Part shown: positions 1 through 64,000 of the stretch, piece after piece
How the letters are laid out: each line of letters begins with the position of its first letter
How positions within the stretch are numbered: the stretch's first letter is position 1
Assembly: GCF_041886205.1 (NCBI RefSeq)
Contig: NZ_CP169029.1
Source: Escherichia coli
Lineage (GTDB): Bacteria; Pseudomonadota; Gammaproteobacteria; Enterobacterales; Enterobacteriaceae
DNA: 64,000 bases
Reading direction: 5' to 3' (one strand)
Notes under the pieces: generated by a model
What the model was told of the DNA's origin: nothing
What the model saw: only the letters and a program-made list of their open reading frames with translations
The model's database searches: none
Position numbers and translations under genes: made by a program

Positions 1-590
1 ACAATATCCCGTGGATTCTGGATAACGGGCTGCACTGCGGCAACAGTCTGGTGCAGGCGGAAAACTGGATCAATATCGGCAACCCGGAGCTGATCGGCAA
101 GCGTGCCGGGCATCCGGTACCTGTCGGAACGGGCGGGACACTGCATGACTATGTGCCGTTTTATTTTACCCCCTTCTCGCCAATGCTGATGAACATCCAC
201 AGCGGGCGCGGCGGCATTAAGCAACGCCCCAATGAGGAGATCGTTATTCTGGTCAGCAACTTGCGAAACGTGGCAGCACACGACGTACCCTTCGTGTTTA
301 CCGACAGCCATGCTTACTATAACTGGACCAACTACTACACCAGTCTGGATAGTCTGGACCAGATCGACTGGCCCATTTTGCAGGCACGGGACTTTCGCCG
401 CGATCCAGACGATCCGGCTAAATTTGAACGCTATCAGGCAGAGGCGCTAATCTGGCAACACTGCCCGATCTCTCTGCTGGATGGGATAATTTGTTACAGC
501 GAAGAGGTCAGGTTACAATTAGAACAATGGCTGTTTCAGCGTAATCTAACAATGTCCGTTCACACACGGGCTGGATGGTACTTCTCATGA
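1..590 (+). CDS. darT: DarT-like ssDNA ADP-ribosyltransferase toxin (DUF4433), 5'-partial
   Basis: ORF 51..590 remains open in frame back to base 3 ([12 protein letters not shown]...), so the gene starts left of the window; C-terminal region contains a conserved glutamate context ([20 protein letters not shown]) reminiscent of DUF4433; followed with ATGA overlap by a macrodomain protein, the DarTG operon signature. Confidence 0.55.
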
Positions 591-1654
591 TCACATATAC
601 ACAAGGCAATTTACTGGACGCACCGGTGGAAGCTCTGGTGAATACGGTTAATACCGTCGGTGTCATGGGGAAAGGCATCGCGTTGATGTTTAAAGAGCGC
701 TTCCCCGAAAATATGAAAGTCTATGCCCTCGCCTGCAAACAAAAGCAGGTGATCACCGGCAAAATGTTCATTACCGAAACCGGGGAACTGATGGGACCGC
801 GCTGGATTGTTAATTTTCCGACCAAACAGCACTGGCGCGCTGATTCCCGCATGGAGTGGATTGAAGATGGCTTGCAGGACTTACGCCGCTTTTTGATTGA
901 AGAGAACGTGCAGTCCATCGCCATTCCACCACTGGGCGCAGGCAACGGTGGTTTGAACTGGCCGGACGTTCGGGCGCAGATTGAATCTGCCCTTGGCGAC
1001 CTTCAGGACGTTGATATCCTGATTTACCAACCGACTGAAAAATACCAGAACGTTGCCAAAAGCACTGGCGTAAAAAAGCTCACTCCCGCCAGAGCCGCCA
1101 TCGCTGAACTGGTGCGTCGCTACTGGGTATTGGGGATGGAGTGCAGCCTACTGGAAATCCAGAAACTGGCCTGGCTGTTACAACGCGCCATTGAGCAGCA
1201 TCAACAGGACGATATCCTCAAACTGCGGTTTGAAGCTCACTATTATGGCCCCTATGCGCCCAATCTGAACCATCTGCTTAATGCGCTGGACGGCACCTAT
1301 CTTAAAGCCGAGAAACGCATCCCGGACAGCCAACCGCTGGATGTGATCTGGTTTAACGATCAGAAAAAAGAACACGTTAATGCGTATCTGAACAACGAAG
1401 CCAGAGAGTGGCTACCTGCGCTGGAGCAGGTCAGCCAGTTAATTGACGGCTTTGAATCGCCGTTTGGTCTGGAGTTGCTGGCAACCGTAGACTGGTTGCT
1501 GAGCCGTGGCGAATGTCAACCAACGCTGGATTCCGTTAAGGAAGGGCTGCACCAGTGGCCTGCGGGCGAACGCTGGGCCAGCCGTAAGTTGAGGCTGTTT
1601 GATAATAATAATCTGCAATTTGCCATTAACCGCGTAATGGAGTTCCATTGCTGA
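587..1654 (+). CDS. darG: DarG-like macrodomain antitoxin
   Basis: N-terminal macrodomain motifs ([38 protein letters not shown]); about 355 aa; start ATG at 587 overlaps the stop of the upstream gene. Confidence 0.65.
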
Positions 1655-1672
1655 GGGTTTAAGGAGCGCCTT

Positions 1673-4600
1673 TTGAGTACCGTGGGCCAGCGCGAACGCG
1701 CCACACAGCAGCGTCTGATTCAGTTTTTTGTTGAAGATTTAGGTTACCGCCATCTGAGTCACCGCACCGGGTACACCGGGAACAGCAACATCGACACTAA
1801 TATACTGAGCGCGTGGCTAAAACGGCGCGGCGTTAATGATACGTTGATCACCCGGGCGTTGCGGCAACTGGATTCCGCCGCCGCTCTGGGCGAAGGCAAA
1901 AAACTCTATTACGCCAATAAAGAGGTCTATCGCCTACTGCGTTACGGCGTGAAAGACAAAGAAGGCGCAGGCGAGCAGAACCAAACCGTGTGGCTGATTG
2001 ACTGGGCCAACCCACAAGCCAATGATTTCGCCATCGCCGATGAGGTGACGGTCAAAGGCGAGTACTGCAAGCGCCCGGATCTGGTGCTGTACGTTAACGG
2101 CATTGCGCTGGGCGTGATTGAACTTAAGCGTTCGTCAGTGCACGTCAGCGAAGGCATCCGGCAGAATCTCGATAATCAAAAGAAAACCTTTATCCGCGAT
2201 TTCTTCACCACTATGCAGTTAGTGATGGCGGGCAACGATACGCAGGGCCTGCGCTACGGCACCATCGAAACCCCGGAAAAATACTATCTGGAGTGGAAAG
2301 AAGATAATCCAGGCGACTATACACATAAACTCGACTTTCATTTAAGTCGTCTGTGTAGCAAATCCAGGCTGTTGGATATCGTCCATAATTACATTGCCTT
2401 TGATGTCGGGGTGAAAAAACTCTGCCGCCATAATCAGTTCTTCGGCGTCGAGGCGGCTAAACAACATATTGCCCGTCGTGAAGGCGGTATTATCTGGCAC
2501 ACACAGGGATCGGGTAAAAGCCTGACGATGGTCTGGCTGGCGAAGTGGATCCGTGAAAATGTGCCAAACTCCCGCGTGTTGATTGTGACTGACCGCACCG
2601 AACTGGATGAACAGATCGAAAGCGTGTTTATGGGCGTGAATGAAGATATTTATCGCACCTCCAGCGGCAACGATCTTATCGCAACGCTCAATCATCCTAA
2701 CCCGTGGCTCATTTGCTCGCTGGTGCATAAATTTGGTCGTCGCAGCGAAGCTGAAGACAATGCAGCTACCGACGCCTTTATCACCGAATTACAGCACTCC
2801 CTGACGAAAACATTCCGCGCCAAAGGCGATCTGTTTGTTTTTGTGGACGAGTGCCACCGCACACAATCCGGCAAGCTGCATAACGCCATGACTGCCATTC
2901 TGCCGGACGCCCTGTTTATCGGTTTTACCGGCACACCGCTGATGAAGAAAGATAAGAAGAAGTCGGTTGAGGTGTTCGGCCCTTATATCCATACCTATAA
3001 ATTTGATGAAGCGGTGGCCGACGGTGTGGTGCTGGATCTGCGCTACGAGGCACGCGATATTGACCAGTATCTGACATCAGAGAAAAAGGTCGATGACTGG
3101 TTTGAAGCCAAGACTCGCGGTTTGTCGAATTTAGCTAGGACCCAGCTTAAGCAAAAGTGGGGATCAATGCAGAAGCTGCTCTCCAGCAAGTCGCGGCTGG
3201 AGCAGATCGTTAACGACATTTTGCTGGATATGGATACCCGTCCACGCCTGATGGACGGGCGCGGCAACGCCATGCTGGTATGCAGCAGTATCTATCAAGC
3301 CTGCAAGGTTTACGAGATGTTCAGCCAGACCGAGCTGGCAGGAAAAGTAGCGATTGTGACCAGCTATCGCCCCGATGCCGCCAGCATCAAAGGCGAAGAA
3401 ACGGGCGAAGGGTTAACGGAGAAACTCTCTAAACACGCCACCTATCGTAAAATGTTGGCTGACTATTTTGAACAAAGTGAAGAGAAGGCCGCCGCACGCA
3501 TTACCGAGTTCGAGCGGGAAGTGAAACAGCGTTTTATTGAAGAGCCGGGGCAAATGCGCCTGCTTATCGTGGTGGATAAGCTGCTGACTGGCTTTGACGC
3601 GCCGTCCGCCACCTATCTCTACATTGATAAAACCATGACCGACCATACGCTGTTTCAGGCGATTTGTCGGGTGAACCGGCTGGACGGTGAGGATAAAGAG
3701 TATGGCTATATTATCGATTATAAAGATCTGTTCCGTTCGCTGGATAAAGCGATTACCGATTACACCACGGGCGCGTTTGATGATTACGATCGGGACGATG
3801 TGGCCGGGTTGCTGAAAGACAGGCTAGAGCAGGCGCAACTGGATCTCGACAGCGCGCTGGAGATGGTTCGCAGCTTATGTGAACCCGTCAAAACCCCGCG
3901 CAGCCTGCAGGACTATCAGCACTATTTTTGCGGTGAATCAGGAGAGAATCAGACTTCGTTAAACGAAAAAGAGGCGCTGCGCCTGACATTTTACCAGTGC
4001 GTCGCCCGTCTGCTACGCGCTTATGCCAACATCGCCAATGAAATGCCGGAAGCAGGCTACACTGCCGAAGAGGTAGAGAGCATTCGCGCCGAAGTCGCTG
4101 AATTCGAAAAACTGCGCTATGAGATTAAGCTGACCAGCGGCGATCTTCTGGATATGAAGCGCTTTGAACCCGCTATGCGTCATTTACTGGATATGTATGT
4201 TCGCGCCGATGATAGCGAAGTGCTGATGGATTTTGAAGAGTTAAGTCTGATTGAACTGATTGTCGAGAAAGGCTTGGCGGCGACCGTCGCCCTGCCGGAT
4301 GATATCCGTAATAATCAGGATGCGATGGCGGAAACCATCGAAAACAACGTGCGCAAAACCATCGTGGATGAAAACCCGGTTAACCCAAAATACTATGGAC
4401 GCATGTCGCAACTGCTGGATGAACTGATTACCCTTCGCCGACAAAATGCGCTCAATTATCAGCAGTATCTGGAACGTATCCGCGATTTGTGTAAACAGGT
4501 CATCCGCCCGGAGCAAACCGCCGGAGCGTGCTACCCTGCCACCATGGATACACAAGCAAAGCGCGCCTTCTATGATAACTTCGGCCACGACGAGGTACTG

Positions 4601-4768
4601 GCGACCCGCATAGATACGACGATTCGCTATACCAAAAGGGCAGAGTGGATTGGCGATCGTTTTAAAGAACGGGAAATTGCCAACGCATTACGTGAAGAGA
4701 CCGCCAGCTATAATATTGATATTGATGAGGTGATAGCGCTTGCCCGTCAGCAGAAGGAATATCACTGA
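1673..4768 (+). CDS. hsdR: Type I restriction endonuclease R subunit (HsdR)
   Basis: 1031 aa; N-terminal PD-(D/E)xK nuclease motif (PDLVLYVNGIALGVIELKRS), Walker A (TQGSGKSLTMVW), DECH box (FVFVDECHRTQSG); TTG start with AAGGAG Shine-Dalgarno 7 nt upstream. Confidence 0.85.
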   Translation: MSTVGQRERATQQRLIQFFVEDLGYRHLSHRTGYTGNSNIDTNILSAWLKRRGVNDTLITRALRQLDSAAALGEGKKLYYANKEVYRLLRYGVKDKEGAGEQNQTVWLIDWANPQANDFAIADEVTVKGEYCKRPDLVLYVNGIALGVIELKRSSVHVSEGIRQNLDNQKKTFIRDFFTTMQLVMAGNDTQGLRYGTIETPEKYYLEWKEDNPGDYTHKLDFHLSRLCSKSRLLDIVHNYIAFDVGVKKLCRHNQFFGVEAAKQHIARREGGIIWHTQGSGKSLTMVWLAKWIRENVPNSRVLIVTDRTELDEQIESVFMGVNEDIYRTSSGNDLIATLNHPNPWLICSLVHKFGRRSEAEDNAATDAFITELQHSLTKTFRAKGDLFVFVDECHRTQSGKLHNAMTAILPDALFIGFTGTPLMKKDKKKSVEVFGPYIHTYKFDEAVADGVVLDLRYEARDIDQYLTSEKKVDDWFEAKTRGLSNLARTQLKQKWGSMQKLLSSKSRLEQIVNDILLDMDTRPRLMDGRGNAMLVCSSIYQACKVYEMFSQTELAGKVAIVTSYRPDAASIKGEETGEGLTEKLSKHATYRKMLADYFEQSEEKAAARITEFEREVKQRFIEEPGQMRLLIVVDKLLTGFDAPSATYLYIDKTMTDHTLFQAICRVNRLDGEDKEYGYIIDYKDLFRSLDKAITDYTTGAFDDYDRDDVAGLLKDRLEQAQLDLDSALEMVRSLCEPVKTPRSLQDYQHYFCGESGENQTSLNEKEALRLTFYQCVARLLRAYANIANEMPEAGYTAEEVESIRAEVAEFEKLRYEIKLTSGDLLDMKRFEPAMRHLLDMYVRADDSEVLMDFEELSLIELIVEKGLAATVALPDDIRNNQDAMAETIENNVRKTIVDENPVNPKYYGRMSQLLDELITLRRQNALNYQQYLERIRDLCKQVIRPEQTAGACYPATMDTQAKRAFYDNFGHDEVLATRIDTTIRYTKRAEWIGDRFKEREIANALREETASYNIDIDEVIALARQQKEYH

Positions 4769-5484
4769 TGCCAATCATGCAAATAGGCTCGTTACACTTG
4801 CTGGTCAACCGTAAGGCGATTAAGAATCTGCATATCAGCGTGCTGCCGCCTGATGGCAAAGTCCGCGTTTCAGCGCCGGAACATATGACGGAGACGGCGA
4901 TTCGTATGGCGGTTGCTTCACGCTTTCGCTGGATCAGAAAACAGCAGCAGGATTTCGCCAGACAGCCTCGTCAATCAGAGAGGGAAATGGTCAGCGGAGA
5001 GTGCCACTATCTTTGGGGCCGAAGATATCGCCTACTTGTGATTGAGCGTCACGGGCGTCACGAAGTAAAAGTTGCGGGAAATAATAAGCTCCAGCTTTAT
5101 GTTCAACCGGGAACCCGTGATGAAAATAAGGCATTGGCGTTAAGTGAATTTTATCGACATGAACTAAAACAGCAGGTGGCTAAGCTTCTACCTGAATGGC
5201 AGGACCGAATCGGTGTTCCCCTAACATTCTGGGGCATCAAAAAGATGAAAACCTTTTGGGGCACCTGTAACACTACAACAAAACGAATCTGGCTCAATCT
5301 GGAGCTAATTAAGAAGCCGCCGGAGTGTCTGGAGTATATTCTGGTGCATGAACTGGTTCATCTTCTGGAACGTCACCATAATGCTCGCTTCCGGTTGCAT
5401 ATGGATCGGTTTATTCCTGACTGGCGTGAGCGTCGGGATTTGTTAAATAATATGCCGTTAGCGTTTGAGGCATGGGAGTATTGA
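4768..5484 (+). CDS. DUF45 / M48-like zinc metallopeptidase (YgjP-like)
   Basis: 238 aa with HExxH motif (ILVHELVHLLERHH); start overlaps hsdR stop, so it is translationally coupled. Confidence 0.7.
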   Translation: MPIMQIGSLHLLVNRKAIKNLHISVLPPDGKVRVSAPEHMTETAIRMAVASRFRWIRKQQQDFARQPRQSEREMVSGECHYLWGRRYRLLVIERHGRHEVKVAGNNKLQLYVQPGTRDENKALALSEFYRHELKQQVAKLLPEWQDRIGVPLTFWGIKKMKTFWGTCNTTTKRIWLNLELIKKPPECLEYILVHELVHLLERHHNARFRLHMDRFIPDWRERRDLLNNMPLAFEAWEY

Positions 5485-6005
5485 TTGAGCCTGTAACTGT
5501 TTTTTGTCCATAAATTAACCTTCATTTGATGCTGGATTGAACATATCAAAATCAGACAATTACACAAATCTATGTACAGGCTCAACTCCTGCCATGGAAC
5601 GTAGTACTCACCAATAAGTAAGCATCAATACGGCGCTCCGTTAACGCTTACTAGCATGGTTATCTCCTTAAAAAATTGAGGCGACAACTATGCTGACGCA
5701 GGGGGGTATTGGGTGATCTCCTTCCATGAAAATACGCAGCTTGATTGCATTAAATTTATTTAATTTGCACTAATTTTGTTTAAGTTACATTACCACACGT
5801 GGGATATTGGAATACAAGCAACGCGAGGAATCAGTAAATATACCAATAATTGTATCACCCCTTTAATATTCATTAAGGTTTCAGGCCCTCCGGCACGATT
5901 CACCTGGCGAATCAATTCACGAGTCGCCCCAGAGTCACCGCCAATAAACATGCGATTCAACTCCCGATTCGATTCTCACTAATCTATTGTTTTATATAAA
6001 GATAG

Positions 6006-6063
6006 TCAGTACTGACTCTGTGACGACTCGCCGATGACTTGCCATAGAGTCATCGGCGAGTCG
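6006..6063. repeat. Two adjacent perfect palindromes (14 bp AGTCAGTACTGACT; 16-bp stem CGACTCGCCGATGACT with 8-nt loop)
   Basis: Read directly in an ORF-free AT-rich spacer downstream of the DUF45 gene. Confidence 0.8.
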
Positions 6064-6273
6064 GATCGGCATAATAAAAATTATCATAACGTAATTCTGA
6101 AATTATAACTTTATGATTTTAAATACCTATCAGCAAAAACTTGGTTTTGCATGGGGTGTGGAGATTTTGAGGTAAGAAGCAGGCTATCGTAAAATAGCCT
6201 GCTGGGATGGATTCAGTAATCACCGAATAAATTGCGGAGCAAAAAAACCGCCAATCAAGAGATGGGTTAGCAA

Positions 6274-6609
6274 TCAATTTTCGTATTTAAATTCAATATT
6301 AATCTTTAAAGCCTCTACATCTACTGTCACTTCACAGCCATGCCAGAATGGTTTTTCCTGAGATTTAAAGTTATCTAGAAAATAATTTCTTAATTCCACA
6401 AGAAAATCAAATAAATCACCGTTTGCTTGTGCCCCTGCCGAAAACCAATCAGTATTGCCAGTATCTGCATTTATATAGTCAAATTCACATTTACAATGAT
6501 CATTTTCAGGAGACAGTTCTGCTCTCATGATCACTTTGGATGCATTTTCAGGCGCAATGGATAGCAATACTGAACCTATATCATTATAAATCTCTTGATC
6601 AGTCCTCAC
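6274..6609 (-). CDS. Hypothetical small protein, immunity-protein-like
   Basis: 111-aa ORF starting with GTG immediately after the stop of the upstream ORF, with GGAGGT Shine-Dalgarno embedded in the upstream gene end; AT-rich. Confidence 0.35.
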   Translation of the reverse strand: MRTDQEIYNDIGSVLLSIAPENASKVIMRAELSPENDHCKCEFDYINADTGNTDWFSAGAQANGDLFDFLVELRNYFLDNFKSQEKPFWHGCEVTVDVEALKINIEFKYEN

Positions 6610-6921
6610 CTACTTACCTCCGGGTACATTTTTAAACGTTTCAGATACCGGCCTTATGCTGTTACCTGTATAAGATGGCTGGATATTAACTTTAATGCTC
6701 ACTATCCCTGACTCATCCATCTGCTGCATCAACAGAACGGATAAGTCATTCTTCATTGCCCACGGAATATCTTCACCCAATGCCCTGTCTATGGCTTCGT
6801 GAACCAACAAACTGTTAGCAGGGATGTCACCGTACTTCTCTTTGCAGGCTGTCGGGCTCGAAGCACATGTTGCGATCAGTTCATTACGCTGCTTGAGACT
6901 CAGATCTTCCATTTCTTTCAC
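6610..6921 (-). CDS. Hypothetical small protein, possible toxin C-terminal-domain-like module
   Basis: 103-aa ORF abutting the downstream ORF (TAG then GTG); preceded by a 9-bp-stem hairpin at about 7010-7035. Confidence 0.3.
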   Translation of the reverse strand: MKEMEDLSLKQRNELIATCASSPTACKEKYGDIPANSLLVHEAIDRALGEDIPWAMKNDLSVLLMQQMDESGIVSIKVNIQPSYTGNSIRPVSETFKNVPGGK

Positions 6922-7047
6922 GATCTGACCACAGTCACCACGGGCCTCACAACCTTTCGCCCTCGCCGCAAAGTTATCGATCTGATCAGCACTCAGGTAG
7001 TTATTCTCAACAACAATCCCAACTAAAAGGGTTGGGATTCATTACCC

Positions 7048-7491
7048 TTATGTATAAAGACTATCGTCGTAGGGTGCTTCAGTCAGAATTTTTTGAATTT
7101 CATGTCGTGCTTTTAGCTCCCATGAAAGATTCATATTTGCCATTAACTCAATAAATTTTGGGAACGCGATACGTCGTCCATCTCTGCCTTTAACCCTGTG
7201 TTCTAATTCATATTGGAATGCTGTCTTATAAGCGAGTTCTGACATGATCCAATAAAGTAGCTCATCTAGTGACCTAGTAACCTTCCGCGAGAATTCATAA
7301 CCTCTTTCTGAATGAATGTAATTATATACATTGTTTTCAAATGTAACATATGGTGTGCCATCACCAATTGGAGCGGAACAAAGATTAACTGAATGTCTTG
7401 GGAGACCAGCTTGCAAGGTCAACGCGTCAATTTTCCTTTGTATTTCATTGATATTCAGCAACATATTAGCGAACCTCACGAATATATCCAT
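7048..7491 (-). CDS. Hypothetical protein, immunity-protein-like
   Basis: 147-aa ORF whose ATG lies inside the 3' end of an upstream open frame (overlapping toxin/immunity-style arrangement). Confidence 0.35.
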   Translation of the reverse strand: MDIFVRFANMLLNINEIQRKIDALTLQAGLPRHSVNLCSAPIGDGTPYVTFENNVYNYIHSERGYEFSRKVTRSLDELLYWIMSELAYKTAFQYELEHRVKGRDGRRIAFPKFIELMANMNLSWELKARHEIQKILTEAPYDDSLYT

Positions 7492-7721
7492 TCTTCAATA
7501 GCCATTCCACATTCACTCGATCTTGCATATTAGGTAATATCTGAATCCCCCCTCCAGGCTCACCAAAAGCGGGGGCAATCTTTCCTTGTATAGCAGGCAA
7601 GGGTTTTATTACCTCATATTCATAGTATTTATATGAACGCATCCCGTTTGCAAGGCATCCATTGTTTTGACATGACGGGTAGGTTGCAGCTTTATATCCG
7701 GCTTTATTGCAGCCGTAACGC
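7468..7721 (-). pseudogene. Start-less open frame, possible C-terminal fragment of a truncated polymorphic-toxin gene
   Basis: Open frame on the minus strand (...NKAGYKAATYPSCQNNGCLANGMRSYKYYEYEVIKPLPAIQGKIAPAFGEPGGGIQILPNMQDRVNVEWLLKNGYIREVR*) with no plausible start, ending 21 nt inside the downstream ORF. Confidence 0.25.
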
Positions 7722-7902
7722 TGCGAGCCCCTATGTAATTCGCCGACTCACCCCTTATTTTCACGGCGGACTTCAAGCCCAAAATACTGTTCAGGTTTAG
7801 TGAGTCACGGTCTTACCTGTCTTTGTCATCACTCTGGCCGCCATAGCAACCTTTCAGCATTCACCCTTTTGTTAAGAGTTCATTGTTTAATGGTATCAGC
7901 GA

Positions 7903-8064
7903 TTAATATGGTCTGATACTGACGTGGTTCCTGTCATACTTACGGTCATGGGCGGTTATCGCCCATACTGTTCGTGCCAGCTTGTTTGCCATGGCGACGA
8001 TTGCCACACTGGCTGGACGACGTTTTTTCAGTTCGGTTATCCACGGGCCAGGCTCTTTAGCTAC
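7903..8064 (-). pseudogene. IS110-family transposase, C-terminal part, separated from its 5' part by an IS66-family insertion
   Basis: Minus-strand translation continues the interrupted tnp frame across the target duplication (...KEPGPWITELKKRRPASVAISAMANKL...), a typical IS110-family C-terminal tail. Confidence 0.55.
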
Positions 8065-8094
8065 GTAAGCGACTCGTCAGAACCGTATTGATAT

Positions 8095-9666
8095 TTACTG
8101 AGAGCTCAGATCAACTTTCCAGGGCAACAGATCGCGTACCCGGTTTGCCGGCCAGTCCTGGATATGTTCAATGACGTAACGCAGCCACTTTTCTGGCTCC
8201 ACATTGTTCAGACGGCATGTGCCGATCAGCGAGTACAACACCGCCGCATGTTCACCACCGCTGTCGGAACCCGCGAACATCCAGTTTTTCCGGCCTACGG
8301 CCACTCCCCGTAAGGCGTTCTCTGCGATGTTGTTGTCGATTTCCACCCAGCCATTACTGCAGTACACGTTCAGTGCATCCCACTGTTTCAGCAGGTATGC
8401 GAACGCTTTTGCCGTATCTGAGTGACGCGACAGTGTTTTCATCTGTTGCTGTATCCAGTCATACAGTGACTGCATCAGTGGCGCGGCTCTGGCTTTTCTT
8501 GCCGCCAGACGCTGTTCTGCTGAACAGCCCCGGACCTCTGCCTCGATGGCATACAGTTCACCGATACGCTGCAGGGCTTCCGTGGTGATGTAGGTGGACG
8601 CTCTTGCATGCACATCGTGGATTTTTCTCCGGGCATGAGCCATACACGCGGCTTCCGTTATTCTGCCGGATTCGTATAACGCCCGGTAACCACCGTAAGC
8701 ATCGGCCTGAAGCACACCGCTGTAACCGGCCAGGTGATTTTGTGGATGGATACCTTTCCGGTCCGGACTGTACGCGAACCAGACCGCCGGGGGCATCTGT
8801 GAACCGGCGTTACGGTCATCACGGACGTAGACCCACAGCCGGGCTGTCCGGGTTTTACCGCTGCCCGGCTCCTGGACCGGGACGGGGATATCATCAGCAT
8901 GGACTTTACCGGGCATCAGCACATACTGGCGCAGGACGTCATACAGCGGCTCCAGCAGTTCAGCAACAGCACCTGTCCAGCGCCCCAGTGTGGCACGGCT
9001 CAGCTCCACTCCCTGACGACGGTATATTTCTGACTGGCGGTATAACGGCAGATGGTCTGCATATTTCCCGGTGACAACATGGGCCAGAAGCCCCGCTCCG
9101 GCATAACTGCGTGCAATGGGTTTTGAAGGTACTGGTGCCTGCACGATATGGTCGCACCGGCAACAGGCCTGTTTCGGACGTTGTGTTTCGATAACCTTAA
9201 AGGCGCTGCTGATAAGCTCCAGTTGCTCTGACACATCACATCCCAGAGAACTGAGTTCACCACCACAGGCAGGACAGCATTCCTCTTCCGGCCGGATAAC
9301 CCGGGTTTCACGGGGAAGTGAGGCCGGTAACGGTTTACGGGCTGAAGACTGGCGCAGGGCGGATGGCAGTACCGGGTCATATTGCTCACCCAGCGTTTCC
9401 GCCATTTCTTCCTGAAGTGCGCTGATTCGCTCCTGTGCTTCCTGTATCTGCCGTTCGGTTTTTGCACGAAGTTTTTCTGAGCTTTTACCGAACTGCATAC
9501 GTTGCAGTTTCGCAACCAGCGCCTTCAGCCGGTTGATTTCGGAAGCATAAGCCGCCACCCGCTGTGAGAGCAGGCGGTTGTATTCAGCCATCTGGCGGAT
9601 GGTGTCCTGTTGCGTCTGCAACAGTGCCCGCAGGCGGGCGTTCTCATGAGCAAGTGAGGTGTCCAT
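8095..9666 (-). CDS. IS66-family transposase TnpC
   Basis: 523 aa, N-terminal coiled-coil/leucine-zipper region, CxxC zinc-finger pairs, typical IS66 TnpC length. Confidence 0.85.
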
Positions 9667-9685
9667 ATCCTCACTTTACAACGGG

Positions 9686-10033
9686 TTATATGCGGATTCC
9701 AGCGCGTTCCGTTCGTTTCGGGTGCTTCCAGTTGATACCTTCAAGAAGCATGGATAACTGAGCCGGAGTAAGGTGCACCTTGCCGTCACGGGTGACTGGC
9801 CAGACGAAGCGGCCCCGCTCCAGGCGTTTGGTGAAGAGGCACAGTCCGTCACTGTCAGCCCACAACACTTTTATCTGGTCACCCCGGCGTCCGCGGAAGA
9901 TGAACAGGTGTCCGGAGAACGGGTCATCCTTCAGGACGTTCTGAACTTTTGATGCCAGGCCGTTAAAGCCATTTCGCATATCGGTGATACCTGCAACCAG
10001 CCAGATACGCGAACCTGCAGGGAGAGATATCAT
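9686..10033 (-). CDS. IS66-family TnpB (orfB)
   Basis: 115 aa; WLVAGITDMRNGFNGLASKVQ motif characteristic of IS66 orfB. Confidence 0.85.
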   Translation of the reverse strand: MISLPAGSRIWLVAGITDMRNGFNGLASKVQNVLKDDPFSGHLFIFRGRRGDQIKVLWADSDGLCLFTKRLERGRFVWPVTRDGKVHLTPAQLSMLLEGINWKHPKRTERAGIRI

Positions 10034-10710
10034 CAGTGGCTGCTCCCTTTTATTTCGCGGATAAGTGTCTGTAATAACGCCGGCGTCAGTTTACCTTTAA
10101 GCCTGAGAGTTCCGGCCGGCAGAACCAGCTCACAACACAGACTGTCGGACGGTGTATTTATCTGCTCTGGTTCCTGTGCGGGGGCCGGGATTTTATTATC
10201 CGGCTCCGGCGTTAACGTCACGGGAAGCAGTGCCGGCATATTTTTTCCGGAAGGCAGCAGGCCACCTTTCCGGTATTGATGGCGCCAGTTGAAGAGCAGG
10301 TTATCGTTGATTCCGTTTTCCCGGGCGATCTGCGCCACACAGGCTCCGGGCTGCAGTGACTGCTCCACTAAGGCGATTTTAAACTCATAAGGGAAGTTGG
10401 GCCGCCGGGGACGTTTTTTTACCACGGGGGCTTCGGATATAACGGTGCTTTCAGGACGTACGACTGGTACCGTGGAAAATTGTCCGTAAAGGCAGGCATC
10501 AAGTTCCTGCTCCGACATGCCTGCGGGCAAAGGCCACGAAAGGCCAGCTCTCCGAAAGCGCACGAACATACTACAAACTGTTGATTTTGGTACACCCAGG
10601 CGACGCCCGGCCACAACCCGGGGTAAATGTTCTTCAAAGTGAAGACGTAAAGCTTCAGTGATCCAGGTCCGGTGTTTCATACGATAGTGTCCATTAAAAA
10701 TGATGGACAT
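10033..10710 (-). CDS. IS66-family orfA (HTH accessory protein, extended form)
   Basis: 225 aa; C-terminal IS66 orfA-like region (FKIALVEQSLQPGACVAQIARENGINDNLLFNWRHQY); start/stop overlap with orfB. Confidence 0.7.
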   Translation of the reverse strand: MSIIFNGHYRMKHRTWITEALRLHFEEHLPRVVAGRRLGVPKSTVCSMFVRFRRAGLSWPLPAGMSEQELDACLYGQFSTVPVVRPESTVISEAPVVKKRPRRPNFPYEFKIALVEQSLQPGACVAQIARENGINDNLLFNWRHQYRKGGLLPSGKNMPALLPVTLTPEPDNKIPAPAQEPEQINTPSDSLCCELVLPAGTLRLKGKLTPALLQTLIREIKGSSH

Positions 10711-10763
10711 TATTTTTGTAGAGCCGGAGGAAACAGACCAGACGGTTTAAATGAGCCGGTTAC

Positions 10764-11629
10764 TTAGCTACTAATGCCACCGCTCTTGCACCGTGGATAA
10801 ATAATGTCCTGAGATAAGTGTCACCACGTTTGCTTATCCCCAGCAGACGTACTTTCCCTCCGGAGCCAGTTTGTTTTGGAACCAGACCAACATATGCGGC
10901 GAACTCTCGCCCCGATTTAAACGCTGATGCTTCCCCCATGGTGGCCACCGCTGCCGTCGCAATAAGTGGTCCAACGCCAGGAATATCCAGCAACCGCTTA
11001 CAGGTTTCATTCTGCCTCGCCACGCTGGTAAGCTGTTTTTCAATATCCTCTATCAGTGAGTCCAGCTCATTCAGTCGGTTGTACTGGTTTTCCAGAACCA
11101 TAATGAGATACGGTGGCAGTCTCTCTTTCATCCGTTCCAGTGCTTCGGGGAACTCCCGCTCCATCGCTGCCCGGCCTTTGTGGATGGTTTCACCAAACTC
11201 CAGTAACGTCCCGTGCAGGGCATTAATTTGTGCGGTCCGGAACTTCACCAGTTGCATGCGGGTACGGTGCAGAACCAGTACCGACTGCTGTTCTTCTGTT
11301 TTTACGGCGATTTCTTTACCCGGCTGCTGAACCGCCATCCAGATAGCCCGGGCATCCATCACATCATTCTTATTGCCCATGACGAATGCCTTAACGAAGC
11401 GGGCCTGCAACAACCGGACTTTATGACCAAGTTTTGTCAGTTCCCGTGCCCAGTGCTGAGAACCTCCACAGGCCTCCATACCAATCAGGCATGGCTCACG
11501 GTTGCCGAAGAACATCAGAAAATCCTGTCTACGCAACTGTTTATCAACCACTTCACCTGTGTGCTCATTGATGAAGTGAATCTGAATGACATGTTTTGCG
11601 ATATCAACGCCAACCGGTGTATATTTCAT
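10764..11629 (-). pseudogene. IS110-family transposase, N-terminal 288 codons, truncated by the IS66-family insertion
   Basis: N-terminus MKYTPVGVDIAKHV (DEDD/RuvC-like) and C-terminal Tnp domain (DIPGVGPLIATAAV...YVGLVPKQTGSGGK...ISKRGDTYLR); its stop codon is supplied by the terminal bases of the IS66-family element. Confidence 0.7.
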
Positions 11630-11771
11630 TTGTGGAGTCTCCAGTCTGAGGGAGCTTTATGCATCCCGTATTGGGCACTATGATGCCGGAAATCTGCGAG
11701 GCTCCACACCTGCCAGTTTCACCCTTTTAACCATCATACTGCTCCGTGTTTAATTGTGTGGGATGCGTTCA

Positions 11772-11942
11772 TTACATTTTCACCATTTTGCCACTGCGGC
11801 CCCGGAAGACGAAGATATGCCCGGAGAACGGGTCATCTTTCAGCGTGTTCTGCACCTTCGAAGCCAGGCCGTTGAAGCCACAACGCATATCTGTGATGCC
11901 AGCGATGATCCAGATTCTGGTACCGGTCGGCAGCGTTATCAT
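11772..11942 (-). pseudogene. IS66-family orfB fragment (first ~50 codons) of a second, truncated IS66-family copy
   Basis: Translation MITLPTGTRIWIIAGITDMRCGFNGLASKVQNTLKDDPFSGHIFVFRGRSG then diverges; homologous to the intact orfB at 17905..18252. Confidence 0.6.
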
Positions 11943-12613
11943 CGGATACCCCCTTTCATTTCGCGAATGAGCACCCTAAGAAGCTCCGGAGTAAGGGGGG
12001 CAAACAGTTTTACCACACCTGATTTAAGATGCAGCTCACACTGTGGTGAGTCTACGGTAGTGTCATTCTGGCTTTCATCAGACTTGTTTCGCCAGAAAGG
12101 ATTTGTCACCGGTTTGACAGGGTCAGGAGTCTCAGTGATTGCTACCGGAACGGCCTGACATTCTTGGAGATCCTCATCATACAGTAAGCCCTCTTCATAC
12201 AGTCTTTTCCAGTTAAACAACAGATTGTCATTAATATTGTGCTCTCTGGCGATCCGTGCAACGACTGTACCAGGCTGTAATGCCTGTTTTACCAGCCTGA
12301 TTTTAAATTCACGACTGTAGGAGGTTCGTCGTTCTTTTCGCCATGTGCTTTCGCTGATTTGAGGCTCGGTTAATACCTTCTTTCTGTTGGCATAAAGTAT
12401 GGCATCAAGTTGGGCGACTGAAAGTGATTCAGGTAATGGCCAGGTAATACCGGAGGCATTAAATCGTTGAAAGAGATTATGAATAGTGGAATGACTGAGA
12501 CCTAACTGCAGGGCGATAGCCCGGACAGATAATTGCTCGTCGAATCTTAGACGTAATGCGTCTGGCAAATAAGAGCGAAAGCCGGTGATATCTTTTGTTG
12601 TCTGAGAATTCAT
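11939..12613 (-). CDS. IS66-family orfA (copy 2, extended form)
   Basis: Homologous to the orfA at 10033..10710 (IRLVKQALQPGTVVARIAREHNINDNLLFNWKRLY); probable start MNSQTT at 12613. Confidence 0.6.
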   Translation of the reverse strand: MNSQTTKDITGFRSYLPDALRLRFDEQLSVRAIALQLGLSHSTIHNLFQRFNASGITWPLPESLSVAQLDAILYANRKKVLTEPQISESTWRKERRTSYSREFKIRLVKQALQPGTVVARIAREHNINDNLLFNWKRLYEEGLLYDEDLQECQAVPVAITETPDPVKPVTNPFWRNKSDESQNDTTVDSPQCELHLKSGVVKLFAPLTPELLRVLIREMKGGIR

Positions 12614-12945
12614 CGTTCGTGTCCATCTATATAGATGGACGCGATTGTTGCCAGACAGGACAACCATCACAAAACGTCACAGACGGAGCCTTACATCTCA
12701 GCTGTAGCACACGCAGGATCAATTCCGGATTATCTGCCAGTACCGCCTTTCGTGCATTCATCTTAAATGTCCTTTTACTGCGAAAATGGACATTAGTATC
12801 GGAAACAGGAAAGGGAGGCGAAAGACGGTTTAAATGATGCGCTTACTGTTGTCTGGGAATTCATCGTTTGTGTCCATCAATATAGTTGGGCACGATTGTT
12901 GCCAGACAGGACAATTTTCACAAGACGTCGCAGATGGGGCGCTTA
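12596..12945. repeat. Imperfect ~90-bp direct repeat of an IS66-family terminus / orfA 5' region (12596-12700 and 12853-12945) containing the 20-bp perfect palindrome GTCCATCTATATAGATGGAC
   Basis: Aligned by eye; both copies carry GAATTCATCG...GTCCAT...GATTGTTGCCAGACAGGACAA; a CGCTTAC-type terminus follows at 12843-12850 and 12937-12943. Confidence 0.6.
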
Positions 12946-13267
12946 CCAATAACTCGGCAGGGAGTTATCTGTGCGAGGATATTTGTGTTATGCTGTAATA
13001 TAATAATTCAATGTGTTCAGGAACAGTAATATGCTACAGTTTCTACTTTCTTGTATTTAATAAATTGTTCCGTATCGCTAAAAGCAGGTCTTTCAGAAGT
13101 CAAAAGGATTCTGTGGTCCCAGTATTTTTAGTTATCTTATTTTTATATCTAATTTGTAATACTTATAGCATTTTCATTCTTCCTAATGGAAGGCTGTAAT
13201 AATCTTTGAGCTTAGGAACATCAAAATTATGCATCTCATTAATTTTGTCAGTCACACGACCTCTGGT

Positions 13268-13304
13268 AAAAATAAAACCCACAGAAATATGCCATTTCTA
13301 TGGG
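13268..13304 (-). terminator. Rho-independent terminator downstream of the MFS transporter gene
   Basis: Minus-strand hairpin CCCATAGAAATGGCATATTTCTGTGGG followed by TTTTATTTTT. Confidence 0.55.
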
Positions 13305-13325
13305 CTTCGTAAGAATCAATATATT

Positions 13326-14609
13326 TTAGTTACATTTAGCTCTAAGTGTTTGTAGTTTCATCGCAATGAGTAAAAGGACAACAAGAATAAGTGATAACGT
13401 TAAGAGAAGAGCATAGAAACCATTCCAGTGGTATATTTCTATTATTTTAGACAATGGATAGCCAGCCGCGGATGCACCAAGATATGCGAATAAACTAACA
13501 AAACCAGTAGAAGCACCAGATGCATATTTATGTGAGTTTTCAGCAGCTGCCATTGCGATCAGAAATTGTGGACCAAAGATAAAGAAGCCAGTGATGAAAA
13601 ATAACAACGAAAAAACATATTTACTATCGATAGAAACCAACCATAGACATGCAGAAGCAATGATTATACCAATTGTATAAATAACATTCATTTGAGAGCG
13701 ATTGCCCTTAAACAGAATATCTGATCCCCATCCAGCTACGATAGCACCAAAAAAGCCTCCAACCTCAAACATCATTACTGTTGCATTTGCTGTTAGCAAG
13801 TCATATTTATGAGTCTCAATCAAATACAAATTTCCCCAGTCATTGATTCCTGTACGAATAACATAAATAACTGCATATGATATTGCCAATACCCAAATTA
13901 TATTATTTTTAAATATATAATCTTTTAAGATATTCCATTGTGACAACCCTATACCTTGTTCTTCATGATTAATCTCAGCTATATCATTACGCCACTCTCC
14001 AACTGTTGGTAATCCCATCGATCTTGGTCGATCACGCAATAAGAAACATAATAAAATGCCAATAATAACAGCAATGGCCCCCGGAATAATCATGCCATAA
14101 CGCCAACCTAGCCATAAGGCAACACTACCTGATAAAATAGGGATAATTGCTCCACCGATATTATGAGATGTATTCCATATGGACCACCAGAATCCACGTT
14201 CATTTCGGGAATACCAAGTATTTAAAATTTTTGAACACGGAGGCCATCCCCATCCCTGAAAAAAAGCATTAACCATCCATAAAAATATAAACAAAGGTAT
14301 AGATGATGTTAAACCAAACAATATATTGACACATCCAGTCATTATCAATCCAATCCCCATAAACCATCTTGGATTAGAACGATCACCTATAACTCCAGAA
14401 ATAAATTTTGATGCCCCATAAGTTAGATAAAATGCCGTTCCGACCATACCAATATCTGATTTTGTAATACCTAAATCAGATAGCATCTCAGGCATTACGA
14501 AGTTAAAGCTCTTTCGTGTGAAATAAAATACAGCATATCCTATATAGCTCACAATCATTAAATGAAGTCGCCAATATCTATATGTTTTATCAATATCAGT
14601 TTTACTCAT
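13326..14609 (-). CDS. MFS transporter, organophosphate:phosphate antiporter family (UhpC/UhpT/GlpT/PgtP-like)
   Basis: About 427 aa, 12 predicted hydrophobic segments, family-typical motifs (DRSNPRWF, FFQGWGWPP); AT-rich; likely start MSKTDIDK at 14609. Confidence 0.7.
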   Translation of the reverse strand: MSKTDIDKTYRYWRLHLMIVSYIGYAVFYFTRKSFNFVMPEMLSDLGITKSDIGMVGTAFYLTYGASKFISGVIGDRSNPRWFMGIGLIMTGCVNILFGLTSSIPLFIFLWMVNAFFQGWGWPPCSKILNTWYSRNERGFWWSIWNTSHNIGGAIIPILSGSVALWLGWRYGMIIPGAIAVIIGILLCFLLRDRPRSMGLPTVGEWRNDIAEINHEEQGIGLSQWNILKDYIFKNNIIWVLAISYAVIYVIRTGINDWGNLYLIETHKYDLLTANATVMMFEVGGFFGAIVAGWGSDILFKGNRSQMNVIYTIGIIIASACLWLVSIDSKYVFSLLFFITGFFIFGPQFLIAMAAAENSHKYASGASTGFVSLFAYLGASAAGYPLSKIIEIYHWNGFYALLLTLSLILVVLLLIAMKLQTLRAKCN

Positions 14610-14956
14610 TGTTATTTCTTTGTCAGGAGACTCTGAAAATATGGACATATATAACCTCTTTTATTATGAAATATTTTCAATAATAATCCGTTAGTAATCC
14701 TATCATAGGGTAATGCCTCATCATGTTAAAATGATCACATTTATAATCATGTCAAAAAGAACAACAGAAAAAATGATTTAAAATCAATTAAATATAATTT
14801 CAACATATTGTTGTTATTAAAACATTGGTGGTAAATGTAAAGCGAGAACAGTTTGTAACAGTGACTCCTTGCAGACTAAGTTAGAGTCTCCTGATCTTAC
14901 CCAGCAATAGTGGACACGCGGCTAAGTGAGTAAACTCTCAGTCAGAGGTGACTCAC

Positions 14957-15256
14957 ATGACAAAAACAGTATCAACCAGTAAAAAACCCCGTAAACAGCA
15001 TTCGCCTGAATTTCGCAGTGAAGCCCTGAAGCTTGCTGAACGCATCGGTGTTACTGCCGCAGCCCGTGAACTCAGCCTGTATGAATCACAGCTCTACAAC
15101 TGGCGCAGTAAACAGCAAAATCAGCAGACGTCTTCTGAACGTGAACTGGAGATGTCTACCGAGATTGCACGTCTCAAACGCCAGCTGGCAGAACGGGATG
15201 AAGAGCTGGCTATCCTCCAAAAGGCCGCGACATACTTCGCGAAGCGCCTGAAATGA
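14957..15256 (+). CDS. insE: IS3 OrfA (InsE)
   Basis: Translation [32 protein letters not shown]... matches my recollection of IS3 InsE. Confidence 0.85.
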
Positions 15257-16119
15257 AGTATGTCTTTATTGAAAAACATCAGGCTGAGTTCAGCATCAAA
15301 GCAATGTGCCGCGTGCTCCGGGTGGCCCGCAGCGGCTGGTATACGTGGTGTCAGCGGCGGACAAGGATAAGCACGCGTCAGCAGTTCCGCCAACACTGCG
15401 ACAGCGTTGTCCTCGCGGCTTTTACCCGGTCAAAACAGCGTTACGGTGCCCCACGCCTGACGGATGAACTGCGTGCTCAGGGTTACCCCTTTAACGTAAA
15501 AACCGTGGCGGCAAGCCTGCGCCGTCAGGGACTGAGGGCAAAGGCCTCCCGGAAGTTCAGCCCGGTCAGCTACCGCGCACACGGCCTGCCTGTGTCAGAA
15601 AATCTGTTGGAGCAGGATTTTTACGCCAGTGGCCCGAACCAGAAGTGGGCAGGAGACATCACGTACTCACGTACAGATGAAGGCTGGCTGTATCTGGCAG
15701 TGGTCATTGACCTGTGGTCACGTGCCGTTATTGGCTGGTCAATGTCGCCACGCATGACGGCGCAACTGGCCTGCGATGCCCTGCAGATGGCGCTGTGGCG
15801 GCGTAAGAGGCCCCGGAACGTTATCGTTCACACGGACCGTGGAGGCCAGTACTGTTCAGCAGATTATCAGGCGCAACTGAAGCGGCATAATCTACGTGGA
15901 AGTATGAGCGCAAAAGGTTGCTGCTACGATAATGCCTGCGTGGAAAGCTTCTTTCATTCGCTGAAAGTGGAATGTATCCATGGAGAACACTTTATCAGCC
16001 GGGAAATAATGCGGGCAACGGTGTTTAATTATATCGAATGTGATTACAATCGGTGGCGGCGGCACAGTTGGTGTGGCGGCCTCAGTCCGGAACAATTTGA
16101 AAACAAGAACCTCGCTTAG
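15253..16119 (+). CDS. insF: IS3 OrfB (InsF, DDE transposase/integrase core)
   Basis: 288 aa; rve-type catalytic core; overlaps orfA as expected for -1 frameshift expression. Confidence 0.9.
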
Positions 16120-16248
16120 GCCTGTGTCCATATTACGTGGGTAGGATCAATAAGCATATCCAGAGGTGGTGTACAAGCCAGAGTAAAACGTGAGTTTTAT
16201 TTGGTAAAATCGTAAGCGCCCTTTGTAGAGCGTAGTGTAAGCAGGGGT

Positions 16249-17885
16249 TTACAGAACGAGGTTCCAGTGCAACAACTCTTCCACCCGGTTTGACGGCCAT
16301 TCACTGATACAGCTGATGACCTCACGCAACCAGCTTTCCGGATCCACTCCTTTCAGCCAGCATGTCGCCAGCAGGCTGTACAGGATCGCTGCGCTCTGAC
16401 CTCCCGTGTCTGAGCCGAAGAATAGCCAGTTGCGTCGCCCTAGGGCGACACAACGCAGTGTGTTTTCTGCGATATTATTGTCCAGCTCCACACGCCCGTC
16501 CTCACAACAGAGCGACAGCGATTCACGGTGGTTCAGCATATAGCTGAACGCTTTCCCCAGCTCTGCATGCACCGACAACGTCTCCATCTGTTCTGTCAGC
16601 CACGCGAACAACGCCTTCATCTGCGGGACGCTTTTCTCCTGCCGTTCTGCCAGCCGTTTCTCTGCCGGTGACCCCGGATTGTCGCTTCCACCACATACAG
16701 CCCGGCTATATGCTTCAGCGCCTCCGTTGTCATCGCTGCCGGCCGGCGAACATGCTCATCATGGATCTTTCTCCTTGCATGCGCCATGCAGGCGGCTTCC
16801 CTGATCCGCCCTGACTCATAAAGCGCATCGTAACCGGCAAACGCATCTGCCTGCAGGATACCTTTCCACTCCGCCAGATGCCCCTGCGGGTGACAGCCCC
16901 GACGATCTGCACTGTAAGCGAACCACGCCGCTGGCGGAGCCGCTGAACCGCGGTTCCGGTCATCGAGCACATACACCCACAGCCGGCCCGTCCGGGTTTT
17001 ACCGCTCCCCGGCTCCAGCACTTTCACCGGGGTGTCGTCCGTGTGCTATTTGCTGCTCTCTCTCCATCACGTAGCGGTTCAGCGCATCGTGCAGGGGACT
17101 GAGTCGTTCTGCGGTCATCGCCACCCACCGGACCAGCGTGTTTCGGCTCAGTTCCACACCCTGGTGGCTGAAGATGACGGACTGACGATGCAGCGGGGTA
17201 TGGTCACAGTATTTACTCACCAGGATGCGGGCCAGCAGGTCCGCACCGGCCACACTGCGGGTCAGCGGTTTCGGGGGAGTGGTGCCTGGACTATCACATC
17301 GCAGCGGCTGCAGGCCAGCTTCGGGCGCACCGTTTCGATGACCTTAAAGGAGCTGCGGATTATCTCCAGTTGCTCTGAGACGGTTTCACTCATAACCTTC
17401 AGGTCGCCGCCGCATTTCGGGCAGACAGTCTCTGTCGGGGGGATGCGCCGGGTTTCACGTGACAGGTCTGCCGGCAGTTTCTGACGACGGGAGCGGCGTG
17501 CAGGCCGGTCCTGTGGGGCGACCGCCACCGGGGGCTCTGCCTGCTCAACCGTACCGACAGCGGGCTCATCGTCCTGCAGACAGCGTTTTGCCGCTGCAAG
17601 ACGGTTTTCCAGCTCAGCCAGCCGCTTCTCTGCCTGGCGGATTTTATTTTCCAGTTTATTGCGGCTTTTCTCCGAACTCTGCCCGAACAGCATCCGCCGC
17701 AGCTTATCAAGCTGTGCCTTCAGCCGTTCGATTTCCTGTTCGTAGTCGGCAACCTGTCCGGCGTACTGGCGCAGCCGGGCCTGCTGCTTTTTCATGGTAA
17801 CATTTAGCTGTTCCACAGCAACCTGCTGCTGACGCAACAGGGCTTTCAGCTGGTCGATATTATCAGGAAGCGGGATATTTTTCAT
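16249..17885 (-). pseudogene. IS66-family tnpC pseudogene (multiple frameshifts)
   Basis: Four consecutive minus-strand ORF pieces (17262..17885, 16999..17253, 16617..17027, 16249..16620) together resemble one TnpC. Confidence 0.7.
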
Positions 17886-17904
17886 CCTGCCCAGGTAAAG
17901 GGAT

Positions 17905-18252
17905 TCAGATCCGCAGACTATTACTTTTCGACCTTCCCGGTTGCATCCAGACTATACCCTCCAGCAGCATGGCAAGCTGTGCCGGGGTCAGATACACCTT
18001 TCCCTCCCGGGCGACCGGCCAGATGAACGTTCCCCGTTCAAGTCTTTTCATATAGATGCAGAGCCCTCCGCTGTCTGCCCACAGGAGTTTTACCAGCCTG
18101 CCCCTGCGTCCCCGGAAGATGAAGAGATGGCCGGAGATCGGGTCATCCTTCAGGGTGTTCTGGACCTTTGCGGCCAGACCGTTGAAGCCGTTTCTCATGT
18201 CGGTGATGCCGGCCACGAGCCAGATAAGGCAGCCAGCCGGAAGCGTAATCAT
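17905..18252 (-). CDS. IS66-family TnpB (orfB)
   Basis: 115 aa, close homologue of the orfB at 9686..10033. Confidence 0.8.
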   Translation of the reverse strand: MITLPAGCLIWLVAGITDMRNGFNGLAAKVQNTLKDDPISGHLFIFRGRRGRLVKLLWADSGGLCIYMKRLERGTFIWPVAREGKVYLTPAQLAMLLEGIVWMQPGRSKSNSLRI

Positions 18253-18659
18253 ACTGTGCTCCTGCCGGCGAGTTCGCGGACGATCCGGAGCTGTTTCTCC
18301 GGGTCAGGATTGTCGAGTGTGAGGGTGCCGTGGCGAAGCGTCAGCGAGCAGGTTGACCCCGTTCCCTGACCAGACAGAGCCGGAGACTGCCGGGTGGTGG
18401 AGTCAGGTACAATTTCGACCGGAAGTGCCGCAGGAGGGGATACAGATGGAACGGGAGCTGGCAGCCGGCGGAATACCCGGCCTTCTTTACGCCACAGACG
18501 GATCCATTTAAAAAGGACGTTATCGTTGACCCCGTGCGTACGGGCAATATCCGCAACATTGGCGTCCGGTCGGGTAGCCAGTTCGACCAGCCTGAGTTTG
18601 AATTCGCTGGAATAAACGCGGCGGGGTTCGGTCCGCCAGGCCCGGGTTTCAGATTCCAT
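18249..18659 (-). CDS. IS66-family orfA
   Basis: 136 aa; FKLRLVELATRPDANVADIARTHGVNDNVLFKWIR motif. Confidence 0.75.
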   Translation of the reverse strand: MESETRAWRTEPRRVYSSEFKLRLVELATRPDANVADIARTHGVNDNVLFKWIRLWRKEGRVFRRLPAPVPSVSPPAALPVEIVPDSTTRQSPALSGQGTGSTCSLTLRHGTLTLDNPDPEKQLRIVRELAGRSTV

Positions 18660-18796
18660 AACTTAGATGTCCGTCTGTTTCAGATGGGCGTCTAAGTTAG
18701 CGTTTTCACTCGACTGCCTGAAGACGTCTCTGACGGGTCGCTTACGTAAAATCAACCACGGGAAGCTCAACGGTGAAGTACTTTACCAGTTGATCA

Positions 18797-19090
<294 letters not shown>

Positions 19091-19288
19091 AATCGTGATC
19101 ATTTTTTGTTGACCACTACAAACATTTATGTTTTTTTATGCGAATGAAGTTATCCTTCCTTTCTGCCTGGTTGTCTCATTCATACAGATATCTGGCAGAC
19201 ATAACTTGTTGTGAAAAGTAGATGCTTACCGCATGTCTGATGCACTTTTGTATAAAGGCAAAGTATTTCAGCAAATGGAAATGATTAT

Positions 19289-19789
19289 ATGAACAACACA
19301 GACTCATTAGAAAAAATAATCAAACATCAACAAAACAACGATCCAAAATACCCCTGCCAGGAGCATCTGTTGATACAACTCTGTATCCGCGTAAACAAAA
19401 AAATACAGGATAATATATCGAGTTTACTCAGTGGATATGGAATAAATTATTAAACATATATGGTTCTTACCATATTATCCACAGCAGATAATCATTGTCT
19501 TTCGCCCTCAAAGATAAGCAGAGAACTCCAGTTTACCAGAACAAACATTACCCGCATTACAGATTTTTTAGAAAAAGCAGGGTATATAGAAAGAACTGAT
19601 AGCAGAGAGGATCGCCGTGCTAAAAAAATCAGTCTGACATCAGATGGTCTGTCCTTTATTCAGAACGTCAATATTGCACAAAGTCTGCACCTGAAAGAAA
19701 TCTGGAGCCCGCTGACCCATGCAGAGTGTGAACTGTTTGAAGACATTAATAAAAAATTACTGACGCATATTGCTGATGTGTGTCCCTAA
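19289..19789 (+). pseudogene. MarR-family regulator (PapX/SfaX-like) with in-frame TAA at 19451-19453
   Basis: Single frame reads MNNTDSLEKIIKHQQNNDPKYPCQEHLLIQLCIRVNKKIQDNISSLLSGYGINY*TYMVLTILSTADNHCLSPSKISRELQFTRTNITRITDFLEKAGYIERTDSREDRRAKKISLTSDG...; winged-helix MarR signature with DRR motif. Confidence 0.5.
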
Positions 19790-20460
19790 AGCATGAAGAG
19801 TTTGAGGAAACTGAAGAGCTTCAAGCAATGAATCATATAATAAGCAGGCATAAGAGCGACATAACTACAGGCGGAAACAGCGATACAAGAAAACTACTGG
19901 TTTAGGTCACAATGCAGCAAAATGACAAACTCATACGACGGTTCTTGTGAATGATGCGGTGCCTAACCCGCAAATATCAGCATGATTCACCGTAGAACTT
20001 ACTGATACAAGATAACGTAATGATTGAGCTTATCTCATATGGGGTAACGCGCAATAAAAATAGTTGCAACATTGTTTATAATTGTTCAATCTATCTTATT
20101 TTTATTAATATAGTTGAGCTTCTCAACACATTACTTTAAAGTTCTACACTAAAGAGAACAAAATTATCACAACGGATATGGAGATACTTTCAGGCCAGTC
20201 AAACCGGTTTAACTGATATGGTTGAATACACGCTTGACTATGAATGGTTTATGGTATTCAGTCCCGATAACTATGGGGCCAGTTTTGTGTAGCTTTCAAC
20301 TTTAGTTGTTTTCACTCATCATAGATGATGCAATAAAAACATCATTTTCTCACGCATTGCATATTGCTGGTATATCCATATCGCATGTAGCACAGAGTGT
20401 TGACTAAATTATAGAAATATGATTTTTTATCTCATTGACAAAGAAGTTAAGGACCGAGAG

Positions 20461-20886
20461 ATGAGTTTTAATACCACACACGAGAAATCTGAAATCTATC
20501 GTCTGATCCTTAGAGAAAGTGAACTCATTACAGCATGGGTAAAATCTGGAGACACGCCGTCAGCAGTTTACGGAAAACTACGTGATAAAAACCCGGATAT
20601 AATCTTTTCGATAAATGGCTTTTTATATAACCTACGTAACTTTAACTATGCACTATATGAAACAGCCACAAAGAACAAAAGCAAAACAAGGTTAATAATA
20701 CTCAACCATTATGATGATATTGCATCAGCTATCCGTGCTGGTCATACGCTTAAAGGTGTTTACAAACTCGTATGCCCACATATAACATATAACTGTTTTA
20801 TTACACAACTCAGGAAAACCTATCCTGACCTGCATTCTCAGGGTAAAGCGAATCGCAGCAACAAAAACAGAATAATAGCTAACTGA
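20461..20886 (+). CDS. Hypothetical protein (141 aa), AT-rich orphan
   Basis: ORF with AAGGA Shine-Dalgarno 9 nt upstream of ATG at 20461; no recognisable motif. Confidence 0.4.
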   Translation: MSFNTTHEKSEIYRLILRESELITAWVKSGDTPSAVYGKLRDKNPDIIFSINGFLYNLRNFNYALYETATKNKSKTRLIILNHYDDIASAIRAGHTLKGVYKLVCPHITYNCFITQLRKTYPDLHSQGKANRSNKNRIIAN

Positions 20887-21194
20887 TGATATATAAAATG
20901 TTTTACACTATATCTTTTATTGTAACTAAAATTACTTTGATCCTACAAAAAGAAAGGTAAGAAGGGGTTTAAAAGATCATCACGAGACAACTGTTCTAGT
21001 TTTTTAAGCCCCCCATTAATTTAAAAAGCAGATACCAAGCATGAATAAGATTATATAAATTTCATTACATACAATTCATTACTGTCCGGACAAATATTGT
21101 TGTTTATAAAATATAACACACCAATTGTAAAGCTGTGAGCTCATGCTACTTTTAACAGAATTTTTAAACAAGAGGGAATGGGAGACCATTAATA

Positions 21195-21380
21195 ATGCAA
21201 GAAACAAAAACCAACCGCAAATCTAACTGTACAAACTGCAATATTCCTGGATGTAAGCAAACCCCATTTTGCAAGTACTGTCGTAGTGTCAAAGACATAT
21301 CCGGAGCTAGACGCTCTTTATATCTCCATGTAGCAATATTCATCATTATTATTGTACTTACTATTATTTCAGTACTTTGA
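21195..21380 (+). CDS. Hypothetical small Cys-rich protein with hydrophobic C-terminal segment
   Basis: 61 aa; CTNCNIPGCKQTPFCKYC cysteine cluster followed by a hydrophobic stretch (VAIFIIIIVLTIISVL); Shine-Dalgarno-like GGGAG upstream. Confidence 0.25.
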   Translation: MQETKTNRKSNCTNCNIPGCKQTPFCKYCRSVKDISGARRSLYLHVAIFIIIIVLTIISVL

Positions 21381-22053
21381 CAAGCCTTTTTGCACCAACT
21401 GATGTACACAATCAGATTTCAGCCTGTCCGTAATAATTATATTTGATATTACATTAACGCTCTTTAACTGTAGGACAGCACAGCGTAAATTGTTGAATAG
21501 TTCATTTAAAAAATCATAAGGATAAAAAACCAACACTTAAAACATTGTTCTTTTTCAAGAACACATATTTAAATAAAATAACAAACCGCTACCAACTTTA
21601 AAACATTAAAAAAACTGTGAGAGATTACTCTGAAAAGAGTTCATAGCTTTTTAATAAACCATATAAAGTAAACAATACATATGTTAACCCCCCAGAAAAA
21701 ACGTGACAAGAACATAACACCATAAGCAGATACCATATACACGCACACCACCATAACGAATTGGTCACTGGTTCATGACAAACCGTTCATAATTGCTAAA
21801 AATATTAATACACCATCATATAGACTTTCATGTCTAATGAAAAAATATTTATACTCCAGAATAGCCACAACCTTTATAAAATTCAGCTCATTAGAATATA
21901 AATGCATATGCCAATGAACAGAATACATTCTCATCCTTATTGAGGAACATACTGCCTGAGAGAAAAATCATCACTCAGACTTTGAAATAACATTGTCGAA
22001 TTCATATTATACAAAAGGGGAGTCATTCCCCTTTTTTAGCTTAGGTACTCAGT

Positions 22054-22875
22054 TTATAAGGAAATGGCAGAATACTCTGTGTTTATCCATGAGTGTTCCT
22101 TTTCCCAGGTGAATATCCATTTACGTACTGGTCCGGCCATCACGTTAAGGTAATAACTGTCATACCCGGCCATCGTCGCCACCGGGTGGTACCCTTTCGG
22201 CACCATGACCACGTCACGGTTATAGACCGCCATACATTCATCAAGTGTGCGGTCATCGGTATACACCCGCTGCATGCAGAACCCCTGTTCCGGGTTGAGG
22301 CGATGGTAATAGGTCTCCTCCAGATAGCTCTCCTGAGGCGGGTTATTCGTATCGTGTTTATGGCTCGGGTACGAACTGGTACAGCCTTCGTTGGTCCAGA
22401 CCTCGACGACCAGCAGGCTGTCAGCGGGCTTGTCTTCCGGCAAAATATTATGCACATAACGCTGGTTGTGGCCGTTACCGCGCGCTTCGCCATCGATATC
22501 CTGAGGTGCAATCAACCGCGTCGGGTATGTCCCTTTTCCCGGAGCGGTACAGACTGCCAGCTCCAGTTTCGTCAGCGCCTTCACCTGCACTGCCTCCTGC
22601 GGGGTGACGTAAACTGCCCAAGGTTTGATGCGCTCGAACGGGCTCATCCGCTCCCCGATATCAGTAAACTGTGCAGAAGGAGTGCTGATGAAAGCGCGCC
22701 CGGCCACCAGCACCAGACAGCGCTCTTCACTGACAGCGGGCAGCGTCAGTTGCTGCCCTTCCTCAAGTTCATAGGCCTCAAAGCCAACATATCCCCATCC
22801 GGCGCTTTCCGGCGTGACAGACTGAGTCCGCCCCTCAGCGTTCGGCTGTTGCCAGCGTGATAACAAACGTGACAT
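22054..22875 (-). CDS. iolB: 5-deoxy-glucuronate isomerase IolB
   Basis: 273 aa, KduI/IolB cupin-like; located in the iol operon. Confidence 0.8.
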   Translation of the reverse strand: MSRLLSRWQQPNAEGRTQSVTPESAGWGYVGFEAYELEEGQQLTLPAVSEERCLVLVAGRAFISTPSAQFTDIGERMSPFERIKPWAVYVTPQEAVQVKALTKLELAVCTAPGKGTYPTRLIAPQDIDGEARGNGHNQRYVHNILPEDKPADSLLVVEVWTNEGCTSSYPSHKHDTNNPPQESYLEETYYHRLNPEQGFCMQRVYTDDRTLDECMAVYNRDVVMVPKGYHPVATMAGYDSYYLNVMAGPVRKWIFTWEKEHSWINTEYSAISL

Positions 22876-22884
22876 GTCACCTCC

Positions 22885-23811
22885 TCAGATAAGCCCGGCG
22901 TCGCGCGCCAGGCGGCTCAGATTGTTATATCCCAGACGGGCGTAGGTCAGCGGATGGGCGATCGCCGGGTCCTGTTCAGCCTCCACCACCAGCCAACCGT
23001 GATAATCCTGCGTTTTCAGCAGTTGCATAATCGGCGGATAATCCACGCAGCCGTCACCCGGCACGGTAAACACGCCGCTCAGCACCGCGTCGAGGAAGCT
23101 GGTTTTACGGTTTTTGACGTCCGCCAGCACGTCGGCGCGCACATCTTTGCAGTGAACATGATTGATGCGCGATGCCCATCGCTGTGCCACCGCCAACGGA
23201 TCGGCCCCGGCAAAGGTCAGGTGGCCGGTATCCAGCAGTAAACCAACCTCCTCACCCGTGTGGAGCATCAGGTTGTCCACGTCTTGAGCGGACTCAATCA
23301 CCGTGCCCATATGATGGTGGTAAGCAATCTGTACCCCCTGTTGCTGCGTATAGCGGGCGAACACGGTGAGCTTCTCACCATACTCTTTCCAGCATTCCTG
23401 CGGGAAACGTGGGCGCAGGTGAACCGGCGTCTGCTGCTCACCGTGAATGCAGCCACTCACTTCCGCAAAAACCAGTACTTTTGCACCCAGCTCTCGCAGC
23501 AGCGTCAGATGCGACTGCACAGCAGCAATCTCGTCCTCTACACTGCGTTCCAACAGGCGGCCGGAATACCAGCCGGAGACCAACTGCAGGTCGTGGCGCT
23601 GCAAAATGGGGCCGAGCAGGCGCGCTTCTCGCGGGAATTTATTGCCCAGTTCGAAGCCGGCAAAACCGGCCTCTTTCCCTTCACTCAGGCAGGTCTCCAG
23701 AGATGTCTCCGCGCCCAGTGAAGGCAGATCATCGTTCGTCCACGTCAGCGGGTTGATGCCCAGTTGTACACTCATTGTCGTCTCCATTATGCGTGTCCGC
23801 GCTCGCGCCAC
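22885..23811 (-). CDS. iolE: Inosose dehydratase IolE (likely start MSVQLG at 23775)
   Basis: Xylose-isomerase-like TIM barrel; sequence GINPLTWTNDD typical of IolE. Confidence 0.8.
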   Translation of the reverse strand: MARARTRIMETTMSVQLGINPLTWTNDDLPSLGAETSLETCLSEGKEAGFAGFELGNKFPREARLLGPILQRHDLQLVSGWYSGRLLERSVEDEIAAVQSHLTLLRELGAKVLVFAEVSGCIHGEQQTPVHLRPRFPQECWKEYGEKLTVFARYTQQQGVQIAYHHHMGTVIESAQDVDNLMLHTGEEVGLLLDTGHLTFAGADPLAVAQRWASRINHVHCKDVRADVLADVKNRKTSFLDAVLSGVFTVPGDGCVDYPPIMQLLKTQDYHGWLVVEAEQDPAIAHPLTYARLGYNNLSRLARDAGLI

Positions 23812-25691
23812 CAGGCGATAAGCTGCAGGTAGTTGTCCCGGATGCGCGCCACCAACTGCGCATCGTCAATATCGTATTTCAGCCATGCGCGGGAGGCATC
23901 GCCAAACAGCGTGCGCCCCACGGCGAAGCCTTTCACCAGCGCCTGCCCCGCGGCAGCTTTGAAGTCGGCACGCAACTGTTCCGCCGGAGCATCCAGACCG
24001 AGGATCACCACGCCGCGGCAGTGCGGGTCCCGGCGCGCGATAATCTCGCTCAGTGCCGTCCAGCCTTCGGCGGAGAGCGGCGGCAGTTTCCACCAGTCGG
24101 GGTAAATGCCAAGGTTGTAGAAGCGGGAAATGGCACGCAGATAAAGTTCGTCACTGCGCGGCATAGTGGCGGGTAATATCACCTCCAGCAGCAGTTCATG
24201 TCCGGACTGACAGCAGGCGTGGTACACCTCGGCGATTTTCTGCTCCTGCTCCAGACGCAAGCCGTGGGCATCTTCCGGATGGAAAAAGACCAGGCACTTC
24301 ACCACATGCTCCTGCGGCCAACTGATAAGCTGGGTACCAATGTTACCGTGCTCCATCTCCAGCGGACGCGAGCCTGGCAGTTCAATGGGACGACCAATCC
24401 ACCACCCTTCGCCGGTAATGGCGTTCAGCGCATCCTGACCAAAGGTGCCATCGCACAGCAGGCCGGCTTTCCCCTCCAGCCCGGCAGAGCTTGCCGCCTC
24501 TCGGCTGGCCTGCAGGATCAGCTGTTTCAGCGCCGGAATACGCTTAAGCGACGCGCCGCACTGCAGCGCCATATCTTCCAGTTGACTGCGGTGATCGAAC
24601 GCCATCACGCACAGCTCCGGCCATTCGCGGCGGCGGGTGGTCACCCGGTGCAGATGGTTAAGACGCGGGTCAATGTCCGGGCGCGGAACGAGCGCGGCGC
24701 GGGAGAGGTAATCATCCAGCTCAATTTTGCTCGGCATCGCCGGTGCACAGCCGTGGCGCGAGACCACCAGCGCCCCACAGGCGTTGGCGTAGCGGCACGC
24801 CTGTTCCCAGCCCTCGTCGTTCAGGTAACCGCGCAGCAGGCCAGACATAAACGCATCTCCCGCGCCAAGGACGTTAAGCACCTCCACACGCACGCCGGTC
24901 ACCGTCAGGCCGTCATCCAGCCGAGGTGGAATGGCATCGGTATACACCGAACAGCCCAGCGCGCCGCGCTTGCAAACCAGTGTCGCCTTGCTGACGTGGC
25001 GCACCTGCGCCAGCGCCTGCAACGTATCGGTGCTGCCCCCCGCAATGTGAAACTCCTCTTCGGTGCCGACAACGACGTCGAAAAGGTGTAGCACCTCCTG
25101 AAGTTCACGGGTAACCTGTTCGGCAACGATAAAACGCGTTTCGCCGTCTCCTAGAGAGGTTAGTCCCCACAGCACTGGACGGTAGTCGATGTCCAGCACC
25201 GTGCGCACGCCGTGACGGCGGGCGTAATTCAGCGCCGTCAGCACCGCCTCGCGGGTCTGCGGGTGAGAAAGGTGAGTCCCGGTGATGGCAATACACCGTG
25301 CGGAGGCAATGTAGCTTTCGTCCACATCGCTGGCAGTAATCGCCATATCCGCGCAGTTATCGCGATAAAAAATCAGAGGAAAGGTGTCCCGGTCTTTAAT
25401 GCCGAGTAGCACCAGCGCCGTGAGGCGTTCTTTATCGGTGATCAGATGGCTGGTATCGCAGCCCACCTGGTTTAACTCTTCCCGCAGGAAGCGCCCCATA
25501 TGTTCATCGCCAACGCGCGCCAGCATTGACGAGCGTAAGCCCTGACGCGCGGTACCGTACGCCACGTTGCCGGACGAGCCGCCGAGATATTTGGCGAAGC
25601 TCGACACATCCTCCAGGCGGGCACCAATCTGCTGGCTGTAGAGGTCTACCGCCACGCGGCCCATGCATATCACATCAAACTGCTTTTCCAC
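23787..25691 (-). CDS. iolC: 5-dehydro-2-deoxygluconokinase IolC with C-terminal DUF2090/aldolase-like extension
   Basis: 634 aa; N-terminal PfkB-type sugar kinase (GAGDAF motif) plus ~300-aa C-terminal domain. Confidence 0.75.
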   Translation of the reverse strand: MEKQFDVICMGRVAVDLYSQQIGARLEDVSSFAKYLGGSSGNVAYGTARQGLRSSMLARVGDEHMGRFLREELNQVGCDTSHLITDKERLTALVLLGIKDRDTFPLIFYRDNCADMAITASDVDESYIASARCIAITGTHLSHPQTREAVLTALNYARRHGVRTVLDIDYRPVLWGLTSLGDGETRFIVAEQVTRELQEVLHLFDVVVGTEEEFHIAGGSTDTLQALAQVRHVSKATLVCKRGALGCSVYTDAIPPRLDDGLTVTGVRVEVLNVLGAGDAFMSGLLRGYLNDEGWEQACRYANACGALVVSRHGCAPAMPSKIELDDYLSRAALVPRPDIDPRLNHLHRVTTRRREWPELCVMAFDHRSQLEDMALQCGASLKRIPALKQLILQASREAASSAGLEGKAGLLCDGTFGQDALNAITGEGWWIGRPIELPGSRPLEMEHGNIGTQLISWPQEHVVKCLVFFHPEDAHGLRLEQEQKIAEVYHACCQSGHELLLEVILPATMPRSDELYLRAISRFYNLGIYPDWWKLPPLSAEGWTALSEIIARRDPHCRGVVILGLDAPAEQLRADFKAAAGQALVKGFAVGRTLFGDASRAWLKYDIDDAQLVARIRDNYLQLIAWWRERGHA

Positions 25692-25703
25692 GTTGAACCC
25701 TCT

Positions 25704-26837
25704 TCAGACAATGTCATTCACGTTCAGCCAGAGGCCCTGCTGGTGTGAGAGTGCGATGGCATCCAGCACACGCGAGACCTTCCAGCCCTCTTCGAAGTCC
25801 GGCCACATCGGTGCGTCGGTGGCGATGCCGTCTACCAGATCACGCACTTCCACCGTTTTTTGATCGTTAAAGCCGATACCATGACCTGCGCCCATGCAAA
25901 ACGCGCCGTAATCCGGGTGTGCCGGACCGACCAACAGTGTCCGGAACCCCTGACGGTTCACCGGATCATCATGCAGATAGAGCTTTATCTCTGCCATCCG
26001 CTCTTGGGTAAAACTGATCGCTCCTTTGGTACCAGTAATGACGTATGACAGCCCCATCTTGCGGCCGCAGGCGACACGGGAAGTTTCAATGACGCCCTGC
26101 GCCCCGCCCGCAAAGCGCACCATCGCGTGGGCCTGATCTTCATTTTCCACGGTGACCATTTCCGACGATCCGGCCTTTGCCGGACGTGCCGGTACCACAA
26201 TTTTCAGATCGCCACAAACCTGCTCAATCTCTCCCACAAGATACTGGGCCATATTGACGATATGTGCCGCCAGGTCACCCAGAGCCCCCAGTCCGGCGGT
26301 CTCTTTAAAACAGTGCCAGTGAATAGGGGAAAGCGGGTCGGCCATATAGTCTTCGTTGTGGGTTCCGTAGAAGTGGATCACCTCACCAATTTCGCCGCGC
26401 GCAATAATCTCTTTCGCCAACTGTGCCGTCGGGTTTTTCATGTAATTGAAACCCACCAGCGTTTTCACCCCTGCCCGCTTCGCAGCGTCGACCATCTCAC
26501 GCGCGTCGTGGGCATTCAGTGCCAGCGGCTTTTCCGAATAGACGTGCTTGCCGTGGCGGATCGCCTCCAGCGCCATCTCTTTGTGAAGATGGTTAGGGGA
26601 GCAAATATCCACCACATCAATGGCCGGGTCGACCACGAGCACCCGCCAGTCTCCGGTTGAGCGATTGAAGCCAAACGCCTGCGCGCGTTCTGCCGCCAGC
26701 GCCGGATTCACCTCAGCCACCATCTCGCGCACCAGTTTGCCGCGCAGATTGAACACCGTCGGTGCCTGGGCATAGGCAATGGCATGCGCCTTGCCAATAT
26801 ACCCGGTGCCAATCAATCCAATACGAACCTCTTTCAT
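25704..26837 (-). CDS. Gfo/Idh/MocA-family oxidoreductase (second inositol dehydrogenase-like enzyme)
   Basis: Rossmann motif IGLIGTGYIGKAH; ~377 aa from MKEVRIG. Confidence 0.75.
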   Translation of the reverse strand: MKEVRIGLIGTGYIGKAHAIAYAQAPTVFNLRGKLVREMVAEVNPALAAERAQAFGFNRSTGDWRVLVVDPAIDVVDICSPNHLHKEMALEAIRHGKHVYSEKPLALNAHDAREMVDAAKRAGVKTLVGFNYMKNPTAQLAKEIIARGEIGEVIHFYGTHNEDYMADPLSPIHWHCFKETAGLGALGDLAAHIVNMAQYLVGEIEQVCGDLKIVVPARPAKAGSSEMVTVENEDQAHAMVRFAGGAQGVIETSRVACGRKMGLSYVITGTKGAISFTQERMAEIKLYLHDDPVNRQGFRTLLVGPAHPDYGAFCMGAGHGIGFNDQKTVEVRDLVDGIATDAPMWPDFEEGWKVSRVLDAIALSHQQGLWLNVNDIV

Positions 26838-26845
26838 CGTGATCC

Positions 26846-27874
26846 TCACAGTGCGCCGCGACGGCTCTTGGCATAGGTGTCGAATGCCACCGCCAGAACG
26901 ATAATTAATCCGGTGATAATTTGCTGGTAGTAGGCCGAGACGTTCATCAGTACCAGGCCATTAATCAGAATGCCCATGATGATGGAGCCGATGATAGTGC
27001 CGCCGATGCGCCCATATCCCCCCATCAACGACGTGCCGCCAATAACCACCGAGGCAATAACACGCAGCTCAAAGGAGATCCCGGCAACCGCCTCAGCGCT
27101 CCCCAGACGAGCGCTCAGGATGAAGCCCGCCAGCCCCGCCAGACAGCCAATCAGCACATAGACGCTAACCAGCACACGCTTCACGTTTACCCCAGCCAGA
27201 CGTGCCGCCTCCGGGTTGCCACCGATGGCATAGACGAAGCGCCCCCAACGGGTTTTATGCAGTGCCAGATAACCACCAATGGCAACGATGGCGAAGATCC
27301 AGATCGGAATGGAGATGCCGAGCAATTCCCCTCGTCCCCACCAGCGATAACCCTGATCGAAGCCGGCAATCGGCGCACCGTCGTTAATCACGAGCGTCAG
27401 ACCACGCCAGATGGTCATCCCGCCAAGGGTGACGATGAACGGTGGTAGGCGCAGGCGGGTGACGCCCAGACCGTGCAGGAAGCCAATCGCTGTACCCATG
27501 GTCAGACAAATCCCCAGCCCAATCAGCCAGCTCATACCGCCCCAAGCGTTCGGATCGACTGTGGTGAAATTGTCGCCTTTGATCACGTACGCCGCTGTCA
27601 TGGCGCACACTGCCAGAATAGAGCCCACGGAGAGGTCGATCCCAGCGGTCAGAATGACGAAGGTCATCCCCACGGCCATGATCCCGTAGATGGAGACTTC
27701 GGTCAGGATGTTGAAAATATTGCGTTCAGAGAAAAAATTACTGTTCTGCGACTGAAAGAAGATCAGCAGCAGGATCATGAAAATCAGTACCCCGAAGCGC
27801 TCGAAGAAGGCAATGGGATCGATGCGTCCGGCGCGTTTTACCGGGACCTGCGTTTTAGGAATCATCTGCGTCAT
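26846..27874 (-). CDS. Sugar ABC transporter permease (ribose/monosaccharide type)
   Basis: 342 aa, multiple hydrophobic segments, start overlaps upstream gene. Confidence 0.8.
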   Translation of the reverse strand: MTQMIPKTQVPVKRAGRIDPIAFFERFGVLIFMILLLIFFQSQNSNFFSERNIFNILTEVSIYGIMAVGMTFVILTAGIDLSVGSILAVCAMTAAYVIKGDNFTTVDPNAWGGMSWLIGLGICLTMGTAIGFLHGLGVTRLRLPPFIVTLGGMTIWRGLTLVINDGAPIAGFDQGYRWWGRGELLGISIPIWIFAIVAIGGYLALHKTRWGRFVYAIGGNPEAARLAGVNVKRVLVSVYVLIGCLAGLAGFILSARLGSAEAVAGISFELRVIASVVIGGTSLMGGYGRIGGTIIGSIIMGILINGLVLMNVSAYYQQIITGLIIVLAVAFDTYAKSRRGAL

Positions 27875-27885
27875 GAGAAACTCCG

Positions 27886-29433
27886 TTATGCCGCGTTCAG
27901 GGCGTTGTGGTTGATAGCCATCATCGTCATCAGCCGTTCTTCGTTAGCGTCGTCACCGTGGATCTCGCCAGTTAACCGGCCTTCACTAAGGGTGATGATC
28001 CGGTCAGACACCGCCATCACTTCAGGCAGATCGGAGGAGATCACGATCACCGCCACGCCCTTTTTCGCCATATCAAACAGCACCTGGTGCACTTCCGATT
28101 TGGTTCCAACGTCGATGCCACGTGTCGGCTCATCGACAATCAACACCCGTGGATTGAGCGCCATGCAGCGCGCGAGGATAACTTTCTGCTGGTTGCCGCC
28201 AGAGAGCTTACGCACCTCCTGCGTGCTGTTGACCATTTTGATCTGCAGCGCCTGGCGGTAGGACTCAATCAGGTCGTCCTCTTTGCGGGTATTCACAAAC
28301 CAGCGCCACTGCAACAGCGAGGAGAGGCAGGAGAGCGACAGGTTGTCGCGAATCGACAGACCCAGCACCGCCCCCTCTTTTTTGCGATCTTCCGGCACCA
28401 GCGCCAGCCCTTGCTCCAGCGCATAAAGTGGGTCACGCGGCTGGTACGGCACGCCGTCCAGCTCAAAGCTGCCGGTGGTAAAGGCGTCGGCGCCAAACAG
28501 GCAGCGCGCTACCTCAGTACGACCAGCCCCCACCAGCCCAGCGATACCCAGAACTTCCCCTGCATGGACGTGAAAACTGATGTCATGCAGGGCGATGCCG
28601 TGTGGATCCAGCGGCGGTTTTTCCCGGCTTAACCCCTTCACCGACAAACGGACAGGTTTGTCTTCATGGTGGGTTTCGCTGGCAGGGCGGCGGTTAAAGG
28701 CCACATCACGCCCTACCATCAGGCGGATCAACTGCTCTACGTTCGTCTCCGTCACTGCGCCGGTGCCGGTGAAACGGCCATCCTGGAAAACGGTGAAACG
28801 ATCGCAAAGCTGGAAAACTTCATGCAGACGGTGAGTAACGTAAATAATGCTCACGCCGCGGTTTTTAAGCTCCCGCACCACGCGGTGCAGGCTTTCCACC
28901 TCGCTGTCACTCAGGGCGGCGGAGGGTTCATCCATGATGATCAGCCTGGCATTGAGGGTCAGCGCCCGGGCAATCTCCACCATCTGCTGCTGGGCCACGC
29001 TCAGACGGGCGACTGGCGTGGTGGGTGCGACATTCAGTTGCAGATAATCGAGAATCACCTGCGCTTCCTGATTGACCGCTTTTTCGTCGACGATCAGGTT
29101 ACGTTTACGCGGTTCGCGTCCGAGAAACATGTTTTCCGCAACGGTCATATTGGGCAGCAGGTTGAATTCCTGATAGATGGTGATAATGCCCTTGTTCTGC
29201 CGTTCTACCGGGGAGTCGTCCACCGGCAGCGTTTCGCCATTGAACCAGATCTCCCCGCGCGTTTGTGGCTGTGCGCCCGCGAGTGCCTTCAACAGCGTGG
29301 ATTTCCCAGCGCCGTTTTCGCCCAGCAAAGCGTGAATTTCACCCGTGCCGACGGTGAGCTGGGCGCTGCTCAGCGCCCATACGCCGGAAAAGCTTTTTGC
29401 CAGGTCGGTTACTTTCAGTAAGGGTTGCGACAT
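27886..29433 (-). CDS. Sugar ABC transporter ATP-binding protein (duplicated ABC domains)
   Basis: 515 aa; Walker A GENGAGKST, signature LSGGNQQK. Confidence 0.85.
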   Translation of the reverse strand: MSQPLLKVTDLAKSFSGVWALSSAQLTVGTGEIHALLGENGAGKSTLLKALAGAQPQTRGEIWFNGETLPVDDSPVERQNKGIITIYQEFNLLPNMTVAENMFLGREPRKRNLIVDEKAVNQEAQVILDYLQLNVAPTTPVARLSVAQQQMVEIARALTLNARLIIMDEPSAALSDSEVESLHRVVRELKNRGVSIIYVTHRLHEVFQLCDRFTVFQDGRFTGTGAVTETNVEQLIRLMVGRDVAFNRRPASETHHEDKPVRLSVKGLSREKPPLDPHGIALHDISFHVHAGEVLGIAGLVGAGRTEVARCLFGADAFTTGSFELDGVPYQPRDPLYALEQGLALVPEDRKKEGAVLGLSIRDNLSLSCLSSLLQWRWFVNTRKEDDLIESYRQALQIKMVNSTQEVRKLSGGNQQKVILARCMALNPRVLIVDEPTRGIDVGTKSEVHQVLFDMAKKGVAVIVISSDLPEVMAVSDRIITLSEGRLTGEIHGDDANEERLMTMMAINHNALNAA

Positions 29434-29484
29434 CAGCCTGCTCCTTATTTATGGGGAGCCGCCCGTACGGCGGCTCCAGACAAA

Positions 29485-30414
29485 TCAGTTACCGGCCTCA
29501 GCAATACGCTCAGCCTGTTGCAGGTTCTCTTTGGTGATCAGCGTCGGCGGATAGTCCGCACCGGTGATAGTTTTTTTCTCACGCACGTTAGCCACCAGTT
29601 GGCTCATCGCCGTGGTCACCGCAAAGCCGGGACGCTGATCCGCCGTAACCGCCAGCCAGCCGTCGCGCACGCGGGCCAGTGCTTCCGGTACCGCATCAAA
29701 ACCGGTGACCAGGATTTCACCCGGTTTCACACCCTGACTCTGCAGCGCTTCAATCGCCCCCAGCGCCATATCATCGTTGGCAGAGAGGATCACCTGAGGA
29801 CGTTTTGGCAGCGACGGCAAAACGCTTTCGACAATGCGCATCCCTTCCGAGCGCATCCAGTTGCCGGTCTGATCGGCGACGATCTTGTACATATCCCCGC
29901 CAGCCTTCAGGCTGTCGCGGATCCCTTTGGTGCGTTCAATGTTGGAGGAGGAACCCGGTTGACCGGTCAACAGAATGATCTCCGCGCCGTTGGGGAATTT
30001 GGTTTTGACGAAGTCGCCAATCGCCTGGCCGCCCTTGTAGTTGTTGGCACCAAAGTGCGGCACTTTTTTCTGGCTGTCGACAGAGCGGTCAAGCGTAACG
30101 ACCGGCAGCTTCGTATCCTGAATTTCATCTACCGCACTGGAGACCGCGTTCACATCGTTCGGGGAGACAATAAAGCCCTGCGCACCACGGGTGATGGCGT
30201 TTTCCAGGTCAGCCACCTGCTTCGGTGAGCTGCCCTGACCGTCCAGTACCTGAAGTTTCACCCCCATCTCTTTTGCGGCTTTCACCGCCGTGCGCTGCAT
30301 GTGAACTTCAAACGGCATGGCCAGGTTTGGCGTACTGAAAACAATTTGCTCGTTTTCGGCTATGGCGGCCCCGGATGTCATGGCGATTAGGGCGGCTAAG
30401 ATCAGTTTTTTCAT
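29485..30414 (-). CDS. Periplasmic sugar-binding protein of the ABC importer (putative inositol-binding)
   Basis: Signal peptide MKKLILAALIAMTSGAAIA; ATG at 30412-30414; the longer upstream ORF extension is rejected. Confidence 0.8.
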   Translation of the reverse strand: MKKLILAALIAMTSGAAIAENEQIVFSTPNLAMPFEVHMQRTAVKAAKEMGVKLQVLDGQGSSPKQVADLENAITRGAQGFIVSPNDVNAVSSAVDEIQDTKLPVVTLDRSVDSQKKVPHFGANNYKGGQAIGDFVKTKFPNGAEIILLTGQPGSSSNIERTKGIRDSLKAGGDMYKIVADQTGNWMRSEGMRIVESVLPSLPKRPQVILSANDDMALGAIEALQSQGVKPGEILVTGFDAVPEALARVRDGWLAVTADQRPGFAVTTAMSQLVANVREKKTITGADYPPTLITKENLQQAERIAEAGN

Positions 30415-30445
30415 TATTATGTCTCTCTGTGTAGGGTTGTTGTGT

Positions 30446-31432
30446 TTAGAGGACGATCTCACGCTGGCAACGCAGTGATTCCAGCGCTTTATCCGCGAGG
30501 TACAGCGCACGTTCACCATCATCGCCGCTGCAATCAGGCACCGCTTCGCCGCGCAGAACCGCAACAAAGTGCTCCCATTCCGCTGCGTAAGCGGATTTGT
30601 AGCGTTGCAGGAAGAAGTGTTCCGGCAGCGCGCTGGTGCAACCCTGTTTGCCGTAGTGCTGCACCTGGTTTTCAAGGATATTGCCCGCGCACAGCAGCCC
30701 TTCGGAACCGTGTAGCTCCAGGCGCTGGTCGTAGCCGTATGAAGAGCGGCGACTGTTGACGATGGTCGCCATCGCGCCGGAGGCATATTTCAGAACGATA
30801 AATGCGGTGTCGATATCTCCCGCTTCGCCAATCGCCGGATCCACCAGATTGCTGCCCTGGGCATACACCGACACCGGCTCTTCACCCATGATGAAGCGTG
30901 CCATGTCAAAGTCGTGGATGGTCATATCACGGAACATGCCGCCGGAAACACGCACGTACACCGCAGGCGGTGGAGACGGATCGCGGGAGATGATCAGCAG
31001 TGATTCCGGTTTGCCGATACGCCCGGCCTGAGTGTCGGTTTTCACGCGACGGAACTGTGGGTCAAAGCGGCGGTTAAAACCGATAAACAGCGGTACGTCA
31101 TACTCTTTGACCACTTTCAGGCAGTCGCGTACGCGGGCAAGATCAAGGTGTACCGGTTTTTCACAGAAAATGGCTTTGCCGTAACGGGCGGCCATTTCAA
31201 TCAGATCCGCGTGGGTGTCGGTCGCGGAGGCGATCAATACGGCATGAACGTTCGGGTCGGTCATCGCCTCATCCAGGCTCTGCTGGCGCGCCTGATACTG
31301 TGTCGCGAGACGCGTGGCGAACTCCTGATTCGGGTCTACCACAGACCAGAGCGTGGTCGCACTATGGCTGGCGATGTTAGCTGCATGTACCTGGCCAATT
31401 CGGCCAGCGCCCAGTAAAGCAATGTTAAACAT
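30446..31432 (-). CDS. iolG: myo-Inositol 2-dehydrogenase IolG (Gfo/Idh/MocA family)
   Basis: 328 aa; N-terminal Rossmann motif ALLGAGRIGQVHA. Confidence 0.8.
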   Translation of the reverse strand: MFNIALLGAGRIGQVHAANIASHSATTLWSVVDPNQEFATRLATQYQARQQSLDEAMTDPNVHAVLIASATDTHADLIEMAARYGKAIFCEKPVHLDLARVRDCLKVVKEYDVPLFIGFNRRFDPQFRRVKTDTQAGRIGKPESLLIISRDPSPPPAVYVRVSGGMFRDMTIHDFDMARFIMGEEPVSVYAQGSNLVDPAIGEAGDIDTAFIVLKYASGAMATIVNSRRSSYGYDQRLELHGSEGLLCAGNILENQVQHYGKQGCTSALPEHFFLQRYKSAYAAEWEHFVAVLRGEAVPDCSGDDGERALYLADKALESLRCQREIVL

Positions 31433-31626
31433 AACGGCTCCCGGTGTTGATGAATGCGGTGAACTAACGACACTACAAATAAAACATTTATTTCATTTTT
31501 ATAAATAGTGAAAATTATATTTTGAGTGACAGTTAACACTTTTGAGATGTATTAGATAAATTTTGTTATCAATCTCACAACGCCGAGGAAGATATGTCCC
31601 TCCATTACAAGGGGGGGAGGGAATAA

Positions 31627-31656
31627 AAACTGTACCATCCCCTCTCCCGTTGGGAG
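31627..31656 (-). terminator. Perfect 14-bp-stem palindrome, probable terminator after iolD
   Basis: CCATCCCCTCTCCC-GTT-GGGAGAGGGGATGG; T-rich run follows on the minus strand. Confidence 0.5.
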
Positions 31657-31716
31657 AGGGGATGGGTGAGAGGAAAAAAGAAAAATGAAATGAAAATTTC
31701 GTTACGACAGGAAAAC

Positions 31717-33642
31717 TCAATACTGACGAGCTTTTTTCACCTGAGCCTGTGTTTGCTCGGCGGCCTGGCGCACTGCTGGCGACTCTGCCACCTGTGCGTT
31801 GCCGGTTCGCCACCATGACGCGTAATCATGGGTCATGGTTTTTGGTAGCACTTTGATGTCGAGGAGCGTCGGTCCCGGGTGAGCGCGCGAGGCTTCCAGC
31901 GCCGCCAGCAGGCTTTTCTCATTATGTACCCGCCATGCGCGGCAACCGTAGCTTTCCGCGTTTTGCGCAAAATCGACCTTCACCAACGGCCCGTCAAGCT
32001 GACCTGTTTTCGGATTACGGTAACGATTTTCTGTGCCAAAACTCCCCATTCCGTGCCCCATCTGCAGGTTATTAATGCAGCCAAAGCTGGCGTTATCAAA
32101 CAGCAGAATGGTGACCTTAATTCCCTCCTGTACGGCAGTTTGCAGCTCTGAGTGCAGCATCATGTACGAACCATCGCCTACCATGGCATACACCGGCTGC
32201 TGAGGTTTTGCCAGCTTCGCACCAATAGCCGCTGCGACCTCATACCCCATGCAGGAGTAACCATACTCCAGATGGTAACTGTCAGGCGTTTTAACCTGCC
32301 AGAGGCGTTGCAAATCCCCTGGCAGCGATCCGGCCGCCCCCACCACAATGGCGTTATCCTCAATATGCTGGTTAATGAGCCCCAACACCCGCGTCTGGGT
32401 CAGGTGTGTGTTGAGCGTTTCACCGTATTCCATTAGCTGTGCATCAAGGTGCCCTGCCACTTCGGGAACGTCGTCAGGATGCCACTGGCGTTCCCACAGT
32501 CGACAGCATTCATCGTGCCAAGCGGATTTCGCATGGGCAATCGCCTCCCCCCAGCCACTACGATAATCTTTCAGTGCGTGGGTCAACGCTGTCAGACCAG
32601 TTCGGGCATCGGCAATGAGCGCGGTGGCATCCAGCTTCAAGGAGTCAAACTCAGCCACGTTCAGCAGCAGGAACTCGACGTCGGGATGAGAAAAGAGCGC
32701 CTTAGAGCCGGTAGTAAAATCCGTCAGGCGCGTGCCGATGCCAATCACTAAGTCAGCCTGCGGCGCAAGCTGGTTGGCAGCCATTCCGCCCGTCACGCCC
32801 ACCCCGCCCAGATTAAGCGGGTGGTCACTTACCAGCGCCCCCTTACCGGCCTGGGTTTCGGCAAACGGCAATTGCAGCACTTCAACAAATTCCCGTAACG
32901 CCTCATGCGCACCGGAGTAACGCACGCCACCGCCGCACACCACCAGTGGACGGCGCTTGCGGGAAATCAATGCATGAGCCTGCGCCAGTCGCTGCGGGTC
33001 AGGCGGACGGCGTTCAATATGATGCACCCGACGCGCAAAGAAACTCAGGGGGTAATCCCAGGCCTCCCCCTGCACATCCTGAGGTAGGCAAATGGTCACC
33101 GCCCCTGTATTTGCGGGGTCAGTAAGCGTTCGCATCGCACTTAACATCGCGCTCATAAGCTGTTCAGGACGGTTGATGCGGTCCCAGTAGCGGGAAACCG
33201 GGCGGAAGCAATCGTTGGTACTGATGCTGAGATCGTGATACTGCTCGATCTGCTGCAACACGGGGTCAGGCTGGCGGCAGGCGTAGATATCCCCTGGCAG
33301 TAGCAGCAGTGGAATGCGGTTCGCCGTGGCCGTCGCTGCCGCCGTCACCATATTGGCAGCGCCAGGCCCAACGGATGAGGTGACAGCAAAAATACGCTGA
33401 CGGCGATGCTGTTTGGCGAATCCCGTCGCCATATGGGCAATCCCCTGCTCGTTACAGCCTTGCATCACCTGCAGATGACCAGGATCCTGCTCCAGCGCCT
33501 GGCCGATACCGAGCACGTTACCGTGCCCAAAGATCGTTGCCACGCCCTCCACAAAGGGCGTTTCTTTACCATCAACGCTAACATATTGTTGGTTAAGAAA
33601 TCTGACCAGAGCCTGGGCCATAGTCATACGTTCGGTTTGCAT
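31717..33642 (-). CDS. iolD: 3D-(3,5/4)-trihydroxycyclohexane-1,2-dione hydrolase IolD (TPP-dependent)
   Basis: 641 aa; thiamine-diphosphate enzyme motifs (GDGSYMM). Confidence 0.85.
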
Positions 33643-33653
33643 AAAACCCCCTG

Positions 33654-35159
33654 TCAGCCCAGAGTCGGCATGGAGAACGCTGCACCTGTCTCCTGCTGCA
33701 TTTCCGGCCAGCGTGCAGTGATGGTTTTCATTCGGGTGTAGAAACGCACGCCATCGTTCCCGTGAACATTGAGCGCGCCAAAAATGGAACGTTTCCAGCC
33801 ACCGAAACAGTGGAATGCCATTGGCACCGGGATCGGCACGTTGACCCCCACCATACCCGCCTGCACCTCTTCACAAAAGCGGCGTGCGCAGCCACCGTCA
33901 CGGGTGAAAATGGCCGAGCCATTACCATATTCGTGTCGGTTAATCAGATCCACCGCGCTGGCGTAATCTGCTACGCGCACCACAGAAAGCACCGGTCCGA
34001 AAATTTCTTCTTTATAGATGGTCATCTCCGGGGTGACGTTATCGAACAGAGTCGGCCCAACGAAATAGCCCTGCTCGTGCCCTTTCACGCTGAGGCCACG
34101 CCCGTCCACACGCAGGTTAGCCCCCTGAGCTTCGCCACTGTCGATATAGCCCAACACTTTGCTGCGGTGTGCGGCGGAGATCAGCGGCCCCATCTCGTTT
34201 TCTGGCGTCTGGTTCAGGCCAGGTCCGACGCGCAGCGAAGCGATCTTTTTTTCCAGCCGGGCGCAGAGTTCATCAGCCGTTTTATCGCCAACCGCCACCA
34301 CCACGGAAAGCGCCATGCAGCGTTCTCCTGCCGCACCATAAGCTGCGCCCATTATGGCGTTTGTCGCCATATCCATATCGGCATCCGGCATTAAAATGCA
34401 GTGGTTTTTCGCACCGCCGAGCGCCTGACAGCGCTTACCGTGGGCGGACGCAGTCAGGTACATGTATTCGGCAATCGGTGTTGAACCGACAAAACTGACG
34501 GCCTGCACGCGCGGGTCGGTCAGGAGCACATCAACGGATTCTTTATCGCCCTGCACCACGTTGAATACGCCGTCCGGCAGGCCTGCCTCTTTCAGCAGTT
34601 TCGCCAGCGCGAGCGCCAGAGACGGATCTTTTTCCGACGGTTTCAGCACGAAGGTGTTGCCTGTCGCCAGAGCTATCGGGAACATCCACATTGGCACCAT
34701 CGCCGGGAAGTTAAACGGCGTGATCCCGGCGCAGACCCCGAGCGGCTGCATCAGTGAGTGGCTGTCGACACCTGTGCCAACGTTCGCAGAGTGTTCGCCT
34801 TTTTGCAGATGTGGGATGCCGCAGGCGAATTCTACCACTTCCAGACCACGGGTCAGTTCACCTACTGCATCTGAGAAGACCTTACCGTGTTCTTCACTGA
34901 TAATACGGGCCAGACGCACCATATTCTCTTCAAGCAACGCTTTGAAGCGGAACATCACACGCGCGCGCTTGAGTGGAGCAAAACGTGCCCACGCGGGAAA
35001 CGCCAACTGTGCTGCGGCAATCGCCTGTTCGGTTTCCTGTGCCGTACTCATCACCACCTGGCGAATCTGCTCGCCAGTGGCCGGGTTGAAGATAGCCTGA
35101 ATGCGCTGGCCTGAACCGGTGACACATTCGCCGTGAATAAAATTCGCTACCGTCTCCAT
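33654..35159 (-). CDS. iolA: Methylmalonate-semialdehyde dehydrogenase IolA/MmsA
   Basis: 501 aa aldehyde dehydrogenase with catalytic Cys context and FTGST-like motif. Confidence 0.85.
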
Positions 35160-35449
35160 CCTTAACCTCTCGCTGTTGATACGTGACTGTTACCTGAACG
35201 TTATGTACTGAACACTATATATGAAACAAATATTCCATTTTAAGTTGAAATAAAATAAATAATGATTATTGTGATCAAGGATGGATTTTTATGTGAACAG
35301 CCAGCATCACTGACTCAGCCTGAGCTATTAGGAGTTTCGGGCGAGGAAATGACTGAAGCTTCTGTTTCATTTTTGCTGCCAGGTGGATGGCCAACATTTA
35401 AAAGACGCGGTTTTGCGTTTAGAATCATGAGACTGGATAGGGGGATAAC

Positions 35450-36310
35450 ATGACGACAGCAACCAGCCTGAACGAACTACAAAAGCAAATCCGCGATCGC
35501 TACGATAGCCTGAGCAAAAGGCTGCAGCAGGTCTCCCGCTATGTACTGGATAATACGAACAGTGTCGCGTTTGATACGGTTGCGGTCATAGCCGAACGTG
35601 CCGATGTTCCACCCTCTACACTGATTCGTTTTGCCAATGCCTTTGACTTCACCGGCTTCAACGAAATGAAACAGTTATTTCGTATGCACCTGGTGGAGGA
35701 AACCGCCAGCTACAGCGATCGTGCGCGACTGTTCCGCGAAATGGAGAGCGAAGCCGTACCTGAAACGCCGCTCGATATTTTGCAGGAGTTCGCCAGTTCG
35801 AACTCGCAGGCGCTGCAGCAGTTGGCTGCCCGCGCCGAACCGGAGATGCTGGAGCACGCCGTACAACTACTGGCCTACGCCGACACCATTTACATCGCCG
35901 GATTACGCAGATCCTTTAGCATTGCTGCTTATCTTACCTATGCTTTAAGCCACCTAGAGTGCCGCCCTATTCTGCTTGACGGGATGGGCGGCATGCTGCG
36001 CGAACAGATCAGCCGTATTAAGGCGTGCGACATTGTGGTGTCGATCAGTTTCTCGCCGTACGCGGAAGAAACGGTGATGGTCAGCAAAACCGCCGCCAGC
36101 GTCGGCGCTCGGCAGATTGTGATTACGGATAGCCAGATCAGCCCACTGGCAACGTTCAGTGATCTCTGCTTTGTGGTGAAAGAGGCTCAGGTGGACGCAT
36201 TTCGGTCTCAGTCGGCAACATTGTGTCTGGTGCAGTCGTTAGTGGTCGCGCTAGCTTACCGTTTAGGAGATAAAAAACATAATAATACCCAGGAAAACAG
36301 TAACCAATAA
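35450..36310 (+). CDS. iolR: RpiR/MurR-family transcriptional regulator IolR (HTH + SIS domain)
   Basis: 286 aa; divergent from iolA. Confidence 0.75.
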   Translation: MTTATSLNELQKQIRDRYDSLSKRLQQVSRYVLDNTNSVAFDTVAVIAERADVPPSTLIRFANAFDFTGFNEMKQLFRMHLVEETASYSDRARLFREMESEAVPETPLDILQEFASSNSQALQQLAARAEPEMLEHAVQLLAYADTIYIAGLRRSFSIAAYLTYALSHLECRPILLDGMGGMLREQISRIKACDIVVSISFSPYAEETVMVSKTAASVGARQIVITDSQISPLATFSDLCFVVKEAQVDAFRSQSATLCLVQSLVVALAYRLGDKKHNNTQENSNQ

Positions 36311-36504
36311 TAACCAATGAACTCCTCCCCCGAGTCCATATAAGAGTAAATGATTCGGTGCCAGTAGCGATACAGACTTCAGATTGAATATCAACTGTAC
36401 TGCTATCTCCCTAAAAGGTCATGCCCCATGTGAGCGTACAACGAGAGCCTTAATCCTTAATAGCGAAGAAGATTTCTCTAGTAGGTGGTAATGTAACCCA
36501 GATA

Positions 36505-36898
36505 TAACGGCTTCTTTAAACAGTTTATTTACCATCGTTTTCTTACCTAGCAGGCGCTGAAGTTCTTTAATTTTATTCATGGCGGCAGCAAGTTCAGAGG
36601 CCGGAATACCCTGTTCTTCGGCTGTCACAGTAGTGAAGCTTCCTTCAAGGTAATGATACGCCAGAGAAATAACTGGCTGGCAGCCACACCGTGTTGCCGG
36701 GCAACAAGGGAGACCGTCATTCCCGGTTCAAAACTCTGCTGAACAATAGCGATCTTTTCCTGTGTAGTACGCCGTCTGCGTTTCTCCGGTCCTAAGACAT
36801 CAATCATCTGCTCTCCAATGACTAGTCTAAAAACTAGTATTAAGACTATCACTTATTTAAGTGATACTGGTTGTCTGGAGATTCAGGGGGCCAGTCTA
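36505..36898 (-). mobile_element. IS2 remnant (left end with partial orfA/insC)
   Basis: Terminal sequence TAGACTGGCCCCCTGAATCTCCAGACAACCAGTATCACTTAAATAAGTGATAGTCTTAATACTAG (reverse complement) and orfA translation [50 protein letters not shown]; homology is lost after ~KEAV. Confidence 0.65.
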
Positions 36899-37328
36899 TA
36901 CACTACCTCAGGTAGATGATGAGATCAGATACAGGGATCAACTGACGGTGAGCGCAGGCCCGCGAGTGCCCTGATTTAGCGCTGGTTTTGCTTTCCCATC
37001 GAAGGGCCCATACATCATCACGCCCGCGAAACAGTCGACAAAATAACGCAACTTTCTCATCCGTGGATAATACGGAAACGCACTGCACAGGACTCTGCGG
37101 TTTACGTCACCATTCAATCCCATAAGCTTCAAGTTATGTTTGCCCTCAGTGCAGCTAATTCATCACTGTCAGATTTATGAACCATAGTCGTTACCTGTAT
37201 CCGATCCACTGAGGCACCACGGCAGAAATTCGGGTCCCCTACACTGATGACAAAGCCGCCCTCTTCTGCCTATTAACTCAAGCACCTCCCAACAACTTAC
37301 AGAAACTTAATCCTAATACAACTGTAAT

Positions 37329-37892
37329 TCAGTTGTGTCGTGGTCGGCCGCGGTTGCTTTTTTCGGGAAGCCTGCTACGGCCCAGAATAATACCGTGTTC
37401 TTTCTGATCCTGTTTAGCCAGATAGCTAAGGGCGTAACGTAAGTTGTCTACCGCGGACTTATCACTATAGTGCATCACGTGATCGATACGCACCGGGTAT
37501 TTGTCTTTAGCCCGGCAAAGGTGAAAGTAACCCTCCCCTTCCGTGATCTGCCTCCAGATATCTCCCAGTTGCCTGGATATCTGATAAGAGTTCTTGTGAC
37601 GTTGCCCATCCAGGTAGCCGACAAAATGAATATGAAGCCCTTTGTTTTGTGTATATTCCATTACCCAGTAATATCCCGCCAACATCGATTGGGTTTCGCT
37701 AAGTAAGCGGTATATTTCCATACACATACTGTGCTTACAGCCATGACCAAAACTGGGCGTGTCTTTCCTGTAGGCAAAATCAATTCTGAAAGGTAACAGT
37801 TTAGAAAAACGTTGAAACAGACCTTCCATGTGTTCATTCACGTCTTTCAGAATCATGAAGTCCATTTCGTAATTGGGATTAGCATTATACAT
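37329..37892 (-). CDS. YagK/YfjJ-family (inovirus Gp2-like) protein
   Basis: 187 aa; motif GLHIHFVGYLDG; typical partner of AlpA/YfjI in CP4-57-like elements. Confidence 0.65.
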   Translation of the reverse strand: MYNANPNYEMDFMILKDVNEHMEGLFQRFSKLLPFRIDFAYRKDTPSFGHGCKHSMCMEIYRLLSETQSMLAGYYWVMEYTQNKGLHIHFVGYLDGQRHKNSYQISRQLGDIWRQITEGEGYFHLCRAKDKYPVRIDHVMHYSDKSAVDNLRYALSYLAKQDQKEHGIILGRSRLPEKSNRGRPRHN

Positions 37893-38858
37893 TTTATAGT
37901 CCTTACTTTATAAAACTGACAGGAAAGTGGAATTACATAAATACTGAGAGTACAGAAACGCCGTACCGCGGCATTAATAAACGAGGTAACCAGCAGCACA
38001 GACAACCTGATAAAACTGTTTCGTATTACCTCATTACAGTAATAGGGTAATGATTCAGAATACAGTAAGACTCTCTTAAACTGAGGACCAGAACGAATTA
38101 CAATAAAAAACACACCTCATATAATTGAGTTTAAGAAAGCACCATTCAATTACTTACAGGAAATAATCTGATCTTCACAAAAGTCAGCATTGAATAGCCA
38201 CAGGCAACATCGCTATTAGTATTGCCGTACCATTAAGTAAAAACAGAGACTCTGCAGAGAGAGCCTACAGATATTTAATCTCACAATAAGAAGATTATTT
38301 CATACAGAAAAGATTATATTTACCCATAAACTGTAACGGAGCTATAACGTACGAACTAAAGACAATATACTCTAATAGTGTTCTGGTACGTAACTAGTAT
38401 TAAATACAAACCAGACATACATTCAGTGGATTAACTTTCTCAATATTACGCTATAAGTGTAGTAACATAATTTACACATAACTAAACTCCATACACCACC
38501 ACACTGTAGTGTATGGAGATATATGTATTACGCACATACAGAATACTTAGCATAAAGAGGAGTGATATTACGATAGAAAGAGATAAGACAACATAACAGA
38601 TAACATAACTCCCATTAATAATACTAATTAACCTAAATTATTTATTGAACACGAAAACAATGAAGGCCCCACCTCACCTCAGACTAAAGCCGACAATATC
38701 CTGAGCAACACTCTATCCAATAGTAAATAGTGGTTACACCAGTTATATTTACTGACTGACCTGTACCAGAGTTTTCTAATACAACGCTGACATGGTAAAG
38801 ACATTAGTCTCCTCCGCAAGTAGCAGAGGAGACTATATGTACTCAACGATTAAGTCGT

Positions 38859-39176
38859 TCAGAGGTCAAAGTTAGGTGCGACACACAACGTTTTTCCCTC
38901 AATAACCGGTACAACTCTGTTTTGTTCATACAGTAAATCCAGTAACCAGTTGATTTTATCCTTTTTCCGGAAACGGTTCGGACCACGCTGTAAAATGTCA
39001 TTTTTTTTCATACAGAGGATCCCCTTCTCAATACAATAGCTTTTTATCCAGTTGAAAAGTTCAAGCTCCTCTGGAATGAGTCGCACAGGTACGGTCAGGG
39101 CAGAGTTGTCAAAAGTTAACGGATTAGACAACCGCACATACTCATTACCGTACCATATTGCTAATTCTCTCGCCAT
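38859..39176 (-). pseudogene. DUF3987 (YfjI-like) gene, C-terminal fragment, disrupted by IS186
   Basis: Frame continues from the IS186 junction. Confidence 0.5.
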
Positions 39177-39202
39177 TTCTGCAGTGTAAGGGGAAATATC
39201 CC

Positions 39203-40541
39203 CATAAGCGCTAACTTAAGGGTTGTGGTATTACGCCTGATATGATTTAACGTGCCGATGAATTACTCTCACGATAACTGGTCAGCAATTCTGGCCCATA
39301 TTGGTAAGCCCGAAGAACTGGATACTTCGGCACGTAATGCCGGGGCTCTAACCCGCCGCCGCGAAATTCGTGATGCTGCAACTCTGCTACGTCTGGGGCT
39401 GGCTTACGGCCCCGGGGGGATGTCATTACGTGAAGTCACTGCATGGGCTCAGCTCCATGACGTTGCAACATTATCTGACGTGGCTCTCCTGAAGCGGCTG
39501 CGGAATGCCGCCGACTGGTTTGGCATACTTGCCGCACAAACACTTGCTGTACGCGCCGCAGTTACGGGTTGTACAAGCGGAAAGAGATTGCGTCTTGTCG
39601 ATGGAACAGCAATCAGTGCGCCCGGGGGCGGCAGCGCTGAATGGCGACTACATATGGGATATGATCCTCATACCTGTCAGTTCACTGATTTTGAGCTAAC
39701 CGACAGCAGAGACGCTGAACGGCTGGACCGATTTGCGCAAACGGCAGACGAGATACGCATTGCTGACCGGGGATTCGGTTCGCGTCCCGAATGTATCCGC
39801 TCACTTGCTTTTGGAGAAGCTGATTATATCGTCCGGGTTCACTGGCGAGGATTGCGCTGGTTAACTGCAGAAGGAATGCGCTTTGACATGATGGGTTTTC
39901 TGCGCGGGCTGGATTGCGGTAAGAACGGTGAAACCACTGTAATGATAGGCAATTCAGGTAATAAAAAAGCCGGAGCTCCCTTTCCGGCACGTCTCATTGC
40001 CGTATCACTTCCTCCCGAAAAAGCATTAATCAGTAAAACCCGACTGCTCAGCGAGAATCGTCGAAAAGGACGAGTAGTTCAGGCGGAAACGCTGGAAGCA
40101 GCGGGCCATGTGCTATTGCTAACATCATTACCGGAAGATGAATATTCAGCAGAGCAAGTGGCTGATTGTTACCGTCTGCGATGGCAAATTGAACTGGCTT
40201 TTAAGCGGCTCAAAAGTTTGCTGCACCTGGATGCTTTGCGTGCAAAGGAACCTGAACTCGCGAAAGCGTGGATATTTGCTAATCTACTCGCCGCATTTTT
40301 AATTGACGACATAATCCAGCCATCGCTGGATTTCCCCCCCAGAAGTGCCGGATCCGAAAAGAAGAACTAACTCGTTGTGGAGAATAACAAAAATGGTCAT
40401 CTGGAGCTTACAGGTGGCCATTCGTGGGACAGTATCCCTGACAGCCTACAAAACGCAATTGAAGAACGCGAGGCATCGTCTTAACGAGGCACCGAGGCGT
40501 CGCATTCTTCAGATGGTTCAACCCTTAAGTTAGCGCTTATG
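39203..40541 (+). mobile_element. IS186 (IS4 family) with 11-bp target duplication GGAAATATCCC
   Basis: 23-bp inverted repeats CATAAGCGCTAACTTAAGGGTTG at 39203-39225 and 40519-40541; direct repeats at 39192-39202 and 40542-40552. Confidence 0.85.
39252..40370 (+). CDS. insL: IS186 transposase (InsL)
   Basis: 372 aa; translation MNYSHDNWSAILAHIGKPEELDTSARNAGALTRRREIRDAATLLRLGLAYG... matches my recollection of IS186 InsL. Confidence 0.85.
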   Translation: MPMNYSHDNWSAILAHIGKPEELDTSARNAGALTRRREIRDAATLLRLGLAYGPGGMSLREVTAWAQLHDVATLSDVALLKRLRNAADWFGILAAQTLAVRAAVTGCTSGKRLRLVDGTAISAPGGGSAEWRLHMGYDPHTCQFTDFELTDSRDAERLDRFAQTADEIRIADRGFGSRPECIRSLAFGEADYIVRVHWRGLRWLTAEGMRFDMMGFLRGLDCGKNGETTVMIGNSGNKKAGAPFPARLIAVSLPPEKALISKTRLLSENRRKGRVVQAETLEAAGHVLLLTSLPEDEYSAEQVADCYRLRWQIELAFKRLKSLLHLDALRAKEPELAKAWIFANLLAAFLIDDIIQPSLDFPPRSAGSEKKN

Positions 40542-41660
40542 GGAAATATCCCCCTCTTCACCGCTCGAATGGTAAATAAGTCCTGCCAGTCTTGCCATAT
40601 ACTCTGCATTTTTAGCAGCATATTCCCGGCAATGTCTTAAAGGCCCCAATCCCCCCAGCTTCGATTCCACATCATTGTAATAATCCGTCCAGATTCTGGC
40701 AGCCTGAGGAGAAAAGTGAAGGCAACGTCGTTCACCACTCATCGCCAGACTTTCATCAATAAGCTCATTGATCCTCTCTTCAAACAAATCCTGATACTGT
40801 GATGAATAATTATCTCCGGTTATTATCCTTGTCCCCTGCGTTGATGTTGGTTGACACATCAAAAACCTTGCATGATGTCCTGACGTTTTCACAATTTCTT
40901 TTTTTCGCGTACAAAAACCTTTGTGGTAAACATCAGGCTGAATCATCACCGATATCGTCAGTCTTGGCTCCTTCAAATTAATTCCGGGAGATGATTTCCT
41001 GTCGATGAAAAGAGAACCTCCATCCCACAAAGTGTTAATAATTCCCAGTTTACTCATGGCCCGGCTGTCAAAAATTACCCCCCCTTCACTGGATACAAGA
41101 GCAAAAGAGCGATTGCTGTCGGAATAATATTTTAACATTCCCTCTATCGTTGTCTCATTAAAAATTGTTCGACGTATCTGCGGCGGAACAGGAGGTTTAT
41201 TCAGATGCGTTTCAAGCTCTGATTCTGTTGCCTTGTAATCTTTACCGGCACGAATCTCTTTATGAAATTTTGATTCCAGCGCTTTTTGTTTTTGCTCCCA
41301 TATTTCCTTTTCTGTACTGTAATTCTCAACCAGTTTCGCGTATTCTTCCGCCAGGGCTTCATCCCTGAGATAAAATGCTTTCATAAACACTTTATCCACG
41401 GTCGTTTTCCTTTCACCGGAATCAGCCAGAATCAGAGAGTAAAGATTAACAGGCCCATGTAAATTTCCAGGTCTGCACACGTCAATCTGATTCTGACAGG
41501 CAATTGAGATCGCTGTTAATGCGGATGTTGCCACCATAGCCAAAGGTGCCTGTGTATTTTTTTGAGTTTCAATTATTGCATTTCTCACCAGCGGTGGTAG
41601 TGCATATATCGGATAAGGATTTTCTGGTGCAAGTAAGCACATAAAAGCCTCTCTTTTCAT
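40530..41660 (-). pseudogene. DUF3987 (YfjI-like) gene, N-terminal 376 codons, disrupted by IS186
   Basis: Resembles CP4-57 YfjI; frame ends inside the IS186 terminal repeat. Confidence 0.55.
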
Positions 41661-41860
41661 TAATGGGTTAGTAAAATAGCAGCAAATCCCGCTACAATAG
41701 CGAAAATAGCTGCTATTCAGACCTGATGCTCTGAGAAATACAGAGCATTTGTAGATCTGATGTTTAATAAACCGATAAGGTTAATTCAGTGAAGACTGTA
41801 TTATTCACCACGAAATATCATTCATATTTCTCATTCTTAATACCTCCAGAAATTATTTCA

Positions 41861-42200
41861 CTAATACCTTTCCCCCGGTCTTTTCCCTTTCTCCAGAACC
41901 ATAGTGTAAATATTAACGGCCCCACGTAAATTTCCGGGACTGCATACGTCAACCTGATTCTGACAGGCAATTGACATCGCTGTTAATACTGACATTGCAA
42001 CCAGAGTCAGAGGTACTTGTTTATTGTATTGAGCTTTAATTATTGCCTTCCCTATCATTGATGGTCATGCATATACTGAATACGGCATATCCGGTTTGAT
42101 GTAAGACATAAATGCTTCCTTTTTCGTAATACGTTTCGGTTATAGCAGCAATTACCGCTACAATAGCGACAATAGCTGCTCTTTCAACAATGAATGCTGG
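41861..42200 (-). repeat. Degenerate tandem duplicate of the yfjI-like 5' end and upstream region
   Basis: 41900-42190 aligns with 41440-41700; the 65-aa ORF 41861..42058 repeats the N-terminal motif (...SIACQNQVDVCSPGNL...). Confidence 0.55.
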
Positions 42201-42284
42201 AAATTCTGTTTATCAATTAAACTTCTGGATAAATTGTTCTTATGCTTCTTTTTCCTCCTGAGGTGATCACGTGATGACAAAAAC

Positions 42285-42593
42285 TTATCTGCTCATGGTC
42301 ATATCTGAAGAAAGCGTATGTCGCACTTCGTCATTAACACCTTTGACTGCTGATCTGGCAGGTACAGTATGTAAAGTAAGCCATTCGTCAATAGCTGATG
42401 AACGCCAGCCCACAGAACCACTACCAAGACGTACCGGCCTGGGGAAGGTTGCATCGTAGTATTTCGATAACGGATTCATTTTTTCGTAAATTGTCGAACG
42501 AGATATACCTAACAATTGGCTCAGTTCAGGCATCCGTAAGATGCGTGAAGGAGTCCAGCAGTATCCGGATTGATCTGGCATTTTATCCCCCAT
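42285..42593 (-). CDS. alpA: AlpA-family phage regulatory protein
   Basis: Motif RILRMPELSQLLGISRSTIYEKMN...YDATFPRPVRLGSGSVGWRSSAIDEWL. Confidence 0.7.
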   Translation of the reverse strand: MGDKMPDQSGYCWTPSRILRMPELSQLLGISRSTIYEKMNPLSKYYDATFPRPVRLGSGSVGWRSSAIDEWLTLHTVPARSAVKGVNDEVRHTLSSDMTMSR

Positions 42594-42786
42594 AGTGTGG
42601 TGAACTGTCGTTACAGTTTGTATTCCCCGGGTAAATTTGTCTGCGTAAAAAAATGGGCTGAGCAAAAAGACAATAAATAATTAAAAATCAATACGATAGA
42701 AAACAACAGCATTATTGTTATTTTACTTTCACCTTATCGCTGTCGATTCTCATTATCATTCATTGGTAAAAAACAGCAAAAGAGGC

Positions 42787-43553
42787 CCTGGTAATGACTC
42801 CAGTCAGTAGTACAGTGTTTTCGACAAATGAACCAATGGCTTTTCGTGAATTTCCAGGGAGCGTGAAAAGCAAATCGTTTTCCGGGCTGGTCGTTTGATG
42901 TGAGTACGAAGTGTCAGATTGTTGCACTCAATGCGCCGGGTAAATATCTTGCCGACAAGATGCTTATCCTGTGGCATTTCTCTGGTATAACTGCTCCGGT
43001 TGTCTCTGGTTATCATGCCTGTGGAGAATGGCTTCAGGAGTTCCGGCAACTCACGACATGTTTCATCAGTGCGAGGACCAAAAGTGTAAGCCAGCACACC
43101 TCCAGATTTGGTGTTATACGCATACCAGTGCCACTGCTGACGAGCTTTGTTTTCGACAAAACTCCATTGTTCATCAAGTTCGCAGATAAGCGTCACATCG
43201 GCACTGGCGACTGGAGATGTGGTTACTTTGCGTGGTGAGCGTTTTATAAAGTGAGAATGACGGTGTTGATATCCACCTTCAGCGTTCTGGAACTATCGCG
43301 AACCCCGACTCCGTTATGAACCATTTCAACAATTTGCTCTTTAATGCCTGGTTTTCGGGTTTCGTAGATGTAATTCAGTTGAAATACACACGTTTGCAGG
43401 ATTAGCACTGGAAACGCTCATGATCTGAGGTGCTGTGATCATAATGGTACACTTTATAGGAATTACAGCTGGGAGAATGTACTGTAACTGTTGCCATATG
43501 GTCTCCAGATACCAATAGAATACCACATTAATCTATCGTCAGAAGGCATCACC
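42787..43553 (-). mobile_element. Divergent IS1-family element
   Basis: 767 bp; IS1-like termini (GGTAATGACTCCAG... and ...GAAGGCATCACC); InsA-like C-terminus (MVHNGVGVRDSSRTLKVDINTVIL) and InsB-like ORF. Confidence 0.6.
42804..43196 (-). CDS. IS1-family InsB-like protein
   Basis: 130 aa; resembles IS1 InsB (DEQW...RQ.W..YAY...TQRIE.NL.LR.H..R). Confidence 0.6.
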   Translation of the reverse strand: MTLICELDEQWSFVENKARQQWHWYAYNTKSGGVLAYTFGPRTDETCRELPELLKPFSTGMITRDNRSSYTREMPQDKHLVGKIFTRRIECNNLTLRTHIKRPARKTICFSRSLEIHEKPLVHLSKTLYY

Positions 43554-43693
43554 GGGGCCTTCTGACATAATCTGTTAATACGTGTACTATTACCCTGTTC
43601 AGAAAATATTGATTCAAAAATGAAAACCAGTTAACAGAAAAGCAAAATGATATAATGTTAAAATTTTATATAGTGCAATAAAAGGAGAATGTT

Positions 43694-45511
43694 ATGTATA
43701 ATTTTATCACTATAATGTATGATGTCTTTTCATGTTTTGGTGTTCTGGCTAAAAACCAGAATACCCGTGACATCCGAAATATTAAAAATTTTTCCTCACA
43801 TCAATATTCACTGGGCGACATGTTTGATGAATTAATAAACATTATTGATAAAGAACAAGTATTGAGTACAGAACAACGAAAAGTTATATTTAGGAGATAT
43901 GAAGATCTCTATGTTAAGCTAATGCACTATTCTGTTTTTACAGACCAAACACATCAAATAATAAAACAAAAATATTTTAATGACATTGTACCAATGATTC
44001 TCGCACTCGACATCAGGAACACATATCGCCCGGATAATGAGATGGCATTTTACTATCATATTCATTCTTTTCTCACTCAGATACCGGATAATGAGGATGA
44101 TATATATCATGCTGCAAGGACATATCTGCGAAATTACGTTAAGTTATGTTTATCCGGATACACACCAGCGAATGCGCATTTCAAAGATATCTTTGATGGC
44201 GTATATGAATTCATTCGTAATATTCGCAAAAACAGTACACCAGGAAAAACAAAACTTATCGCAACTATCAACACATGCAAAGAAACCTGTAAACATCTGC
44301 TTTATTTAAGTAATGAAGACAAGGAAAAAATAATTTCTGACTTAGATAAAGTTCAGGTTGCATGTTATTATCTCACTATATTACTGGCTTTCGAAAGACG
44401 AACTTCATTAACAAGCACCCTGGCAACTTTATATAAAATGCTGATAAGCGAAAGAGAAGTTTCAGAATATGAATGCCAGTTATTATATTTAACCAACCCA
44501 ATAGATGTAATGAATATACTGAACAAATACATATATTACTTTCCTAATGAAAACTCACCATTTTATACACTGAAAATTGACAGTGCATTATCGTGGGATG
44601 CCATTGACGCAATACGAGACTATAGTATTTCTGATATTTATCTTTATCCTGAACAAAAAACAATAAATTGTGTCGTTGAGATTGAAAACATTGTCTTTGG
44701 CGGTTACATTTATACATTGAACAACGGCGTCACATTACAAAACATAGAAAACACTTTAAAAGATTCTTCATGCCATTATGTCTTAAATGGCTATACAGAA
44801 TTTGTTAACTGTTTGATACAACTTACTTCAGGAAAGACTGAAAGTGTTCATCGCACCATCAATAAACTGAACTATGAGAAATTACCTTTTGGATTTATCA
44901 TTGCCGCGTTTGCTATACTAAAGATAGCATTTAAAATAAAATTCAGTAAAAATCATGTAAATATCCGAGCATTATTAAATGACATCAATTATTTTATGAC
45001 TTATCAGGGCGAGTCCATTAACCTTATTTCACTGGATCACGAATACCCAGAGTCCTGTCTTCAAAATGACACAAACACATATTTATTAGGAAGAGTAATA
45101 TTTCTGTATAACTCAATGATTTATAAGTTCATAAACTGTCAGGAACATGAAACCAATAACATTCACTCAGCTATGATAAATAACCTATTACAGGAAGTTG
45201 ATATAGCCCTTGGTAAAATAAATAACATTATAGACAGCAGAAACATATCAGCCCCCCATGAACTGGCAAATATTCTTACCCGCGAAAAAATACTTACAAC
45301 ACGGGAAAAAAAAGGAAACCTGATAAGCCTGTTTGATGGATTCACTTTATTCCATTGTGTTGGAATGATAACCTTTCTTATCCATTATCTCAGAACACCT
45401 GAAGAAAAAGTTGAAAATATATTTATGTTATATGGTGCAGATAAAAACAATAAACTACGCAGAAGACTGATTTATGACGCACTAGGAATAATTCAGTCTC
45501 AGCAGGAGTGA
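43694..45511 (+). CDS. Hypothetical protein, 605 aa, AT-rich orphan in the int-alpA variable slot
   Basis: Long uninterrupted ORF; very low GC versus flanks; no motif I can recognise. Confidence 0.5.
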   Translation: MYNFITIMYDVFSCFGVLAKNQNTRDIRNIKNFSSHQYSLGDMFDELINIIDKEQVLSTEQRKVIFRRYEDLYVKLMHYSVFTDQTHQIIKQKYFNDIVPMILALDIRNTYRPDNEMAFYYHIHSFLTQIPDNEDDIYHAARTYLRNYVKLCLSGYTPANAHFKDIFDGVYEFIRNIRKNSTPGKTKLIATINTCKETCKHLLYLSNEDKEKIISDLDKVQVACYYLTILLAFERRTSLTSTLATLYKMLISEREVSEYECQLLYLTNPIDVMNILNKYIYYFPNENSPFYTLKIDSALSWDAIDAIRDYSISDIYLYPEQKTINCVVEIENIVFGGYIYTLNNGVTLQNIENTLKDSSCHYVLNGYTEFVNCLIQLTSGKTESVHRTINKLNYEKLPFGFIIAAFAILKIAFKIKFSKNHVNIRALLNDINYFMTYQGESINLISLDHEYPESCLQNDTNTYLLGRVIFLYNSMIYKFINCQEHETNNIHSAMINNLLQEVDIALGKINNIIDSRNISAPHELANILTREKILTTREKKGNLISLFDGFTLFHCVGMITFLIHYLRTPEEKVENIFMLYGADKNNKLRRRLIYDALGIIQSQQE

Positions 45512-45698
45512 AACGTTAAAACAGGCAAATTGTTTTTTATAAATAGGAGATTGTTGAGTAATCCCCTGTTTATAAAAATACGCTTTCCTGACGATCTGAT
45601 AATTATCAGCTCAATACATTTGACATAAAAGCGGTTCCTTAATTACTACTGCCACGATCACATATCAAATCATGATCGTACAATATACATTTTCACTA

Positions 45699-46901
45699 TT
45701 ATTTATTCACAATTTGAGACATCACATAATCCGCCCATGCCTGCATCATCGGTACACGCTGCTCCAGTAGATCAGTACGATGATATGCCGCCTCAACCTT
45801 ATTTTTCAGCGTATGAGCGAGCGCCCTTTCCGCCAGATCCCGCGAATACCCCTGTTCACTACACCAGTCCCTGAATGTTGAGCGAAAACCATGTGCCGTG
45901 GCAACTCGCCCCGGAATGTCACTGACGGCTTTCTTTTTACGCAGAAAACTTGTCAACACCATATCGGAAAGGATCTGCTGCTTTCTGGGTGAAGGGAACA
46001 CCAGTTCATCATGCAGGCCACGTATATTTTCCAGAATGTAAATAGCCTGCCGGGATAAAGGAACACGATGCTGTAGCCTGGCTTTCATTCTTTCTGCAGG
46101 TATAGTCCATACCCGCTTATGAAAATCAATTTCAGCCCAGCGCATTCCCCTGGCTTCGCCCGAGCGAGTTGCTGTAAGTATCACCATTAATAACAGTGCG
46201 CGGGTAACATTATAAGGTTCATCACTATACACACTGGTCGCCACAAAAAGCGGTAACTGCCTCCAGGGCATTGCTGGTTGGTGTTCATCACGTCCTCTTG
46301 TCTGCTGAGGAAGCAAATGGTCAACCACATCAACAGGATTTGCCACACAAAAACCGTGCGCCCATCCCCACTGCATAACAACATGAATGCGCTGTTTAAC
46401 CCGGCTTGCCGTTTCTGACAAGGTTAACCAGACTGGACGCAGTGTTTCTGCCACGTCCGCAGCCGTAATCGAATCCAGCGTTTTTGCTCCCAGTTGAGGA
46501 AACGCGTAATTCTCAAGCGTCGATAACCACTGCCTTACATGCTTTGGATTTTCCCATCCTGGAGACAATTCTGCATGTACACGCCTGGCTGCATCGGCAA
46601 ATGTTGGGATAACGACTTTCTCAGATTCAGCCTTTTTAATCTCCAGAGGATCATCACCTGCAGCAAGTTGCTCTCGCATTATCCGGGCAGTACGTGCAGC
46701 TTCAGCAATACTGACCTCTGGGTAAGTTCCCAATCCAGCATTACGTCTTTTTTGTGTCACCGGACTTACATAACGAAAAACCCATTTCCCCCGCCCCTTT
46801 ACTGAAGAAGGATGAAGGGTCAGTCCGGTAATTCCCCCATGGGGCAATGGTTTGTCATCAGGTTTGATATGTCTTGCTTTCGTATCCGTCAATACTGCCA
46901 T
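45699..46901 (-). CDS. int: Tyrosine integrase, P4/CP4-57 type
   Basis: 400 aa; N-terminal MAVLTDTKARHIKPDDKPLPHGG... and C-terminal catalytic region (HGFRSTFRDW...LAH...Y). Confidence 0.85.
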   Translation of the reverse strand: MAVLTDTKARHIKPDDKPLPHGGITGLTLHPSSVKGRGKWVFRYVSPVTQKRRNAGLGTYPEVSIAEAARTARIMREQLAAGDDPLEIKKAESEKVVIPTFADAARRVHAELSPGWENPKHVRQWLSTLENYAFPQLGAKTLDSITAADVAETLRPVWLTLSETASRVKQRIHVVMQWGWAHGFCVANPVDVVDHLLPQQTRGRDEHQPAMPWRQLPLFVATSVYSDEPYNVTRALLLMVILTATRSGEARGMRWAEIDFHKRVWTIPAERMKARLQHRVPLSRQAIYILENIRGLHDELVFPSPRKQQILSDMVLTSFLRKKKAVSDIPGRVATAHGFRSTFRDWCSEQGYSRDLAERALAHTLKNKVEAAYHRTDLLEQRVPMMQAWADYVMSQIVNK

Positions 46902-47061
46902 ACGCTAATTCCCGTCACTCTGGTATGCCATCCAGTATGCCATTAGTCTCTCGCTTCACTAAGAATACATTAGATAATATCGGACAACAAAAAGTGTAAT
47001 ACATTGTTTATAATGAAATTATATAACACCCCTGGATTAAGTCAGATTTATTTCAGGCGGT

Positions 47062-47522
47062 CCCCCTCACCGCCATATTTAAAGAAGAGCTCGTACGAAA
47101 GTACGGGCTTTTTTTTCGTATATTGCACACACCGGGGGGATGAGAATCCCCGACCGGGGGTCGACAACTGGCGGCAGCCAGTTGGACAGACCGTGAACGC
47201 AGTGAGCGGGCTGCCCGCAGGGCGAGCGAAGCGAGTCAATCCCCCCCTCACCGCCATATTTAAAGAAGAGCTCGTACGAAAGTACGGGCTTTTTTTTTCG
47301 TATATTGCACACACCGGGGGGATGAGAATCCCCGACCGGGGGTCGACAACTGGCGACAGCCAGTTGGACAGACCGTGAACGCAGTGAGCGGGCTGCCCGC
47401 AGGGCGAGCGAAGCGAGTCAATCCCCCCCTCACCGCCATATTTAAAGAAGAGCTCGTACGAAAGTACGGGCTTTTTTTCGTGTATTGCACACACCGGGGG
47501 GATGAGAATCCCCGACCGGGAT
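47062..47522 (+). repeat. Tandem ~180-bp repeats (about 2.6 copies), each beginning with a tRNA-Ser(GGA)-like 3'-end copy (attachment core)
   Basis: Unit starts at about 47062, 47243 and 47424; copies 2 and 3 carry AATCCCCCCCTCACCGCCA; each unit also contains a hairpin plus T-run (GCTCGTACGAAAGTACGGGCTTTTTTT) and further stem-loops. Confidence 0.7.
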
Positions 47523-47528
47523 ACTTAG

Positions 47529-48215
47529 TTAATGCAACGGTTCACTCTTTGTCGCCGCGACTAATGGGCGAATTTTGTCACGAGTCTCCCAGACCGGAGG
47601 GATTTCCTCCAATTTAGTGACAGAAGCTCGTACAAAAGGCACTCGTGCAAGAGTCATAATCGTATCCAACCAACGGTCACGAATAATGCGATCCGCCCTT
47701 TCATGACTCGGGTCATCCAGCTCAATAACACAGACTATTTTATTGTTCTTCTTTGAAACCAGAACATAATCCATTGCCATGCCATTATAAATTGCAAAGA
47801 AACGCTTTCTTTCTTCTTCGCTAAACTCAGGTTGTTCTGGATAGTTGAGCAAGCGCCCCAGAGAGACCTGGCAATGGATATGACAATAATGTCCAAACCA
47901 TTTCTCCAGATTATCGAAATACATTTTTTCACAACGCGTGATTAACCACTCTTTTCCTTCCAATAAAATACCTTCGGCAACCATTCCCTGAAATAACTCA
48001 TCTCGTTCTTGCCAACGAGAGTCACGATAGGTTTTCTGCGGTATATAGGTCCTTGTCGACGACTTAGCAGCAGGGGAAGTTGCAGATGAAGGGACTGGTT
48101 GCGATTTAGCGATGATTACCGATGAGGCAACTTTTCGGAGTGTCAATTTTCTGGCAACAGCAAAACCGGCGACAAATGCAATTGTCAAACAAGTTACAAA
48201 AGCCATAAAGCTCAT
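47529..48215 (-). CDS. DUF2726-like membrane-anchored protein (restriction-endonuclease-like fold)
   Basis: 228 aa; N-terminal TM helix; C-terminal motif KIVCVIELDDPSHERADRIIRDRWLD. Confidence 0.45.
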   Translation of the reverse strand: MSFMAFVTCLTIAFVAGFAVARKLTLRKVASSVIIAKSQPVPSSATSPAAKSSTRTYIPQKTYRDSRWQERDELFQGMVAEGILLEGKEWLITRCEKMYFDNLEKWFGHYCHIHCQVSLGRLLNYPEQPEFSEEERKRFFAIYNGMAMDYVLVSKKNNKIVCVIELDDPSHERADRIIRDRWLDTIMTLARVPFVRASVTKLEEIPPVWETRDKIRPLVAATKSEPLH

Positions 48216-48766
48216 AATTAATTTTCACTTATCCATGTTGATTATATTTCATTACCAATGTTACTCGCTGAAGCGTGTTACATGCCAACAATGCAACGAT
48301 CAATATATAGTTAGTATCATGTTTTGATTATTACAACCATCCCTATTTTGCCATTGCAGCTTGCCTTCCACAAAAAAAATAACAACAAACAATATTAGCC
48401 AAAGAATTAATTAAGATTAACCTTGCATTTATAATATTATCCCTAAAGAATAAATCAGAGGAATATATTCGGTGTTAATCAGTCAGTCAAATTATGGCCC
48501 ATTGTTGATTAAACCTCATAAGCAAAATTGGCACCAGATCTCCTGTACAGGTTGAATGGCCGAAAAAAGATAGGCAGATGCTCGCTTTTTTGGCTTCTGG
48601 AAGAAAAACTCTCCGCACTGGCAGTATTACACTGGTCTGATGCTATGACGAAAAATGCCTGGTAAGAGTATCTAAACCAGACTCCAGTTCAGCTTATCAA
48701 CACGCTCAAAGTCGCCCCCCTGAACGCTAACCTGAAGTTAAAGTCTTTGCTGTTAATGAAATAAAA

Positions 48767-48790
48767 CAAAGCCCGGTTCGCCCGGGCTCT
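48767..48790 (-). terminator. Rho-independent terminator of phoH
   Basis: Minus-strand GCCCGGGCGAACCGGGC hairpin followed by TTTGTTTT. Confidence 0.55.
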
Positions 48791-48805
48791 GCACCGATAA
48801 CACAC

Positions 48806-49729
48806 TTAACTGTATGCATGCAGCGTACGTTGGCAAAGTGCCGAACGTACGCAATCCTCTTTACCGAACCGGACGATCCCAACCATTTCATCTTCTTCGA
48901 AACGTTCCAGCGCGTCACTTAATCCGGAGCACACGCCGCGAGGCAAATCGCATTGCGTGATATCACCGTTGACGATAACTGTCACGTTCTCCCCGAGGCG
49001 GGTTAAAAACATTTTCATTTGCGCGGCAGTCACATTCTGCGCCTCGTCAAGAATGACGACTGCATTTTCAAAGGTACGTCCACGCATATAGGCGAAAGGC
49101 GCAATTTCCACCTTCCCTATTTCCGGTCGCAGGCAGTACTGCATAAAGGAAGCCCCTAAGCGCCGGACCAGCACGTCGTAAACCGGGCGAAAATAGGGAG
49201 CAAACTTTTCTGCGATATCTCCAGGTAAGAAGCCAAGATCTTCATCGGCTTGCAGAACTGGACGGGTGACGATAATCCTGTCGACATCCTTATGTATCAG
49301 GGCCTCTGCCGCTTTTGCTGCGCTGATCCAGGTTTTTCCGCACCCGGCTTCGCCCGTGGCGAATATCAGCTGCTTACTCTCAATAGCCTTCAGATAGTGC
49401 AATTGCGCTTCATTACGCGCGAGGATGGGCGAAGTATCGCGACTGTCGCGGGCCATACCAATGGCTTCTACGCCGCTCATTTGCACAAGCGAGGTGACCG
49501 ATTCTTCTTCACGCTGCTTATGGCTGCGCGAATCCCGTCTCAGCACACGTTTTGCCTCGCGACGAGCTTTGATCACTGCTTTTTGTCTTCCCATGGAGAG
49601 CACCTTGAGTTGTTTGTATTCATCACACGCGCCGTTGGCAGCGCGATTATGCGCACGAACATCAGAGGGTTGGCTTCCTTGTAAGCCATAGTTTGCTTTT
49701 GGATAAAATGCCGAAAAACGGCTACGCAC
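48806..49729 (-). CDS. phoH: PhoH (phosphate-starvation-inducible ATPase); start codon uncertain
   Basis: PhoH/YbeZ motifs (GEAGCGKT, VILDEAQN); synteny with efeB. Confidence 0.85.
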   Translation of the reverse strand: MRSRFSAFYPKANYGLQGSQPSDVRAHNRAANGACDEYKQLKVLSMGRQKAVIKARREAKRVLRRDSRSHKQREEESVTSLVQMSGVEAIGMARDSRDTSPILARNEAQLHYLKAIESKQLIFATGEAGCGKTWISAAKAAEALIHKDVDRIIVTRPVLQADEDLGFLPGDIAEKFAPYFRPVYDVLVRRLGASFMQYCLRPEIGKVEIAPFAYMRGRTFENAVVILDEAQNVTAAQMKMFLTRLGENVTVIVNGDITQCDLPRGVCSGLSDALERFEEDEMVGIVRFGKEDCVRSALCQRTLHAYS

Positions 49730-50069
49730 ACCGTTTGCGGCGTCGGTAACACGAGTAAAGAGAGGAAGTGAGAAAAATACAGAGTGACGAAGTTGCTACC
49801 GGAGGAGAAAACTCCGCGAGTGGTGGCGCGTTGATTATCTAAAACATGTCCAGTATAGGACGTTACCATCCGCGATCTCCATAGTGACTGACTATCACTG
49901 CCGGGAACTTCCGCTGCTACTTAATAAGTACAACAGATCTCGCATTTATTGCAACAATATATTTACTTATATTTAACTATAAAACACCATTTTAGTGACA
50001 TTAGTTTCTACTGGAAAGATGACAGAGTGATGACAGTGATGAAAAAAGCTGTGTGCTTTCAGCAGGATT

Positions 50070-50405
50070 TGCATCAGGCATCAGTGCACGATCGCCGGAT
50101 GCGGCGTAAACGCCTTATCCAGCCTACCAAACCCGCACCGATTATAGGCATGATAAGACGCGCAAGCGTCGCATCAGGCATCAGTGCACGATCGCCGGAT
50201 GCGGCGTAAACGCCTTATCCAGCCTACCAAACCCGCACCGATTGTAGGCATGATAAGACGCGCAAGCGTCGCATCAGGCATCAGCGCACGAACGCCGGAT
50301 GCGGCATCAACGCCTTATCCCGCCTACCGAACCCGCACCGATTGTAGGCATGATAAGACGCGCAAGCGTCGCATCAGGCATCAGCGCACGAATGCCTTAT
50401 TCGCC
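50070..50405. repeat. REP/BIME cluster (three tandem units)
   Basis: Repeated GCCGGATGCGGCGTAAACGCCTTATCCAGCCTAC and partner palindromes between efeB and phoH. Confidence 0.75.
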
Positions 50406-50413
50406 TAAAAACA

Positions 50414-51685
50414 TTAAACCCGCAATAACGCGCTTCCGAGATAATCATTCGCGTCCTTCACTCCCGGCAGCGCAAAAAAATAACCGCCGCCGATGGGTTT
50501 AACGTATTCCTCCAGCGCTTCGCCATTGAGCCTTTTTTGTACTGTCAGGAAGCCTTTTTCCAGATCGTGTTGGTAGCAGACAAACAGTAGCCCCATATCC
50601 AGTTGCCCGGAGTTGGTGACGCCCAGTGAATAACTGTAGCCACGACGCAGCATCAGGCTGGACTCACTCTCCGCCGTACGGGGATTCGCCAGCCGGATAT
50701 GGCTGTCCAGCGCGATCACCTTCCCTTCAGGGTCGCTGGCGTAATCAGGCACATCATGCTCATGCTGCATTCCCAGCGGCGCACCGGTTTGCTTATCACG
50801 GCCAAAAATCGTCTGCTGTTCTTTCAGCGGCGTTCTGTCCCAAAATTCCACTCGAAACTGAATCAAGCGTACTGCCTGATAGCTGCCACCAATTGTCCAC
50901 GCAGGCTCCTGCTGATCTGCCGTTACCCACACCACTTTTTGCATCAACTTATCATTCTGGCTATCGGGATTGGCAGTGCCGTCTTTGAAACCCAGCAAAT
51001 TAATCGGCGTCTCTTTGCCTTTACTACGCGCTGCGTGATCGGAAATAAACCCTTCCCGCTTCCAGCGCACACTGAGCAAATCCGGCGTGTGTTTGATGAT
51101 ATCGCGCAGCGCATGGATCACCGTGTCCTGGGTGTTGGCGCAAATTTGTAGCAACACATCACCATGACATAACGCCGCATCCAGCGAGTCGTTGGGGAAA
51201 CGCGTCATCTTCTGCAACTTTTTCGGCATCTGTGGCGCAAGGCCAAACCGCTCATCAAACAATGAGTGGCCCACCGATAACGTTATGGTGAGATTATCGG
51301 GCGCAATGTAGCCGCCAAGAATGCCGGAATCGAGTGGTGGCAGGCGCGGATTTGGCGTTTCTGGTGCCGCTCCGCCCTGAGTCAGAAAAGCAAAACGCTG
51401 AGTCAACAAGCGAAACAACCGTTCAAGATCGGCTTTATCGCTGGCAAGCACATCAAACGCCACCAGCATCATTGCGGCCTGTTGTGGCGTCAGGATCCCT
51501 GCCTGATGCTCACCATAAAACGGCTGTTTCTCATTGCGTGCATCCGGTGAAAGCGTGCCCGGTGCACTTTGCGTTTTTTGTGCATGAACGACCGGACAAC
51601 TTCCCGCCAGCGCCAGCGCACCAATCCCTTTCAGTAAACGTCGGCGTGACGGTTCATTCACGCCGTTTTCATCTTCATACTGCAT
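50414..51685 (-). CDS. efeB: Dye-decolorizing (Dyp-type) peroxidase EfeB, Tat-secreted
   Basis: 423 aa; twin-arginine signal [16 protein letters not shown]. Confidence 0.9.
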
Positions 51686-51690
51686 AACGC

Positions 51691-52818
51691 TTAATCCAGT
51701 CCCAGCACACCGCGAAGTTGCGCCAGATCTTCCGCCAGCGCAGTAATCGGTCCTTTCAGTGCATTCCGGTCGGCATCGGTCAATTTGTCGTAGGTTTCAA
51801 AACCGTCTTTAGTACGGTATTTCGCCAGAATGGTATCGACCTTTTTAAAGTTGGCATCGACTTTTGCCAGCAGTTCCGGGTTGGCTTTTTGCAGTTGTGG
51901 ACGCAGCAAATCGACAATTTTCTGCGAGCCTTCAACGTTAGCCTGGAAATCCCACAGATCGGTGTGGCTGTAGCGATCTTCTTCACCGCTAATTTTGCTG
52001 GCTGCCACTTCCTCAATCAGTCCGGCTGCGCCGCCGACCACTTTTGAAGGTGGGAAAGCCAGTTCACTGATGCGTTTTTGCAAATCGACCACATCTGTAT
52101 AAAGCTGCTCAGCGTACTGATCCATCCCTTTGGTGGTGTTGTCGCCAAACAATGCTTTTTCCAGACGGTGGAAACCAGTGAATTTTGGGTCGGCGGCTTT
52201 TTGCTCGTAATCATCTTCACGGGCGTCAATGCTGCCATCCAGATCGGAGAACAGTTCAGCAATCGGTTCAATGCGCTCATAGTGCTGGCGCGTCGGCGCA
52301 TACAGTGCTTTCGCTTTTTCGATATCGCCAGCTTTAATCGCGTCGGTAAAGGCTTTGGTGTCGGTCACCAGCTGCGTGGTTTCCGCCATGACATACGCTT
52401 TATATGCAGTAATTGCACCACCAAGACTTAACAGCGCATCACTTTGCGCCGCATCCGCCGTTGCCTCACCTTTGACGATCAACTTCCCTTTCGGGTTAGT
52501 CAGCAGACCGCAGGTCATATCGTATTCGCCAGGCTGTAAATTCGCCGTCATTTTCTGGCTAAAACCAGGGGCGATATTTTCCCGCTCTTCCACCACCATC
52601 ACGCCTTTGAGGATCTCCCACTCCAGCGCCTTCTGGCTATGGTTCTGAATAATGAACTGTGTTTTCCCGGCGTTAACCGTAATGGTCATCGGTTCGCACT
52701 GCTTATCCGTCACGGTCACTTTGACCTGCGGCACATCAGCGGCGTTAGCCATAAAAGCAGAAGAAAACAGCGCAGCCACGCTCAACTGCAATGCGTTACG
52801 GCGGAAGTTAATGGTCAT
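51691..52818 (-). CDS. efeO: Iron uptake system component EfeO
   Basis: 375 aa; signal peptide; cupredoxin/M75 region; synteny. Confidence 0.9.
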
Positions 52819-52875
52819 GACGAGACTATCCCTTTAAAGTATGTTGTAACTAAGCAAGAGTTTGCGTCGTATTTG

Positions 52876-53715
52876 TTACGCGGAGCGAGACGCTGTCGCC
52901 CCTGCGCGTGGTGGCAGAGCAAATGCCACCAGCGCCGGGATGAGATAAATAAACCAGACGGCGACTTCGCTGACGCTCGGCGCTTCCTGATAGCCAAAAA
53001 TCCCTTCCATCAGCGTGCCAAACAGCGAGTGAGTTGAGAGCACCGCACTCATATCGAAGGCGATTTCCTGAAAGTGGTTCCACAATCCGGCTTCATGAAA
53101 TGCGCGAATGGCACCAGCTGCCAGCCCTGCGGCGACGAAGAGAATAAACAGGCTGGTCCATTTAAAAAATGCACCAAGATTGAGGCGAATACCGCCCCAG
53201 TAGAGCAGGAAGCCTAGCACCACGGCAGTAGCAAGACCGAGCATTGCACCCAGCGGCGGCCAGATCCCGACATCTTGTTGAAATGCCGCCAGCAGGAAAA
53301 AGACCGACTCCAGCCCTTCCCTTGCAACGGCAAAAAAGACCATCATCACCAGCGCCCAGCCATGATGATTTCCACGCTGCAATGCGCTATCGACTGCCTG
53401 TTCCAGTTGCACTTTGACGTTGCGCGACACTTTGCGCATCCAGAAAACCATCCAGGTAAGGATCACCACGGCGATCACCGCCACGATACCTTCAAACAGT
53501 TCCTGTTCTTTTTGCGGAAATTCGCCGGTGGTTTCGTTAATGAAGATACCCAAGCCCAGGCACAACGCAGCGGCAAGCAACACGCCAATCCACATCACAC
53601 CAATCCATCGGCCTCGCTGGGTACGCTTAAGATAGCTGGCAATCAAACTGACAATCAGCGCGGCTTCAAGTCCTTCGCGCAACATAATGAGAAACGGAAC
53701 AAACATGCCACCCAC
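52876..53715 (-). CDS. efeU: Ferrous iron permease EfeU (FTR1 family), apparently intact
   Basis: 279 aa; REGLE-type motifs (REGLEAALIV and REGLESVFF). Confidence 0.85.
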   Translation of the reverse strand: MGGMFVPFLIMLREGLEAALIVSLIASYLKRTQRGRWIGVMWIGVLLAAALCLGLGIFINETTGEFPQKEQELFEGIVAVIAVVILTWMVFWMRKVSRNVKVQLEQAVDSALQRGNHHGWALVMMVFFAVAREGLESVFFLLAAFQQDVGIWPPLGAMLGLATAVVLGFLLYWGGIRLNLGAFFKWTSLFILFVAAGLAAGAIRAFHEAGLWNHFQEIAFDMSAVLSTHSLFGTLMEGIFGYQEAPSVSEVAVWFIYLIPALVAFALPPRAGATASRSA

Positions 53716-53763
53716 CCTTAAACGTTTTTCTGAGTCAATCTATGCAAAGAAAAGTAAATCGCA

Positions 53764-53783
53764 GTGATAGCGATTATCATTAC
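53764..53783 (-). promoter_or_regulatory. Putative Fur box upstream of efeU
   Basis: GTGATAGCGATTATCATTAC resembles the GATAATGATAATCATTATC consensus. Confidence 0.4.
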
Positions 53784-53915
53784 GGCAAAGAAAAACACAA
53801 GCGGAATGTTTATAAAATGATGTTGGAATGTAAACAAAGAGAGGTAATGCCAGGGGATATAAACGATTATTCCAGGGTAGAAAGATGGGATTGTTTGCAA
53901 AGAACCATGTGTTCT

Positions 53916-53955
53916 TGCCGGATGCCGCGTAAACGCCATATCCAGCCGACAAAAC
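53916..53955. repeat. REP element between efeU and putP
   Basis: GCCGGATGCCGCGTAAACGCCATATCCAGCC. Confidence 0.6.
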
Positions 53956-54248
53956 TGTCCAGACTCAATGCATCAGAGCTTCCATGTAAAACTGATAAGC
54001 GGGTGTATCAAGCAATTTCGTCCATCCGCGATTATCAAATCTAACTTTTTGCCCGGAACATAATAACAGCTCGGGTGTTGGTGGCGTCAAAATCGCTGAA
54101 GCGTTCCCCTAAGGCCGGGACAGCAGGGGGCGGCGGCGATTGGCCGCCCCCTGCGCGCTCCCTGCACCATTCAATTTATATGGCGAGGCACATTAAGGGA
54201 GCGCAACCCGCTGCTGAAGCCAAACAAAACCGCCGCAGGCTAAGTCCC

Positions 54249-55757
<1,509 letters not shown>

Positions 55758-55945
55758 CTAAAGTCTCCAAAAAATTATTATCGGCAATGTCGAAACTTGC
55801 CGTTATATCTGCCACCGGAACGGGGTAACAGAGTTTATGTTTTACCAGGGCGACCGTATCCTGCCGGAAGCGCTGGTTATTCACAATCGATTTAACACAC
55901 CATTTACATTAAATTTTAGTGCTCAGCGACACTATTTTTCATCAG

Positions 55946-56153
55946 GTTGCACTCTCTCACATTTTTTGCGGTTGCACCTTTCAAAAATGTTAACTGCCGC
56001 AGAGAAAAAGTCTGAGTTATTTTTTTAATCACTGTCATATCGATTTCTTTTATTAACATTTCATTCATTTTTAAGCTTGCTACGCAAGTCACATTTAACA
56101 TGGTTGCACAAAGTTGCAACATCATGGATATTTCACGATAACGTTAAGTTGCA
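55946..56153. promoter_or_regulatory. put control region with five GTTGCA PutA operator motifs
   Basis: GTTGCA at 55946, 55971, 56103, 56113 and 56148 in the putP-putA intergenic region. Confidence 0.6.
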
Positions 56154-56179
56154 CCTTTCAGAACAACAGGAGTAATGGC

Positions 56180-59100
56180 ATGGGAACCACCACCATGGGG
56201 GTTAAGCTGGACGACGCGACGCGTGAGCGTATTAAGTCTGCCGCGACACGTATCGATCGCACGCCACACTGGTTAATTAAGCAGGCGATTTTTTCTTATC
56301 TCGAACAACTGGAAAACAGCGATACTCTGCCGGAGCTACCTGCGCTGCTTTCTGGCGCTGCCAATGAGAGCGATGAAGCACCGACTCCGGCAGAGGAACC
56401 ACACCAGCCATTCCTCGACTTTGCCGAGCAAATTTTGCCCCAGTCGGTTTCCCGCGCCGCGATCACCGCAGCCTATCGCCGCCCGGAAACCGAAGCGGTT
56501 TCTATGCTGCTGGAACAAGCCCGCCTGCCGCAGCCAGTTGCTGAACAGGCACACAAACTGGCGTATCAACTGGCCGATAAACTGCGTAATCAAAAAAATG
56601 CCAGTGGCCGCGCAGGTATGGTCCAGGGGTTATTGCAGGAGTTTTCGCTGTCATCGCAGGAAGGCGTGGCGCTGATGTGTCTGGCGGAAGCGTTGTTGCG
56701 TATTCCCGACAAAGCCACCCGTGATGCGTTAATTCGCGACAAAATCAGCAACGGTAACTGGCAGTCACACATTGGTCGTAGCCCGTCACTGTTTGTTAAT
56801 GCCGCTACCTGGGGGCTGTTGTTTACTGGCAAACTGGTTTCCACCCATAACGAAGCCAGCCTCTCCCGCTCGCTGAACCGCATTATCGGTAAGAGCGGTG
56901 AACCGCTGATCCGCAAAGGTGTGGATATGGCGATGCGCCTGATGGGCGAGCAGTTCGTCACTGGCGAAACCATTGCGGAAGCGTTAGCCAATGCCCGCAA
57001 GCTGGAAGAGAAAGGTTTCCGTTACTCTTACGATATGCTGGGCGAAGCCGCGCTGACCGCCGCAGATGCACAGGCGTATATGGTTTCCTATCAGCAGGCG
57101 ATTCACGCCATTGGTAAAGCGTCCAATGGTCGTGGCATCTATGAAGGTCCGGGCATTTCAATCAAGCTGTCGGCGCTGCATCCGCGTTACAGCCGCGCCC
57201 AGTATGACCGGGTAATGGAAGAGCTTTACCCACGTCTGAAATCACTCACCCTGCTGGCGCGTCAGTACGATATTGGTATCAACATTGACGCCGAAGAGGC
57301 CGATCGTCTGGAGATCTCCCTCGATCTGCTGGAAAAACTCTGTTTCGAGCCTGAGCTGGCAGGCTGGAACGGTATCGGTTTTGTTATTCAGGCTTATCAA
57401 AAACGCTGCCCACTGGTGATTGATTACCTGATTGATCTCGCCACCCGCAGCCGTCGCCGTCTGATGATTCGCCTGGTGAAAGGCGCGTACTGGGATAGTG
57501 AAATCAAGCGTGCGCAGATGGACGGCCTTGAAGGCTATCCGGTTTATACCCGCAAGGTGTATACCGACGTTTCATATCTCGCCTGTGCGAAAAAGCTGCT
57601 GGCGGTGCCGAATCTAATCTACCCGCAGTTCGCGACGCACAACGCCCATACGCTGGCAGCGATTTATCAACTGGCAGGTCAAAACTACTATCCGGGTCAG
57701 TACGAGTTCCAGTGCCTGCATGGTATGGGCGAGCCACTGTATGAGCAGGTCACCGGGAAAGTTGCCGACGGCAAACTTAACCGTCCGTGTCGTATTTATG
57801 CTCCGGTTGGCACACATGAAACGCTGCTGGCGTATCTGGTGCGTCGCCTGCTGGAAAACGGTGCTAACACCTCGTTTGTTAACCGTATTGCCGACACCTC
57901 TTTGCCACTGGATGAACTGGTCGCCGATCCGGTCACTGCTGTAGAAAAACTGGCGCAACAGGAAGGGCAAACTGGATTACCGCATCCGAAAATTCCCCTG
58001 CCGCGCGATCTTTACGGTCACGGGCGCGACAACTCGGCAGGGCTGGATCTCGCTAACGAACACCGGCTGGCCTCGCTCTCTTCTGCCCTGCTCAATAGTG
58101 CACTGCAAAAATGGCAGGCCTTGCCAATGCTGGAACAACCGGTAGCGGCAGGTGAGATGTCGCCCGTTATTAACCCTGCGGAACCGAAAGATATTGTGGG
58201 CTTTGTGCGTGAAGCCACGCCGCGTGAAGTAGAACAGGCGCTGGAAAGTGCGGTTAATAACGCGCCAATCTGGTTTGCCACTCCTCCGGCTGAACGCGCG
58301 GCAATTTTGCATCGCGCTGCCGTGCTGATGGAAAGCCAGATGCAGCAACTGATTGGTATTCTGGTGCGTGAAGCCGGAAAAACCTTCAGTAACGCCATTG
58401 CCGAAGTGCGCGAAGCGGTCGATTTTCTCCACTACTACGCCGGACAGGTGCGGGATGATTTCGCTAACGAAACCCATCGTCCATTAGGGCCTGTGGTATG
58501 TATCAGCCCGTGGAACTTCCCGCTGGCGATTTTCACCGGGCAGATCGCTGCCGCACTGGCGGCAGGTAACAGCGTACTGGCAAAACCGGCAGAACAAACG
58601 CCGCTGATTGCCGCGCAAGGGATCGCCATTTTGCTGGAAGCGGGTGTACCGCCAGGCGTGGTGCAATTGCTGCCAGGTCGGGGTGAAACCGTGGGCGCGC
58701 AACTGACGGGTGATGATCGCGTGCGCGGGGTGATGTTTACCGGTTCAACCGAAGTCGCTACGTTACTGCAGCGCAATATCGCCAGCCGCCTGGACGCTCA
58801 GGGTCGCCCTATTCCGCTCATCGCTGAAACCGGCGGCATGAACGCGATGATTGTCGATTCTTCAGCACTGACCGAACAAGTAGTAATAGATGTGCTGGCC
58901 TCGGCGTTCGACAGTGCGGGTCAGCGTTGTTCGGCACTGCGCGTGCTGTGCCTGCAAGATGAGATTGCCGACCACACGTTGAAAATGTTGCGCGGCGCAA
59001 TGGCCGAATGTCGGATGGGTAATCCGGGTCGCCTGACCACTGATATCGGTCCGGTGATTGATAGCGAAGCGAAAGCCAATATCGAGCGTCATATTCAGAC

Positions 59101-60142
59101 CATGCGTAGCAAAGGCCGTCCGGTGTTCCAGGCGGTGCGGGAAAACAGTGAAGATGCCCGTGAATGGCAAAGCGGAACCTTTGTCGCCCCGACGCTGATC
59201 GAACTGGATGACTTTGCCGAATTGCACAAAGAGGTCTTTGGTCCGGTGCTGCATGTGGTGCGTTACAACCGTAACCAGCTGCCAGAGCTGATCGAGCAGA
59301 TTAACGCTTCCGGTTATGGTCTGACGCTTGGCGTTCATACGCGTATTGATGAAACCATCGCCCAGGTCACTGGCTCAGCCCATGTTGGTAACCTGTATGT
59401 TAACCGTAATATGGTGGGCGCAGTGGTTGGGGTGCAGCCATTCGGCGGCGAAGGGTTGTCCGGTACCGGGCCGAAAGCAGGCGGTCCGCTCTATCTCTAC
59501 CGTCTGCTGGCGAATCGCCCGGAAAGTGCGCTGGCAGTAACGCTCGCGCGTCAGGATGCAGAGTATCCGGTCGATGCGCAGTTGAAAGCCGCATTGACTC
59601 AGCCGCTAAATGCACTGCGGGAATGGGCAGCAAATCGTCCAGAATTGCAGGCGTTATGTACGCAATATGGCGAGCTGGCGCAGGCAGGAACACAACGATT
59701 GCTGCCGGGGCCGACGGGTGAACGCAACACCTGGACGCTGCTGCCGCGTGAGCGCGTATTGTGTATCGCGGATGATGAACAGGATGCGCTGACTCAGCTC
59801 GCCGCCGTGCTGGCGGTGGGCAGCCAGGTACTGTGGCCGGATGACGCGCTGCATCGTCAGTTAGTGAAGGTATTGCCATCGGCAGTCAGCGAACGTATTC
59901 AACTGGCGAAAGTGGAAAATATAACCGCTCAACCCTTTGATGCGGTGATCTTCCACGGTGATTCGGATCAGCTTCGCGCATTGTGTGAAGCCGTTGCCGC
60001 GCGGGATGGCGCAATTGTTTCGGTGCAGGGTTTTGCCCGTGGCGAAAGCAATATCCTGCTGGAACGGCTGTATATCGAACGTTCGCTGAGTGTGAATACC
60101 GCTGCCGCTGGCGGTAACGCCAGTTTAATGACGATCGGTTAA
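56180..60142 (+). CDS. putA: Bifunctional proline dehydrogenase / P5C dehydrogenase and repressor PutA
   Basis: 1320 aa from MGTTTMGVKLDDATRERIK (ribbon-helix-helix N-terminus); the longer upstream ORF start is rejected. Confidence 0.9.
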   Translation: MGTTTMGVKLDDATRERIKSAATRIDRTPHWLIKQAIFSYLEQLENSDTLPELPALLSGAANESDEAPTPAEEPHQPFLDFAEQILPQSVSRAAITAAYRRPETEAVSMLLEQARLPQPVAEQAHKLAYQLADKLRNQKNASGRAGMVQGLLQEFSLSSQEGVALMCLAEALLRIPDKATRDALIRDKISNGNWQSHIGRSPSLFVNAATWGLLFTGKLVSTHNEASLSRSLNRIIGKSGEPLIRKGVDMAMRLMGEQFVTGETIAEALANARKLEEKGFRYSYDMLGEAALTAADAQAYMVSYQQAIHAIGKASNGRGIYEGPGISIKLSALHPRYSRAQYDRVMEELYPRLKSLTLLARQYDIGINIDAEEADRLEISLDLLEKLCFEPELAGWNGIGFVIQAYQKRCPLVIDYLIDLATRSRRRLMIRLVKGAYWDSEIKRAQMDGLEGYPVYTRKVYTDVSYLACAKKLLAVPNLIYPQFATHNAHTLAAIYQLAGQNYYPGQYEFQCLHGMGEPLYEQVTGKVADGKLNRPCRIYAPVGTHETLLAYLVRRLLENGANTSFVNRIADTSLPLDELVADPVTAVEKLAQQEGQTGLPHPKIPLPRDLYGHGRDNSAGLDLANEHRLASLSSALLNSALQKWQALPMLEQPVAAGEMSPVINPAEPKDIVGFVREATPREVEQALESAVNNAPIWFATPPAERAAILHRAAVLMESQMQQLIGILVREAGKTFSNAIAEVREAVDFLHYYAGQVRDDFANETHRPLGPVVCISPWNFPLAIFTGQIAAALAAGNSVLAKPAEQTPLIAAQGIAILLEAGVPPGVVQLLPGRGETVGAQLTGDDRVRGVMFTGSTEVATLLQRNIASRLDAQGRPIPLIAETGGMNAMIVDSSALTEQVVIDVLASAFDSAGQRCSALRVLCLQDEIADHTLKMLRGAMAECRMGNPGRLTTDIGPVIDSEAKANIERHIQTMRSKGRPVFQAVRENSEDAREWQSGTFVAPTLIELDDFAELHKEVFGPVLHVVRYNRNQLPELIEQINASGYGLTLGVHTRIDETIAQVTGSAHVGNLYVNRNMVGAVVGVQPFGGEGLSGTGPKAGGPLYLYRLLANRPESALAVTLARQDAEYPVDAQLKAALTQPLNALREWAANRPELQALCTQYGELAQAGTQRLLPGPTGERNTWTLLPRERVLCIADDEQDALTQLAAVLAVGSQVLWPDDALHRQLVKVLPSAVSERIQLAKVENITAQPFDAVIFHGDSDQLRALCEAVAARDGAIVSVQGFARGESNILLERLYIERSLSVNTAAAGGNASLMTIG

Positions 60143-60181
60143 ACAGGTAGCCGGAGGATGTTACAACCTCCTCCGGCATCT

Positions 60182-60820
60182 TTAACGTGGTCGAATCCCC
60201 TCAATAATAATCCGCTGCACGTTTTCAACCGTTTGATTGAAAAATATCTCATCGCGCAACGTCGCGCCTGTCACCGCCTCCACCTGAGGGGCGAAATCGG
60301 CGTAATGTTGAGTGGAAGCCCAAATCATAAAAATCAAATGCTGCGGATCAATCGGCGCGAGTTTGCCGCTTTTGACCCAACCGGCAATCAGCGCCGATTT
60401 CTCATCAATTAATGCCTTCAAATCACCCGTCAGTTCATCCATTAACAACGGCGCGCCTGCCAGCATCTCCATACAAAACAGACGTGAAGCCTGCGGATAA
60501 TCGCGTGAGACTTCCAGCTTAAGACGGATGTACTCTTTGATCGCCGCCAGCGGGGCGAAATCTTCACGAAACGCTTTTAACGGTGCCAGCCAGATATCGA
60601 GAATCTGCCGCAGCACGGCAATATACAGCGCCTCTTTTGACGGAAAGTAATACAGCAGATTGGTTTTTGAAACACCCGCCAACTCTGCGATCTGCTCCAG
60701 CCTTGTGCCGTGAAAACCGAATTGTGAAAAAGTGTCCAGTGCTGCGCTAAGAATCGCTTTTTTCTTCGCGCTTACTGCGCGCGAACGTTTACCCGTTGTT
60801 TTCACTGCGCCTTGCGTCAT
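60182..60820 (-). CDS. rutR: TetR-family regulator RutR
   Basis: Start MTQGAVKTTGKRSRAV; TetR HTH; divergent from rutA. Confidence 0.85.
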   Translation of the reverse strand: MTQGAVKTTGKRSRAVSAKKKAILSAALDTFSQFGFHGTRLEQIAELAGVSKTNLLYYFPSKEALYIAVLRQILDIWLAPLKAFREDFAPLAAIKEYIRLKLEVSRDYPQASRLFCMEMLAGAPLLMDELTGDLKALIDEKSALIAGWVKSGKLAPIDPQHLIFMIWASTQHYADFAPQVEAVTGATLRDEIFFNQTVENVQRIIIEGIRPR

Positions 60821-60926
60821 GCGCTCTCCCCTCTTGTAGATTGGCAACAGGATAGCAAAACCCCCGCCCGGCCTCGACCTTCTGCACTCTCATCGCGCAC
60901 GGATGCATGTTTTATGTGCAACTGTT

Positions 60927-60943
60927 TTGACCGTTTAGTCCAC
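60927..60943. promoter_or_regulatory. Putative RutR operator
   Basis: TTGACCGTTTAGTCCAC resembles the TTGACCAnnTGGTCAA consensus. Confidence 0.3.
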
Positions 60944-61006
60944 TTTTTACCAGATATTTTAGATAACGCAATGTTAACACATTAATAACATTCACTTTTT
61001 AAAAAC

Positions 61007-61022
61007 TGGCATCCGCTTTGCA
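61007..61022 (+). promoter_or_regulatory. Sigma-54 promoter of the rut operon
   Basis: TGGCAT-N5-TTGCA with correct -24/-12 spacing about 30 bp upstream of rutA. Confidence 0.5.
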
Positions 61023-61050
61023 AACAATCCATTACGCGGCTGAAAAGGAT

Positions 61051-62891
<1,841 letters not shown>

Positions 62892-62902
62892 GGAGTTTAA
62901 CG

Positions 62903-63289
62903 ATGCCAAAATCCGTAATTATTCCCGCTGGCAGCAGCGCACCGCTGGCCCCCTTCGTTCCCGGCACGCTGGCTGATAGCGTGGTGTATGTCTCCGGTAC
63001 GCTGGCTTTTGATCAACATAATAACGTGCTGTTTGCCGATGACCCAAAGGCGCAAACCCGCCACGTTCTGGAAACTATCCGCAAGGTGATCGAGACGGCG
63101 GGTGGCACGATGGCGGATGTGACCTTCAACAGCATCTTTATTACCGACTGGAAAAATTACGCCGCGATTAACGAAATCTACGCCGAGTTTTTTCCGGGTG
63201 ATAAACCGGCGCGATTCTGCATTCAGTGCGGACTGGTAAAACCTGACGCGCTGGTGGAAATCGCCACAATTGCGCATATCGCCAAGTGA
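62903..63289 (+). CDS. rutC: Aminoacrylate peracid reductase RutC (RidA/YjgF family)
   Basis: 128 aa. Confidence 0.85.
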
Positions 63290-63295
63290 GGCCGC

Positions 63296-64000
63296 GATGA
63301 AACTTTCACTCTCACCTCCCCCTTATGCTGATGCGCCCGTAGTGGTGTTGATTTCGGGTCTTGGCGGTAGCGGCAGTTACTGGTTACCGCAACTGGCGGT
63401 GCTGGAGCAGGAGTATCAGGTAGTCTGTTACGACCAGCGCGGCACCGGCAATAATCCCGACACGCTGGCAGAAGATTACAGTATCACCCAGATGGCAGCG
63501 GAACTGCATCAGGCGCTGATAGCCGCAGGGATTGAGCATTACGCAGTGGTCGGCCATGCGCTCGGTGCGCTGGTGGGAATGCAGCTGGCGCTGGATTATC
63601 CCGCGTCGGTAACTGTGCTGGTCAGCGTTAACGGCTGGCTACGAATAAACGCCCATACGCGCCGCTGTTTTCAGGTTCGCGAACGATTACTGTATAGCGG
63701 CGGCGCGCAGGCATGGGTGGAAGCGCAGCCGTTGTTCCTCTATCCCGCCGACTGGATGGCGGCCCGTGCACCTCGCCTTGAGGCAGAAGACGCGCTGGCA
63801 CTGGCGCATTTTCAGGGCAAAAATAATTTACTGCGTCGACTTAACGCCCTCAAACGCGCTGACTTTAGTCACCATGCGGATCGCATCCGCTGCCCGGTGC
63901 AAATCATCTGCGCCAGTGATGATCTGCTGGTGCCATCAGCATGTTCCAGTGAACTTCATGCCGCCCTGCCCGATAGCCAGAAAATGGTGATGCGCTATGG
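63296..64000 (+). CDS. rutD: Aminoacrylate hydrolase RutD (alpha/beta hydrolase), 3'-partial
   Basis: [29 protein letters not shown]...; nucleophile motif GHALGA; runs off the window end. Confidence 0.8.

Follow-up and report, generated by a model that had tools for sequence, protein, structure and literature searches.

Positions 1 to 5484 of the analysed window, a 64,000-nucleotide stretch of Escherichia coli DNA, very probably represent the distal end of the RRDM defence island, covering darT'-darG-hsdR-peptidase out of its seven genes (Table 1). This locus is already known: RRDM (RptR–type I restriction–DarTG2–M48) was published and named in 2025 as an anti-phage island of EPEC O127:H6 E2348/69 (Zhang et al., NAR 2025, PMC12255303), and the protein accessions of the present locus are those given there. 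DarTG modules inserted in type I operons have been on record since 2016 (PMC5179494). The stretch holds the right-hand two thirds of the island, whose genes follow each other in one orientation (rptR-hsdM-hsdS-darT-darG-hsdR-M48) in genome ZYB62 and in an EPEC derivative, and which is carried by about 250 of 5,426 complete E. coli genomes. Taken by itself, the locus brings no novelty; it remains of interest for the peptidase, for the cargo slot between hsdS and hsdR and for the rptR allele.

Table 1. Genes of the RRDM island located in the window.
Gene	Position	Strand	Product and remarks
darT (3' 196 codons)	1..590	+	DNA ADP-ribosyltransferase toxin of DarTG2 system
darG	587..1654	+	Macrodomain ADP-ribosyl-DNA glycohydrolase antitoxin with C-terminal DarT-binding domain
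hsdR	1673..4768	+	Type I restriction subunit, 1031 aa; TTG start
YgjP-like (DUF45) peptidase gene	4768..5484	+	Zinc metallopeptidase, annotated 'M48 family'; last island gene

The four open reading frames are all real at these coordinates, and none of the encoded proteins has lost its catalytic residues. From base 3 onwards the darT frame stays open until its TGA (588-590); the gene start lies 67 nt left of the window edge, so that the edge cuts the gene and the window begins at codon 23 of 218 (codons 23-218 inside). The genes are tightly packed: 12 nt separate hsdS from darT, darT and darG overlap by the ATGA at 587-590 that the initial annotation had reported ('ctcATGAtc', with the darG ATG at 587-589 and the darT TGA at 588-590), and the hsdR start, preceded by AAGGAG, lies 18 nt past the darG stop. 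Finally, the hsdR stop TGA and the peptidase start ATG overlap by a single base ('cacTGATGcca'), and the two genes are translationally coupled. A promoter and terminator scan of positions 1-6200 gave counts equal to the shuffled expectation and no internal promoter can be claimed; an Rfam scan returned no match within 1-5484 and a tRNA scan none in the window.

The reading of the first two genes as a DarT/DarG pair, proposed from the DNA letters, was confirmed by curated HMMs. DarT, although truncated by the edge, scores 246.3 bits against NCBIfam toxin_DarT NF048013 (cutoff 150) and is also recognised by the PADLOC DarT model (6.3e-67), and DarG scores 451 bits against antitoxin_DarG NF048014 (cutoff 250). 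Among solved structures, DarT matches Thermus DarT (PDB 7omv, E 1.6e-26), and its catalytic glutamate of the ARTT motif, E170 ('YQAEAL'), falls at the 'kqAafl' position in the 7omv crystal construct, which we take to be the E160A catalytic mutant (cf. PMC5179494, Fig. 1B). Residues 1-152 of DarG match the Taq DarG macrodomain (5m31, E 4e-55) and keep the catalytic lysine (K80 of 'FPTKQHW', aligned with 'FPTKKHW' of 5m31), and residues 183-351 match 7yk3_B (E 5e-13), from a structure which also holds a DarT chain, 7yk3_A. The system was typed on DarG, a macrodomain indicating DarTG2 and a NADAR domain DarG1. Because DarT is identical to EPEC DarT2 at 215 of 218 residues, we infer that it would ADP-ribosylate thymidine in single-stranded DNA and would be toxic without DarG; the activity of the DarT2 family is summarised in PMC12255303.

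HsdR was identified by TIGR00348 (546 bits, cutoff 285) and by the PADLOC model REase_I PDLC03044 (1636 bits), and it has the residues of a PD-(D/E)xK nuclease, PD...ExK (D136, E150, K152), and the SF2 motor motifs Walker A GSGKS279, DECH392 and TGTP419. Its nearest solved relative is HsdR of EcoR124I (type IC), at only E 4e-35, and EcoKI HsdR is absent among its solved-structure matches at E <= 0.001. The atypically long HsdM (812 aa) likewise matches the EcoR124II M subunit at 1e-64 and EcoKI HsdM with a far lower score (E 6e-22), in a subtype comparison that covered IA and IC references.

The initial annotation had expected hsdM and hsdS just left of the window and had described darTG as nested inside a type I RM operon. 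Both expectations were borne out by ZYB62, which is 100% identical to positions 1-5600 and in which the order is hsdM-hsdS-darT-darG-hsdR-M48; hsdM and hsdS, both outside the window, are intact there and sit immediately left of darT, a position they also take in about 246 other E. coli genomes. ZYB62 matches the window up to about 38 kb, except for an ISEc23 insertion, and diverges further right. The surroundings of the island form an IS-rich, mobile region with many pseudogenes. Compared with EPEC RRDM, gene content, order and overlaps are alike and the DNA is 99.3% identical over positions 1-5651. For DarG (355/355, WP_000634203.1) and the peptidase, identity with the EPEC proteins is 100%, and DarT, HsdR (1025/1031) and HsdM (806/812) differ by three, six and six substitutions, respectively. 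The differences concern the flanking IS elements, the chromosomal site and HsdS, as only 186 of 449 residues of the ZYB62 protein are shared; its target-recognition domains differ from those of EPEC, and the DNA specificity presumably differs too. The proposed defence-island reading agrees with the phage protection conferred by the near-identical EPEC island, since pBR322-RRDM, carrying the island as a whole, cut phage plating by 10^3 to >10^7 for five phages (PMC12255303).

Just outside the window, rptR carries an in-frame 69-bp deletion (codons 50-72) in ZYB62 and in O157:H7 strains, by which the DNA-recognition helix is lost. EPEC RRDM is repressed by RptR, which binds TAGCTA repeats, and confers phage resistance (PMC12255303). 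Two ATTTAGCTA repeats are found in the ZYB62 rptR promoter versus three in EPEC; two TAGCTA repeats remain. Because of this internal deletion, regulation in the ZYB62 lineage may differ from that of EPEC, and O157:H7 and related strains could be natural cases of constitutive de-repression of the island. The deleted rptR, together with the IS elements and pseudogenes that fill the surroundings, could also suggest that the window copy is a decaying, non-functional remnant. We consider this extremely improbable: the four reading frames are full length with intact catalytic motifs, over 5.65 kb the DNA nearly equals that of the functional EPEC island, ZYB62 has intact hsdM and hsdS, and a truly decayed copy looks different, as in Pectobacterium (locus L013), where many fragmented ORFs are found.

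The association of the peptidase with hsdR extends far beyond E. coli RRDM. Related genes lie directly 3' of hsdR in 20 related loci, at 91% down to 39% identity, with the 1-nt stop/start overlap in most of them; a scan of genome contigs with the peptidase as query returned only 13 loci. Peptidase divergence tracks that of the RM subunits (peptidase 50%, HsdR 54% and HsdM 54% in one case; peptidase 42% and HsdR 40% in another). Judged from these comparisons, the peptidase belongs to the fixed core of this HsdR lineage and is not tied to darTG. Indeed, a role as a DarTG component was ruled out, as the peptidase persists with other cargoes or with none. Across its whole breadth, the peptidase family is not tied to RM, because homologues at about 40% identity from Desulfobacula MAGs, a Desulfobacterales MAG and a Bacteroidetes MAG lack an upstream HsdR relative; in locus L008, Trk potassium-transport genes lie upstream of the homologue.

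The sister loci share the frame hsdM (~810 aa)-hsdS-[X]-hsdR-peptidase, in which the cargo X varies, and darTG is one of several interchangeable cargoes of this hsdS|hsdR slot. Briefly, the other contents are a Menshen NsnC-containing cargo, a Ppl-like ATPase with AlbA_2, Fic with AlbA_2, RhuM/PDC-S05, DUF262+AAA (loci L016 and L030) and no cargo at all (empty slot). In PADLOC, the alternative cargoes correspond to defence families, known or candidate, and the slot, being a natural cargo site, could be mined for new defence genes.

Taken as a whole, the island is in all likelihood a horizontally mobile operon stacking two anti-phage defence lines. In the first line, HsdM2S would methylate the host's own sites, as shown for the family, and HsdR2M2S would translocate and cut unmethylated incoming DNA, as shown for the family and, at the level of the entire island, for near-identical EPEC RRDM. 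In the second line, DarT would ADP-ribosylate thymidines of single-stranded DNA and thereby block replication, an activity shown for EPEC and other DarTG2 systems; DarG would restrain it doubly, the macrodomain stripping the adduct and the C-terminal domain sequestering DarT, until infection tips the DarT/DarG balance and phage replication is aborted. The darTG genes here form a cargo cassette between hsdS and hsdR, a place taken by other defence modules in sister loci. These two lines are established for the families rather than for the single modules of RRDM, because the contributions of the modules were not separated in PMC12255303. Alternatively, darTG could mainly be an addiction module stabilising the RM operon or the island, an explanation for insertion in type I operons already raised by Jankevicius et al. 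(PMC5179494) and consistent with the IS-rich, mobile location. We regard it as very improbable, since DarTG1 and DarTG2 are robustly anti-phage (cited in PMC12255303; several phage counter-defence papers) and the slot is otherwise filled by defence-type cargoes.

The last gene of the island, as the initial annotation had claimed, encodes an HExxH DUF45 peptidase coupled to hsdR: Pfam YgjP-like PF01863 (former DUF45) matches residues 25-228 at 1.6e-61, HELVH occupies residues 194-198, and conservation among 92 homologues is at least 90% for H194, E195 and H198 as well as for H204. The label 'M48' is loose, because the match to true M48 (Ste24/HtpX, PF01435) has only E = 0.1 and is not significant. 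A PDB sequence search gave only marginal matches (E >= 0.13). The catalytic domain is a minigluzincin/Spartan-like zincin, similar in fold to the minigluzincins (proabylysin, projannalysin, selecase) and to the DNA-protein-crosslink proteases SprT/Wss1/Spartan, with insignificant sequence similarity to any solved protein; the fold similarity is confined to a catalytic core of ~100 residues common to many zincins. Unlike minigluzincins and Spartan, the peptidase has a 118-residue beta-rich N-terminal domain without solved relative, and no DNA-binding or ubiquitin-related modules were detected in it. The protein is extremely conserved, with ~70% identity among enterobacteria, vibrios and methanotrophs. 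A phage origin was rejected, as there was no PHROG match and only 4 weak matches in 50,697 phage records. The statement that this partner of HsdR has no assigned role stood up to a literature search (DUF45, COG1451, PF01863, YgjP, HsdR with metallopeptidase), which returned no functional study of the peptidase; several 'DUF45' matches in the literature actually concerned DUF450. Zhang et al. included the peptidase gene in their RRDM construct, where it was neither individually tested nor discussed (PMC12255303).

We tentatively suggest that the peptidase might be an active zinc endopeptidase that targets HsdR or the restriction complex bound to DNA, as a built-in counterpart of ClpXP-mediated restriction alleviation or for a Spartan/Wss1-type removal of proteins stuck on DNA. 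By analogy with Spartan/Wss1, it could be a dedicated operon-encoded protease which degrades HsdR or the translocating or stalled complex and provides a type I family other than IA/IB with its own alleviation and self-protection, a possibility we hold with rather low confidence. ClpXP-dependent alleviation concerns types IA and IB, and type IC uses a different mechanism (PMC12707154); the proximity of the present HsdR to type IC fits this proposal. An 854-aa homologue which fuses YgjP-like, Peptidase_M78 (ImmA/IrrE-like) and HTH_26 domains argues against it and points to regulator cleavage.

The latter alternative, in which the peptidase is a de-repressor that cleaves RptR (or another HTH protein heading the operon) on infection, like CapP/CapH, ImmA/ImmR and IrrE/DdrO, appears rather unlikely to us. 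In its favour, hsdM is induced more than 15-fold upon infection, Zhang et al. argue that RptR must be removed by proteolysis or sequestration via an unknown factor, and M48 is among the genes conserved with RptR in their neighbourhood analysis (PMC12255303). In all loci with a visible upstream region, hsdM is also preceded by a small HTH gene (RptR-like in L002-L005, L013, L029 and L030, HTH_26 in L024/25 and HTH_17 in L032). However, the conserved physical coupling is with hsdR and not with the regulator, the peptidase is kept in loci whose upstream regulators are unrelated and in L031, which has no such regulator, and RptR also precedes non-RM modules. The peptidase is moreover intact and 100% identical to that of EPEC where rptR has lost its DNA-binding helix, although this deletion may be recent; the HTH of the 854-aa fusion resembles neither RptR nor the L024 HTH protein in sequence, and in structure the peptidase matches CapP and IrrE much more weakly than Spartan or the minigluzincins. 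Knowing the substrate would explain either the self-control of this type I family or the switch-on of the island, and an HsdR-degrading peptidase, if true, would give a first physiological role to a large branch of the DUF45/YgjP family (~20,000 representative clusters).

Among known systems, EcoprrI-PrrC resembles the present island in that an abortive-infection effector occupies the hsdS|hsdR slot of an RM system of the type to which our HsdR is nearest. The likeness verified here is this shared gene position: PrrC is an RM-masked tRNA nuclease, whereas the present island uses a DNA ADP-ribosyltransferase that comes with an enzymatic antitoxin of its own. DarTG could nevertheless be a guardian wired to the RM enzyme in the manner of PrrC, silent with the intact complex and freed by a phage anti-restriction protein, and the position shared with prrC of the type IC ecoprrI (PMC12707154), the type IC affinity of HsdR and the tight gene packing are consistent with this. 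We consider such wiring improbable, because DarTG2 moved alone into E. coli behaves as a self-contained toxin-antitoxin defence (summarised in PMC12255303), DarG already gives two autonomous control mechanisms, and the many unrelated cargoes of the slot are better accounted for by a recombination hotspot than by specific wiring between proteins. Vibrio cholerae VPI-2 TgvAB likewise places a second defence system within a type I RM operon, and experiments showed this system to act independently (bioRxiv 10.1101/2024.04.04.588119); a VPI-2-like DUF262+AAA cargo is the one present in sister loci L016 and L030 of our RM family. VPI-2 differs by its five-gene operon (VC1765-69) with adjoining Zorya genes (VC1761-64) and no listed peptidase gene. 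As for proteases linked to restriction, ClpXP is a host AAA+ serine protease which is not RM-encoded, and the anti-restriction metalloprotease ArdC is plasmid-borne and acts against RM, whereas the peptidase described here is encoded by the RM operon itself.

The four genes at the left end of the window (1-5484) belong to a published island. Zhang et al. (NAR 2025, PMC12255303) described in EPEC E2348/69 the seven-ORF island rptR-hsdM-hsdS-darT-darG-hsdR-M48, named RRDM, and their accessions for DarG (WP_000634203.1) and M48 (WP_001122107.1) are those annotated in E. coli ZYB62, whose genome is 100% identical to the window over 1-5600 (99.9% for many other strains, O157:H7 included). We retrieved the EPEC island and aligned its proteins and DNA to the window lineage. 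Identical residues amount to 355/355 for DarG, 238/238 for the peptidase, 215/218 for DarT, 1025/1031 for HsdR and 806/812 for HsdM, and at the DNA level homology to the EPEC island extends as far as 5651, with 99.3% identity over window 1-5651. The DarTG module nested in a type I restriction-modification (RM) defence island, as proposed in the initial annotation, is thus the RRDM: the observation is confirmed and its interpretation supported. This system was already described and experimentally validated, and the remaining interest lies in the peptidase, which comparative data tie firmly to HsdR and not to DarTG, and, to a smaller extent, in a natural deletion allele of rptR.

Features of the defence locus and its surroundings (window positions, except where L001, the ZYB62 locus, is named)
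Feature	Position	Strand	Observation
rptR	L001 10858-11094 (ZYB62 2911185-2911421)		~4 kb left of window base 1
hsdM	L001 11134-13572		outside the window; product of 812 aa
hsdS	L001 13572-14921		outside the window
darT, 3' part	frame open from base 3 to TGA at 588-590	+	raw sequence, ORF list
darG	ATG at 587-589	+	start in ATGA quartet also containing the darT stop
hsdR	TTG start 18 nt past darG stop; end 4768	+	AAGGAG before TTG; raw sequence
peptidase gene	ATG at 4768; end 5484	+	A of ATG common to hsdR TGA (TGATG)
ISEc23 (IS66-family)	~6168		in ZYB62; absent there from the window
row of small ORFs	6274-7642	-	ZYB62 annotation: hypothetical proteins, 'immunity 63 family protein', truncated TNT-domain toxin
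IS66-family (ISCro1), IS110 (ISEc11) and IS3 elements and fragments	8095-21000		around a lone uhpC
complete myo-inositol catabolism cluster	~22054-36310		iolB, iolE, iolG, iolD, ABC transporter, MurR/RpiR regulator
TOTE conflict-system primase gene fragment, inovirus Gp2-like gene, YfjI-family gene	~36900-46900		tyrosine integrase adjoining ycdU in the same region
Ysr251 (188 bits), two naRNA4 copies	48811-49004; 50147-50324	+; -	Rfam, above gathering score; unrelated to the finding

The ORF list and raw sequence bear out the co-directional arrangement, the darT/darG overlap and the coupling of hsdR to the DUF45 gene that had been read at first sight. In the identical genome darT (218 codons) starts 67 nt left of the window edge, which therefore falls at codon 23. 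There, hsdM and hsdS lie left of darT, just where the initial annotation expected them, preceded by a small gene annotated 'hypothetical, incomplete'. Curated profiles leave no doubt about the predicted identities of the four proteins, and they agree with the families first assigned: DarT scores 246 bits against NCBIfam toxin_DarT (cutoff 150), DarG 451 bits against antitoxin_DarG (cutoff 250) and HsdR 546 bits against TIGR00348 (cutoff 285), PADLOC matches DarT, DarG and REase_I, and the peptidase matches Pfam YgjP-like PF01863 (ex-DUF45; E 1.6e-61). Against PF01435, the profile of the M48 family proper, the peptidase reaches only E = 0.1; 'M48 family metallopeptidase', as RefSeq labels it, is therefore a nominal name.

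Key residues are retained throughout. DarT keeps its catalytic glutamate (E170 in YQAEAL, aligned with the catalytic position of Thermus DarT structures); the DarG macrodomain matches Taq DarG (E 4e-55) with the conserved lysine K80, and for the C-terminal domain of DarG the match is the DarG chain in PDB 7yk3, an entry that also contains a DarT chain. As the antitoxin carries a macrodomain, the system is a DarTG2. In HsdR the nuclease triad PD...ExK and the SF2 motifs are present, and the peptidase has HELVH at 194-198, with H194, E195, H198 and H204 kept in at least 90% of 92 homologues. Going by what is established for the EPEC island, which is nearly identical to this one, or for the families concerned, the type I part would restrict and modify DNA, DarT would ADP-ribosylate thymidine in ssDNA and so block replication, DarG would sequester DarT and reverse the modification through its macrodomain, RptR would repress the island, and the island would protect against phages. 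In PMC12255303 this protection belongs to RRDM as a whole, with RM, DarTG and M48 taken together.

Among 5,426 complete E. coli genomes, hsdR and the peptidase gene occur (at least 80% coverage) in ~254 and the stretch with darTG in 246; in E. coli this RM therefore almost always takes the darTG-bearing form. HsdS of this lineage has just 186/449 residues in common with that of EPEC, whereas HsdM and HsdR are >99% identical. Judging from this alignment the target-recognition domains are swapped, and with so little identity the DNA specificity should presumably differ from that of EPEC. Past the methyltransferase core, the ~330 C-terminal residues of HsdM match nothing in PDB or Pfam, and a long HsdM (714-890 aa) is found in all sister loci with the peptidase.

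RptR represses its promoter via TAGCTA repeats (PMC12255303). In ZYB62, rptR has lost 69 bp in frame between short direct repeats, and with them residues 50-72, including Glu58, Ser60, Lys61, Leu69 and Ala72; these belong to the DNA-recognition/dimerisation helix defined by Zhang et al. (PMC12255303). The deletion form is present in 35/249 matching E. coli records, a good number of which are O157:H7 (O157 has no mention in PMC12255303), and the rptR promoter of this lineage has two ATTTAGCTA repeats instead of three. The island may consequently be de-repressed, or constitutively expressed, in the deletion lineage.

To the right, the row of small ORFs looks like an orphan polymorphic-toxin/immunity remnant; PADLOC returned no matches for its ORFs. 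The myo-inositol cluster shares its genomic island with the defence genes. ARAGORN found no tRNA genes over the whole window, and the attachment site of the island is therefore not an intact tRNA inside it.

Complete islands with ~90% protein identity are present in Edwardsiella, Klebsiella indica, Xenorhabdus, Dickeya and Enterobacter, and a degraded copy in Pectobacterium. These copies vary only in the HsdS recognition domains, and nucleotide homology to them ends at the peptidase stop codon (5484-5488), which makes the peptidase gene the last of the mobile unit. In every one of the 20 related loci with a visible gene upstream and a homologue of 42% identity or more, it lies right behind hsdR, and so does the gene of a fusion protein at 39% identity; the one-base stop/start overlap persists in most of them. 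The peptidase has diverged in step with HsdR and HsdM (50% for the peptidase beside 54% for HsdR and 54% for HsdM; 42% for the peptidase beside 40% for HsdR). The family is huge (20,196 representative clusters at E <= 1e-3), and the ~40%-identity homologues from a genome scan (Desulfobacula, Desulfobacterales, Bacteroidetes MAGs) have no HsdR relative upstream; hence only one branch is RM-linked. One homologue (L008) neighbours Trk potassium-transport genes. A phage origin of the peptidase gene was rejected, the gene being essentially absent from phage records.

The AF2 model of the peptidase is confident (pLDDT 95.9); for its beta-rich N-terminal domain (118 residues; pLDDT 93 alone) no solved relative was found. 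We suggest that the protein would be an active zinc endopeptidase acting with or on HsdR. Our favoured proposal, still tentative, is that it targets HsdR or the DNA-bound complex, serving the operon as its own factor for restriction alleviation or clearance: the coupling to hsdR is conserved with co-divergence, the core is Spartan/Wss1-like, and ClpXP-dependent alleviation has been described for types IA/IB and not IC, to which this HsdR is nearest. The main rival, that it cuts RptR or an equivalent small repressor, seems to us unlikely. Such a role would suit the unknown proteolytic or sequestering factor postulated by Zhang et al. (PMC12255303), and human oral metagenome contigs (L031/L032 10001-12565) encode an 854-aa protein, 39% identical, in which the YgjP-like peptidase is combined with an IrrE-like Peptidase_M78 domain and with HTH_26. 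However, this HTH is not similar to RptR, the peptidase stays with unrelated or absent regulators and with a deleted rptR, and RptR is found without it. The fusion gene still begins on the final base of the hsdR stop codon; downstream of it come genes for DUF4357, helicase, NERD and ADP-ribosylglycohydrolase proteins.

More distant relatives retain the frame hsdM(~810 aa)-hsdS-[slot]-hsdR-peptidase with a different slot content, assigned with PADLOC: DUF262, AAA ATPase and NsnC (Menshen-like) in one V. cholerae lineage and E. coli C10; a Ppl-like ATPase and an AlbA_2/HATPase protein in other V. cholerae; Fic and AlbA_2 in Methylomicrobium; RhuM/PDC-S05 in two metagenomic contigs; and nothing in Photorhabdus and the oral-metagenome contigs. 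Whatever the other cargo, several sister loci (L015-L018: Vibrio cholerae, Methylomicrobium album) have a SLFN_AlbA_2 + HATPase_c_4 gene right before hsdR. Because the slot content changes while the frame stays, darTG is one interchangeable cargo, in agreement with Zhang et al. (PMC12255303), who speak of a 'recombination hotspot'. A PrrC-like guardian, with DarTG wired to the RM system, and a pure addiction role of darTG are both less likely, since DarTG2 functions on its own and unrelated defence modules also occupy the slot. As interchangeable cargo, darTG also fits with TgvAB and PrrC, which are likewise embedded in RM operons.

Follow-up and report, generated by a model that had tools for sequence, protein, structure and literature searches.

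A probable orphan F-type oriT with GANTC-type TraM sites beside contact-dependent inhibition modules on an Escherichia coli chromosome

The anatomy of F-type oriTs is textbook knowledge. An oligonucleotide substrate of the F TraI relaxase has the sequence 5'-TTTGCGTGGGGTGT/GGTGCTTT-3' (PMC2504302; the slash marks the nick here and in the nic cores given below), and sbmC is, according to the literature on F, the TraM site most important for transfer. TraM footprints have been found at inverted repeats around ACAACA (PMC9282650). The crystal structure of the ribbon-helix-helix domain of the pED208 TraM protein revealed that GANTC is contacted by Lys3, Gln5 and Tyr7, a motif shared by the TraM protein of R1; TraM of F (Lys3/Asn5) reads A(G/C)CG(G/C)T (PMC3159463). 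Small plasmids that possess an F-type oriT only are mobilised by F (PMC4743918, PMC9282650), and oriTs have been reported in 9% of E. coli chromosomes, where they were linked to ICEs and IMEs carrying relaxases (Ares-Arroyo, Coluzzi and Rocha 2023, PMC10123127).

Here we analyse a 64-kb stretch of an E. coli chromosome (the window) that contains two closely spaced perfect palindromes. We assign these palindromes, on the basis of sequence comparisons and with a probability of about 0.9, to the TraM-binding site nearest to nic (the counterpart of sbmC in F) in an orphan chromosomal F-type oriT. Chromosomal oriTs of E. coli and the anatomy of F-type oriTs are already known; apparently new are the allele, which is unsampled in the databases that we searched, and its location. 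As in the cases compiled previously (PMC10123127), an oriT homologue resides in a chromosome; unlike them, the locus lacks a relaxase gene in the window, and its neighbour is an array of toxin/immunity genes of contact-dependent inhibition (CDI).

Homology to F-type oriT regions and the nic core

When the interval 5890-6172 was compared by BLAST with the plasmids in PLSDB, 2726 plasmid records matched, 2003 of which are conjugative and of the MOBF/MPF_F type. The majority of the matches, to approximately 2000 conjugative IncF plasmids, covers positions 6105-6169 at 80-86% identity. Some matches span 5988-6169 at 68-71%, and the same range of identity (68-71%), over 180-290 bp, connects the locus to the oriT regions of both IncF plasmids and small ColRNAI plasmids. 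In F and five other IncF plasmids (6 of 6 examined), the match falls between traM and the SLT gene (gene X); hence, the matched interval is an oriT. In these plasmids, the minus-strand traM is found on the left and the SLT gene on the right, so that the orientation is the same as in the window. We therefore delimit, by plasmid oriT homology, an F-like (MOBF12-type) oriT at 5890-6180, with the plus strand as the predicted nicked and transferred strand. It is part of a module on the plus strand (5738-6180) that megablast finds to be shared with other E. coli chromosomes; the left portion of this module (5738-5890) has neither a plasmid homologue nor a remnant of traM.

A nic core, TTTTGCATGGGGTGT/GGAG, is present at 6146-6163 on the plus strand and matches the substrate of F TraI; positions 6146-6169 read TTTTGCATGGGGTGTGGAGATTTT. 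Relative to the core recognized by F-type TraI, 5'-GCGTGGGGTGT/GG, the window (6148-6161) has GCATGGGGTGT/GG and thus a single difference, located 9 nt before the nick. Chromosomal copies of the type present in strains C11 and GXU carry GCGTGGGGTGTGG, which is identical to F. The motif TGGGGTGTGG is invariant in all four sequences of one alignment and is carried by most of the oriTs compared. The nick is consequently predicted to fall between T6159 and G6160 on the plus strand, 96 nt to the right of the palindromes and beyond the coordinates to which the first-pass annotation of this DNA had been confined.

Between the palindromes and the nic core lies an A+T-rich stretch (6064-6145), in which we place, by position only, the predicted TraY (sbyA/C) and IHF-A region, using the F oriT map given in PMC4743918 and in a relaxosome preprint. 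The stretch has the same length as its counterparts in F-like oriTs, to which it aligns without gaps, and it contains the conserved blocks TGATTTTAAATAC and ATCAGCAAAAACTTG; no clean IHF consensus was seen in it. The locus shares with F the order and orientation of its elements (TraM sites, A+T-rich stretch assigned to TraY/IHF, nic) and a nearly identical nic core. It differs from F in that the repeat sequences are unrelated, the window having pentamers of the GANTC type and F having non-GANTC motifs, and in that the F oriT is flanked by traM and gene X, both of which are missing from the window.

Relaxase-less small plasmids (pOriT; pEC156, pSe-Kan/pKPN2 and Klebsiella ColRNAI plasmids of 3.5-4.7 kb) resemble the locus: they, too, have an F-type oriT and lack tra genes in cis. 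Its closest full-length relatives are the Klebsiella ColRNAI plasmids, with 68-70% identity over 278 bp, pentamers that are likewise GAGTC/GACTC and an identical offset of 157 nt. In contrast to the chromosomal oriT studied here, these plasmids are multicopy, are transferred whole and carry a different allele.

Phased pentamers in the palindromes and the TraM alleles to which they correspond

The first palindrome, AGTCAGTACTGACT, is a perfect palindrome of 14 bp that occupies positions 6004-6017; the first-pass annotation had recognized it and had placed its start two bases too late, at 6006. It is followed by a perfect inverted repeat of 16 bp, CGACTCGCCGATGACT (6024-6039) and AGTCATCGGCGAGTCG (6048-6063), with a loop of 8 nt, which we found as previously described. 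This stem is the longest perfect inverted repeat of the 64-kb window, and 10 shuffles yielded stems of at most 10 bp. Seven 14-bp palindromes are present in the window and about 3.9 are expected, so AGTCAGTACTGACT alone is unremarkable; it is significant only within the phased array of pentamers described below. When 2-3 mismatches were allowed, no second copy of either palindrome was detected in the window.

The two palindromes resolve into six pentamers with an exact spacing of 11 bp: TAGTC (6003) and GACTC (6014) in the first palindrome (6003-6017 including pentamer 1), and GACTC (6025), GACTT (6036), GAGTC (6047) and GAGTC (6058) in the 16-bp inverted repeat (6024-6063), the positional equivalent of the sbmC inverted repeat of F. 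Pentamers 1 and 4 each deviate from GANTC by one base. Farther upstream, a cluster of seven exact GANTC motifs (5897-5975; starts at 5897, 5909, 5921, 5932, 5954, 5966 and 5971) is predicted from its sequence to be the equivalent of sbmA/sbmB; the offsets of these motifs from nic agree within 1-2 bp with those of the GANTC sites in p1_025157, a plasmid of the R1 type. Altogether, 11 exact GANTC motifs fall into 5897-6062 (Poisson P ~5e-12 for 11 motifs in 176 bp), compared with at most four elsewhere in the window.

To place these motifs among their relatives, we aligned 13 F-like oriTs at their nic sites, allowing no gaps. The second arm of the repeat ends 96 nt from nic in the window, 98 nt in F, 98 nt in the R1-type oriT, 95 nt in the Klebsiella small plasmids and 96 nt in the metagenomic contig L042; an R100-like allele has a repeat of 10 bp that ends 94 nt from nic. 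The 13-bp inverted repeat of F, built around ttgttgt (ACAACA on the other strand), occupies the same position as the repeat of the window. Since F, R1-type and Klebsiella-type oriTs all have perfect repeats of 13-19 bp whose ends lie 95-98 nt from nic, the length of the stem, which had been judged unusual at first sight, is not so: very long perfect palindromes, the apparent oddity of this DNA, belong to the normal anatomy of F-type oriTs.

The sequence of the repeats follows the type of TraM encoded next to them. GANTC arrays accompany TraM proteins beginning with MAKIQVY (p1_025157 and E. albertii p1) or MPRVQVY (metagenomic L042 and L047), ACCGC-type repeats accompany MAKVNLY (F), and GGGTC/GACCC repeats accompany MARVNLY; for all of these TraM types, the repeats stand at the same distances from nic. 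The allele comparison therefore provides a compact natural data set that ties residues 3, 5 and 7 of TraM to DNA motifs. With the Gln5/Tyr7-type plasmids (p1_025157, E. albertii p1 and L042), the window has in common GANTC arrays at the same nic offsets, and with R1 and pED208 (structure 3ON0, pED208 TraM with sbmA) it shares repeated GANTC motifs of the kind read by Lys3/Gln5/Tyr7. The R1-type plasmid is nevertheless only ~71% identical, the central base of the sbmC pentamers in the window is G or C (GAGTC/GACTC) rather than A or T as in R1 and pED208, and the arrangement departs from that of pED208 sbmA, where alternate motifs lie 12 bp apart and two tetramers, staggered and on opposite faces, bind them, as opposed to six motifs at 11 bp on one face in the window.

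Conservation is concentrated in the pentamers. Among three diverged GANTC alleles, 21 of the 24 G/A/T/C positions of the pentamers are invariant, versus 9 of 36 N and spacer positions (Fisher 3e-6), and the two substitutions that distinguish chromosomal variants in the repeat stretch both fall outside of the pentamers. TAGTCAGTAC, which forms the left half of the first palindrome, is kept even in F and lies 156 nt from nic in both sequences; it may serve another factor, for instance as an IHF-B region, and hence not be TraM-specific. Collectively, these comparisons favour protein binding as the better half of the original guess (a protein-binding or recombination site), with homology to TraM sites pointing to the protein; a recombination site in the usual sense does not fit them.

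Two observations on related plasmids emerged from these comparisons. The metagenome contigs L042 (1442-2687) and L047 represent an F-like conjugative plasmid whose TraM starts with MPRVQVY (Arg3/Gln5/Tyr7) and whose oriT combines GACTC/GAGTC pentamers with a perfect inverted repeat of 19 bp that ends at a distance of 96 nt from nic; this TraM/sbm allele is absent among the PLSDB matches. Moreover, some plasmids with a Klebsiella-type oriT carry an R100-like nic core, GCGTAGTGTGTGG, and their siblings the F-like GCGTGGGGTGTGG, with the same array of TraM sites (comparison of L028, a K. pneumoniae plasmid of 3541 bp, with L029, E. coli pEC29-5), which suggests that relaxase specificity and TraM specificity have been exchanged independently of each other.

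A probable orphan oriT next to CDI modules: setting, distribution and possible function

Positions 5480-6167 of the window, which is E. coli chromosome, are 100% identical to strain ZYB62. The left flank of the oriT contains a type I restriction-modification operon that ends with hsdR (1673-4768, plus strand) and the gene of an M48/YgjP peptidase (4768-5484, plus strand). A darT/darG toxin-antitoxin pair is nested in this operon (51-1654, with 1673-5484 following), darG being a macro-domain ORF at 575-1654 according to the annotation of the near-identical ZYB62, whose gene order is hsdM-hsdS-darT-darG-hsdR-M48 peptidase. A fragment of an IS66-family element (approximately 5584-5707) separates the M48 gene from the oriT module; within it, at 5617-5652, two ends of the GTAAGC type, AGTAAGCATCAA and TTAACGCTTACT, face each other. 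The right flank is occupied by minus-strand elements: a YezG-like immunity gene (cdiI, 6274-6609) comes first, then a fragment of a toxin tip, an Imm63 gene and an IS66 element. In related strains, these right-hand genes are annotated as orphan cdiA-CT/cdiI modules of a CDI locus, and in all eight chromosomal contexts examined the oriT is located directly 3' of a cdiA-CT/cdiI module with its leading end facing cdiI. As noted in the first-pass annotation, the palindromes lie in an ORF-free spacer (5485-6273, no ORF of more than 70 aa; an ORF of 68 aa at 5776-5982 has no Pfam match) and at a junction, a mosaic boundary between the hsd/darTG module and the toxin/immunity array.

The surroundings form a large, IS-riddled island (approximately 11000-47000, annotated via ZYB62), inside which the oriT was placed by this annotation and whose boundary is marked by a tyrosine integrase gene beside ycdU (45699-46901). 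Its cargo includes a catabolic operon for myo-inositol (iol) and uhpC, and P4-like genes (YfjI-family, inovirus Gp2-like and AlpA-like HTH) are found there as well. Rfam matches above the gathering score were Ysr251 (an antisense sRNA family) and two tandem copies of naRNA4 (a REP-derived nucleoid-associated RNA), at 48811-49004 and 50147-50324.

Searches with TraM, TraY and SLT proteins (tblastn) gave no match in the window, nor did they in the five related chromosomal loci that were searched, and the oriT is therefore an orphan and not part of a plasmid transfer region. Neither a relaxase gene nor a mating-pair gene was found in the 64-kb window by tblastn or in the ZYB62 annotation. Instead of heading a tra operon between traM and gene X, the oriT is flanked by the IS66 fragment with the hsd/M48 genes on the left and by cdiI on the right. 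The idea that a traM remnant persists to the left of the oriT was rejected, as tblastn finds none. Homology on this side begins at 5707 with strain M8 and at 5738 with C11 and GXU. In strains M8, C4 and PEC240, a minus-strand ORF of 36 aa (MKGDHPITG...) and then a predicted membrane protein of 78 aa (C4: L074, 4663-5000) take the place that traM has in plasmids; neither is TraM-like, and the window (5707-5750) keeps the first ~7 codons of the former. The left side of the oriT in C11 (L008, 2376-8420) and GXU (L002, 379-6432) adjoins a module of ~6 kb that encodes an HTH protein, a primase-like protein of 1031 aa with a CHC2 zinc finger, a XerC-like tyrosine recombinase and DinJ-RelE. This module sits between cdiA/cdiI and more orphan modules and is a candidate for an integrative mobilisable element that uses this oriT.

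Near-identical copies of 5738-6180 were recovered by megablast from 21 of 5426 complete E. coli genomes, in 22 places, all of them chromosomal (median, one place per genome). Fourteen of the 21 copies are full-length (94.7-100% identity) and seven are truncated on the left, by IS66-family elements in both truncated copies examined. The nic core, the six sbmC pentamers and their spacing are intact in all 14 full-length copies; the sbmA/B-like part varies among copies, and its variation includes a 12-bp deletion. In ZYB62 (L006, 9430-12000), which represents the same locus, the IS66-like element ISEc23 is inserted 8 bp 3' of the predicted nic (window 6167), and this insertion would part the nick site from the DNA led into a recipient. 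A junction made by a relaxase at nic had been considered for this breakpoint and was rejected, as the break at 6167 is the ISEc23 insertion and other strains break at ~6170-6180.

PLSDB holds no plasmid with more than ~71% identity to the locus. A degenerate sbmC pattern had no enterobacterial match in the GTDB representative genomes; the pattern GACTC-N6-GACT-N7-GAGTC-N6-GAGTC returned 17 sites, in Bacteroidales MAGs, Rhodobacterales, Burkholderia and other unrelated taxa; nearly all of them were matched on both strands and are therefore full palindromes. The six-pentamer pattern retrieved three window-type copies from metagenomes, none with traM, and the same scan recovered approximately 30 copies of the Klebsiella small-plasmid type and another GAGTC-type allele in a true traM-oriT-SLT context. 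Since no allele-matched plasmid with traM is present in PLSDB, the GTDB representatives or the metagenomes, the parent plasmid remains unsampled.

Beyond homology, site geometry and motif conservation, which can be read from the alignments, the mechanism that we infer is carried over from F, R1 and pED208. TraM of the Gln5/Tyr7 type, which reads GANTC, would bind as tetramers to the six pentamers, which the 11-bp spacing would place on one face of the helix, and the two 16-bp arms would serve as two identical half-sites in inverted orientation. TraY and IHF would bend the A+T-rich 96 bp to the right, an F-type TraI would cut the plus strand between T6159 and G6160 and remain on the 5' end, and TraM would couple the relaxosome to TraD. 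The plus strand would then leave in the 5' to 3' direction, so that the DNA to the right of 6160 (cdiI, cdiA-CT, IS elements, the iol operon and onward) would enter the recipient first. All of the proteins would have to be provided in trans by a co-resident F-like plasmid.

We consider the chances to be even that the chromosomal oriT is still mobilisable in trans; its use would give Hfr-like partial transfer. That small plasmids with nothing but an oriT are mobilised by F demonstrates that an orphan oriT can in principle work. The main alternative is that the locus is a relic, with TraM sites kept by descent, and thus unused, inert debris from a past integration of a plasmid or a CDI locus, and this has a good, if not quite even, chance of being correct. 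The absence of tra genes in cis, the failure to find a cognate plasmid in the databases searched, the truncation of 7 of the 21 copies (by IS66-family elements in the two examined), the position of ISEc23 in ZYB62 8 bp 3' of nic and the variability of the sbmA/B-like part, including the 12-bp deletion, all fit a relic; the left-truncated copies and the ZYB62 insertion show that the site is dispensable. Weighing against this interpretation are the integrity of the nic core, of the six sbmC pentamers and of their spacing in 14 of 14 full-length copies, the avoidance of the pentamers by substitutions in the sbmC stretch, and the fact that an oriT needs nothing in cis (PMC4743918, PMC9282650).

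The consistent placement 3' of cdiA-CT/cdiI raises the idea that the oriT is kept to serve the CDI locus, as a dedicated route by which CDI toxin/immunity modules are spread or swapped and the island undergoes Hfr-like transfer, a proposition that we regard as unlikely. Were an F-like plasmid to act on the oriT in trans, a recipient would first receive the immunity gene and the DNA encoding the toxin tip, and the transferred strand would be the template for cdiI, as is the case for the leading-region genes of plasmids. A full-text literature search yielded no paper linking CDI loci with a neighbouring oriT; in the EC93 paper, plasmid-borne cdi loci are noted, and its plasmid is said to lack an oriT. 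This placement is the one point that we would commend to the attention of specialists, be the oriT functional or a hitch-hiking remnant. The interest of the locus lies in its location, with a complete-looking orphan oriT beside CDI modules and a defence island (type I restriction-modification with darTG): should an F-like plasmid residing in the cell be able to act on this oriT, genes for competition and defence could be mobilised from the chromosome in an Hfr-like manner without integration of the plasmid. Chromosomal oriTs without a relaxase are under-catalogued.

Dyad symmetry and other readings of the palindromes

The symmetry of the repeat raises the question of whether a DNA hairpin or cruciform, formed by the transferred single strand or by supercoiled duplex, acts as the functional unit in place of a row of pentamers in the duplex. 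A long perfect repeat recurs at the same place in every allele with differing sequences (16 bp in the window, 19 in the Klebsiella type, 19 in L042, 15 in the R1-type and 13 in F), the spacers vary among alleles and are yet self-complementary within each, and as single-stranded DNA the palindrome region is predicted to fold strongly (-23.6 kcal/mol, z = -6.4). Despite these features, we give the hairpin a slim chance of being the functional unit. The register of the repeat is shifted in the Klebsiella allele, which has pentamer 4 in the loop and retains 11 of 16 pairs in the register of the window; the GXU/C11 variant has an uncompensated mismatch in the stem; the repeat of the R100-like allele comprises just 10 bp; and the published TraM footprints were obtained with duplex DNA. 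Two identical TraM half-sites in inverted orientation would, moreover, yield the same symmetry. An Rfam search with the hairpin returned sub-threshold miRNA noise only.

Judged from these alleles, dyad symmetry at sbmC is itself maintained beyond the recognised pentamers, because each allele has its own long perfect repeat with self-complementary spacers; recognition of pentamers alone leaves this self-complementarity of the spacers unexplained. Its simplest reading is that two identical TraM half-sites (pentamer-spacer-pentamer) are arranged as an inverted pair, which fits the published footprints flanking the sbmC centre. We retain TraM binding to duplex pentamers as the more probable reading.

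A REP-like repeat, or a site for site-specific recombination (Xer/dif-like or att) at the island junction, is very improbable. The position at a mosaic junction, the resemblance of 6064-6091 to dif (18 of 28 positions, the best match) and the XerC-like recombinase gene ~4-5 kb to the left in C11 and GXU could be cited for it. The dif-like stretch, however, lies within the interval aligned to the TraY/IHF region and is not conserved in the Klebsiella allele. A REP-like element scattered through the genome was the finding that, according to the first-pass annotation, would have refuted its reading; the window contains a single copy, and each of the 21 genomes has at most one near-identical copy, except for one genome with a second place. 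The breakpoints of the strain flanks (5707, 5738 and ~6170) do not coincide with the palindromes. A cer/Xer site, suggested by matches to small ColE1-type Klebsiella plasmids and by the resemblance of 6064-6091 to dif, was rejected in view of the nic core and because the matches in IncF plasmids lie between traM and the SLT gene, and on the same grounds we dropped a CcrM-type methylation cluster (raised by the GANTC enrichment) and an integron attC site (raised by the array of small ORFs).

Finally, an intrinsic transcription terminator for the flanking convergent genes has next to no chance of being the correct reading, even though a strong G+C-rich hairpin does stand between the plus-strand hsd/M48 genes and the minus-strand immunity genes, because the 16-bp stem is followed by no T-run on either strand, a terminator scan was silent in this intergenic region (its three hits, at 5320-5436, lie within the M48 gene), a separate repeat is nearer to the 3' end of cdiI, and the whole element is homologous to plasmid oriT DNA; the doubt expressed in the first-pass annotation that this was a simple terminator was well founded.

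The separate repeat just mentioned is a perfect inverted repeat of 10 bp, AGCAGGCTAT and ATAGCCTGCT, at 6178-6203, located 3' of the YezG-like gene and 18 nt past the predicted nick, roughly where F has its GGTGGT...ACCACC repeat. It is possibly the terminator of the YezG-like gene, with no T-run after it. Other long perfect inverted repeats of the window are found at 31635-31665 (14-bp stem, CCATCCCCTCTCCC and GGGAGAGGGGATGG) and at 54123-54154 (12-bp stem, GCAGGGGGCGGC and GCCGCCCCCTGC); these are probably terminators or REP-type elements.

Follow-up and report, generated by a model that had tools for sequence, protein, structure and literature searches.

Four minus-strand frames in a 64-kb window of Escherichia coli DNA (positions 6274-7747; the window is the whole stretch of 64,000 nucleotides that was analysed) are very probably the tail end of a cdiBAI locus of E. 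coli, truncated at an IS element, with decayed toxins and intact immunity genes. The array appears to consist of two CdiA-CT/CdiI modules, each made up of a dead toxin-tip fragment followed by an intact immunity gene, and both modules seem to derive specifically from CdiA and not from Rhs. In CDI, CdiA is exported by CdiB, attaches to a receptor on an adjacent cell and delivers the part of itself that follows the VENN motif. The N-terminal sub-domain of this CT region serves entry into the cytoplasm, the C-terminal domain kills, and sibling cells contain the cognate CdiI, which binds the toxin and blocks it. The arrangement is of an ordinary and well-described kind, that of the orphan cdiA-CT/cdiI modules (Poole et al. 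2011).

Organization of the array

The region contains the following features:

6274-6609, minus strand: cdiI, putatively YezG/EsaG-like (DUF600), 111 aa, intact; GTG start abutting the toxin TAG
6610-7038, minus strand: orphan cdiA-CT, 142 codons, start-less above VENN (VENN at 7000-7011; identity to TW14588 CdiA)
7048-7464, minus strand: cdiI, Imm63 family, 138 aa, intact (Pfam Imm63 PF15599, 3e-29)
7466-7630, minus strand: CdiA-CT toxin-tip remnant, TNT (NAD+ glycohydrolase), last 54 codons plus TAA stop
7631-8060, minus strand: ISEc11-like IS110-family right end (ZYB62 annotation; transposase C-terminus to ~7903 plus ~270 nt of non-coding end)

A preliminary description of this DNA had noticed four consecutive minus-strand frames of low GC content. 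All four are present in the window sequence and its ORF list, tightly packed, although some of their limits had to be corrected, and the GC content over 6200-7600 is lower than in the neighbouring hsdR (0.355-0.475 versus 0.50-0.54). Chance does not account for these frames: a significant family match or identity to annotated genes is seen for three of them, and in the fourth 53 of 54 residues match the C-terminus of a TNT toxin. The roles proposed at that stage also agree with our results, the start-less and 103-aa frames being toxin-derived and the remaining two immunity genes. tRNA and Rfam scans gave no match in or near the region, and a repeat search over 5480-8100 found nothing structuring the array itself.

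A TNT-type toxin stump and an Imm63 gene

The start-less frame, previously put at about 84 codons, is actually open for 93 (7469-7747). Only its last 54 codons (7469-7630) derive from cdiA: DNA homology to cdiA genes starts at 7630, and above this position the frame lies in non-coding terminal sequence of an IS110-family element. The stump residues (KYYEYEV...YIREVR) agree at 53 of 54 positions with the C-terminus of the full-length CdiA of STEC17-190, whose full CT matches Pfam TNT PF14021 at 4.1e-30 and, in the PDB, solved NADases (down to 4e-17) and Mtb TNT (4qlp, 8.4e-6). The identical ZYB62 sequence is labelled 'TNT domain-containing protein, missing N-terminus' in RefSeq. The stump at 7466-7630 has neither a start codon of its own nor a VENN motif or delivery region, the VENN region of this module having been lost in the IS-adjacent deletion, and its 54 residues alone are probably too short for an active TNT domain.

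The immunity gene behind the stump can be read from two starts. An upstream ATG at 7491 gives a 147-aa ORF (7048-7491) which overlaps the start-less frame by 26 nt including the stop, and not by 21 nt as previously noted. However, this overlap is probably not real, because the homologues behind full-length cdiA all begin at the equivalent of ATG 7464, one base past the toxin TAA and with GAGG 9 nt upstream, which yields 138 aa. The protein shares 95% and 93% identity with the products of immunity genes directly behind TNT-type cdiA in STEC17-190 and IGC_RcoliRes_1.1, respectively, while a PDB sequence search with it returned no significant match. With a stump matching a TNT-type CT and a neighbour matching Imm63, the TNT/Imm63 pairing is present; Imm63 has been described as the immunity protein that typically accompanies TNT/Ntox40 toxins (PMC9503650).

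A deleted nuclease toxin and its putatively YezG-like neighbour

In the second module, the 103-aa ORF beginning with GTG 6921 (6610-6921) belongs to a longer frame that is open from 7038. A TGA at 7039-7041 precedes this frame, in which no ATG, GTG or TTG occurs ahead of GTG 6921, itself downstream of VENN; the peptide GIVVENNYLS is encoded upstream of this GTG. VENN is the hallmark motif of the CdiA pre-toxin region. From VENN onwards the product is 100% identical over 105 aa to residues 2923-3027 of TW14588 CdiA; identity to the C-terminus of that protein holds up to 6696, and the N-terminal CT region is intact. At the DNA level, comparison with cdiA of TW14588 and with the orphan of M3 resolved two in-frame deletions to the base, one of 498 bp with its junction at 6696/6695 and one of 42 bp between AAGGCCGG direct repeats, the surviving copy of which lies at 6648-6655. 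Together they remove nearly the whole EssD-like Endonuclea_NS_2 core, a loss of about 180 residues with the conserved DEGGHLIA segment among them, and about 22 of the 124 nuclease-domain residues are left. An intact Endonuclea_NS_2 domain with GGHLIA is absent from the frame, which shows only marginal traces in Pfam (DUF6862, 0.022; Endonuclea_NS_2, 0.44), so that the nuclease family is clear only from undeleted relatives; the undeleted CT matches Pfam Endonuclea_NS_2 at 1.4e-39 and the S. aureus EssD nuclease (8guo_B) at 1.6e-16. Among 5,426 complete E. coli genomes, the deleted form is shared only by ZYB62. The product, WP_227928642.1, is annotated as 'hypothetical protein' in RefSeq and appears to be an internally deleted CdiA-CT.

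The abutment of TAG and GTG with an embedded Shine-Dalgarno sequence, already recognised in the preliminary description, is found at the end of this frame, where GTG 6609 follows the TAG and GGAGG (6617-6621) lies 7 nt upstream of it. The 111-aa protein encoded from there matches Pfam YezG-like PF04634 over its full length at 4.6e-4, a weak profile score, and TIGR01741 of NCBIfam at 0.0034 (17.5 bits, below the cut-off of 82), the sole NCBIfam match for any of the four products. In the PDB it matches best, though without significance (E 0.53), the EssD partner EsaG (8guo_A). The combination of an EssD-type toxin with EsaG/DUF600 corresponds to a known pair, PDB 8guo containing EssD with EsaG, and some near-identical copies of the protein are named 'immunity protein YezG family protein' by NCBI. 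The protein itself (WP_001258403.1, a 'hypothetical protein' in RefSeq) is identical to the TW14588 CdiI encoded behind full-length cdiA; at the DNA level, 6274-6609 differs from the TW14588 gene in 1 of 336 nt (AAA versus AAG, both lysine). We take the 111-aa protein to be a CdiI, a role suggested mainly by its position and by its identity to the gene product behind TW14588 cdiA.

Could the two modules still be a functional orphan toxin/immunity reservoir, or type II TA pairs, with toxic 103-aa and 58-aa products that are neutralised by their neighbours? Internal starts exist at GTG 6921 and ATG 7642, and orphan CTs elsewhere are toxic upon artificial expression (PMC3150448). Nevertheless, we consider this very unlikely, since the 58-aa ORF begins in IS-derived sequence and retains only the last 54 toxin residues, a stump with about 53 of the 90 residues to which the Pfam TNT model aligns, while the other frame is missing the ~180 residues with the DEGGHLIA that aligns to EssD (Pfam E 0.44), and the window holds no cdiA that could take up the modules by recombination. 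Both CT remnants are predicted to be inactive, against the earlier suggestion that the two products might be toxic: one has 54 C-terminal residues and the other retains hardly anything of its nuclease core. Type II TA pairs were rejected for the same truncation and core loss in the toxin frames.

The IS boundary and the syntenic loci

The remnant of the cdi locus is bounded upstream by the ISEc11-like end, into which the start-less frame runs: homology to other IS110-family copies stops at 7619-7631, just where cdiA homology starts (7630). An IS110-family end had been described here before, and it is indeed ISEc11-like and lies immediately upstream. The element is split by ISCro1 (~8060-10760), and its left end is located inside IS66 tnpB at ~11776. 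Strain C10 shares this ISEc11 insertion in IS66 tnpB, and there the remainder of tnpB and then tnpC come after the element. The window thus carries an IS-adjacent deletion, which explains the loss of cdiB and cdiA at this locus. The lack of an upstream cdi gene, rightly noted before, is therefore no puzzle, as TW14588 and C4 carry cdiB/cdiA exactly there. Besides the remnants there is no cdiA or cdiB in the window; tblastn with full CdiA and CdiB found no other coding sequence in the 64 kb, and the array does not stand downstream of a cdiB-cdiA-cdiI cluster within them. Since linked cdiB/cdiA are missing and the syntenic loci have them, the locus was classed as a remnant and not as a working CDI system.

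The comparison with other strains shows where the modules belong. TW14588 and C4 have a complete cdiB-cdiA-cdiI in the same place, converging on M48-hsdR-darG-darT-hsdS-hsdM, with orphan arrays present. The second module forms the true C-terminus and cdiI of a full-length cdiA of more than 3,200 codons in TW14588, and the first does so in STEC17-190 and IGC_RcoliRes_1.1. Strains M3 and C4 likewise have both of them, as orphan modules in the arrays that lie behind cdiA. Looking for the cassette behind cdi loci elsewhere, as had been proposed, thus led to cdiA C-termini in other E. coli. The previously suspected likeness to CdiA-CT/Rhs-CT cassettes holds for its CdiA part, given the VENN in the second toxin frame and the presence of both modules at the end of full-length cdiA elsewhere. 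The Rhs part does not stand, in view of this motif and of the CdiA/CdiB neighbours in relatives.

These loci also bear on a different function, that of a novel small anti-phage operon working with the adjacent type I RM/DarTG module. The array does adjoin hsdR/DarTG in a low-GC island, and two of its four frames are only 'hypothetical protein' in RefSeq. Yet all four are explained by CDI toxin/immunity families and by near-identity to cdiA/cdiI, both would-be effector frames are truncated or gutted, and a PADLOC scan of the four products returned zero families at E <= 1. The adjacency itself appears to be inherited island synteny and not a functional link, because complete cdiBAI loci hold this position in TW14588 and C4. 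We therefore regard an anti-phage operon as highly improbable, and the earlier idea of a novel defence cassette was abandoned. The chance that the modules are orphan Rhs-CT/RhsI (T6SS-linked) is just as slight: Rhs loci likewise have start-less CT fragments with immunity genes, and TNT, Imm63 and Endonuclea_NS_2 domains are common to polymorphic toxins of several secretion types, but the demarcating motif is the VENN of CdiA and not the PxxxxDPxGL of Rhs, the full-length homologues are haemagglutinin-repeat CdiA beside ShlB/FhaC-family CdiB, and none of the syntenic loci examined has a rhs gene annotated nearby.

Proposed history and residual function

Judging from the syntenic strains, the ancestral order of the cdi locus would have been cdiB, cdiA with a TNT tip, cdiI (Imm63), an orphan VENN-cdiA-CT with an EssD-like DNase (Endonuclea_NS_2), and a YezG/EsaG-like cdiI. 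A deletion beside the ISEc11 copy would then have taken cdiB and all of cdiA but its last 54 codons, and the two in-frame deletions nearly the whole nuclease core of the orphan toxin. With cdiB/cdiA and the nuclease core lost, no toxin should be made or delivered from this locus. The residual function would lie in the two intact immunity genes which, if transcribed, would protect the cell from neighbours deploying TNT-type or EssD-like CdiA toxins. The locus has lost its native cdiB promoter, and a simple promoter/terminator scan of 5480-8100 detected neither a sigma-70 promoter nor a terminator on the minus strand; we can thus only infer the source of transcription, most plausibly read-through from the same-strand upstream IS genes. 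The locus would accordingly be an immunity-only relic, and neither a toxin-antitoxin addiction module nor an anti-phage system.

As both deletions are in frame and the stop/start junction is preserved, the gutted frame might be retained as a leader ORF for translational coupling. Selection may then keep it open because its translation is coupled to expression of the downstream cdiI, which would make it part of an immunity-only cassette and not a product of neutral decay; we think this unlikely. In a related scenario, the cassette might have recruited transcription leading out of the upstream IS elements as its promoter.

Comparison with known systems

The closest parallels are the orphan cdiA-CT/cdiI modules of EC93 and EC869 (Poole et al. 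2011, PMC3150448), in which a fragment that is start-less near VENN precedes an immunity ORF with its own start and Shine-Dalgarno sequence. They are shared with full-length cdiA of other strains and interspersed with IS elements, as here, and the second module (6274-7038) fits their pattern exactly. In contrast to them, the parent cdiB/cdiA has been deleted here and the toxin of the second module has no catalytic core; with this core lost through the two in-frame deletions, the orphan is no longer a usable toxin reservoir. TW14588 CdiA (WP_096938779.1) comes from the same island and shares an identical immunity protein and a CT that is 100% identical over 105 residues, but TW14588 has cdiB, a 3,235-aa CdiA and an intact Endonuclea_NS_2 toxin, none of which is found in the window.

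Outside CDI, the S. aureus EssD (EsaD)/EsaG and B. subtilis YeeF/YezG pairs (T7SS/LXG) share the toxin family of the undeleted CT and, putatively, the Pfam YezG-like immunity family, the resemblance to EsaG being weak. They differ in delivery, which is by T7SS for EssD/EsaG and by CdiA two-partner secretion for Gram-negative CDI. Extra DUF600 copies in staphylococci are likewise immunity genes retained without a working toxin. For the first module, the TNT at the C-terminus of M. tuberculosis CpnT is of the same domain family as the full CT, but delivery is by CdiA in the intact relatives and only the 54-residue stump is retained in the window. The antitoxin of Mtb TNT, IFT, is as far as is known a different protein from Imm63. 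Polymorphic toxin pairs of TNT/Ntox40 with Imm63 (PMC9503650) have the same combination as the first module.

An orphan cdiI of S. Typhi, as cited in a review (PMC9086364), forms an immunity-only islet. According to this source, immunity is kept there without a linked delivery system, as at our locus, presumably for protection from competitors' CDI toxins. Compared with what is cited of that islet, the history of decay is legible here from the toxin stumps, the IS junction and the intact syntenic loci.

Beyond annotation the importance of these findings is small: two RefSeq 'hypothetical proteins' can be renamed as a deleted CdiA-CT and its putative CdiI, and the RM/DarTG module and the cdi array would be neighbours through synteny, not one system. 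Nonetheless, the locus illustrates clearly how CDI weaponry may decay, by an IS-adjacent deletion and in-frame loss of the toxin core, with its immunity genes surviving. Orphan cdiI genes of EC93 are expressed and protective, and immunity-only loci exist (PMC3150448, PMC9086364); the surviving genes described here fit the view in the literature that orphan immunity genes persist because they protect from competitors.

Four packed minus-strand frames

The preliminary description of a small, packed, low-GC array on the minus strand held. The ORF listing and the sequence gave four successive frames between 6274 and ~7747, designated A to D in their order along that strand, with a GC content of 0.355-0.475 across the array versus 0.50-0.54 in hsdR.

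Frames of the array
7747 to TAA 7466-7468, minus: frame A, open for 93 codons
7048-7491, minus: frame B, 147 aa if started at the first ATG; 138 aa (7048-7464) if started at the second
6610-6921, minus: frame C as a 103-aa GTG ORF (open from 7038, 142 codons)
6274-6609, minus: frame D, 111 aa, GTG start

The start-less frame A, given as ~84 codons, is present but is open for 93 codons and only partly a coding remnant. Its overlap with frame B is 26 nt, not 21 nt, and is probably unused. The 103-aa ORF does start at the GTG, but frame C extends upstream of it to 7038. As described, the TAG of frame C directly abuts the GTG of frame D, with GGAGG 7 nt upstream of the frame D start.

Two modules from the end of cdiA

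Translated from 7038, frame C reads IPTLLVGIVVENNYLSADQIDNF... and carries at 7000-7011 a VENN motif that had been overlooked. VENN is the pre-toxin motif of CdiA proteins and marks the start of their variable C-terminal toxin region (CdiA-CT, here CT). In intact CDI, CdiA is exported by CdiB and the region after VENN is delivered into neighbouring cells; entry proceeds via the N-terminal CT sub-domain, the C-terminal domain is the toxin, and CdiI neutralises the cognate toxin. E. coli TW14588 has a cdiA for 3,235 aa with a ShlB/FhaC-family cdiB upstream of it, and there the segment that runs from VENN to the end of frame D is the genuine 3' end of this cdiA together with its cdiI; the cdiI product (WP_001258403.1) and the frame D protein are one and the same. 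M3 and C4 carry the C/D module as part of a long array of orphans downstream of cdiA.

The undeleted TW14588 CT matched Pfam Endonuclea_NS_2 (1.4e-39) and aligned with the solved nuclease domain of S. aureus EssD (8guo_B, 1.6e-16), DEGGHLIA segment included. Frame D matched Pfam YezG-like over its whole length (4.6e-4) and scored under the cut-off of TIGR01741; its best PDB match, which was not significant, was EsaG, also in entry 8guo. DNA alignment with TW14588 and M3 mapped two in-frame deletions in frame C, one of 498 bp (junction 6696/6695, no obvious microhomology) and one of 42 bp between two AAGGCCGG repeats, of which the copy at 6648-6655 survives. Jointly, they take out ~180 residues, nearly all of the nuclease domain among them, and leave VENN, a ~105-residue N-terminal CT region and ~27 C-terminal residues. 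Frame C also carries a single G>A change (Val to Ile), and one extra G at the C/D junction converts a TAGTG stop/start overlap to TAG-GTG. The frame D gene is intact, one synonymous base apart from that of TW14588.

In the other module, the cdiA-derived part of frame A is only its last 54 codons (7469-7630), with 53 of the 54 residues the same as in strain STEC17-190. In STEC17-190 and IGC_RcoliRes_1.1, the frame A/B sequences form the 3' end of a full-length cdiA and its Imm63 immunity gene. The STEC17-190 CT matched Pfam TNT (4.1e-30) and, N-terminally, DUF6862 (3e-9), and a PDB sequence search matched it to solved NAD+ glycohydrolases and Mtb TNT. Frame B matched Pfam Imm63 (3e-29); its gene is intact, with 93-95% identity to functional-locus homologues, all of which start at the equivalent of 7464, one base past the toxin stop. 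The literature names Imm63 as the immunity protein typical of TNT/Ntox40 toxins (PMC9503650). With the family matches, both toxin-immunity pairings, TNT with Imm63 and EssD-like with probable YezG-like, are those to be expected. In IGC_RcoliRes_1.1, homology extends across the Imm63-VENN spacer and on into another orphan's VENN region (query to 842, window 6959); Imm63/VENN is therefore a recurrent orphan junction.

These data bear out the suggestion of orphan CdiA-CT/immunity cassettes: frame C carries VENN, and both modules recur elsewhere as the 3' end of a full-length cdiA with its immunity gene (TW14588; STEC17-190, IGC_RcoliRes_1.1). We are thus highly confident that the locus is a decayed CDI tail. 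Active toxin/antitoxin pairs are contradicted by the absence of the catalytic parts. Rhs-derived modules were rejected, since VENN is the motif here and every full-length relative is a CdiA beside CdiB.

Probable loss of cdiB and cdiA at an IS boundary

An IS110-family end instead of an upstream cdi gene had been noted, and this was corroborated: tblastn of TW14588 CdiB and CdiA against the whole window matched 6610-7011 alone, and an ISEc11-like element lies upstream, followed by a truncated IS66 (tnpA, tnpB') and a uhpC-like gene.

Insertion sequences upstream of the array
~7631-11776: ISEc11-like element, transposase split (10760-11629 and ~7903-8070), interrupted by complete ISCro1
~8060-10760: ISCro1 (IS66 family), tnpA 10033-10710, tnpB 9686-10033, tnpC 8095-9666
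tnpA 11939-12670, tnpB' 11772-11942: outer truncated IS66 hosting the ISEc11-like element

Above 7630 lies the non-coding right end of the ISEc11-like element; homology to other IS110-family copies ends at 7619-7631 and cdiA homology begins at 7630. The left end lies within IS66 tnpB (~11776). Strain C10 has an uninterrupted ISEc11 at the same tnpB site in the same uhpC-IS66 context, followed by the rest of tnpB and tnpC; the window's lineage has therefore undergone a deletion from the ISEc11 right end. This took the remaining IS66 and everything to cdiA codon -54, the exact ancestral content of the lost segment being an inference.

Start-less frame A runs through the ~270-nt non-coding 3' end of the element (7631-7903, minus), which folds more stably than its shuffles (MFE -80.4 kcal/mol, z = -2.57, none of 200 as good); no Rfam match was found for this segment. 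Relatives are named 'IS110 family RNA-guided transposase' in RefSeq, so the segment may be the source of the element's bridge (guide) RNA. The uhpC-like MFS transporter gene (13326-14648) has a very low GC (0.28-0.38) and is isolated between IS elements.

Genomic neighbourhood and relatives

Genes on the other side of the array
51-590: darT
575-1654: darG
1673-4768: hsdR
4768-5484: M48 metallopeptidase

Within 1-5484, darT-darG is immediately upstream of hsdR, and the M48 gene overlaps the hsdR end. The hsd/darTG/M48 module is conserved beside the CDI locus in ZYB62, TW14588 and C4, where the upstream order hsdM-hsdS-darT-darG places DarTG within a type I restriction-modification operon. TW14588 and C4 carry complete cdiB(-cdiC)-cdiA-cdiI loci with orphans exactly here, convergent on M48 peptidase-hsdR-darG-darT-hsdS-hsdM, so that island synteny accounts for the nearness to the RM/DarTG module. 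A novel defence cassette, suggested by that nearness, is not upheld: PADLOC gave no match and all features are otherwise explained.

Between the cdi remnant and the M48/hsdR operon, which converge, lies a perfect inverted repeat (6024-6063, 16-bp arms, 8-nt loop, CGACTCGCCGATGACT/AGTCATCGGCGAGTCG). It is a possible bidirectional terminator or REP-like element, although a simple terminator scan did not call it. A 68-bp relic (5584-5651) is 94% identical to the start (terminal sequence) of the TW14588/ZYB62 IS66-family insertion, and 17 nt within it (5617-5633) repeat the ISCro1 terminus (8083-8099) imperfectly and in inverted orientation. The remnant is thus bracketed by inverted IS66-type ends, probably coincidental debris.

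A megablast search with 6100-7800 matched 507 of 5,426 complete E. coli genomes, among which only ZYB62 carries the whole stretch, at 100% identity; the gutted form thus occurs in one of the 5,426. RefSeq annotates its frame A as 'TNT domain-containing protein (pseudogene, missing N-terminus)', frame B as 'immunity 63 family protein' and frames C and D each as 'hypothetical protein'. In ZYB62 and TW14588, an IS66-family element separates cdiI from the M48 peptidase gene; that of ZYB62 (ISEc23) has on either side a copy of the 8 bp at window 6160-6167. This site is empty in the window, so the source is a close relative of ZYB62 and, over this region, exactly the same as none of the 5,426 genomes.

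The same island holds a putative myo-inositol catabolism cluster (~22000-36300), judged by ORF sizes and ZYB62 annotation (iolB, iolE, iolC-like, iolG, iolD, mmsA-like, ABC transporter, RpiR regulator), and ends near a tyrosine integrase gene (~45699-46901). Rfam gathering-level matches at 48811-49004 and 50147-50324, the antisense RNA Ysr251 at 188.5 bits and a tandem pair of copies of naRNA4, a REP-derived nucleoid-associated RNA, are unrelated to the cdi finding.

Possible role of the remnant

The toxic activities once encoded here would have been NAD+ hydrolysis (TNT) and DNA cleavage (EssD-like nuclease). Judged from sequence, neither toxin can be active, since frame A is down to 54 codons and frame C is without nearly all of its nuclease domain, and the locus would no longer be able to attack. 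The sole plausible activity would be that the two CdiI proteins guard the cell against neighbours bearing these toxins. An orphan cdiI is protective in EC93, and immunity-only islets have been suggested to act likewise (PMC3150448, PMC9086364). A promoter scan of 5480-8100 showed no minus-strand sigma-70 consensus promoter, so transcription would need read-through from same-strand IS genes upstream. In our estimate, it is about as likely as not that the immunity genes are still expressed and protective. A rather unlikely reading is that the disarmed leader ORF is retained in frame for translational coupling of cdiI, to which two deletions both in frame (by chance ~1 in 9) lend slight support.

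The arrangement is a textbook orphan/degenerate cdiA-CT/cdiI one, and the toxin and immunity families involved are catalogued already and frequent among E. coli genomes. All that sets this sequence apart is its exact path of decay and how rare the gutted form is.

What the first reader, a model, noticed from the sequence alone, without database searches (positions are those of the whole stretch)
7850..11800. IS66-family element inserted with an 8-bp target duplication inside an IS110-family transposase gene (nested IS)
The 8-bp direct repeat TTAGCTAC flanks the IS66-family element at 8057-8064 and 10764-10771. The IS110-family tnp reading frame continues across this duplication (288 codons on the right, ~52 codons on the left), so the IS66 copy split a formerly intact IS110-family recombinase of ~340 aa. 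The IS110-family element itself sits inside the orfB of another IS66-family copy. IS110/IS621-type elements are the bridge-RNA recombinases; the ~155-bp non-coding region upstream of the tnp start (11630 to ~11785) is where a bridge RNA would be encoded.
Basis: partly seen in the sequence, partly recalled or inferred. Interest (0 to 1): 0.45.

Follow-up and report, generated by a model that had tools for sequence, protein, structure and literature searches.

The report
ISEc11 insertion sequence split by ISCro1

Summary
TTAGCTAC occurs only twice in the window, at 8057-8064 and 10764-10771. The two copies abut the ends of a 2,699-bp IS66-family element, ISCro1 (8065-10763). Removing ISCro1 and one repeat copy restores a 1,442-bp element that is 100% identical to an intact ISEc11 in E. 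coli strain C10, with a 339-aa transposase. An independent assembly (strain ZYB62) has the same nested structure.

ISEc11 belongs to the IS1111 group of the IS110 family, not the IS110/IS621 group. It is the element in which the seekRNA was discovered (Siddiquee et al. 2024). Its guide RNA lies in the 272-nt non-coding region downstream of tnp (window 7631-7902, minus strand), which is 272/274 identical to the published sequence.

- Two guide segments there match the target GTGAAAATACTG; the upstream 150 nt has no such match.
- In nine related elements these segments co-vary with each element's own flanks.
- A covariance model built without ISEc11 hits 7742-7813 (76 bits) and nothing upstream.

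ISEc11 sits at its cognate target in an IS66-family tnpB, but only on one side. The other flank is a cdiA-CT toxin fragment.

Already known; low interest.

The parts
8065..10763 (-). ISCro1, an IS66-family insertion sequence of 2,699 bp. It carries tnpA (10033-10710), tnpB (9686-10033) and tnpC (8095-9666), with imperfect terminal inverted repeats GTAAGCG.../GTAACCG...
   Evidence: All three proteins match their NCBIfam models: NF038385, NF033819 and NF033517. PGAP names the transposase 'ISCro1 family'. Copies of identical 2,699-bp length occur in three other genomes.
8057..8064 (.). Left copy of the 8-bp target-site duplication TTAGCTAC made by ISCro1
10764..10771 (.). Right copy of the 8-bp target-site duplication TTAGCTAC. 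It covers ISEc11 tnp codons 287-289 (V-A-K).
10772..11779 (-). 5' part of ISEc11 (IS nt 1-1008). It holds the left end AAATGTA plus the subterminal repeat, the 150-nt 5' non-coding region (11630-11779), and tnp codons 1-286. The truncated ORF runs 11629-10760, 289 aa, and ends at a stop codon inside the ISCro1 inverted repeat.
7631..8064 (-). 3' part of ISEc11 (IS nt 1009-1442). It holds tnp codons 287-339 (8064-7906, stop codon 7905-7903), the 272-nt 3' non-coding region (7902-7631) that encodes the seekRNA, and the right end ...GGGATGCGTTCATAT.
11760..11772 (-). Left subterminal inverted repeat ATGAACGCATCCC, 7 bp in from the IS end
   Evidence: only two matches in the window; 0.12 expected by chance
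7633..7645 (+). Right subterminal inverted repeat, a perfect 13-bp partner of the left one
7742..7813 (-). Target-binding stem-loop of the seekRNA. An outer stem closes an internal loop that carries both target guides around a small hairpin.
   Evidence: A covariance model built from 8 relatives without ISEc11 scores 76.2 bits, E=6e-19. Compensatory changes occur in 6 of 16 pairs, and 0 of 500 shuffles reach the observed score. The sequence is identical to the published ISEc11 non-coding region.
7781..7790 (-). Guide segment ACAGUAUUUU, complementary to the top strand of the target (AAAATACTGT)
7756..7764 (-). Guide segment GUGAAAAUA, identical to the target's top strand and so complementary to its bottom strand
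7733..7739 (-). Segment AUUACAU, matching the bottom strand of the IS left end (ATGTAAT). It co-varies with the left-end extension in all the relatives examined.
7691..7697 (-). Segment AUAUAAA inside a second stem-loop, matching the IS right end plus core (CATAT|AA). It co-varies with the right end in all the relatives examined.
7648..7653 (-). TTGCAA, a -35-like hexamer in the right end. [quoted passage not shown] It is conserved in nearly all of the aligned relatives.
   Evidence: Sequence. The existence of a junction promoter is taken from PMC11187229. Assigning this particular hexamer to it is my inference.
11780..12695 (-). Remnant of the outer IS66-family element: left inverted repeat at about 12695, tnpA (11939-12613), and tnpB codons 1-56 (11942-11780). 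It ends in ...GTGA, the left half of the ISEc11 target.
7466..7630 (-). 3' fragment of a cdiA-CT (TNT-domain) toxin gene that abuts the ISEc11 right end. Its first 7 bases, AAATACT (7630-7624), coincide with the right half of the ISEc11 target.

Best explanation
The region holds one copy of ISEc11, a known IS1111-group member of the IS110 family. ISEc11 encodes a DEDD transposase guided by a seekRNA, also called a bridge RNA.

Shown steps:
- ISEc11 inserted at its cognate 12-bp target, GTGA-AAAT-ACTG, which lies in the V-K-I-L codons of tnpB in an unnamed IS66-family element next to uhpC.
- ISCro1, an IS66-family element, later inserted into codons 287-289 of the ISEc11 transposase gene and duplicated 8 bp (TTAGCTAC). 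This removed the last 50 residues from the ORF.
- The ISEc11 ends, subterminal repeats and downstream guide-RNA gene (about 7691-7813, minus strand) are intact.

Inferred steps:
- The copy is now non-autonomous. It could move only if an intact ISEc11 transposase were supplied in trans. The near-identical ZYB62 chromosome has no other ISEc11 copy.
- A separate rearrangement removed the distal part of the outer IS66. It joined the ISEc11 right end to a cdiA-CT toxin fragment at a sequence (AAATACT) that mimics the right half of the target.
For: Nested structure:
- The 8-bp repeat is exact and abuts the inverted repeats of the 2,699-bp element.
- In-silico excision gives 1442/1442 identity to the intact C10 copy and a 339-aa ORF.

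Family assignment:
- NF033542 scores 336.6 bits; Pfam finds PF01548 and PF02371.
- PGAP names the gene 'IS110-like element ISEc11 family transposase'.
- The 3' non-coding region is 272/274 identical to the ISEc11 region in Supplementary Table 1 of PMC11187229.
- The subterminal repeats are a perfect 13-bp pair.

Guide RNA:
- A 10-mer and a 9-mer in the 3' region match the bottom and top strands of the target and are centred on the insertion point. They lie in the order the paper reports, with the segment that pairs with the top strand 5' of the one that pairs with the bottom strand.
- Across 9 elements, guide A matches its own right flank at 8.2 of 10 positions against 4.4 for other elements' flanks. 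Guide B matches its own left flank at 5.7 of 7 against 2.8.
- Two further segments co-vary perfectly with the left and right IS ends.
- The stems show compensatory changes.
- The covariance model hits only 7742-7813.

Experimental basis for ISEc11 itself (circle formation, requirement for the 3' region, RNA co-purifying with the transposase, reprogramming) is in PMC11187229.

Target in IS66 tnpB:
- In C10 the two flanks rejoin to ...ATG GTG AAA ATA CTG TGG....
- Most high-identity ISEc11 copies in complete E. coli genomes are flanked by tnpB fragments.

ZYB62 has a single ISEc11 locus (H90).
Against: - Nothing contradicts the identification.
- Rfam 15 gives no hit in 7400-12200 at E<=1. I take this to mean that no curated family covers this RNA.
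- Minimum free energies of the seekRNA region are not unusual against shuffles (z = -0.7 to -1.7), so thermodynamics alone does not support a structure.
- The exact ends of the 82-nt seekRNA cannot be read from the text of the paper.
- Loss of activity in the 289-aa truncated transposase is inferred, not tested.
- Absence of a helper copy was checked only for the ZYB62 chromosome, not its plasmids and not the window's own genome.
Confidence: 0.93

Rival explanations
1. One reading: the split element is an IS110/IS621-type bridge-RNA recombinase whose bridge RNA is encoded in the roughly 155-bp non-coding region upstream of tnp (11630-11785).
For: The protein is an IS110-family DEDD transposase. 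A 150-nt 5' non-coding region exists and is well conserved among relatives. It contains a 7-mer (GGTGAAA) and a 6-mer (CAGTAT) that match the target.
Against: - A longest match of 7 or more occurs in 589 of 2000 shuffles of that region.
- The variable part of the 5' region does not track the flanks in relatives.
- The covariance model finds nothing there even with filters off; the best score is 4.8 bits.
- The element has 13-bp subterminal repeats and its longer non-coding region downstream, which define the IS1111 group (PMC11187229 and PMC11208160).
- For ISEc11 itself, deleting the 3' region abolished circle formation and transposition, and the transposase-bound RNA mapped to that region.
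Confidence: 0.02
2. The split ISEc11 with ISCro1 inside it is a natural cargo-carrying, non-autonomous ISEc11 derivative of about 4.15 kb. It is still mobilised as a unit by ISEc11 transposase supplied in trans.
For: Both ends, the subterminal repeats and the whole guide-RNA region are intact and identical to an active-type copy. ISEc11 was shown experimentally to carry cargo and to be complemented in trans (PMC11187229).
Against: - The exact ISEc11/ISCro1 junction occurs in only one of 5,426 complete E. coli genomes, so there is no sign of spread.
- ZYB62 has no second ISEc11 copy on its chromosome.
- The right flank carries a mismatch to the guide (ACTA in place of ACTG). The paper reports that replacing the target-derived bases flanking the IS blocked circle formation.
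Confidence: 0.04
3. The nested arrangement or the hybrid flank is an assembly artefact caused by collapse or mis-joining of repeated IS copies.
For: The region is packed with IS66-family repeats, which are prone to mis-assembly.
Against: - A complete-genome assembly that differs from the window by an ISEc23 insertion and 5 SNPs shows the same junctions.
- The duplication is exact, and excision restores a perfect ISEc11. A mis-join would not produce this.
Confidence: 0.01

Closest known systems
ISEc11 (IS110 family, IS1111 group; Prosseda et al. 2006; seekRNA shown by Siddiquee et al. 2024, PMC11187229)
   Same: The transposase is 339 aa. The 13-bp subterminal repeats and the AAATGTA left extension match. 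The 3' non-coding region is 272/274 identical, including every guide position. The target is GTGAAAATACTG. The length is 1,442 bp against the published 1,443 bp.
   Different: This copy is interrupted by ISCro1 at codons 287-289. Its right flank is not the native target: it reads ACTA... from a cdiA-CT fragment instead of ACTG... from tnpB. There is also one A fewer in an A-run upstream of the seekRNA.
IS621 / IS110-group bridge-RNA recombinases (Durrant et al. 2024, PMC11208160)
   Same: It has a DEDD RuvC-like domain plus a C-terminal Tnp domain with an SG motif. A structured RNA carries separate segments matching the target and the IS ends. Insertion goes through a circular intermediate without a conventional duplication.
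   Different: In IS621 the RNA is upstream in a long left end, subterminal repeats are only 2-3 bp, and the transposase is about 326 aa. Here the RNA is downstream in a long right end and the subterminal repeats are 13 bp.
ISCro1 (IS66 family)
   Same: It is 2,699 bp with tnpA-tnpB-tnpC, inverted repeats beginning GTAA, and an 8-bp duplication. It is 99.7-99.8% identical to many E. coli copies.
   Different: Nothing notable. This particular insertion site is found only in strain ZYB62 among the complete E. coli genomes.
ISEc21 targeting IS3-family transposase genes (PMC11187229, Supplementary Fig. 11)
   Same: It is an RNA-guided IS110-family element whose cognate target is a conserved coding sequence inside another IS family.
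   Different: ISEc21 is IS110-group with an upstream RNA and targets the DDE-motif codons of IS3 elements. ISEc11 targets the V-K-I-L codons of tnpB in some IS66-family elements.

Membership tests
IS110 family (DEDD transposases) | N-terminal DEDD/RuvC-like domain plus C-terminal Transposase_20 domain | tested here: met
   PF01548 covers residues 6-144 (E=1e-10) and PF02371 covers residues 210-285 (E=5e-22). NF033542 'IS110 family RNA-guided transposase' scores 336.6 bits against a cut-off of 140, covering 2-342 of 343 profile positions.
IS110 family (DEDD transposases) | Conserved GL-P----S(t)G motif in the C-terminal domain and acidic residues in the N-terminal domain | tested here: met
   GLVPKQTGSG lies at residues 248-257. 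Candidate acidic residues are D9, E52, D89 and D92, found by motif inspection. The motif definition comes from PMC11187229. The residues were not aligned to a solved structure.
IS110 family (DEDD transposases) | Site-specific insertion without a conventional target-site duplication | tested here: met
   In C10 and VL7S7 the flanks rejoin to an uninterrupted target. Only the AAAT core is shared between the IS end and the flank.
IS1111 group | Subterminal inverted repeats of 7-17 bp | tested here: met
   A perfect 13-bp pair, ATGAACGCATCCC, lies 7 bp from the left end and 2 bp from the right end.
IS1111 group | Longer non-coding region downstream of tnp; transposase of 330-350 aa | tested here: met
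   The 3' non-coding region is 272 nt and the 5' region is 150 nt. The transposase is 339 aa.
IS1111 group | Guide RNA encoded in the right end, with the segment that pairs with the target's top strand 5' of the segment that pairs with the bottom strand | tested here: met
   The guides are at 7781-7790 and 7756-7764. They co-vary with flanks in 9 elements. The covariance model hits 7742-7813. Transcription was not tested here; it is shown for ISEc11 in PMC11187229.
IS110 group (IS621-type, upstream bridge RNA) | Bridge RNA in a long left end upstream of tnp | tested here: not met
   The 5' region has no significant target match: a 7-mer or longer arises in 589 of 2000 shuffles. It shows no flank covariation and no covariance-model hit.
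IS110 group (IS621-type, upstream bridge RNA) | No subterminal repeats, or only 2-3 bp | tested here: not met
   The subterminal repeats are 13 bp.
ISEc11 (the named element) | Near-identity to the reference sequence, and target GTGAAAATACTG | tested here: met
   The 3' non-coding region and right end are 272/274 identical to the published ISEc11 sequence. The left flank ends in GTGA and the IS begins with AAAT. The native right flank, ACTG, is present in C10. PGAP names the gene 'ISEc11 family'. The full ISfinder entry was not available for comparison.
IS66 family (ISCro1) | Three ORFs tnpA-tnpB-tnpC, terminal inverted repeats beginning GTAA, 8-bp target duplication | tested here: met
   NF038385 scores 295.8 bits, NF033819 scores 128.9 bits and NF033517 scores 478.3 bits. 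The inverted repeats and duplication are shown.

The most novel reading that the evidence does not exclude
The hybrid right flank may be the scar of an RNA-guided rearrangement rather than ordinary homologous recombination. The ISEc11 right end is joined to a cdiA-CT toxin fragment exactly at AAATACT, a sequence that matches 8-9 of 10 positions of the seekRNA guide. Under this reading, the ISEc11 transposase and seekRNA recombined the resident right-end junction with an off-target half-site and deleted the rest of the outer IS66 along with the intervening DNA. That would be a natural example of an IS1111-type element causing a guided deletion.
Probability: 0.1. Interest if true: 0.4.

Novelty: already known. 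Interest (0 to 1): 0.13.

Why it matters
It matters mainly for correct annotation. The two 'IS110 family transposase' pseudogene fragments belong to one ISEc11 copy. Its guide RNA gene, which is unannotated and has no Rfam match here, lies at about 7691-7813 on the minus strand, downstream of tnp.

The finding also warns against a shortcut. 'IS110 family' does not by itself imply an upstream bridge RNA, because the IS1111 group keeps the RNA at the other end.

The comparative table made here covers nine related elements whose guide segments and end-matching segments track their own flanks and ends. It is a small independent confirmation of published seekRNA and bridge-RNA programmability. No new biology follows from the nested insertion itself.

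Tried and rejected
- **Rfam.** A scan of 7400-12200 at E<=1 gave no match, so it could not be used for or against either location.
- **Folding energies.** Z-scores for the 5' region (-1.03), the seekRNA (-0.73) and the long seekRNA (-1.66) are not informative.
- **Same insertion elsewhere.** I asked whether the same ISCro1-in-ISEc11 insertion occurs in other genomes. Hits H3-H7, which cover 81-94% of the query, are different. In H3, ISCro1 sits near the N-terminus of a 95%-identical relative. In H5 the two elements are merely neighbours. A junction query found only ZYB62.
- **Complete ISEc11 insertion in the cdiA-CT toxin gene.** I searched with a chimeric junction query (toxin 5' part joined to the ISEc11 left end). 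None of 5,426 genomes has it. The origin of the hybrid flank therefore stays open.
- **Guide-like signals in the 5' non-coding region of relatives.** One 8-mer match in L014 is not shared by L019, which has the same RNA but different flanks. I judged it a coincidence.
- **Original ISEc11 description.** Prosseda et al. 2006 (PMC1483014) is not held in the library. Statements about the junction promoter and the earlier claim of a 4-bp duplication come second-hand from PMC11187229.
- **Free targets.** No unoccupied perfect ISEc11 target exists elsewhere in the window. The best sites carry 2 mismatches, and 4 of 100 shuffles give as many such sites.


Full report
**1. The observation**

Reading 7000-13000 and a script show TTAGCTAC at 8057-8064 and 10764-10771. 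These are the only two occurrences in the window on either strand. Between them lies a 2,699-bp element (8065-10763). It starts GTAAGCGACTCG and ends GAGCCGGTTAC, which are imperfect inverted repeats.

The element carries three minus-strand ORFs. They score far above the curated cut-offs for IS66 TnpA (NF038385, 295.8 bits), IS66 TnpB (NF033819, 128.9 bits) and the IS66 transposase (NF033517, 478.3 bits). RefSeq annotation of the near-identical region in E. coli ZYB62 calls it ISCro1.

Three other E. coli genomes carry the same element, also exactly 2,699 bp, in dcuC, in an Rhs gene and in an intergenic site. Two have clean 8-bp duplications and one has a 7-bp match.

Removing 8065-10771 joins the two 'IS110 family transposase' fragments into one 339-codon frame, MKYTPVG...SIRPY. 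The whole reconstructed element is 1442/1442 identical to an uninterrupted copy in strain C10, which sits at the same uhpC-linked locus.

The window is not the ZYB62 record itself. ZYB62 has an additional ISEc23 insertion at window position ~6160 and 5 SNPs in 11.8 kb. It therefore serves as an independent assembly with the same junctions. A 160-nt junction query finds that junction in ZYB62 only among 5,426 complete genomes. The insertion is real, recent and strain-specific.

**2. What the split element is**

The joined protein has the IS110-family architecture: PF01548 plus PF02371 and NF033542 at 336.6 bits. PGAP names intact copies 'IS110-like element ISEc11 family transposase'.

Comparing the window with intact copies in two different contexts, an IS66 tnpB in C10 and an integrase gene in VL7S7, fixes the ends. 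I use the convention of Siddiquee et al. In its own orientation (the window's minus strand), the element runs from AAATGTAATGAACGCATCCC at 11779 to GGGATGCGTTCATAT at 7631.

It has perfect 13-bp subterminal inverted repeats, a 150-nt 5' non-coding region and a 272-nt 3' non-coding region. Both 2024 papers use these features to define the IS1111 group (PMC11187229; PMC11208160). Both papers also place the guide RNA of IS1111-group elements in the right end, downstream of tnp.

ISEc11 is one of the elements on which this was demonstrated. Deleting its 3' non-coding region abolished circle formation and transposition. Supplying the region in trans restored them. RNAs of 82 and 154 nt co-purified with the transposase and mapped to that region. 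The target was given as GTGAAAATACTG. The ISEc11 non-coding sequence printed in Supplementary Table 1 of that paper is 272/274 identical to window 7630-7902 on the minus strand. The two differences lie outside the seekRNA.

**3. Tests made here of where the guide RNA lies**

(a) *Matches to the target.* I rebuilt the empty target from the C10 flanks. The 3' region contains ACAGTATTTT (window 7790-7781), identical to the bottom strand, and GTGAAAATA (7764-7756), identical to the top strand. The two overlap at the insertion point and lie in the order the paper describes. The 5' region has nothing longer than a 7-mer, and 589 of 2000 shuffles do as well.

(b) *Covariation with flanks.* I fetched relatives of the 3' region from E. 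coli chromosomes and from plasmids of Escherichia albertii, Salmonella, Pantoea, Shigella and Pandoraea. The flanking stems are conserved while the two guide segments differ between elements.
- The reverse complement of guide A matches the element's own right flank at a mean of 8.2 of 10 positions, against 4.4 for other elements' flanks.
- The variable 7 nt of guide B match the element's own left flank at 5.7 of 7, against 2.8.

(c) *Matches to the IS ends.* Two further segments track the IS ends in every relative compared.
- AUUACAU (7739-7733) follows the left-end extension: TAC, CTC or TTC in the RNA with GTA, GAG or GAA in the end.
- AUAUAAA (7697-7691) follows the right end: ATA[T/C]A[A/G] in both.

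The RNA thus carries both target-matching and end-matching segments, like a bridge RNA.

(d) *Structure.* On a 9-sequence alignment of the 72-nt target-binding stem-loop, 6 of 16 pairs change on both sides, in 22 cells. No shuffle out of 500 and no slid register comes close.

(e) *Covariance model.* A model built from the eight relatives, without ISEc11, scores 76.2 bits (E=6e-19) at 7742-7813 on the minus strand. It finds nothing in 11500-11900 even with filters off; the best score there is 4.8 bits. One caveat applies. The relatives were found by similarity to this 3' region, so the model shows uniqueness and structure, not an unbiased choice of location. Points (a) to (c) carry that argument.

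Rfam has no match in the region, and folding energies are uninformative.

**4. Surroundings**

In IS orientation, the left flank is ...GGC AAA ATG GTG A|AAAT. This is codons 1-56 of tnpB in an unnamed IS66-family element whose tnpA and left inverted repeat follow at 11939-12695. In C10 the other flank continues ACT GTG GGC CGA..., completing tnpB, and tnpC follows. The ISEc11 target is therefore the V-K-I-L coding stretch of this tnpB. Most high-identity ISEc11 copies listed from complete E. coli genomes have tnpB fragments at their flanks. Others lie in an integrase gene or near gspB.

In the window the right flank is different. After ...GTTCATAT AAATACT the sequence continues ATGAATATGAGG..., which is the last 58 codons of a TNT-domain cdiA-CT toxin gene followed by its Imm63 immunity gene. 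The intact toxin gene in other strains reads GCTGAAAAATACTATGAATATGAGG. It contains the core and right half of the target with one mismatch, but a poor left half (3 of 7).

Two routes could give this hybrid. One is homologous recombination between the tnpB-borne copy and a second copy inserted off-target in the toxin gene. The other is a direct recombination of the right-end junction with that half-site. I could not separate them. No genome in the collection has the reciprocal left-end junction, and ZYB62 has only this one ISEc11 locus.

A comparable hybrid occurs in L012 and L013. Their left flank fits the ISEc11 guide while their right flank fits their own variant guide. This favours recombination between related copies as a recurrent process.

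**5. How it works and its present state**

For an intact ISEc11, following PMC11187229:
- The element excises as a circle.
- The joined ends create a promoter.
- The transcript yields the transposase and, from the 3' region, the seekRNA.
- The seekRNA pairs with both strands of the target, and the DEDD transposase inserts the circle at the AAAT core without a duplication.

In this copy the ISCro1 insertion ends the ORF after residue 289. The DEDD domain and the SG motif (residues 248-257) are kept, but the last 50 residues are lost. I infer that the protein is inactive and the copy non-autonomous. This was not tested. The ends and the RNA gene are intact, so mobilisation in trans is conceivable, but there is no evidence for it.

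**6. Comparison and verdict**

This is ISEc11, a named and experimentally characterised element, interrupted by ISCro1, another named element. Nested insertion sequences are commonplace in E. coli islands.

The assignment to the IS110/IS621 type and the proposed upstream bridge-RNA location are wrong. The 'inside orfB' statement holds on one side only.

Novelty: already known. Interest: low. The only open point is how the hybrid right flank arose.

Noticed in passing
window 7466-7631 (junction at 7624-7630): The ISEc11 right end abuts the last 58 codons of a TNT-domain cdiA-CT toxin gene instead of the rest of the IS66 tnpB. The junction lies in AAATACT, which is shared by the native target and the intact toxin gene (GCTGAAAAATACTATG). 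The rest of the outer IS66 (tnpB 3' part and tnpC, both present in strain C10) is missing.
   Followed up: partly
window 12696-12944: The nest has further layers. The outer IS66 element ends at about 12695 and is flanked by ATCTCAGC. In strain C10 this 8-mer is present at both ends, so it is a target-site duplication. That element lies inside the first 22 codons of tnpA of another IS66-family element, whose inverted repeat ends at 12846. Next comes a 98-bp remnant of a further IS66 left end, with its inverted repeat at about 12944. Counting ISEc11 and ISCro1, that makes five nested layers on this side.
   Followed up: partly
window 8048-8064; L008-L010: ISCro1 seems to prefer a target resembling CTCTTTAG. 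The sites are gctCTTTAGctac here, gtCTTTAGtcc in L009, gctCTTTGAtg in L010 and aATTAGCa in L008. This similarity made megablast alignments run about 17 bp past the true IS end.
   Followed up: partly
window ~6160-6167: Strain ZYB62 carries a roughly 2.5-kb ISEc23 (IS66-family) insertion here that the window lacks. Otherwise the two differ by 5 SNPs in 11.8 kb. The window therefore comes from a very close relative, or from an earlier or later state of that strain.
   Followed up: partly
L012 / L013 (E. coli PapRG-04-4, mip270_05): An ISEc11-like variant has guides reprogrammed to a site in an IS66 tnpC (right flank AGAGCAGATG), but its left flank is an ISEc11-type half-site (CCGTGAAAAT). It is another hybrid-flank element, probably a recombinant between two related IS copies.
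   Followed up: partly
window 11661-11667 with 11760-11766 (minus strand): In the 5' non-coding region, GGGAUGC is complementary to the left subterminal repeat GCAUCCC. The two pair in the predicted fold of the 5' leader. The distal segment is conserved in most relatives. This may be a leader structure acting on read-through transcripts.
   Followed up: no
joined ISEc11 transposase, residues 152-255: There is a weak sub-threshold match to NF052498, 'TIGR-Tas system RNA-guided endonuclease' (22.5 bits, cut-off 100, E=9e-5). It probably reflects the shared coiled-coil and Nop-like region reported to link IS110 transposases with Nop5-family proteins.
   Followed up: no
L025 and H142-H148 (Ralstonia, Burkholderia, Caballeronia plasmids and megaplasmids): The only part of the ISEc11 3' non-coding region that still aligns at about 72% identity in these Betaproteobacteria is query nt 71-222. 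That is the seekRNA and its second stem-loop, so the RNA is the most conserved non-coding part of the element.
   Followed up: no
window 13326-64000: The nest lies at the edge of an IS-rich island that carries uhpC, a myo-inositol catabolism (iol) cluster, several decayed IS66, IS3 and IS1 copies and an integrase next to ycdU and pgaABCD. On the other side are a type I restriction hsdR gene, an M48 peptidase gene and orphan cdiA-CT/immunity modules.
   Followed up: no

Follow-up and report, generated by a model that had tools for sequence, protein, structure and literature searches.

Stacked left ends of IS66-family elements in an Escherichia coli genomic island and a conserved dyad upstream of tnpA

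Anatomy of the IS66 stack

The window (the whole 64-kb stretch of DNA that was analysed) carries the left ends of three IS66-family elements, here called A, B, and C, together with a copy of ISEc11 that interrupts A and an intact IS66-family element, X, that interrupts ISEc11. The minus strand is the reading direction of all IS66 parts at this locus, whose features are, in descending order of position:

12847-12946, minus strand: element B, the first 100 bp of an IS66-family element, with its left inverted repeat (IRL, GTAAGCGCCCC...), its leader, and tnpA codons 1-6
12872-12891, minus strand: decayed leader dyad in B, GCCCAACTATATTGATGGAC, differing at two positions from the intact O157-type dyad
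12695-12846, minus strand: element C, 152 bp from the very left end of another IS66-family element, with IRL GTAAGCGCATCATTTAAACCGTC...
12614-12694, minus strand: IRL (GTAAGGCTCC...) and tnpA leader of element A
12621-12640, no strand assigned: perfect palindrome GTCCATCTATATAGATGGAC, which is A's version of a conserved IS66 leader dyad
11939-12613, minus strand: tnpA of A, an intact ORF of 224 aa with its ATG at 12613-12611 and two helix-turn-helix regions
11776-11942, minus strand: N-terminal fragment of A tnpB (first 56 codons), overlapping the tnpA stop codon and cut by ISEc11
10764-11775, minus strand: 5' part of ISEc11 (IS110/IS1111-type), with most of the transposase gene (Pfam DEDD_Tnp_IS110 and Transposase_20)
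8065-10763, minus strand: element X, an intact IS66-family element inside ISEc11, with Pfam matches for all three genes (tnpA, tnpB, tnpC)
7627-8064, minus strand: 3' part of ISEc11, whose outer flank in the window is ACTATGAAT... and not the rest of A tnpB

Gene content, termini and, where right ends exist, target duplications all indicate that these elements belong to the IS66 family. The termini of such elements start with GTAAGCG or GTAACCG (GTAAGGCTCC in A, GTAAGCGCCCC in B, GTAAGCGCATC in C, and GTAACCGGCTC in X) and the right ends finish with ...CGCTTAC. The tnpA product of A, labeled 'IS66-like element accessory protein TnpA' in RefSeq, matches HTH_Tnp_1 (1.5e-21) and HTH_23 (8.5e-10), and HTH_Tnp_1 is also found in the tnpA products of X (7.6e-15) and of the intact copy of C (9.6e-17). 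The tnpB fragment of A matches TnpB_IS66 (PF05717) at 4.2e-16 over profile positions 2-49 of 101, and the full-length tnpB of X matches it at 4.7e-40. The tnpC gene (PF03050 with zf-IS66 and LZ domains; 8.7e-103 in X) is missing from the truncated A, B, and C in the window, and is found for A in strain ZYB39 and for the intact copy of C. Compared with known members of the IS679/ISEc8/ISCro1 type, we observe the same gene order (tnpA-tnpB-tnpC), the same Pfam domains (HTH_Tnp_1, TnpB_IS66, DDE_Tnp_IS66), the same termini, the tnpA/tnpB overlap, and 8-bp target duplications (around X, and around C in its intact copy); the difference is that positions 12596-12946 keep only left-end fragments of B and C, and that A is incomplete. 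A, B, and C cannot transpose from here, as B and C are left-end fragments only and A has neither the 3' part of tnpB nor tnpC nor a right end.

The initial annotation had described this region as a duplicated IS66 terminus. Two homologous 5' ends of orfA (tnpA) with their termini are indeed present: a repeat finder gives a direct repeat of 94 nt at 86% identity (12596-12689 versus 12847-12940, spaced by 251 bp), which BLAST lengthens to 12596-12694 versus 12847-12946 (100 columns at 86%). Nevertheless, they are parts of different elements and not duplicates, since A and B are only 82-86% identical and both are more similar to elements found elsewhere than to one another. B matches, at 96% identity, the left end of an O157:H7 element (L004, 3501-3598) that is intact apart from a tnpC truncated at its C-terminus, whereas A shares 97% identity with plasmid copies, for instance that of p15648-3. 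The B tnpA starts with an ATG at 12864-12862, and B is truncated where C inserted.

The sequence between the two copies had been read as a fragment of another IS66-type terminus, and it is exactly that. C is identical at 152/152 positions to an intact copy on plasmid p12690-2 (L003, 3501-3652), which has both ends and an 8-bp target duplication, ATTCATGC. It carries a leader dyad of its own (ATGTCC at 12793-12788 and GGACAT at 12772-12767) and a tnpA with its ATG at 12761-12759, of which about 22 codons are left before the truncation by the insertion of A. The motif GACGGTTTAAATGA at 12824-12837 does recur near the end of X, with the second copy at 10741-10754, 3 bp away from the position first given (10744-10757).

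The same stack occurs in five independently assembled complete E. coli genomes from three sources, namely the bovine strains ZYB39, ZYB62, C10, and C11, whose chromosomes match at 99.8-100% over 1301 bp, and the human strain JML285, in which an additional copy of X has inserted into the stack. The presence of an identical structure in five independent complete genomes settles the worry about an assembly artefact that had been raised for this region.

Proposed order of insertion and later losses

The junctions between B and C and between C and A both lie exactly at the first base of a GTAAG... terminus. The former is at codon 6 of B tnpA and the latter at about codon 22 of C tnpA, in sequence that the partners do not share. 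Junctions at the first base of an IRL in non-homologous sequence point to transposition rather than to a crossover in shared sequence, and the fact that every junction falls on a GTAAG... terminus points to successive insertions in the same orientation rather than to duplication. Repeated insertion at IS ends, as initially proposed, holds.

Homologous recombination between dispersed IS66 copies could in principle have joined these ends without any insertion. IS66 copies are many here, X and C form a mosaic (94.6% identical from position 419 of C on, with unrelated left ends), and target duplications are missing for A, B, and C in the window. We consider this very unlikely, given that each of the two junctions coincides with the first base of an inverted repeat and lies inside non-homologous sequence. 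A, B, and C show no target duplication in the window because their right ends are missing there. Even less credible, to the point of being nearly negligible, is the idea that a single IS66 copy was locally duplicated in tandem or misassembled. Two similar segments of about 100 bp in the same orientation and 251 bp apart are what it would predict, but the two copies are too divergent (86% alike, and 96-97% to elements elsewhere), the sequence between them corresponds exactly to the left end of a third element, and one of the five complete genomes with this structure has in addition a clean IS insertion with its target duplication inside it.

We propose the following history from the nesting of the elements and from the decay of the B sequence, the junctions, identities, and target duplications being themselves observed. 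B would have inserted first, downstream of a uhpC-like gene; C would then have entered B tnpA behind codon 6, and A would have entered C tnpA behind about codon 22, both with the orientation of B. The right-hand parts of B and C would have been lost in later events. ISEc11 would then have entered its specific target in A tnpB, and X, an active ISCro1-like IS66 element, would finally have entered ISEc11. The divergence from intact relatives, 4% with a damaged dyad for B and 0% for C, fits B being the oldest.

We rejected a plain nested insertion in which the remainders are kept, because the remaining parts of B and C, looked for in the window and in ZYB39, are absent from both. In ZYB39, the complete right end of A abuts a 20-bp inverted fragment of an IS66 left end and not the rest of C, which implies that later deletions or rearrangements must have occurred. 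That this 20-bp fragment could be the right end of C was ruled out, as the true C right end differs. No target duplication of A is present in ZYB39.

ISEc11 ('IS110-like element ISEc11 family transposase' in RefSeq; PF01548 and PF02371) splits A tnpB between GTGAAAAT and ACTG, and its junction in the window joins GGTGAAAAT to GTAATGAACG. In ZYB39, the two junctions (GGTGAAAAT followed by GTAATG..., and ...ATAAAT followed by ACTGTGG) restore the target GTGAAAATACTG, and the junction to the right of the IS is identical in the window. ISEc11 is a seekRNA-guided IS1111-type element with a reported target of GTGAAAAT followed by ACTG (PMC11187229). The target used here is the same, in this case within the coding sequence of an IS66 tnpB, and the same insertion is found in ZYB39, in JML285, and on plasmid p15648-3. 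What differs in the window is the outer flank, which has been exchanged (ACTATG... instead of ACTGTGG...). Since this flank, ACTATGAAT..., is unrelated to tnpB, the rest of A was lost by a rearrangement ending at ISEc11.

X, labeled 'ISCro1 family' in RefSeq, is flanked by an 8-bp duplication, GTAGCTAA, at 8057-8064 and 10764-10771. The extra copy in JML285 is 99.3% identical to it and lies at another site, within the C leader, with the duplication CATTTTCG. The different sites occupied in the window (ISEc11) and in JML285 (C leader) show that X has been active recently.

Altogether, we are confident that successive transposition in an E. coli genomic island has left dead IS66-family left ends piled up at this locus, whose anatomy we regard as secure. 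Such a nest is ordinary. It is already present in public genomes, where it is annotated as IS66 tnpA/tnpB, and it shows the same mutual interruption and truncation as the nested IS 'graveyards' of E. coli islands and virulence plasmids, with no difference of substance. All three insertions here have the same orientation, an outcome with a chance probability of 1 in 4. Insertion of one IS66 element into another recurs.

We also observed C inside the tnpC of ISEc23 (L003), a B-like element inside a C-type tnpA (L164 and L074), and one IS66 element 47 bp inside the left end of another (L062). A preference of IS66 for IS66 left ends was considered and set aside as anecdotal, other IS66 elements having received about 3 of some 60 independent insertions in viral contigs.

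The dyad in IS66 leaders

Apart from GTCCATCTATATAGATGGAC, the window contains no perfect palindrome of 20 bp, the chance expectation being about 0.06. The initial annotation was right about the perfection of GTCCATCTATATAGATGGAC and placed it over the start of orfA, whereas it lies 7 nt upstream of the tnpA ATG of A, a start codon supported by homology. Read on the mRNA strand, its 3' arm is AUAGAUGGAC, and GGA stands 8 nt upstream of the AUG, in the position of a Shine-Dalgarno core. A close relative of A has the same arms with a shorter centre (TATT). A promoter or terminator at the palindrome was considered and rejected: a scan of both strands of 12400-13100 gave no sigma-70 consensus promoter, no terminator was found at the palindrome in either direction, and the central TATATA is not conserved even in the closest relative of A.

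We compared the leaders of A, B, X, and Y from the window with those of public E. coli records, 148 loci of viral contigs, and ten plasmid loci. These represent 11 distinct lineages, all enterobacterial or from viral contigs with unknown host, with TnpA identities to A down to 27-31%. A clear inverted repeat precedes tnpA in 8 of the 11 lineages, and a weaker one in two more (L149-type and L073); in the L031 lineage, a direct repeat is found in its place. The palindrome is therefore no peculiarity of this site; it is the perfect form, in A, of a dyad that most of the enterobacterial IS66 lineages examined possess. The clear forms, with the 5' arm given first, are:

A/B: GTCCATCTAT and ATAGATGGAC
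X: GTCCAT-N8-ATGGAC
C: ATGTCC-N15-GGACAT
Y/Z: ACTTAGAcGCCCATCTG-N3-CAGACGGACaTCTAAGT
ISKox1-like: TAGAGCTCCgTCTAA and TTAGAaGGAGCTCTg
L080/L083: GATAGAGTCC-N16-GGACTCTATC
L077/L110: AGGTGCCCAC-N12-GTGGAC(G/A)CCT
L141/L148: a clear inverted repeat, the eighth lineage

In every lineage that bears the dyad, GGA or GGAG is part of the 3' arm and precedes the start codon by 7-10 nt. The YCC core of one arm and the GGA core of the other are separated by 10, 12, 13, 15, 16, or 28 nt. Lineages whose leaders cannot otherwise be aligned still share the 8-mer RTGGACAC, which is more conserved than the function of a Shine-Dalgarno sequence would require; in L031 and L151 it occurs as a direct repeat. We found no match to a known RNA family in Rfam (E<=1) and no description of a leader dyad in the searchable literature on IS66 leader structure or targeting, the primary IS66 papers being outside this search.

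The arms were aligned by hand, anchored on YCC/GGA with an artificial 4-nt linker, which leans towards structure, and the sequences are related; the following values are to be read accordingly. In this alignment, 75.8% of the cells pair, compared to 61.1% in shuffles, changes on both sides occur in 44 cells versus 20.8, and the covariation score is 0.395 versus 0.170, with 0/500 shuffles reaching the observed value in each case; with the partner slid, the score is 0.04-0.14. Individual column pairs switch between GC, AU, and CG, and between UA and AU. Every intact leader has the hairpin in its minimum-energy fold, and the fold of the decayed B leader lacks it. Pairing of the Shine-Dalgarno sequence is always above the shuffled mean, but is weak for each sequence taken individually (0.003-0.44 of the shuffles reach the observed value).

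The opposite strand has to be considered as well. For A, B-like elements, X, L075, Y, and Z, folding gives a more stable hairpin on the antisense than on the sense strand (-22.9 versus -10.4 kcal/mol in Y/Z, and -16.0 versus -8.6 in X). This is because most imperfections on the sense strand, as in A, B-like elements, X, Y/Z, and L141, are C·A or A·C and turn into G·U on the antisense strand; 19 cells are of this kind, versus 2 that are G·U in the sense direction. In half the lineages, G·U pairing can accommodate the imperfections only on the antisense strand. Counted per independent lineage, the polarity is about 13 to 3, where the composition of the 5' arm alone predicts about 62% (p about 0.09, not significant), and we therefore take the strand polarity of the mismatches as only suggestive.

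Candidate functions of the dyad

The reading that we favor, tentatively and at somewhat short of an even chance, is that the dyad acts as an RNA stem-loop that would hide the ribosome-binding site of tnpA. The two arms would pair in the tnpA transcript, above all in transcripts coming from outside, and this pairing would keep the synthesis of TnpA and TnpB low, as in IS200 and IS10. We prefer it to a DNA operator because the distance to the start codon is constant while the loop length is free, the arms covary, and some pairs are G·U. That both arms lie in the native mRNA is a prediction that may hold, the sigma-70 scan of 12400-13100 having given no promoter. Several observations temper this preference: a palindromic operator bound by a homodimer also keeps its two halves matched, so that the covariation fits a protein site too; in several lineages the sense hairpin is weaker than the antisense one; and both the conservation of RTGGACAC beyond the Shine-Dalgarno need and the direct repeats of L031 and L151 count against a hairpin.

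The initial annotation had suggested an operator, and an operator at which a dimer of TnpA or of another DNA-binding protein represses tnpA transcription would account for these last features. Two helix-turn-helix regions are present in TnpA, a symmetric dyad adjoins the gene start, the 8-mer is kept where the rest of the leader is not, and a motif present twice in direct orientation fits a protein site better than a hairpin. The dyad is conserved and promoter-proximal in position, but the spacing of its half-sites is not fixed and ranges over 10-28 nt, more variation than a rigid dimer could accommodate. Furthermore, the arms outside the core change wholly between lineages and stay complementary, several of the pairs are G·U, which breaks the symmetry of the DNA, and no sigma-70 consensus promoter overlaps the dyad. 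What remains constant is the distance of GGA to the start codon (7-10 nt), as translation control predicts. We therefore judge an operator unlikely, without dismissing it. A functional structure on the antisense strand, i.e. an outward RNA that crosses the tnpA start, folds, and pairs with the tnpA ribosome-binding site, seems to us quite improbable. The greater stability of the opposite-strand hairpin in six of the elements and the excess of C·A and A·C imperfections on the sense strand speak for it, and the left-end inverted repeat of IS200, which gives both an mRNA stem-loop and an antisense sRNA, is a precedent (PMC4513863). On the other side, neither the scan nor a reading of the first 60 nt of A and X tnpA reveals an outward promoter, the polarity of the mismatches is only suggestive once lineages are collapsed and arm composition is considered, in the ISKox1-like lineages this polarity is reversed or absent, and no Rfam family is matched.

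The stem-loop reading has close parallels in other insertion sequences. For IS200, the stem-loop and the antisense sRNA are experimentally established (PMC4513863). The IS66 dyad resembles this repeat in its position between the terminus and tnpA, in a 3' arm that covers the ribosome-binding site, and in the possibility of a hairpin on both strands. The two are not related in sequence or family (IS200 has a Y1, or HUH, transposase and IS66 a DDE one), and the predicted IS66 stem is shorter (about 7-16 bp).

In IS10, an upstream arm that is present only in transcripts entering the element base-pairs with the region of the translation start, so that external promoters cannot switch on the transposase; its native promoter lies between the arms. 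The same idea would apply to the IS66 leader, with the difference that our scan found no sigma-70 consensus promoter, between the arms or elsewhere in the scanned region. Fold-back inhibition and RNA-OUT of IS10/Tn10 were reportedly described by Davis, Simons and Kleckner in 1985. RNA-OUT of IS10 and art200 of IS200 are antisense RNAs of the kind considered above.

As a single explanation for what is found at this locus, nested IS66 insertions combined with a stem-loop hiding the ribosome-binding site appear to us reasonably probable. The larger claim, that the dyad is an undescribed regulatory element of enterobacterial IS66 elements, namely a stem-loop at the ribosome-binding site, possibly with an outward antisense RNA, is one that we would put forward only as a speculative possibility. 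In the window itself, the leader system of A is a fossil, since A has neither a whole tnpB nor a tnpC.

The locus as found matters little, being IS debris in an E. coli island, although the stack with its exact junctions is a lineage marker common to the bovine strains ZYB39, ZYB62, C10, and C11 and the human strain JML285. To our knowledge, the regulation of IS66 elements is essentially unstudied. We present the leader dyad as a testable lead and claim no novelty beyond that: a dyad that is conserved, covaries, and covers the ribosome-binding site of tnpA offers a concrete and cheaply testable hypothesis on how IS66 elements may be regulated.

Interruption of element A by ISEc11 and the flanks of the nest

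In element A, an IS66-family element whose left end lies in the stack at 12596-12946, tnpB is cut by ISEc11 exactly at the published target of this insertion sequence, between GTGAAAAT and ACTG (window 11776-11783 and 7621-7627; 4630-4645 in the ZYB39 locus). The target is here provided by IS66 tnpB coding sequence (MVKILW), and the identical insertion is also found in ZYB39, JML285, and plasmid p15648-3. The outer flank of ISEc11 in the window reads ACTATGAAT... in place of ACTGTGGGCC..., indicating that the distal part of A was lost through a rearrangement ending at ISEc11. Past ISEc11, the left flank (5500-7600) has its matches in orphan CdiA toxin/immunity modules (TNT domain, immunity 63, endonuclease) that other E. 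coli carry, which puts the nest of insertion sequences on the border of a contact-dependent inhibition locus.

Two further elements adjoin each other in the window:

~16200-18755: Y, a third IS66 element, degraded; tnpA short (18249-18659), tnpC in fragments
14948-16119: IS3-family element adjoining Y, with a two-ORF frameshift arrangement

Comparison of the window with itself by BLAST also returned three sets of direct repeats (47062-47520, 50071-50396, and 41426-42180), comprising one set spaced ~180 bp apart at 98%, one spaced ~100 bp apart at 93-96%, and one pair of 290 bp at 77%.

Junctions between IS66-family elements

Elements resembling B, another member of the stack, have inserted directly after the N codon of the conserved ARE-GIN-DN motif in the tnpA of another IS66 on two plasmids:

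L074, ~380-400, and L164, 2420-2435, minus strand: B-like IS66 in IS66 tnpA, S. boydii p600657_208 and E. coli pNTEC2-42405

The interrupted tnpA genes are only ~70% identical at the insertion site, and this position may be an insertion hotspot. Another end-to-end IS66 junction occurs in ZYB39 (L001 2830-2870, minus strand), where the right end of A (…GGTGCGCTTAC) abuts GGTTTAAATGAGACGGTTAC, the first 20 bp of an IS66 left end of the type found in C and X, in inverted orientation. On two viral contigs (L062 ~1350-1420; L046 ~1400-1435), one short-TnpA IS66 has entered the left end of a second IS66, 47 bp in and with matching orientation, and another short-TnpA element sits within an IS66 tnpC.

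Leader dyads and a chimeric reading frame

Inverted repeats just upstream of tnpA are exemplified by three window sites:

12614-12650: leader dyad
10681-10715: leader dyad
18662-18700: leader dyad

In the A, B-like, X, Y/Z, and L141 leaders, nearly all dyad imperfections are C·A or A·C on the tnpA-sense strand, so that the antisense strand folds better by 3-12 kcal/mol. This bias could be a hint of an antisense RNA, or of a sense hairpin that has been tuned.

Across the junction of C and A, a chimeric 44-codon ORF (12627-12761, minus strand) starts at the ATG of C's tnpA, passes the inverted repeat of A, and stops within A's palindrome, 14 nt before the ATG of A's tnpA. Its translation could open the hairpin at this palindrome.

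Movement and mosaicism of element X

The intact ISCro1-like element X has a clean 8-bp duplication around it at each of two separate sites:

8065-10763: window copy, inside ISEc11
L002 5090-7775: JML285 copy, within the loop of C's leader dyad

The genomes are otherwise collinear, and X has therefore been active recently. From position 419 of C to the right end, X and C are 94.6% identical (window 8066-10350 versus 3919-6203 in the p12690-2 locus), whereas their first ~420 bp, comprising the terminus, the leader, and the N-terminal half of tnpA, are unrelated. X and C are mosaics, which suggests recombination between IS66 elements.
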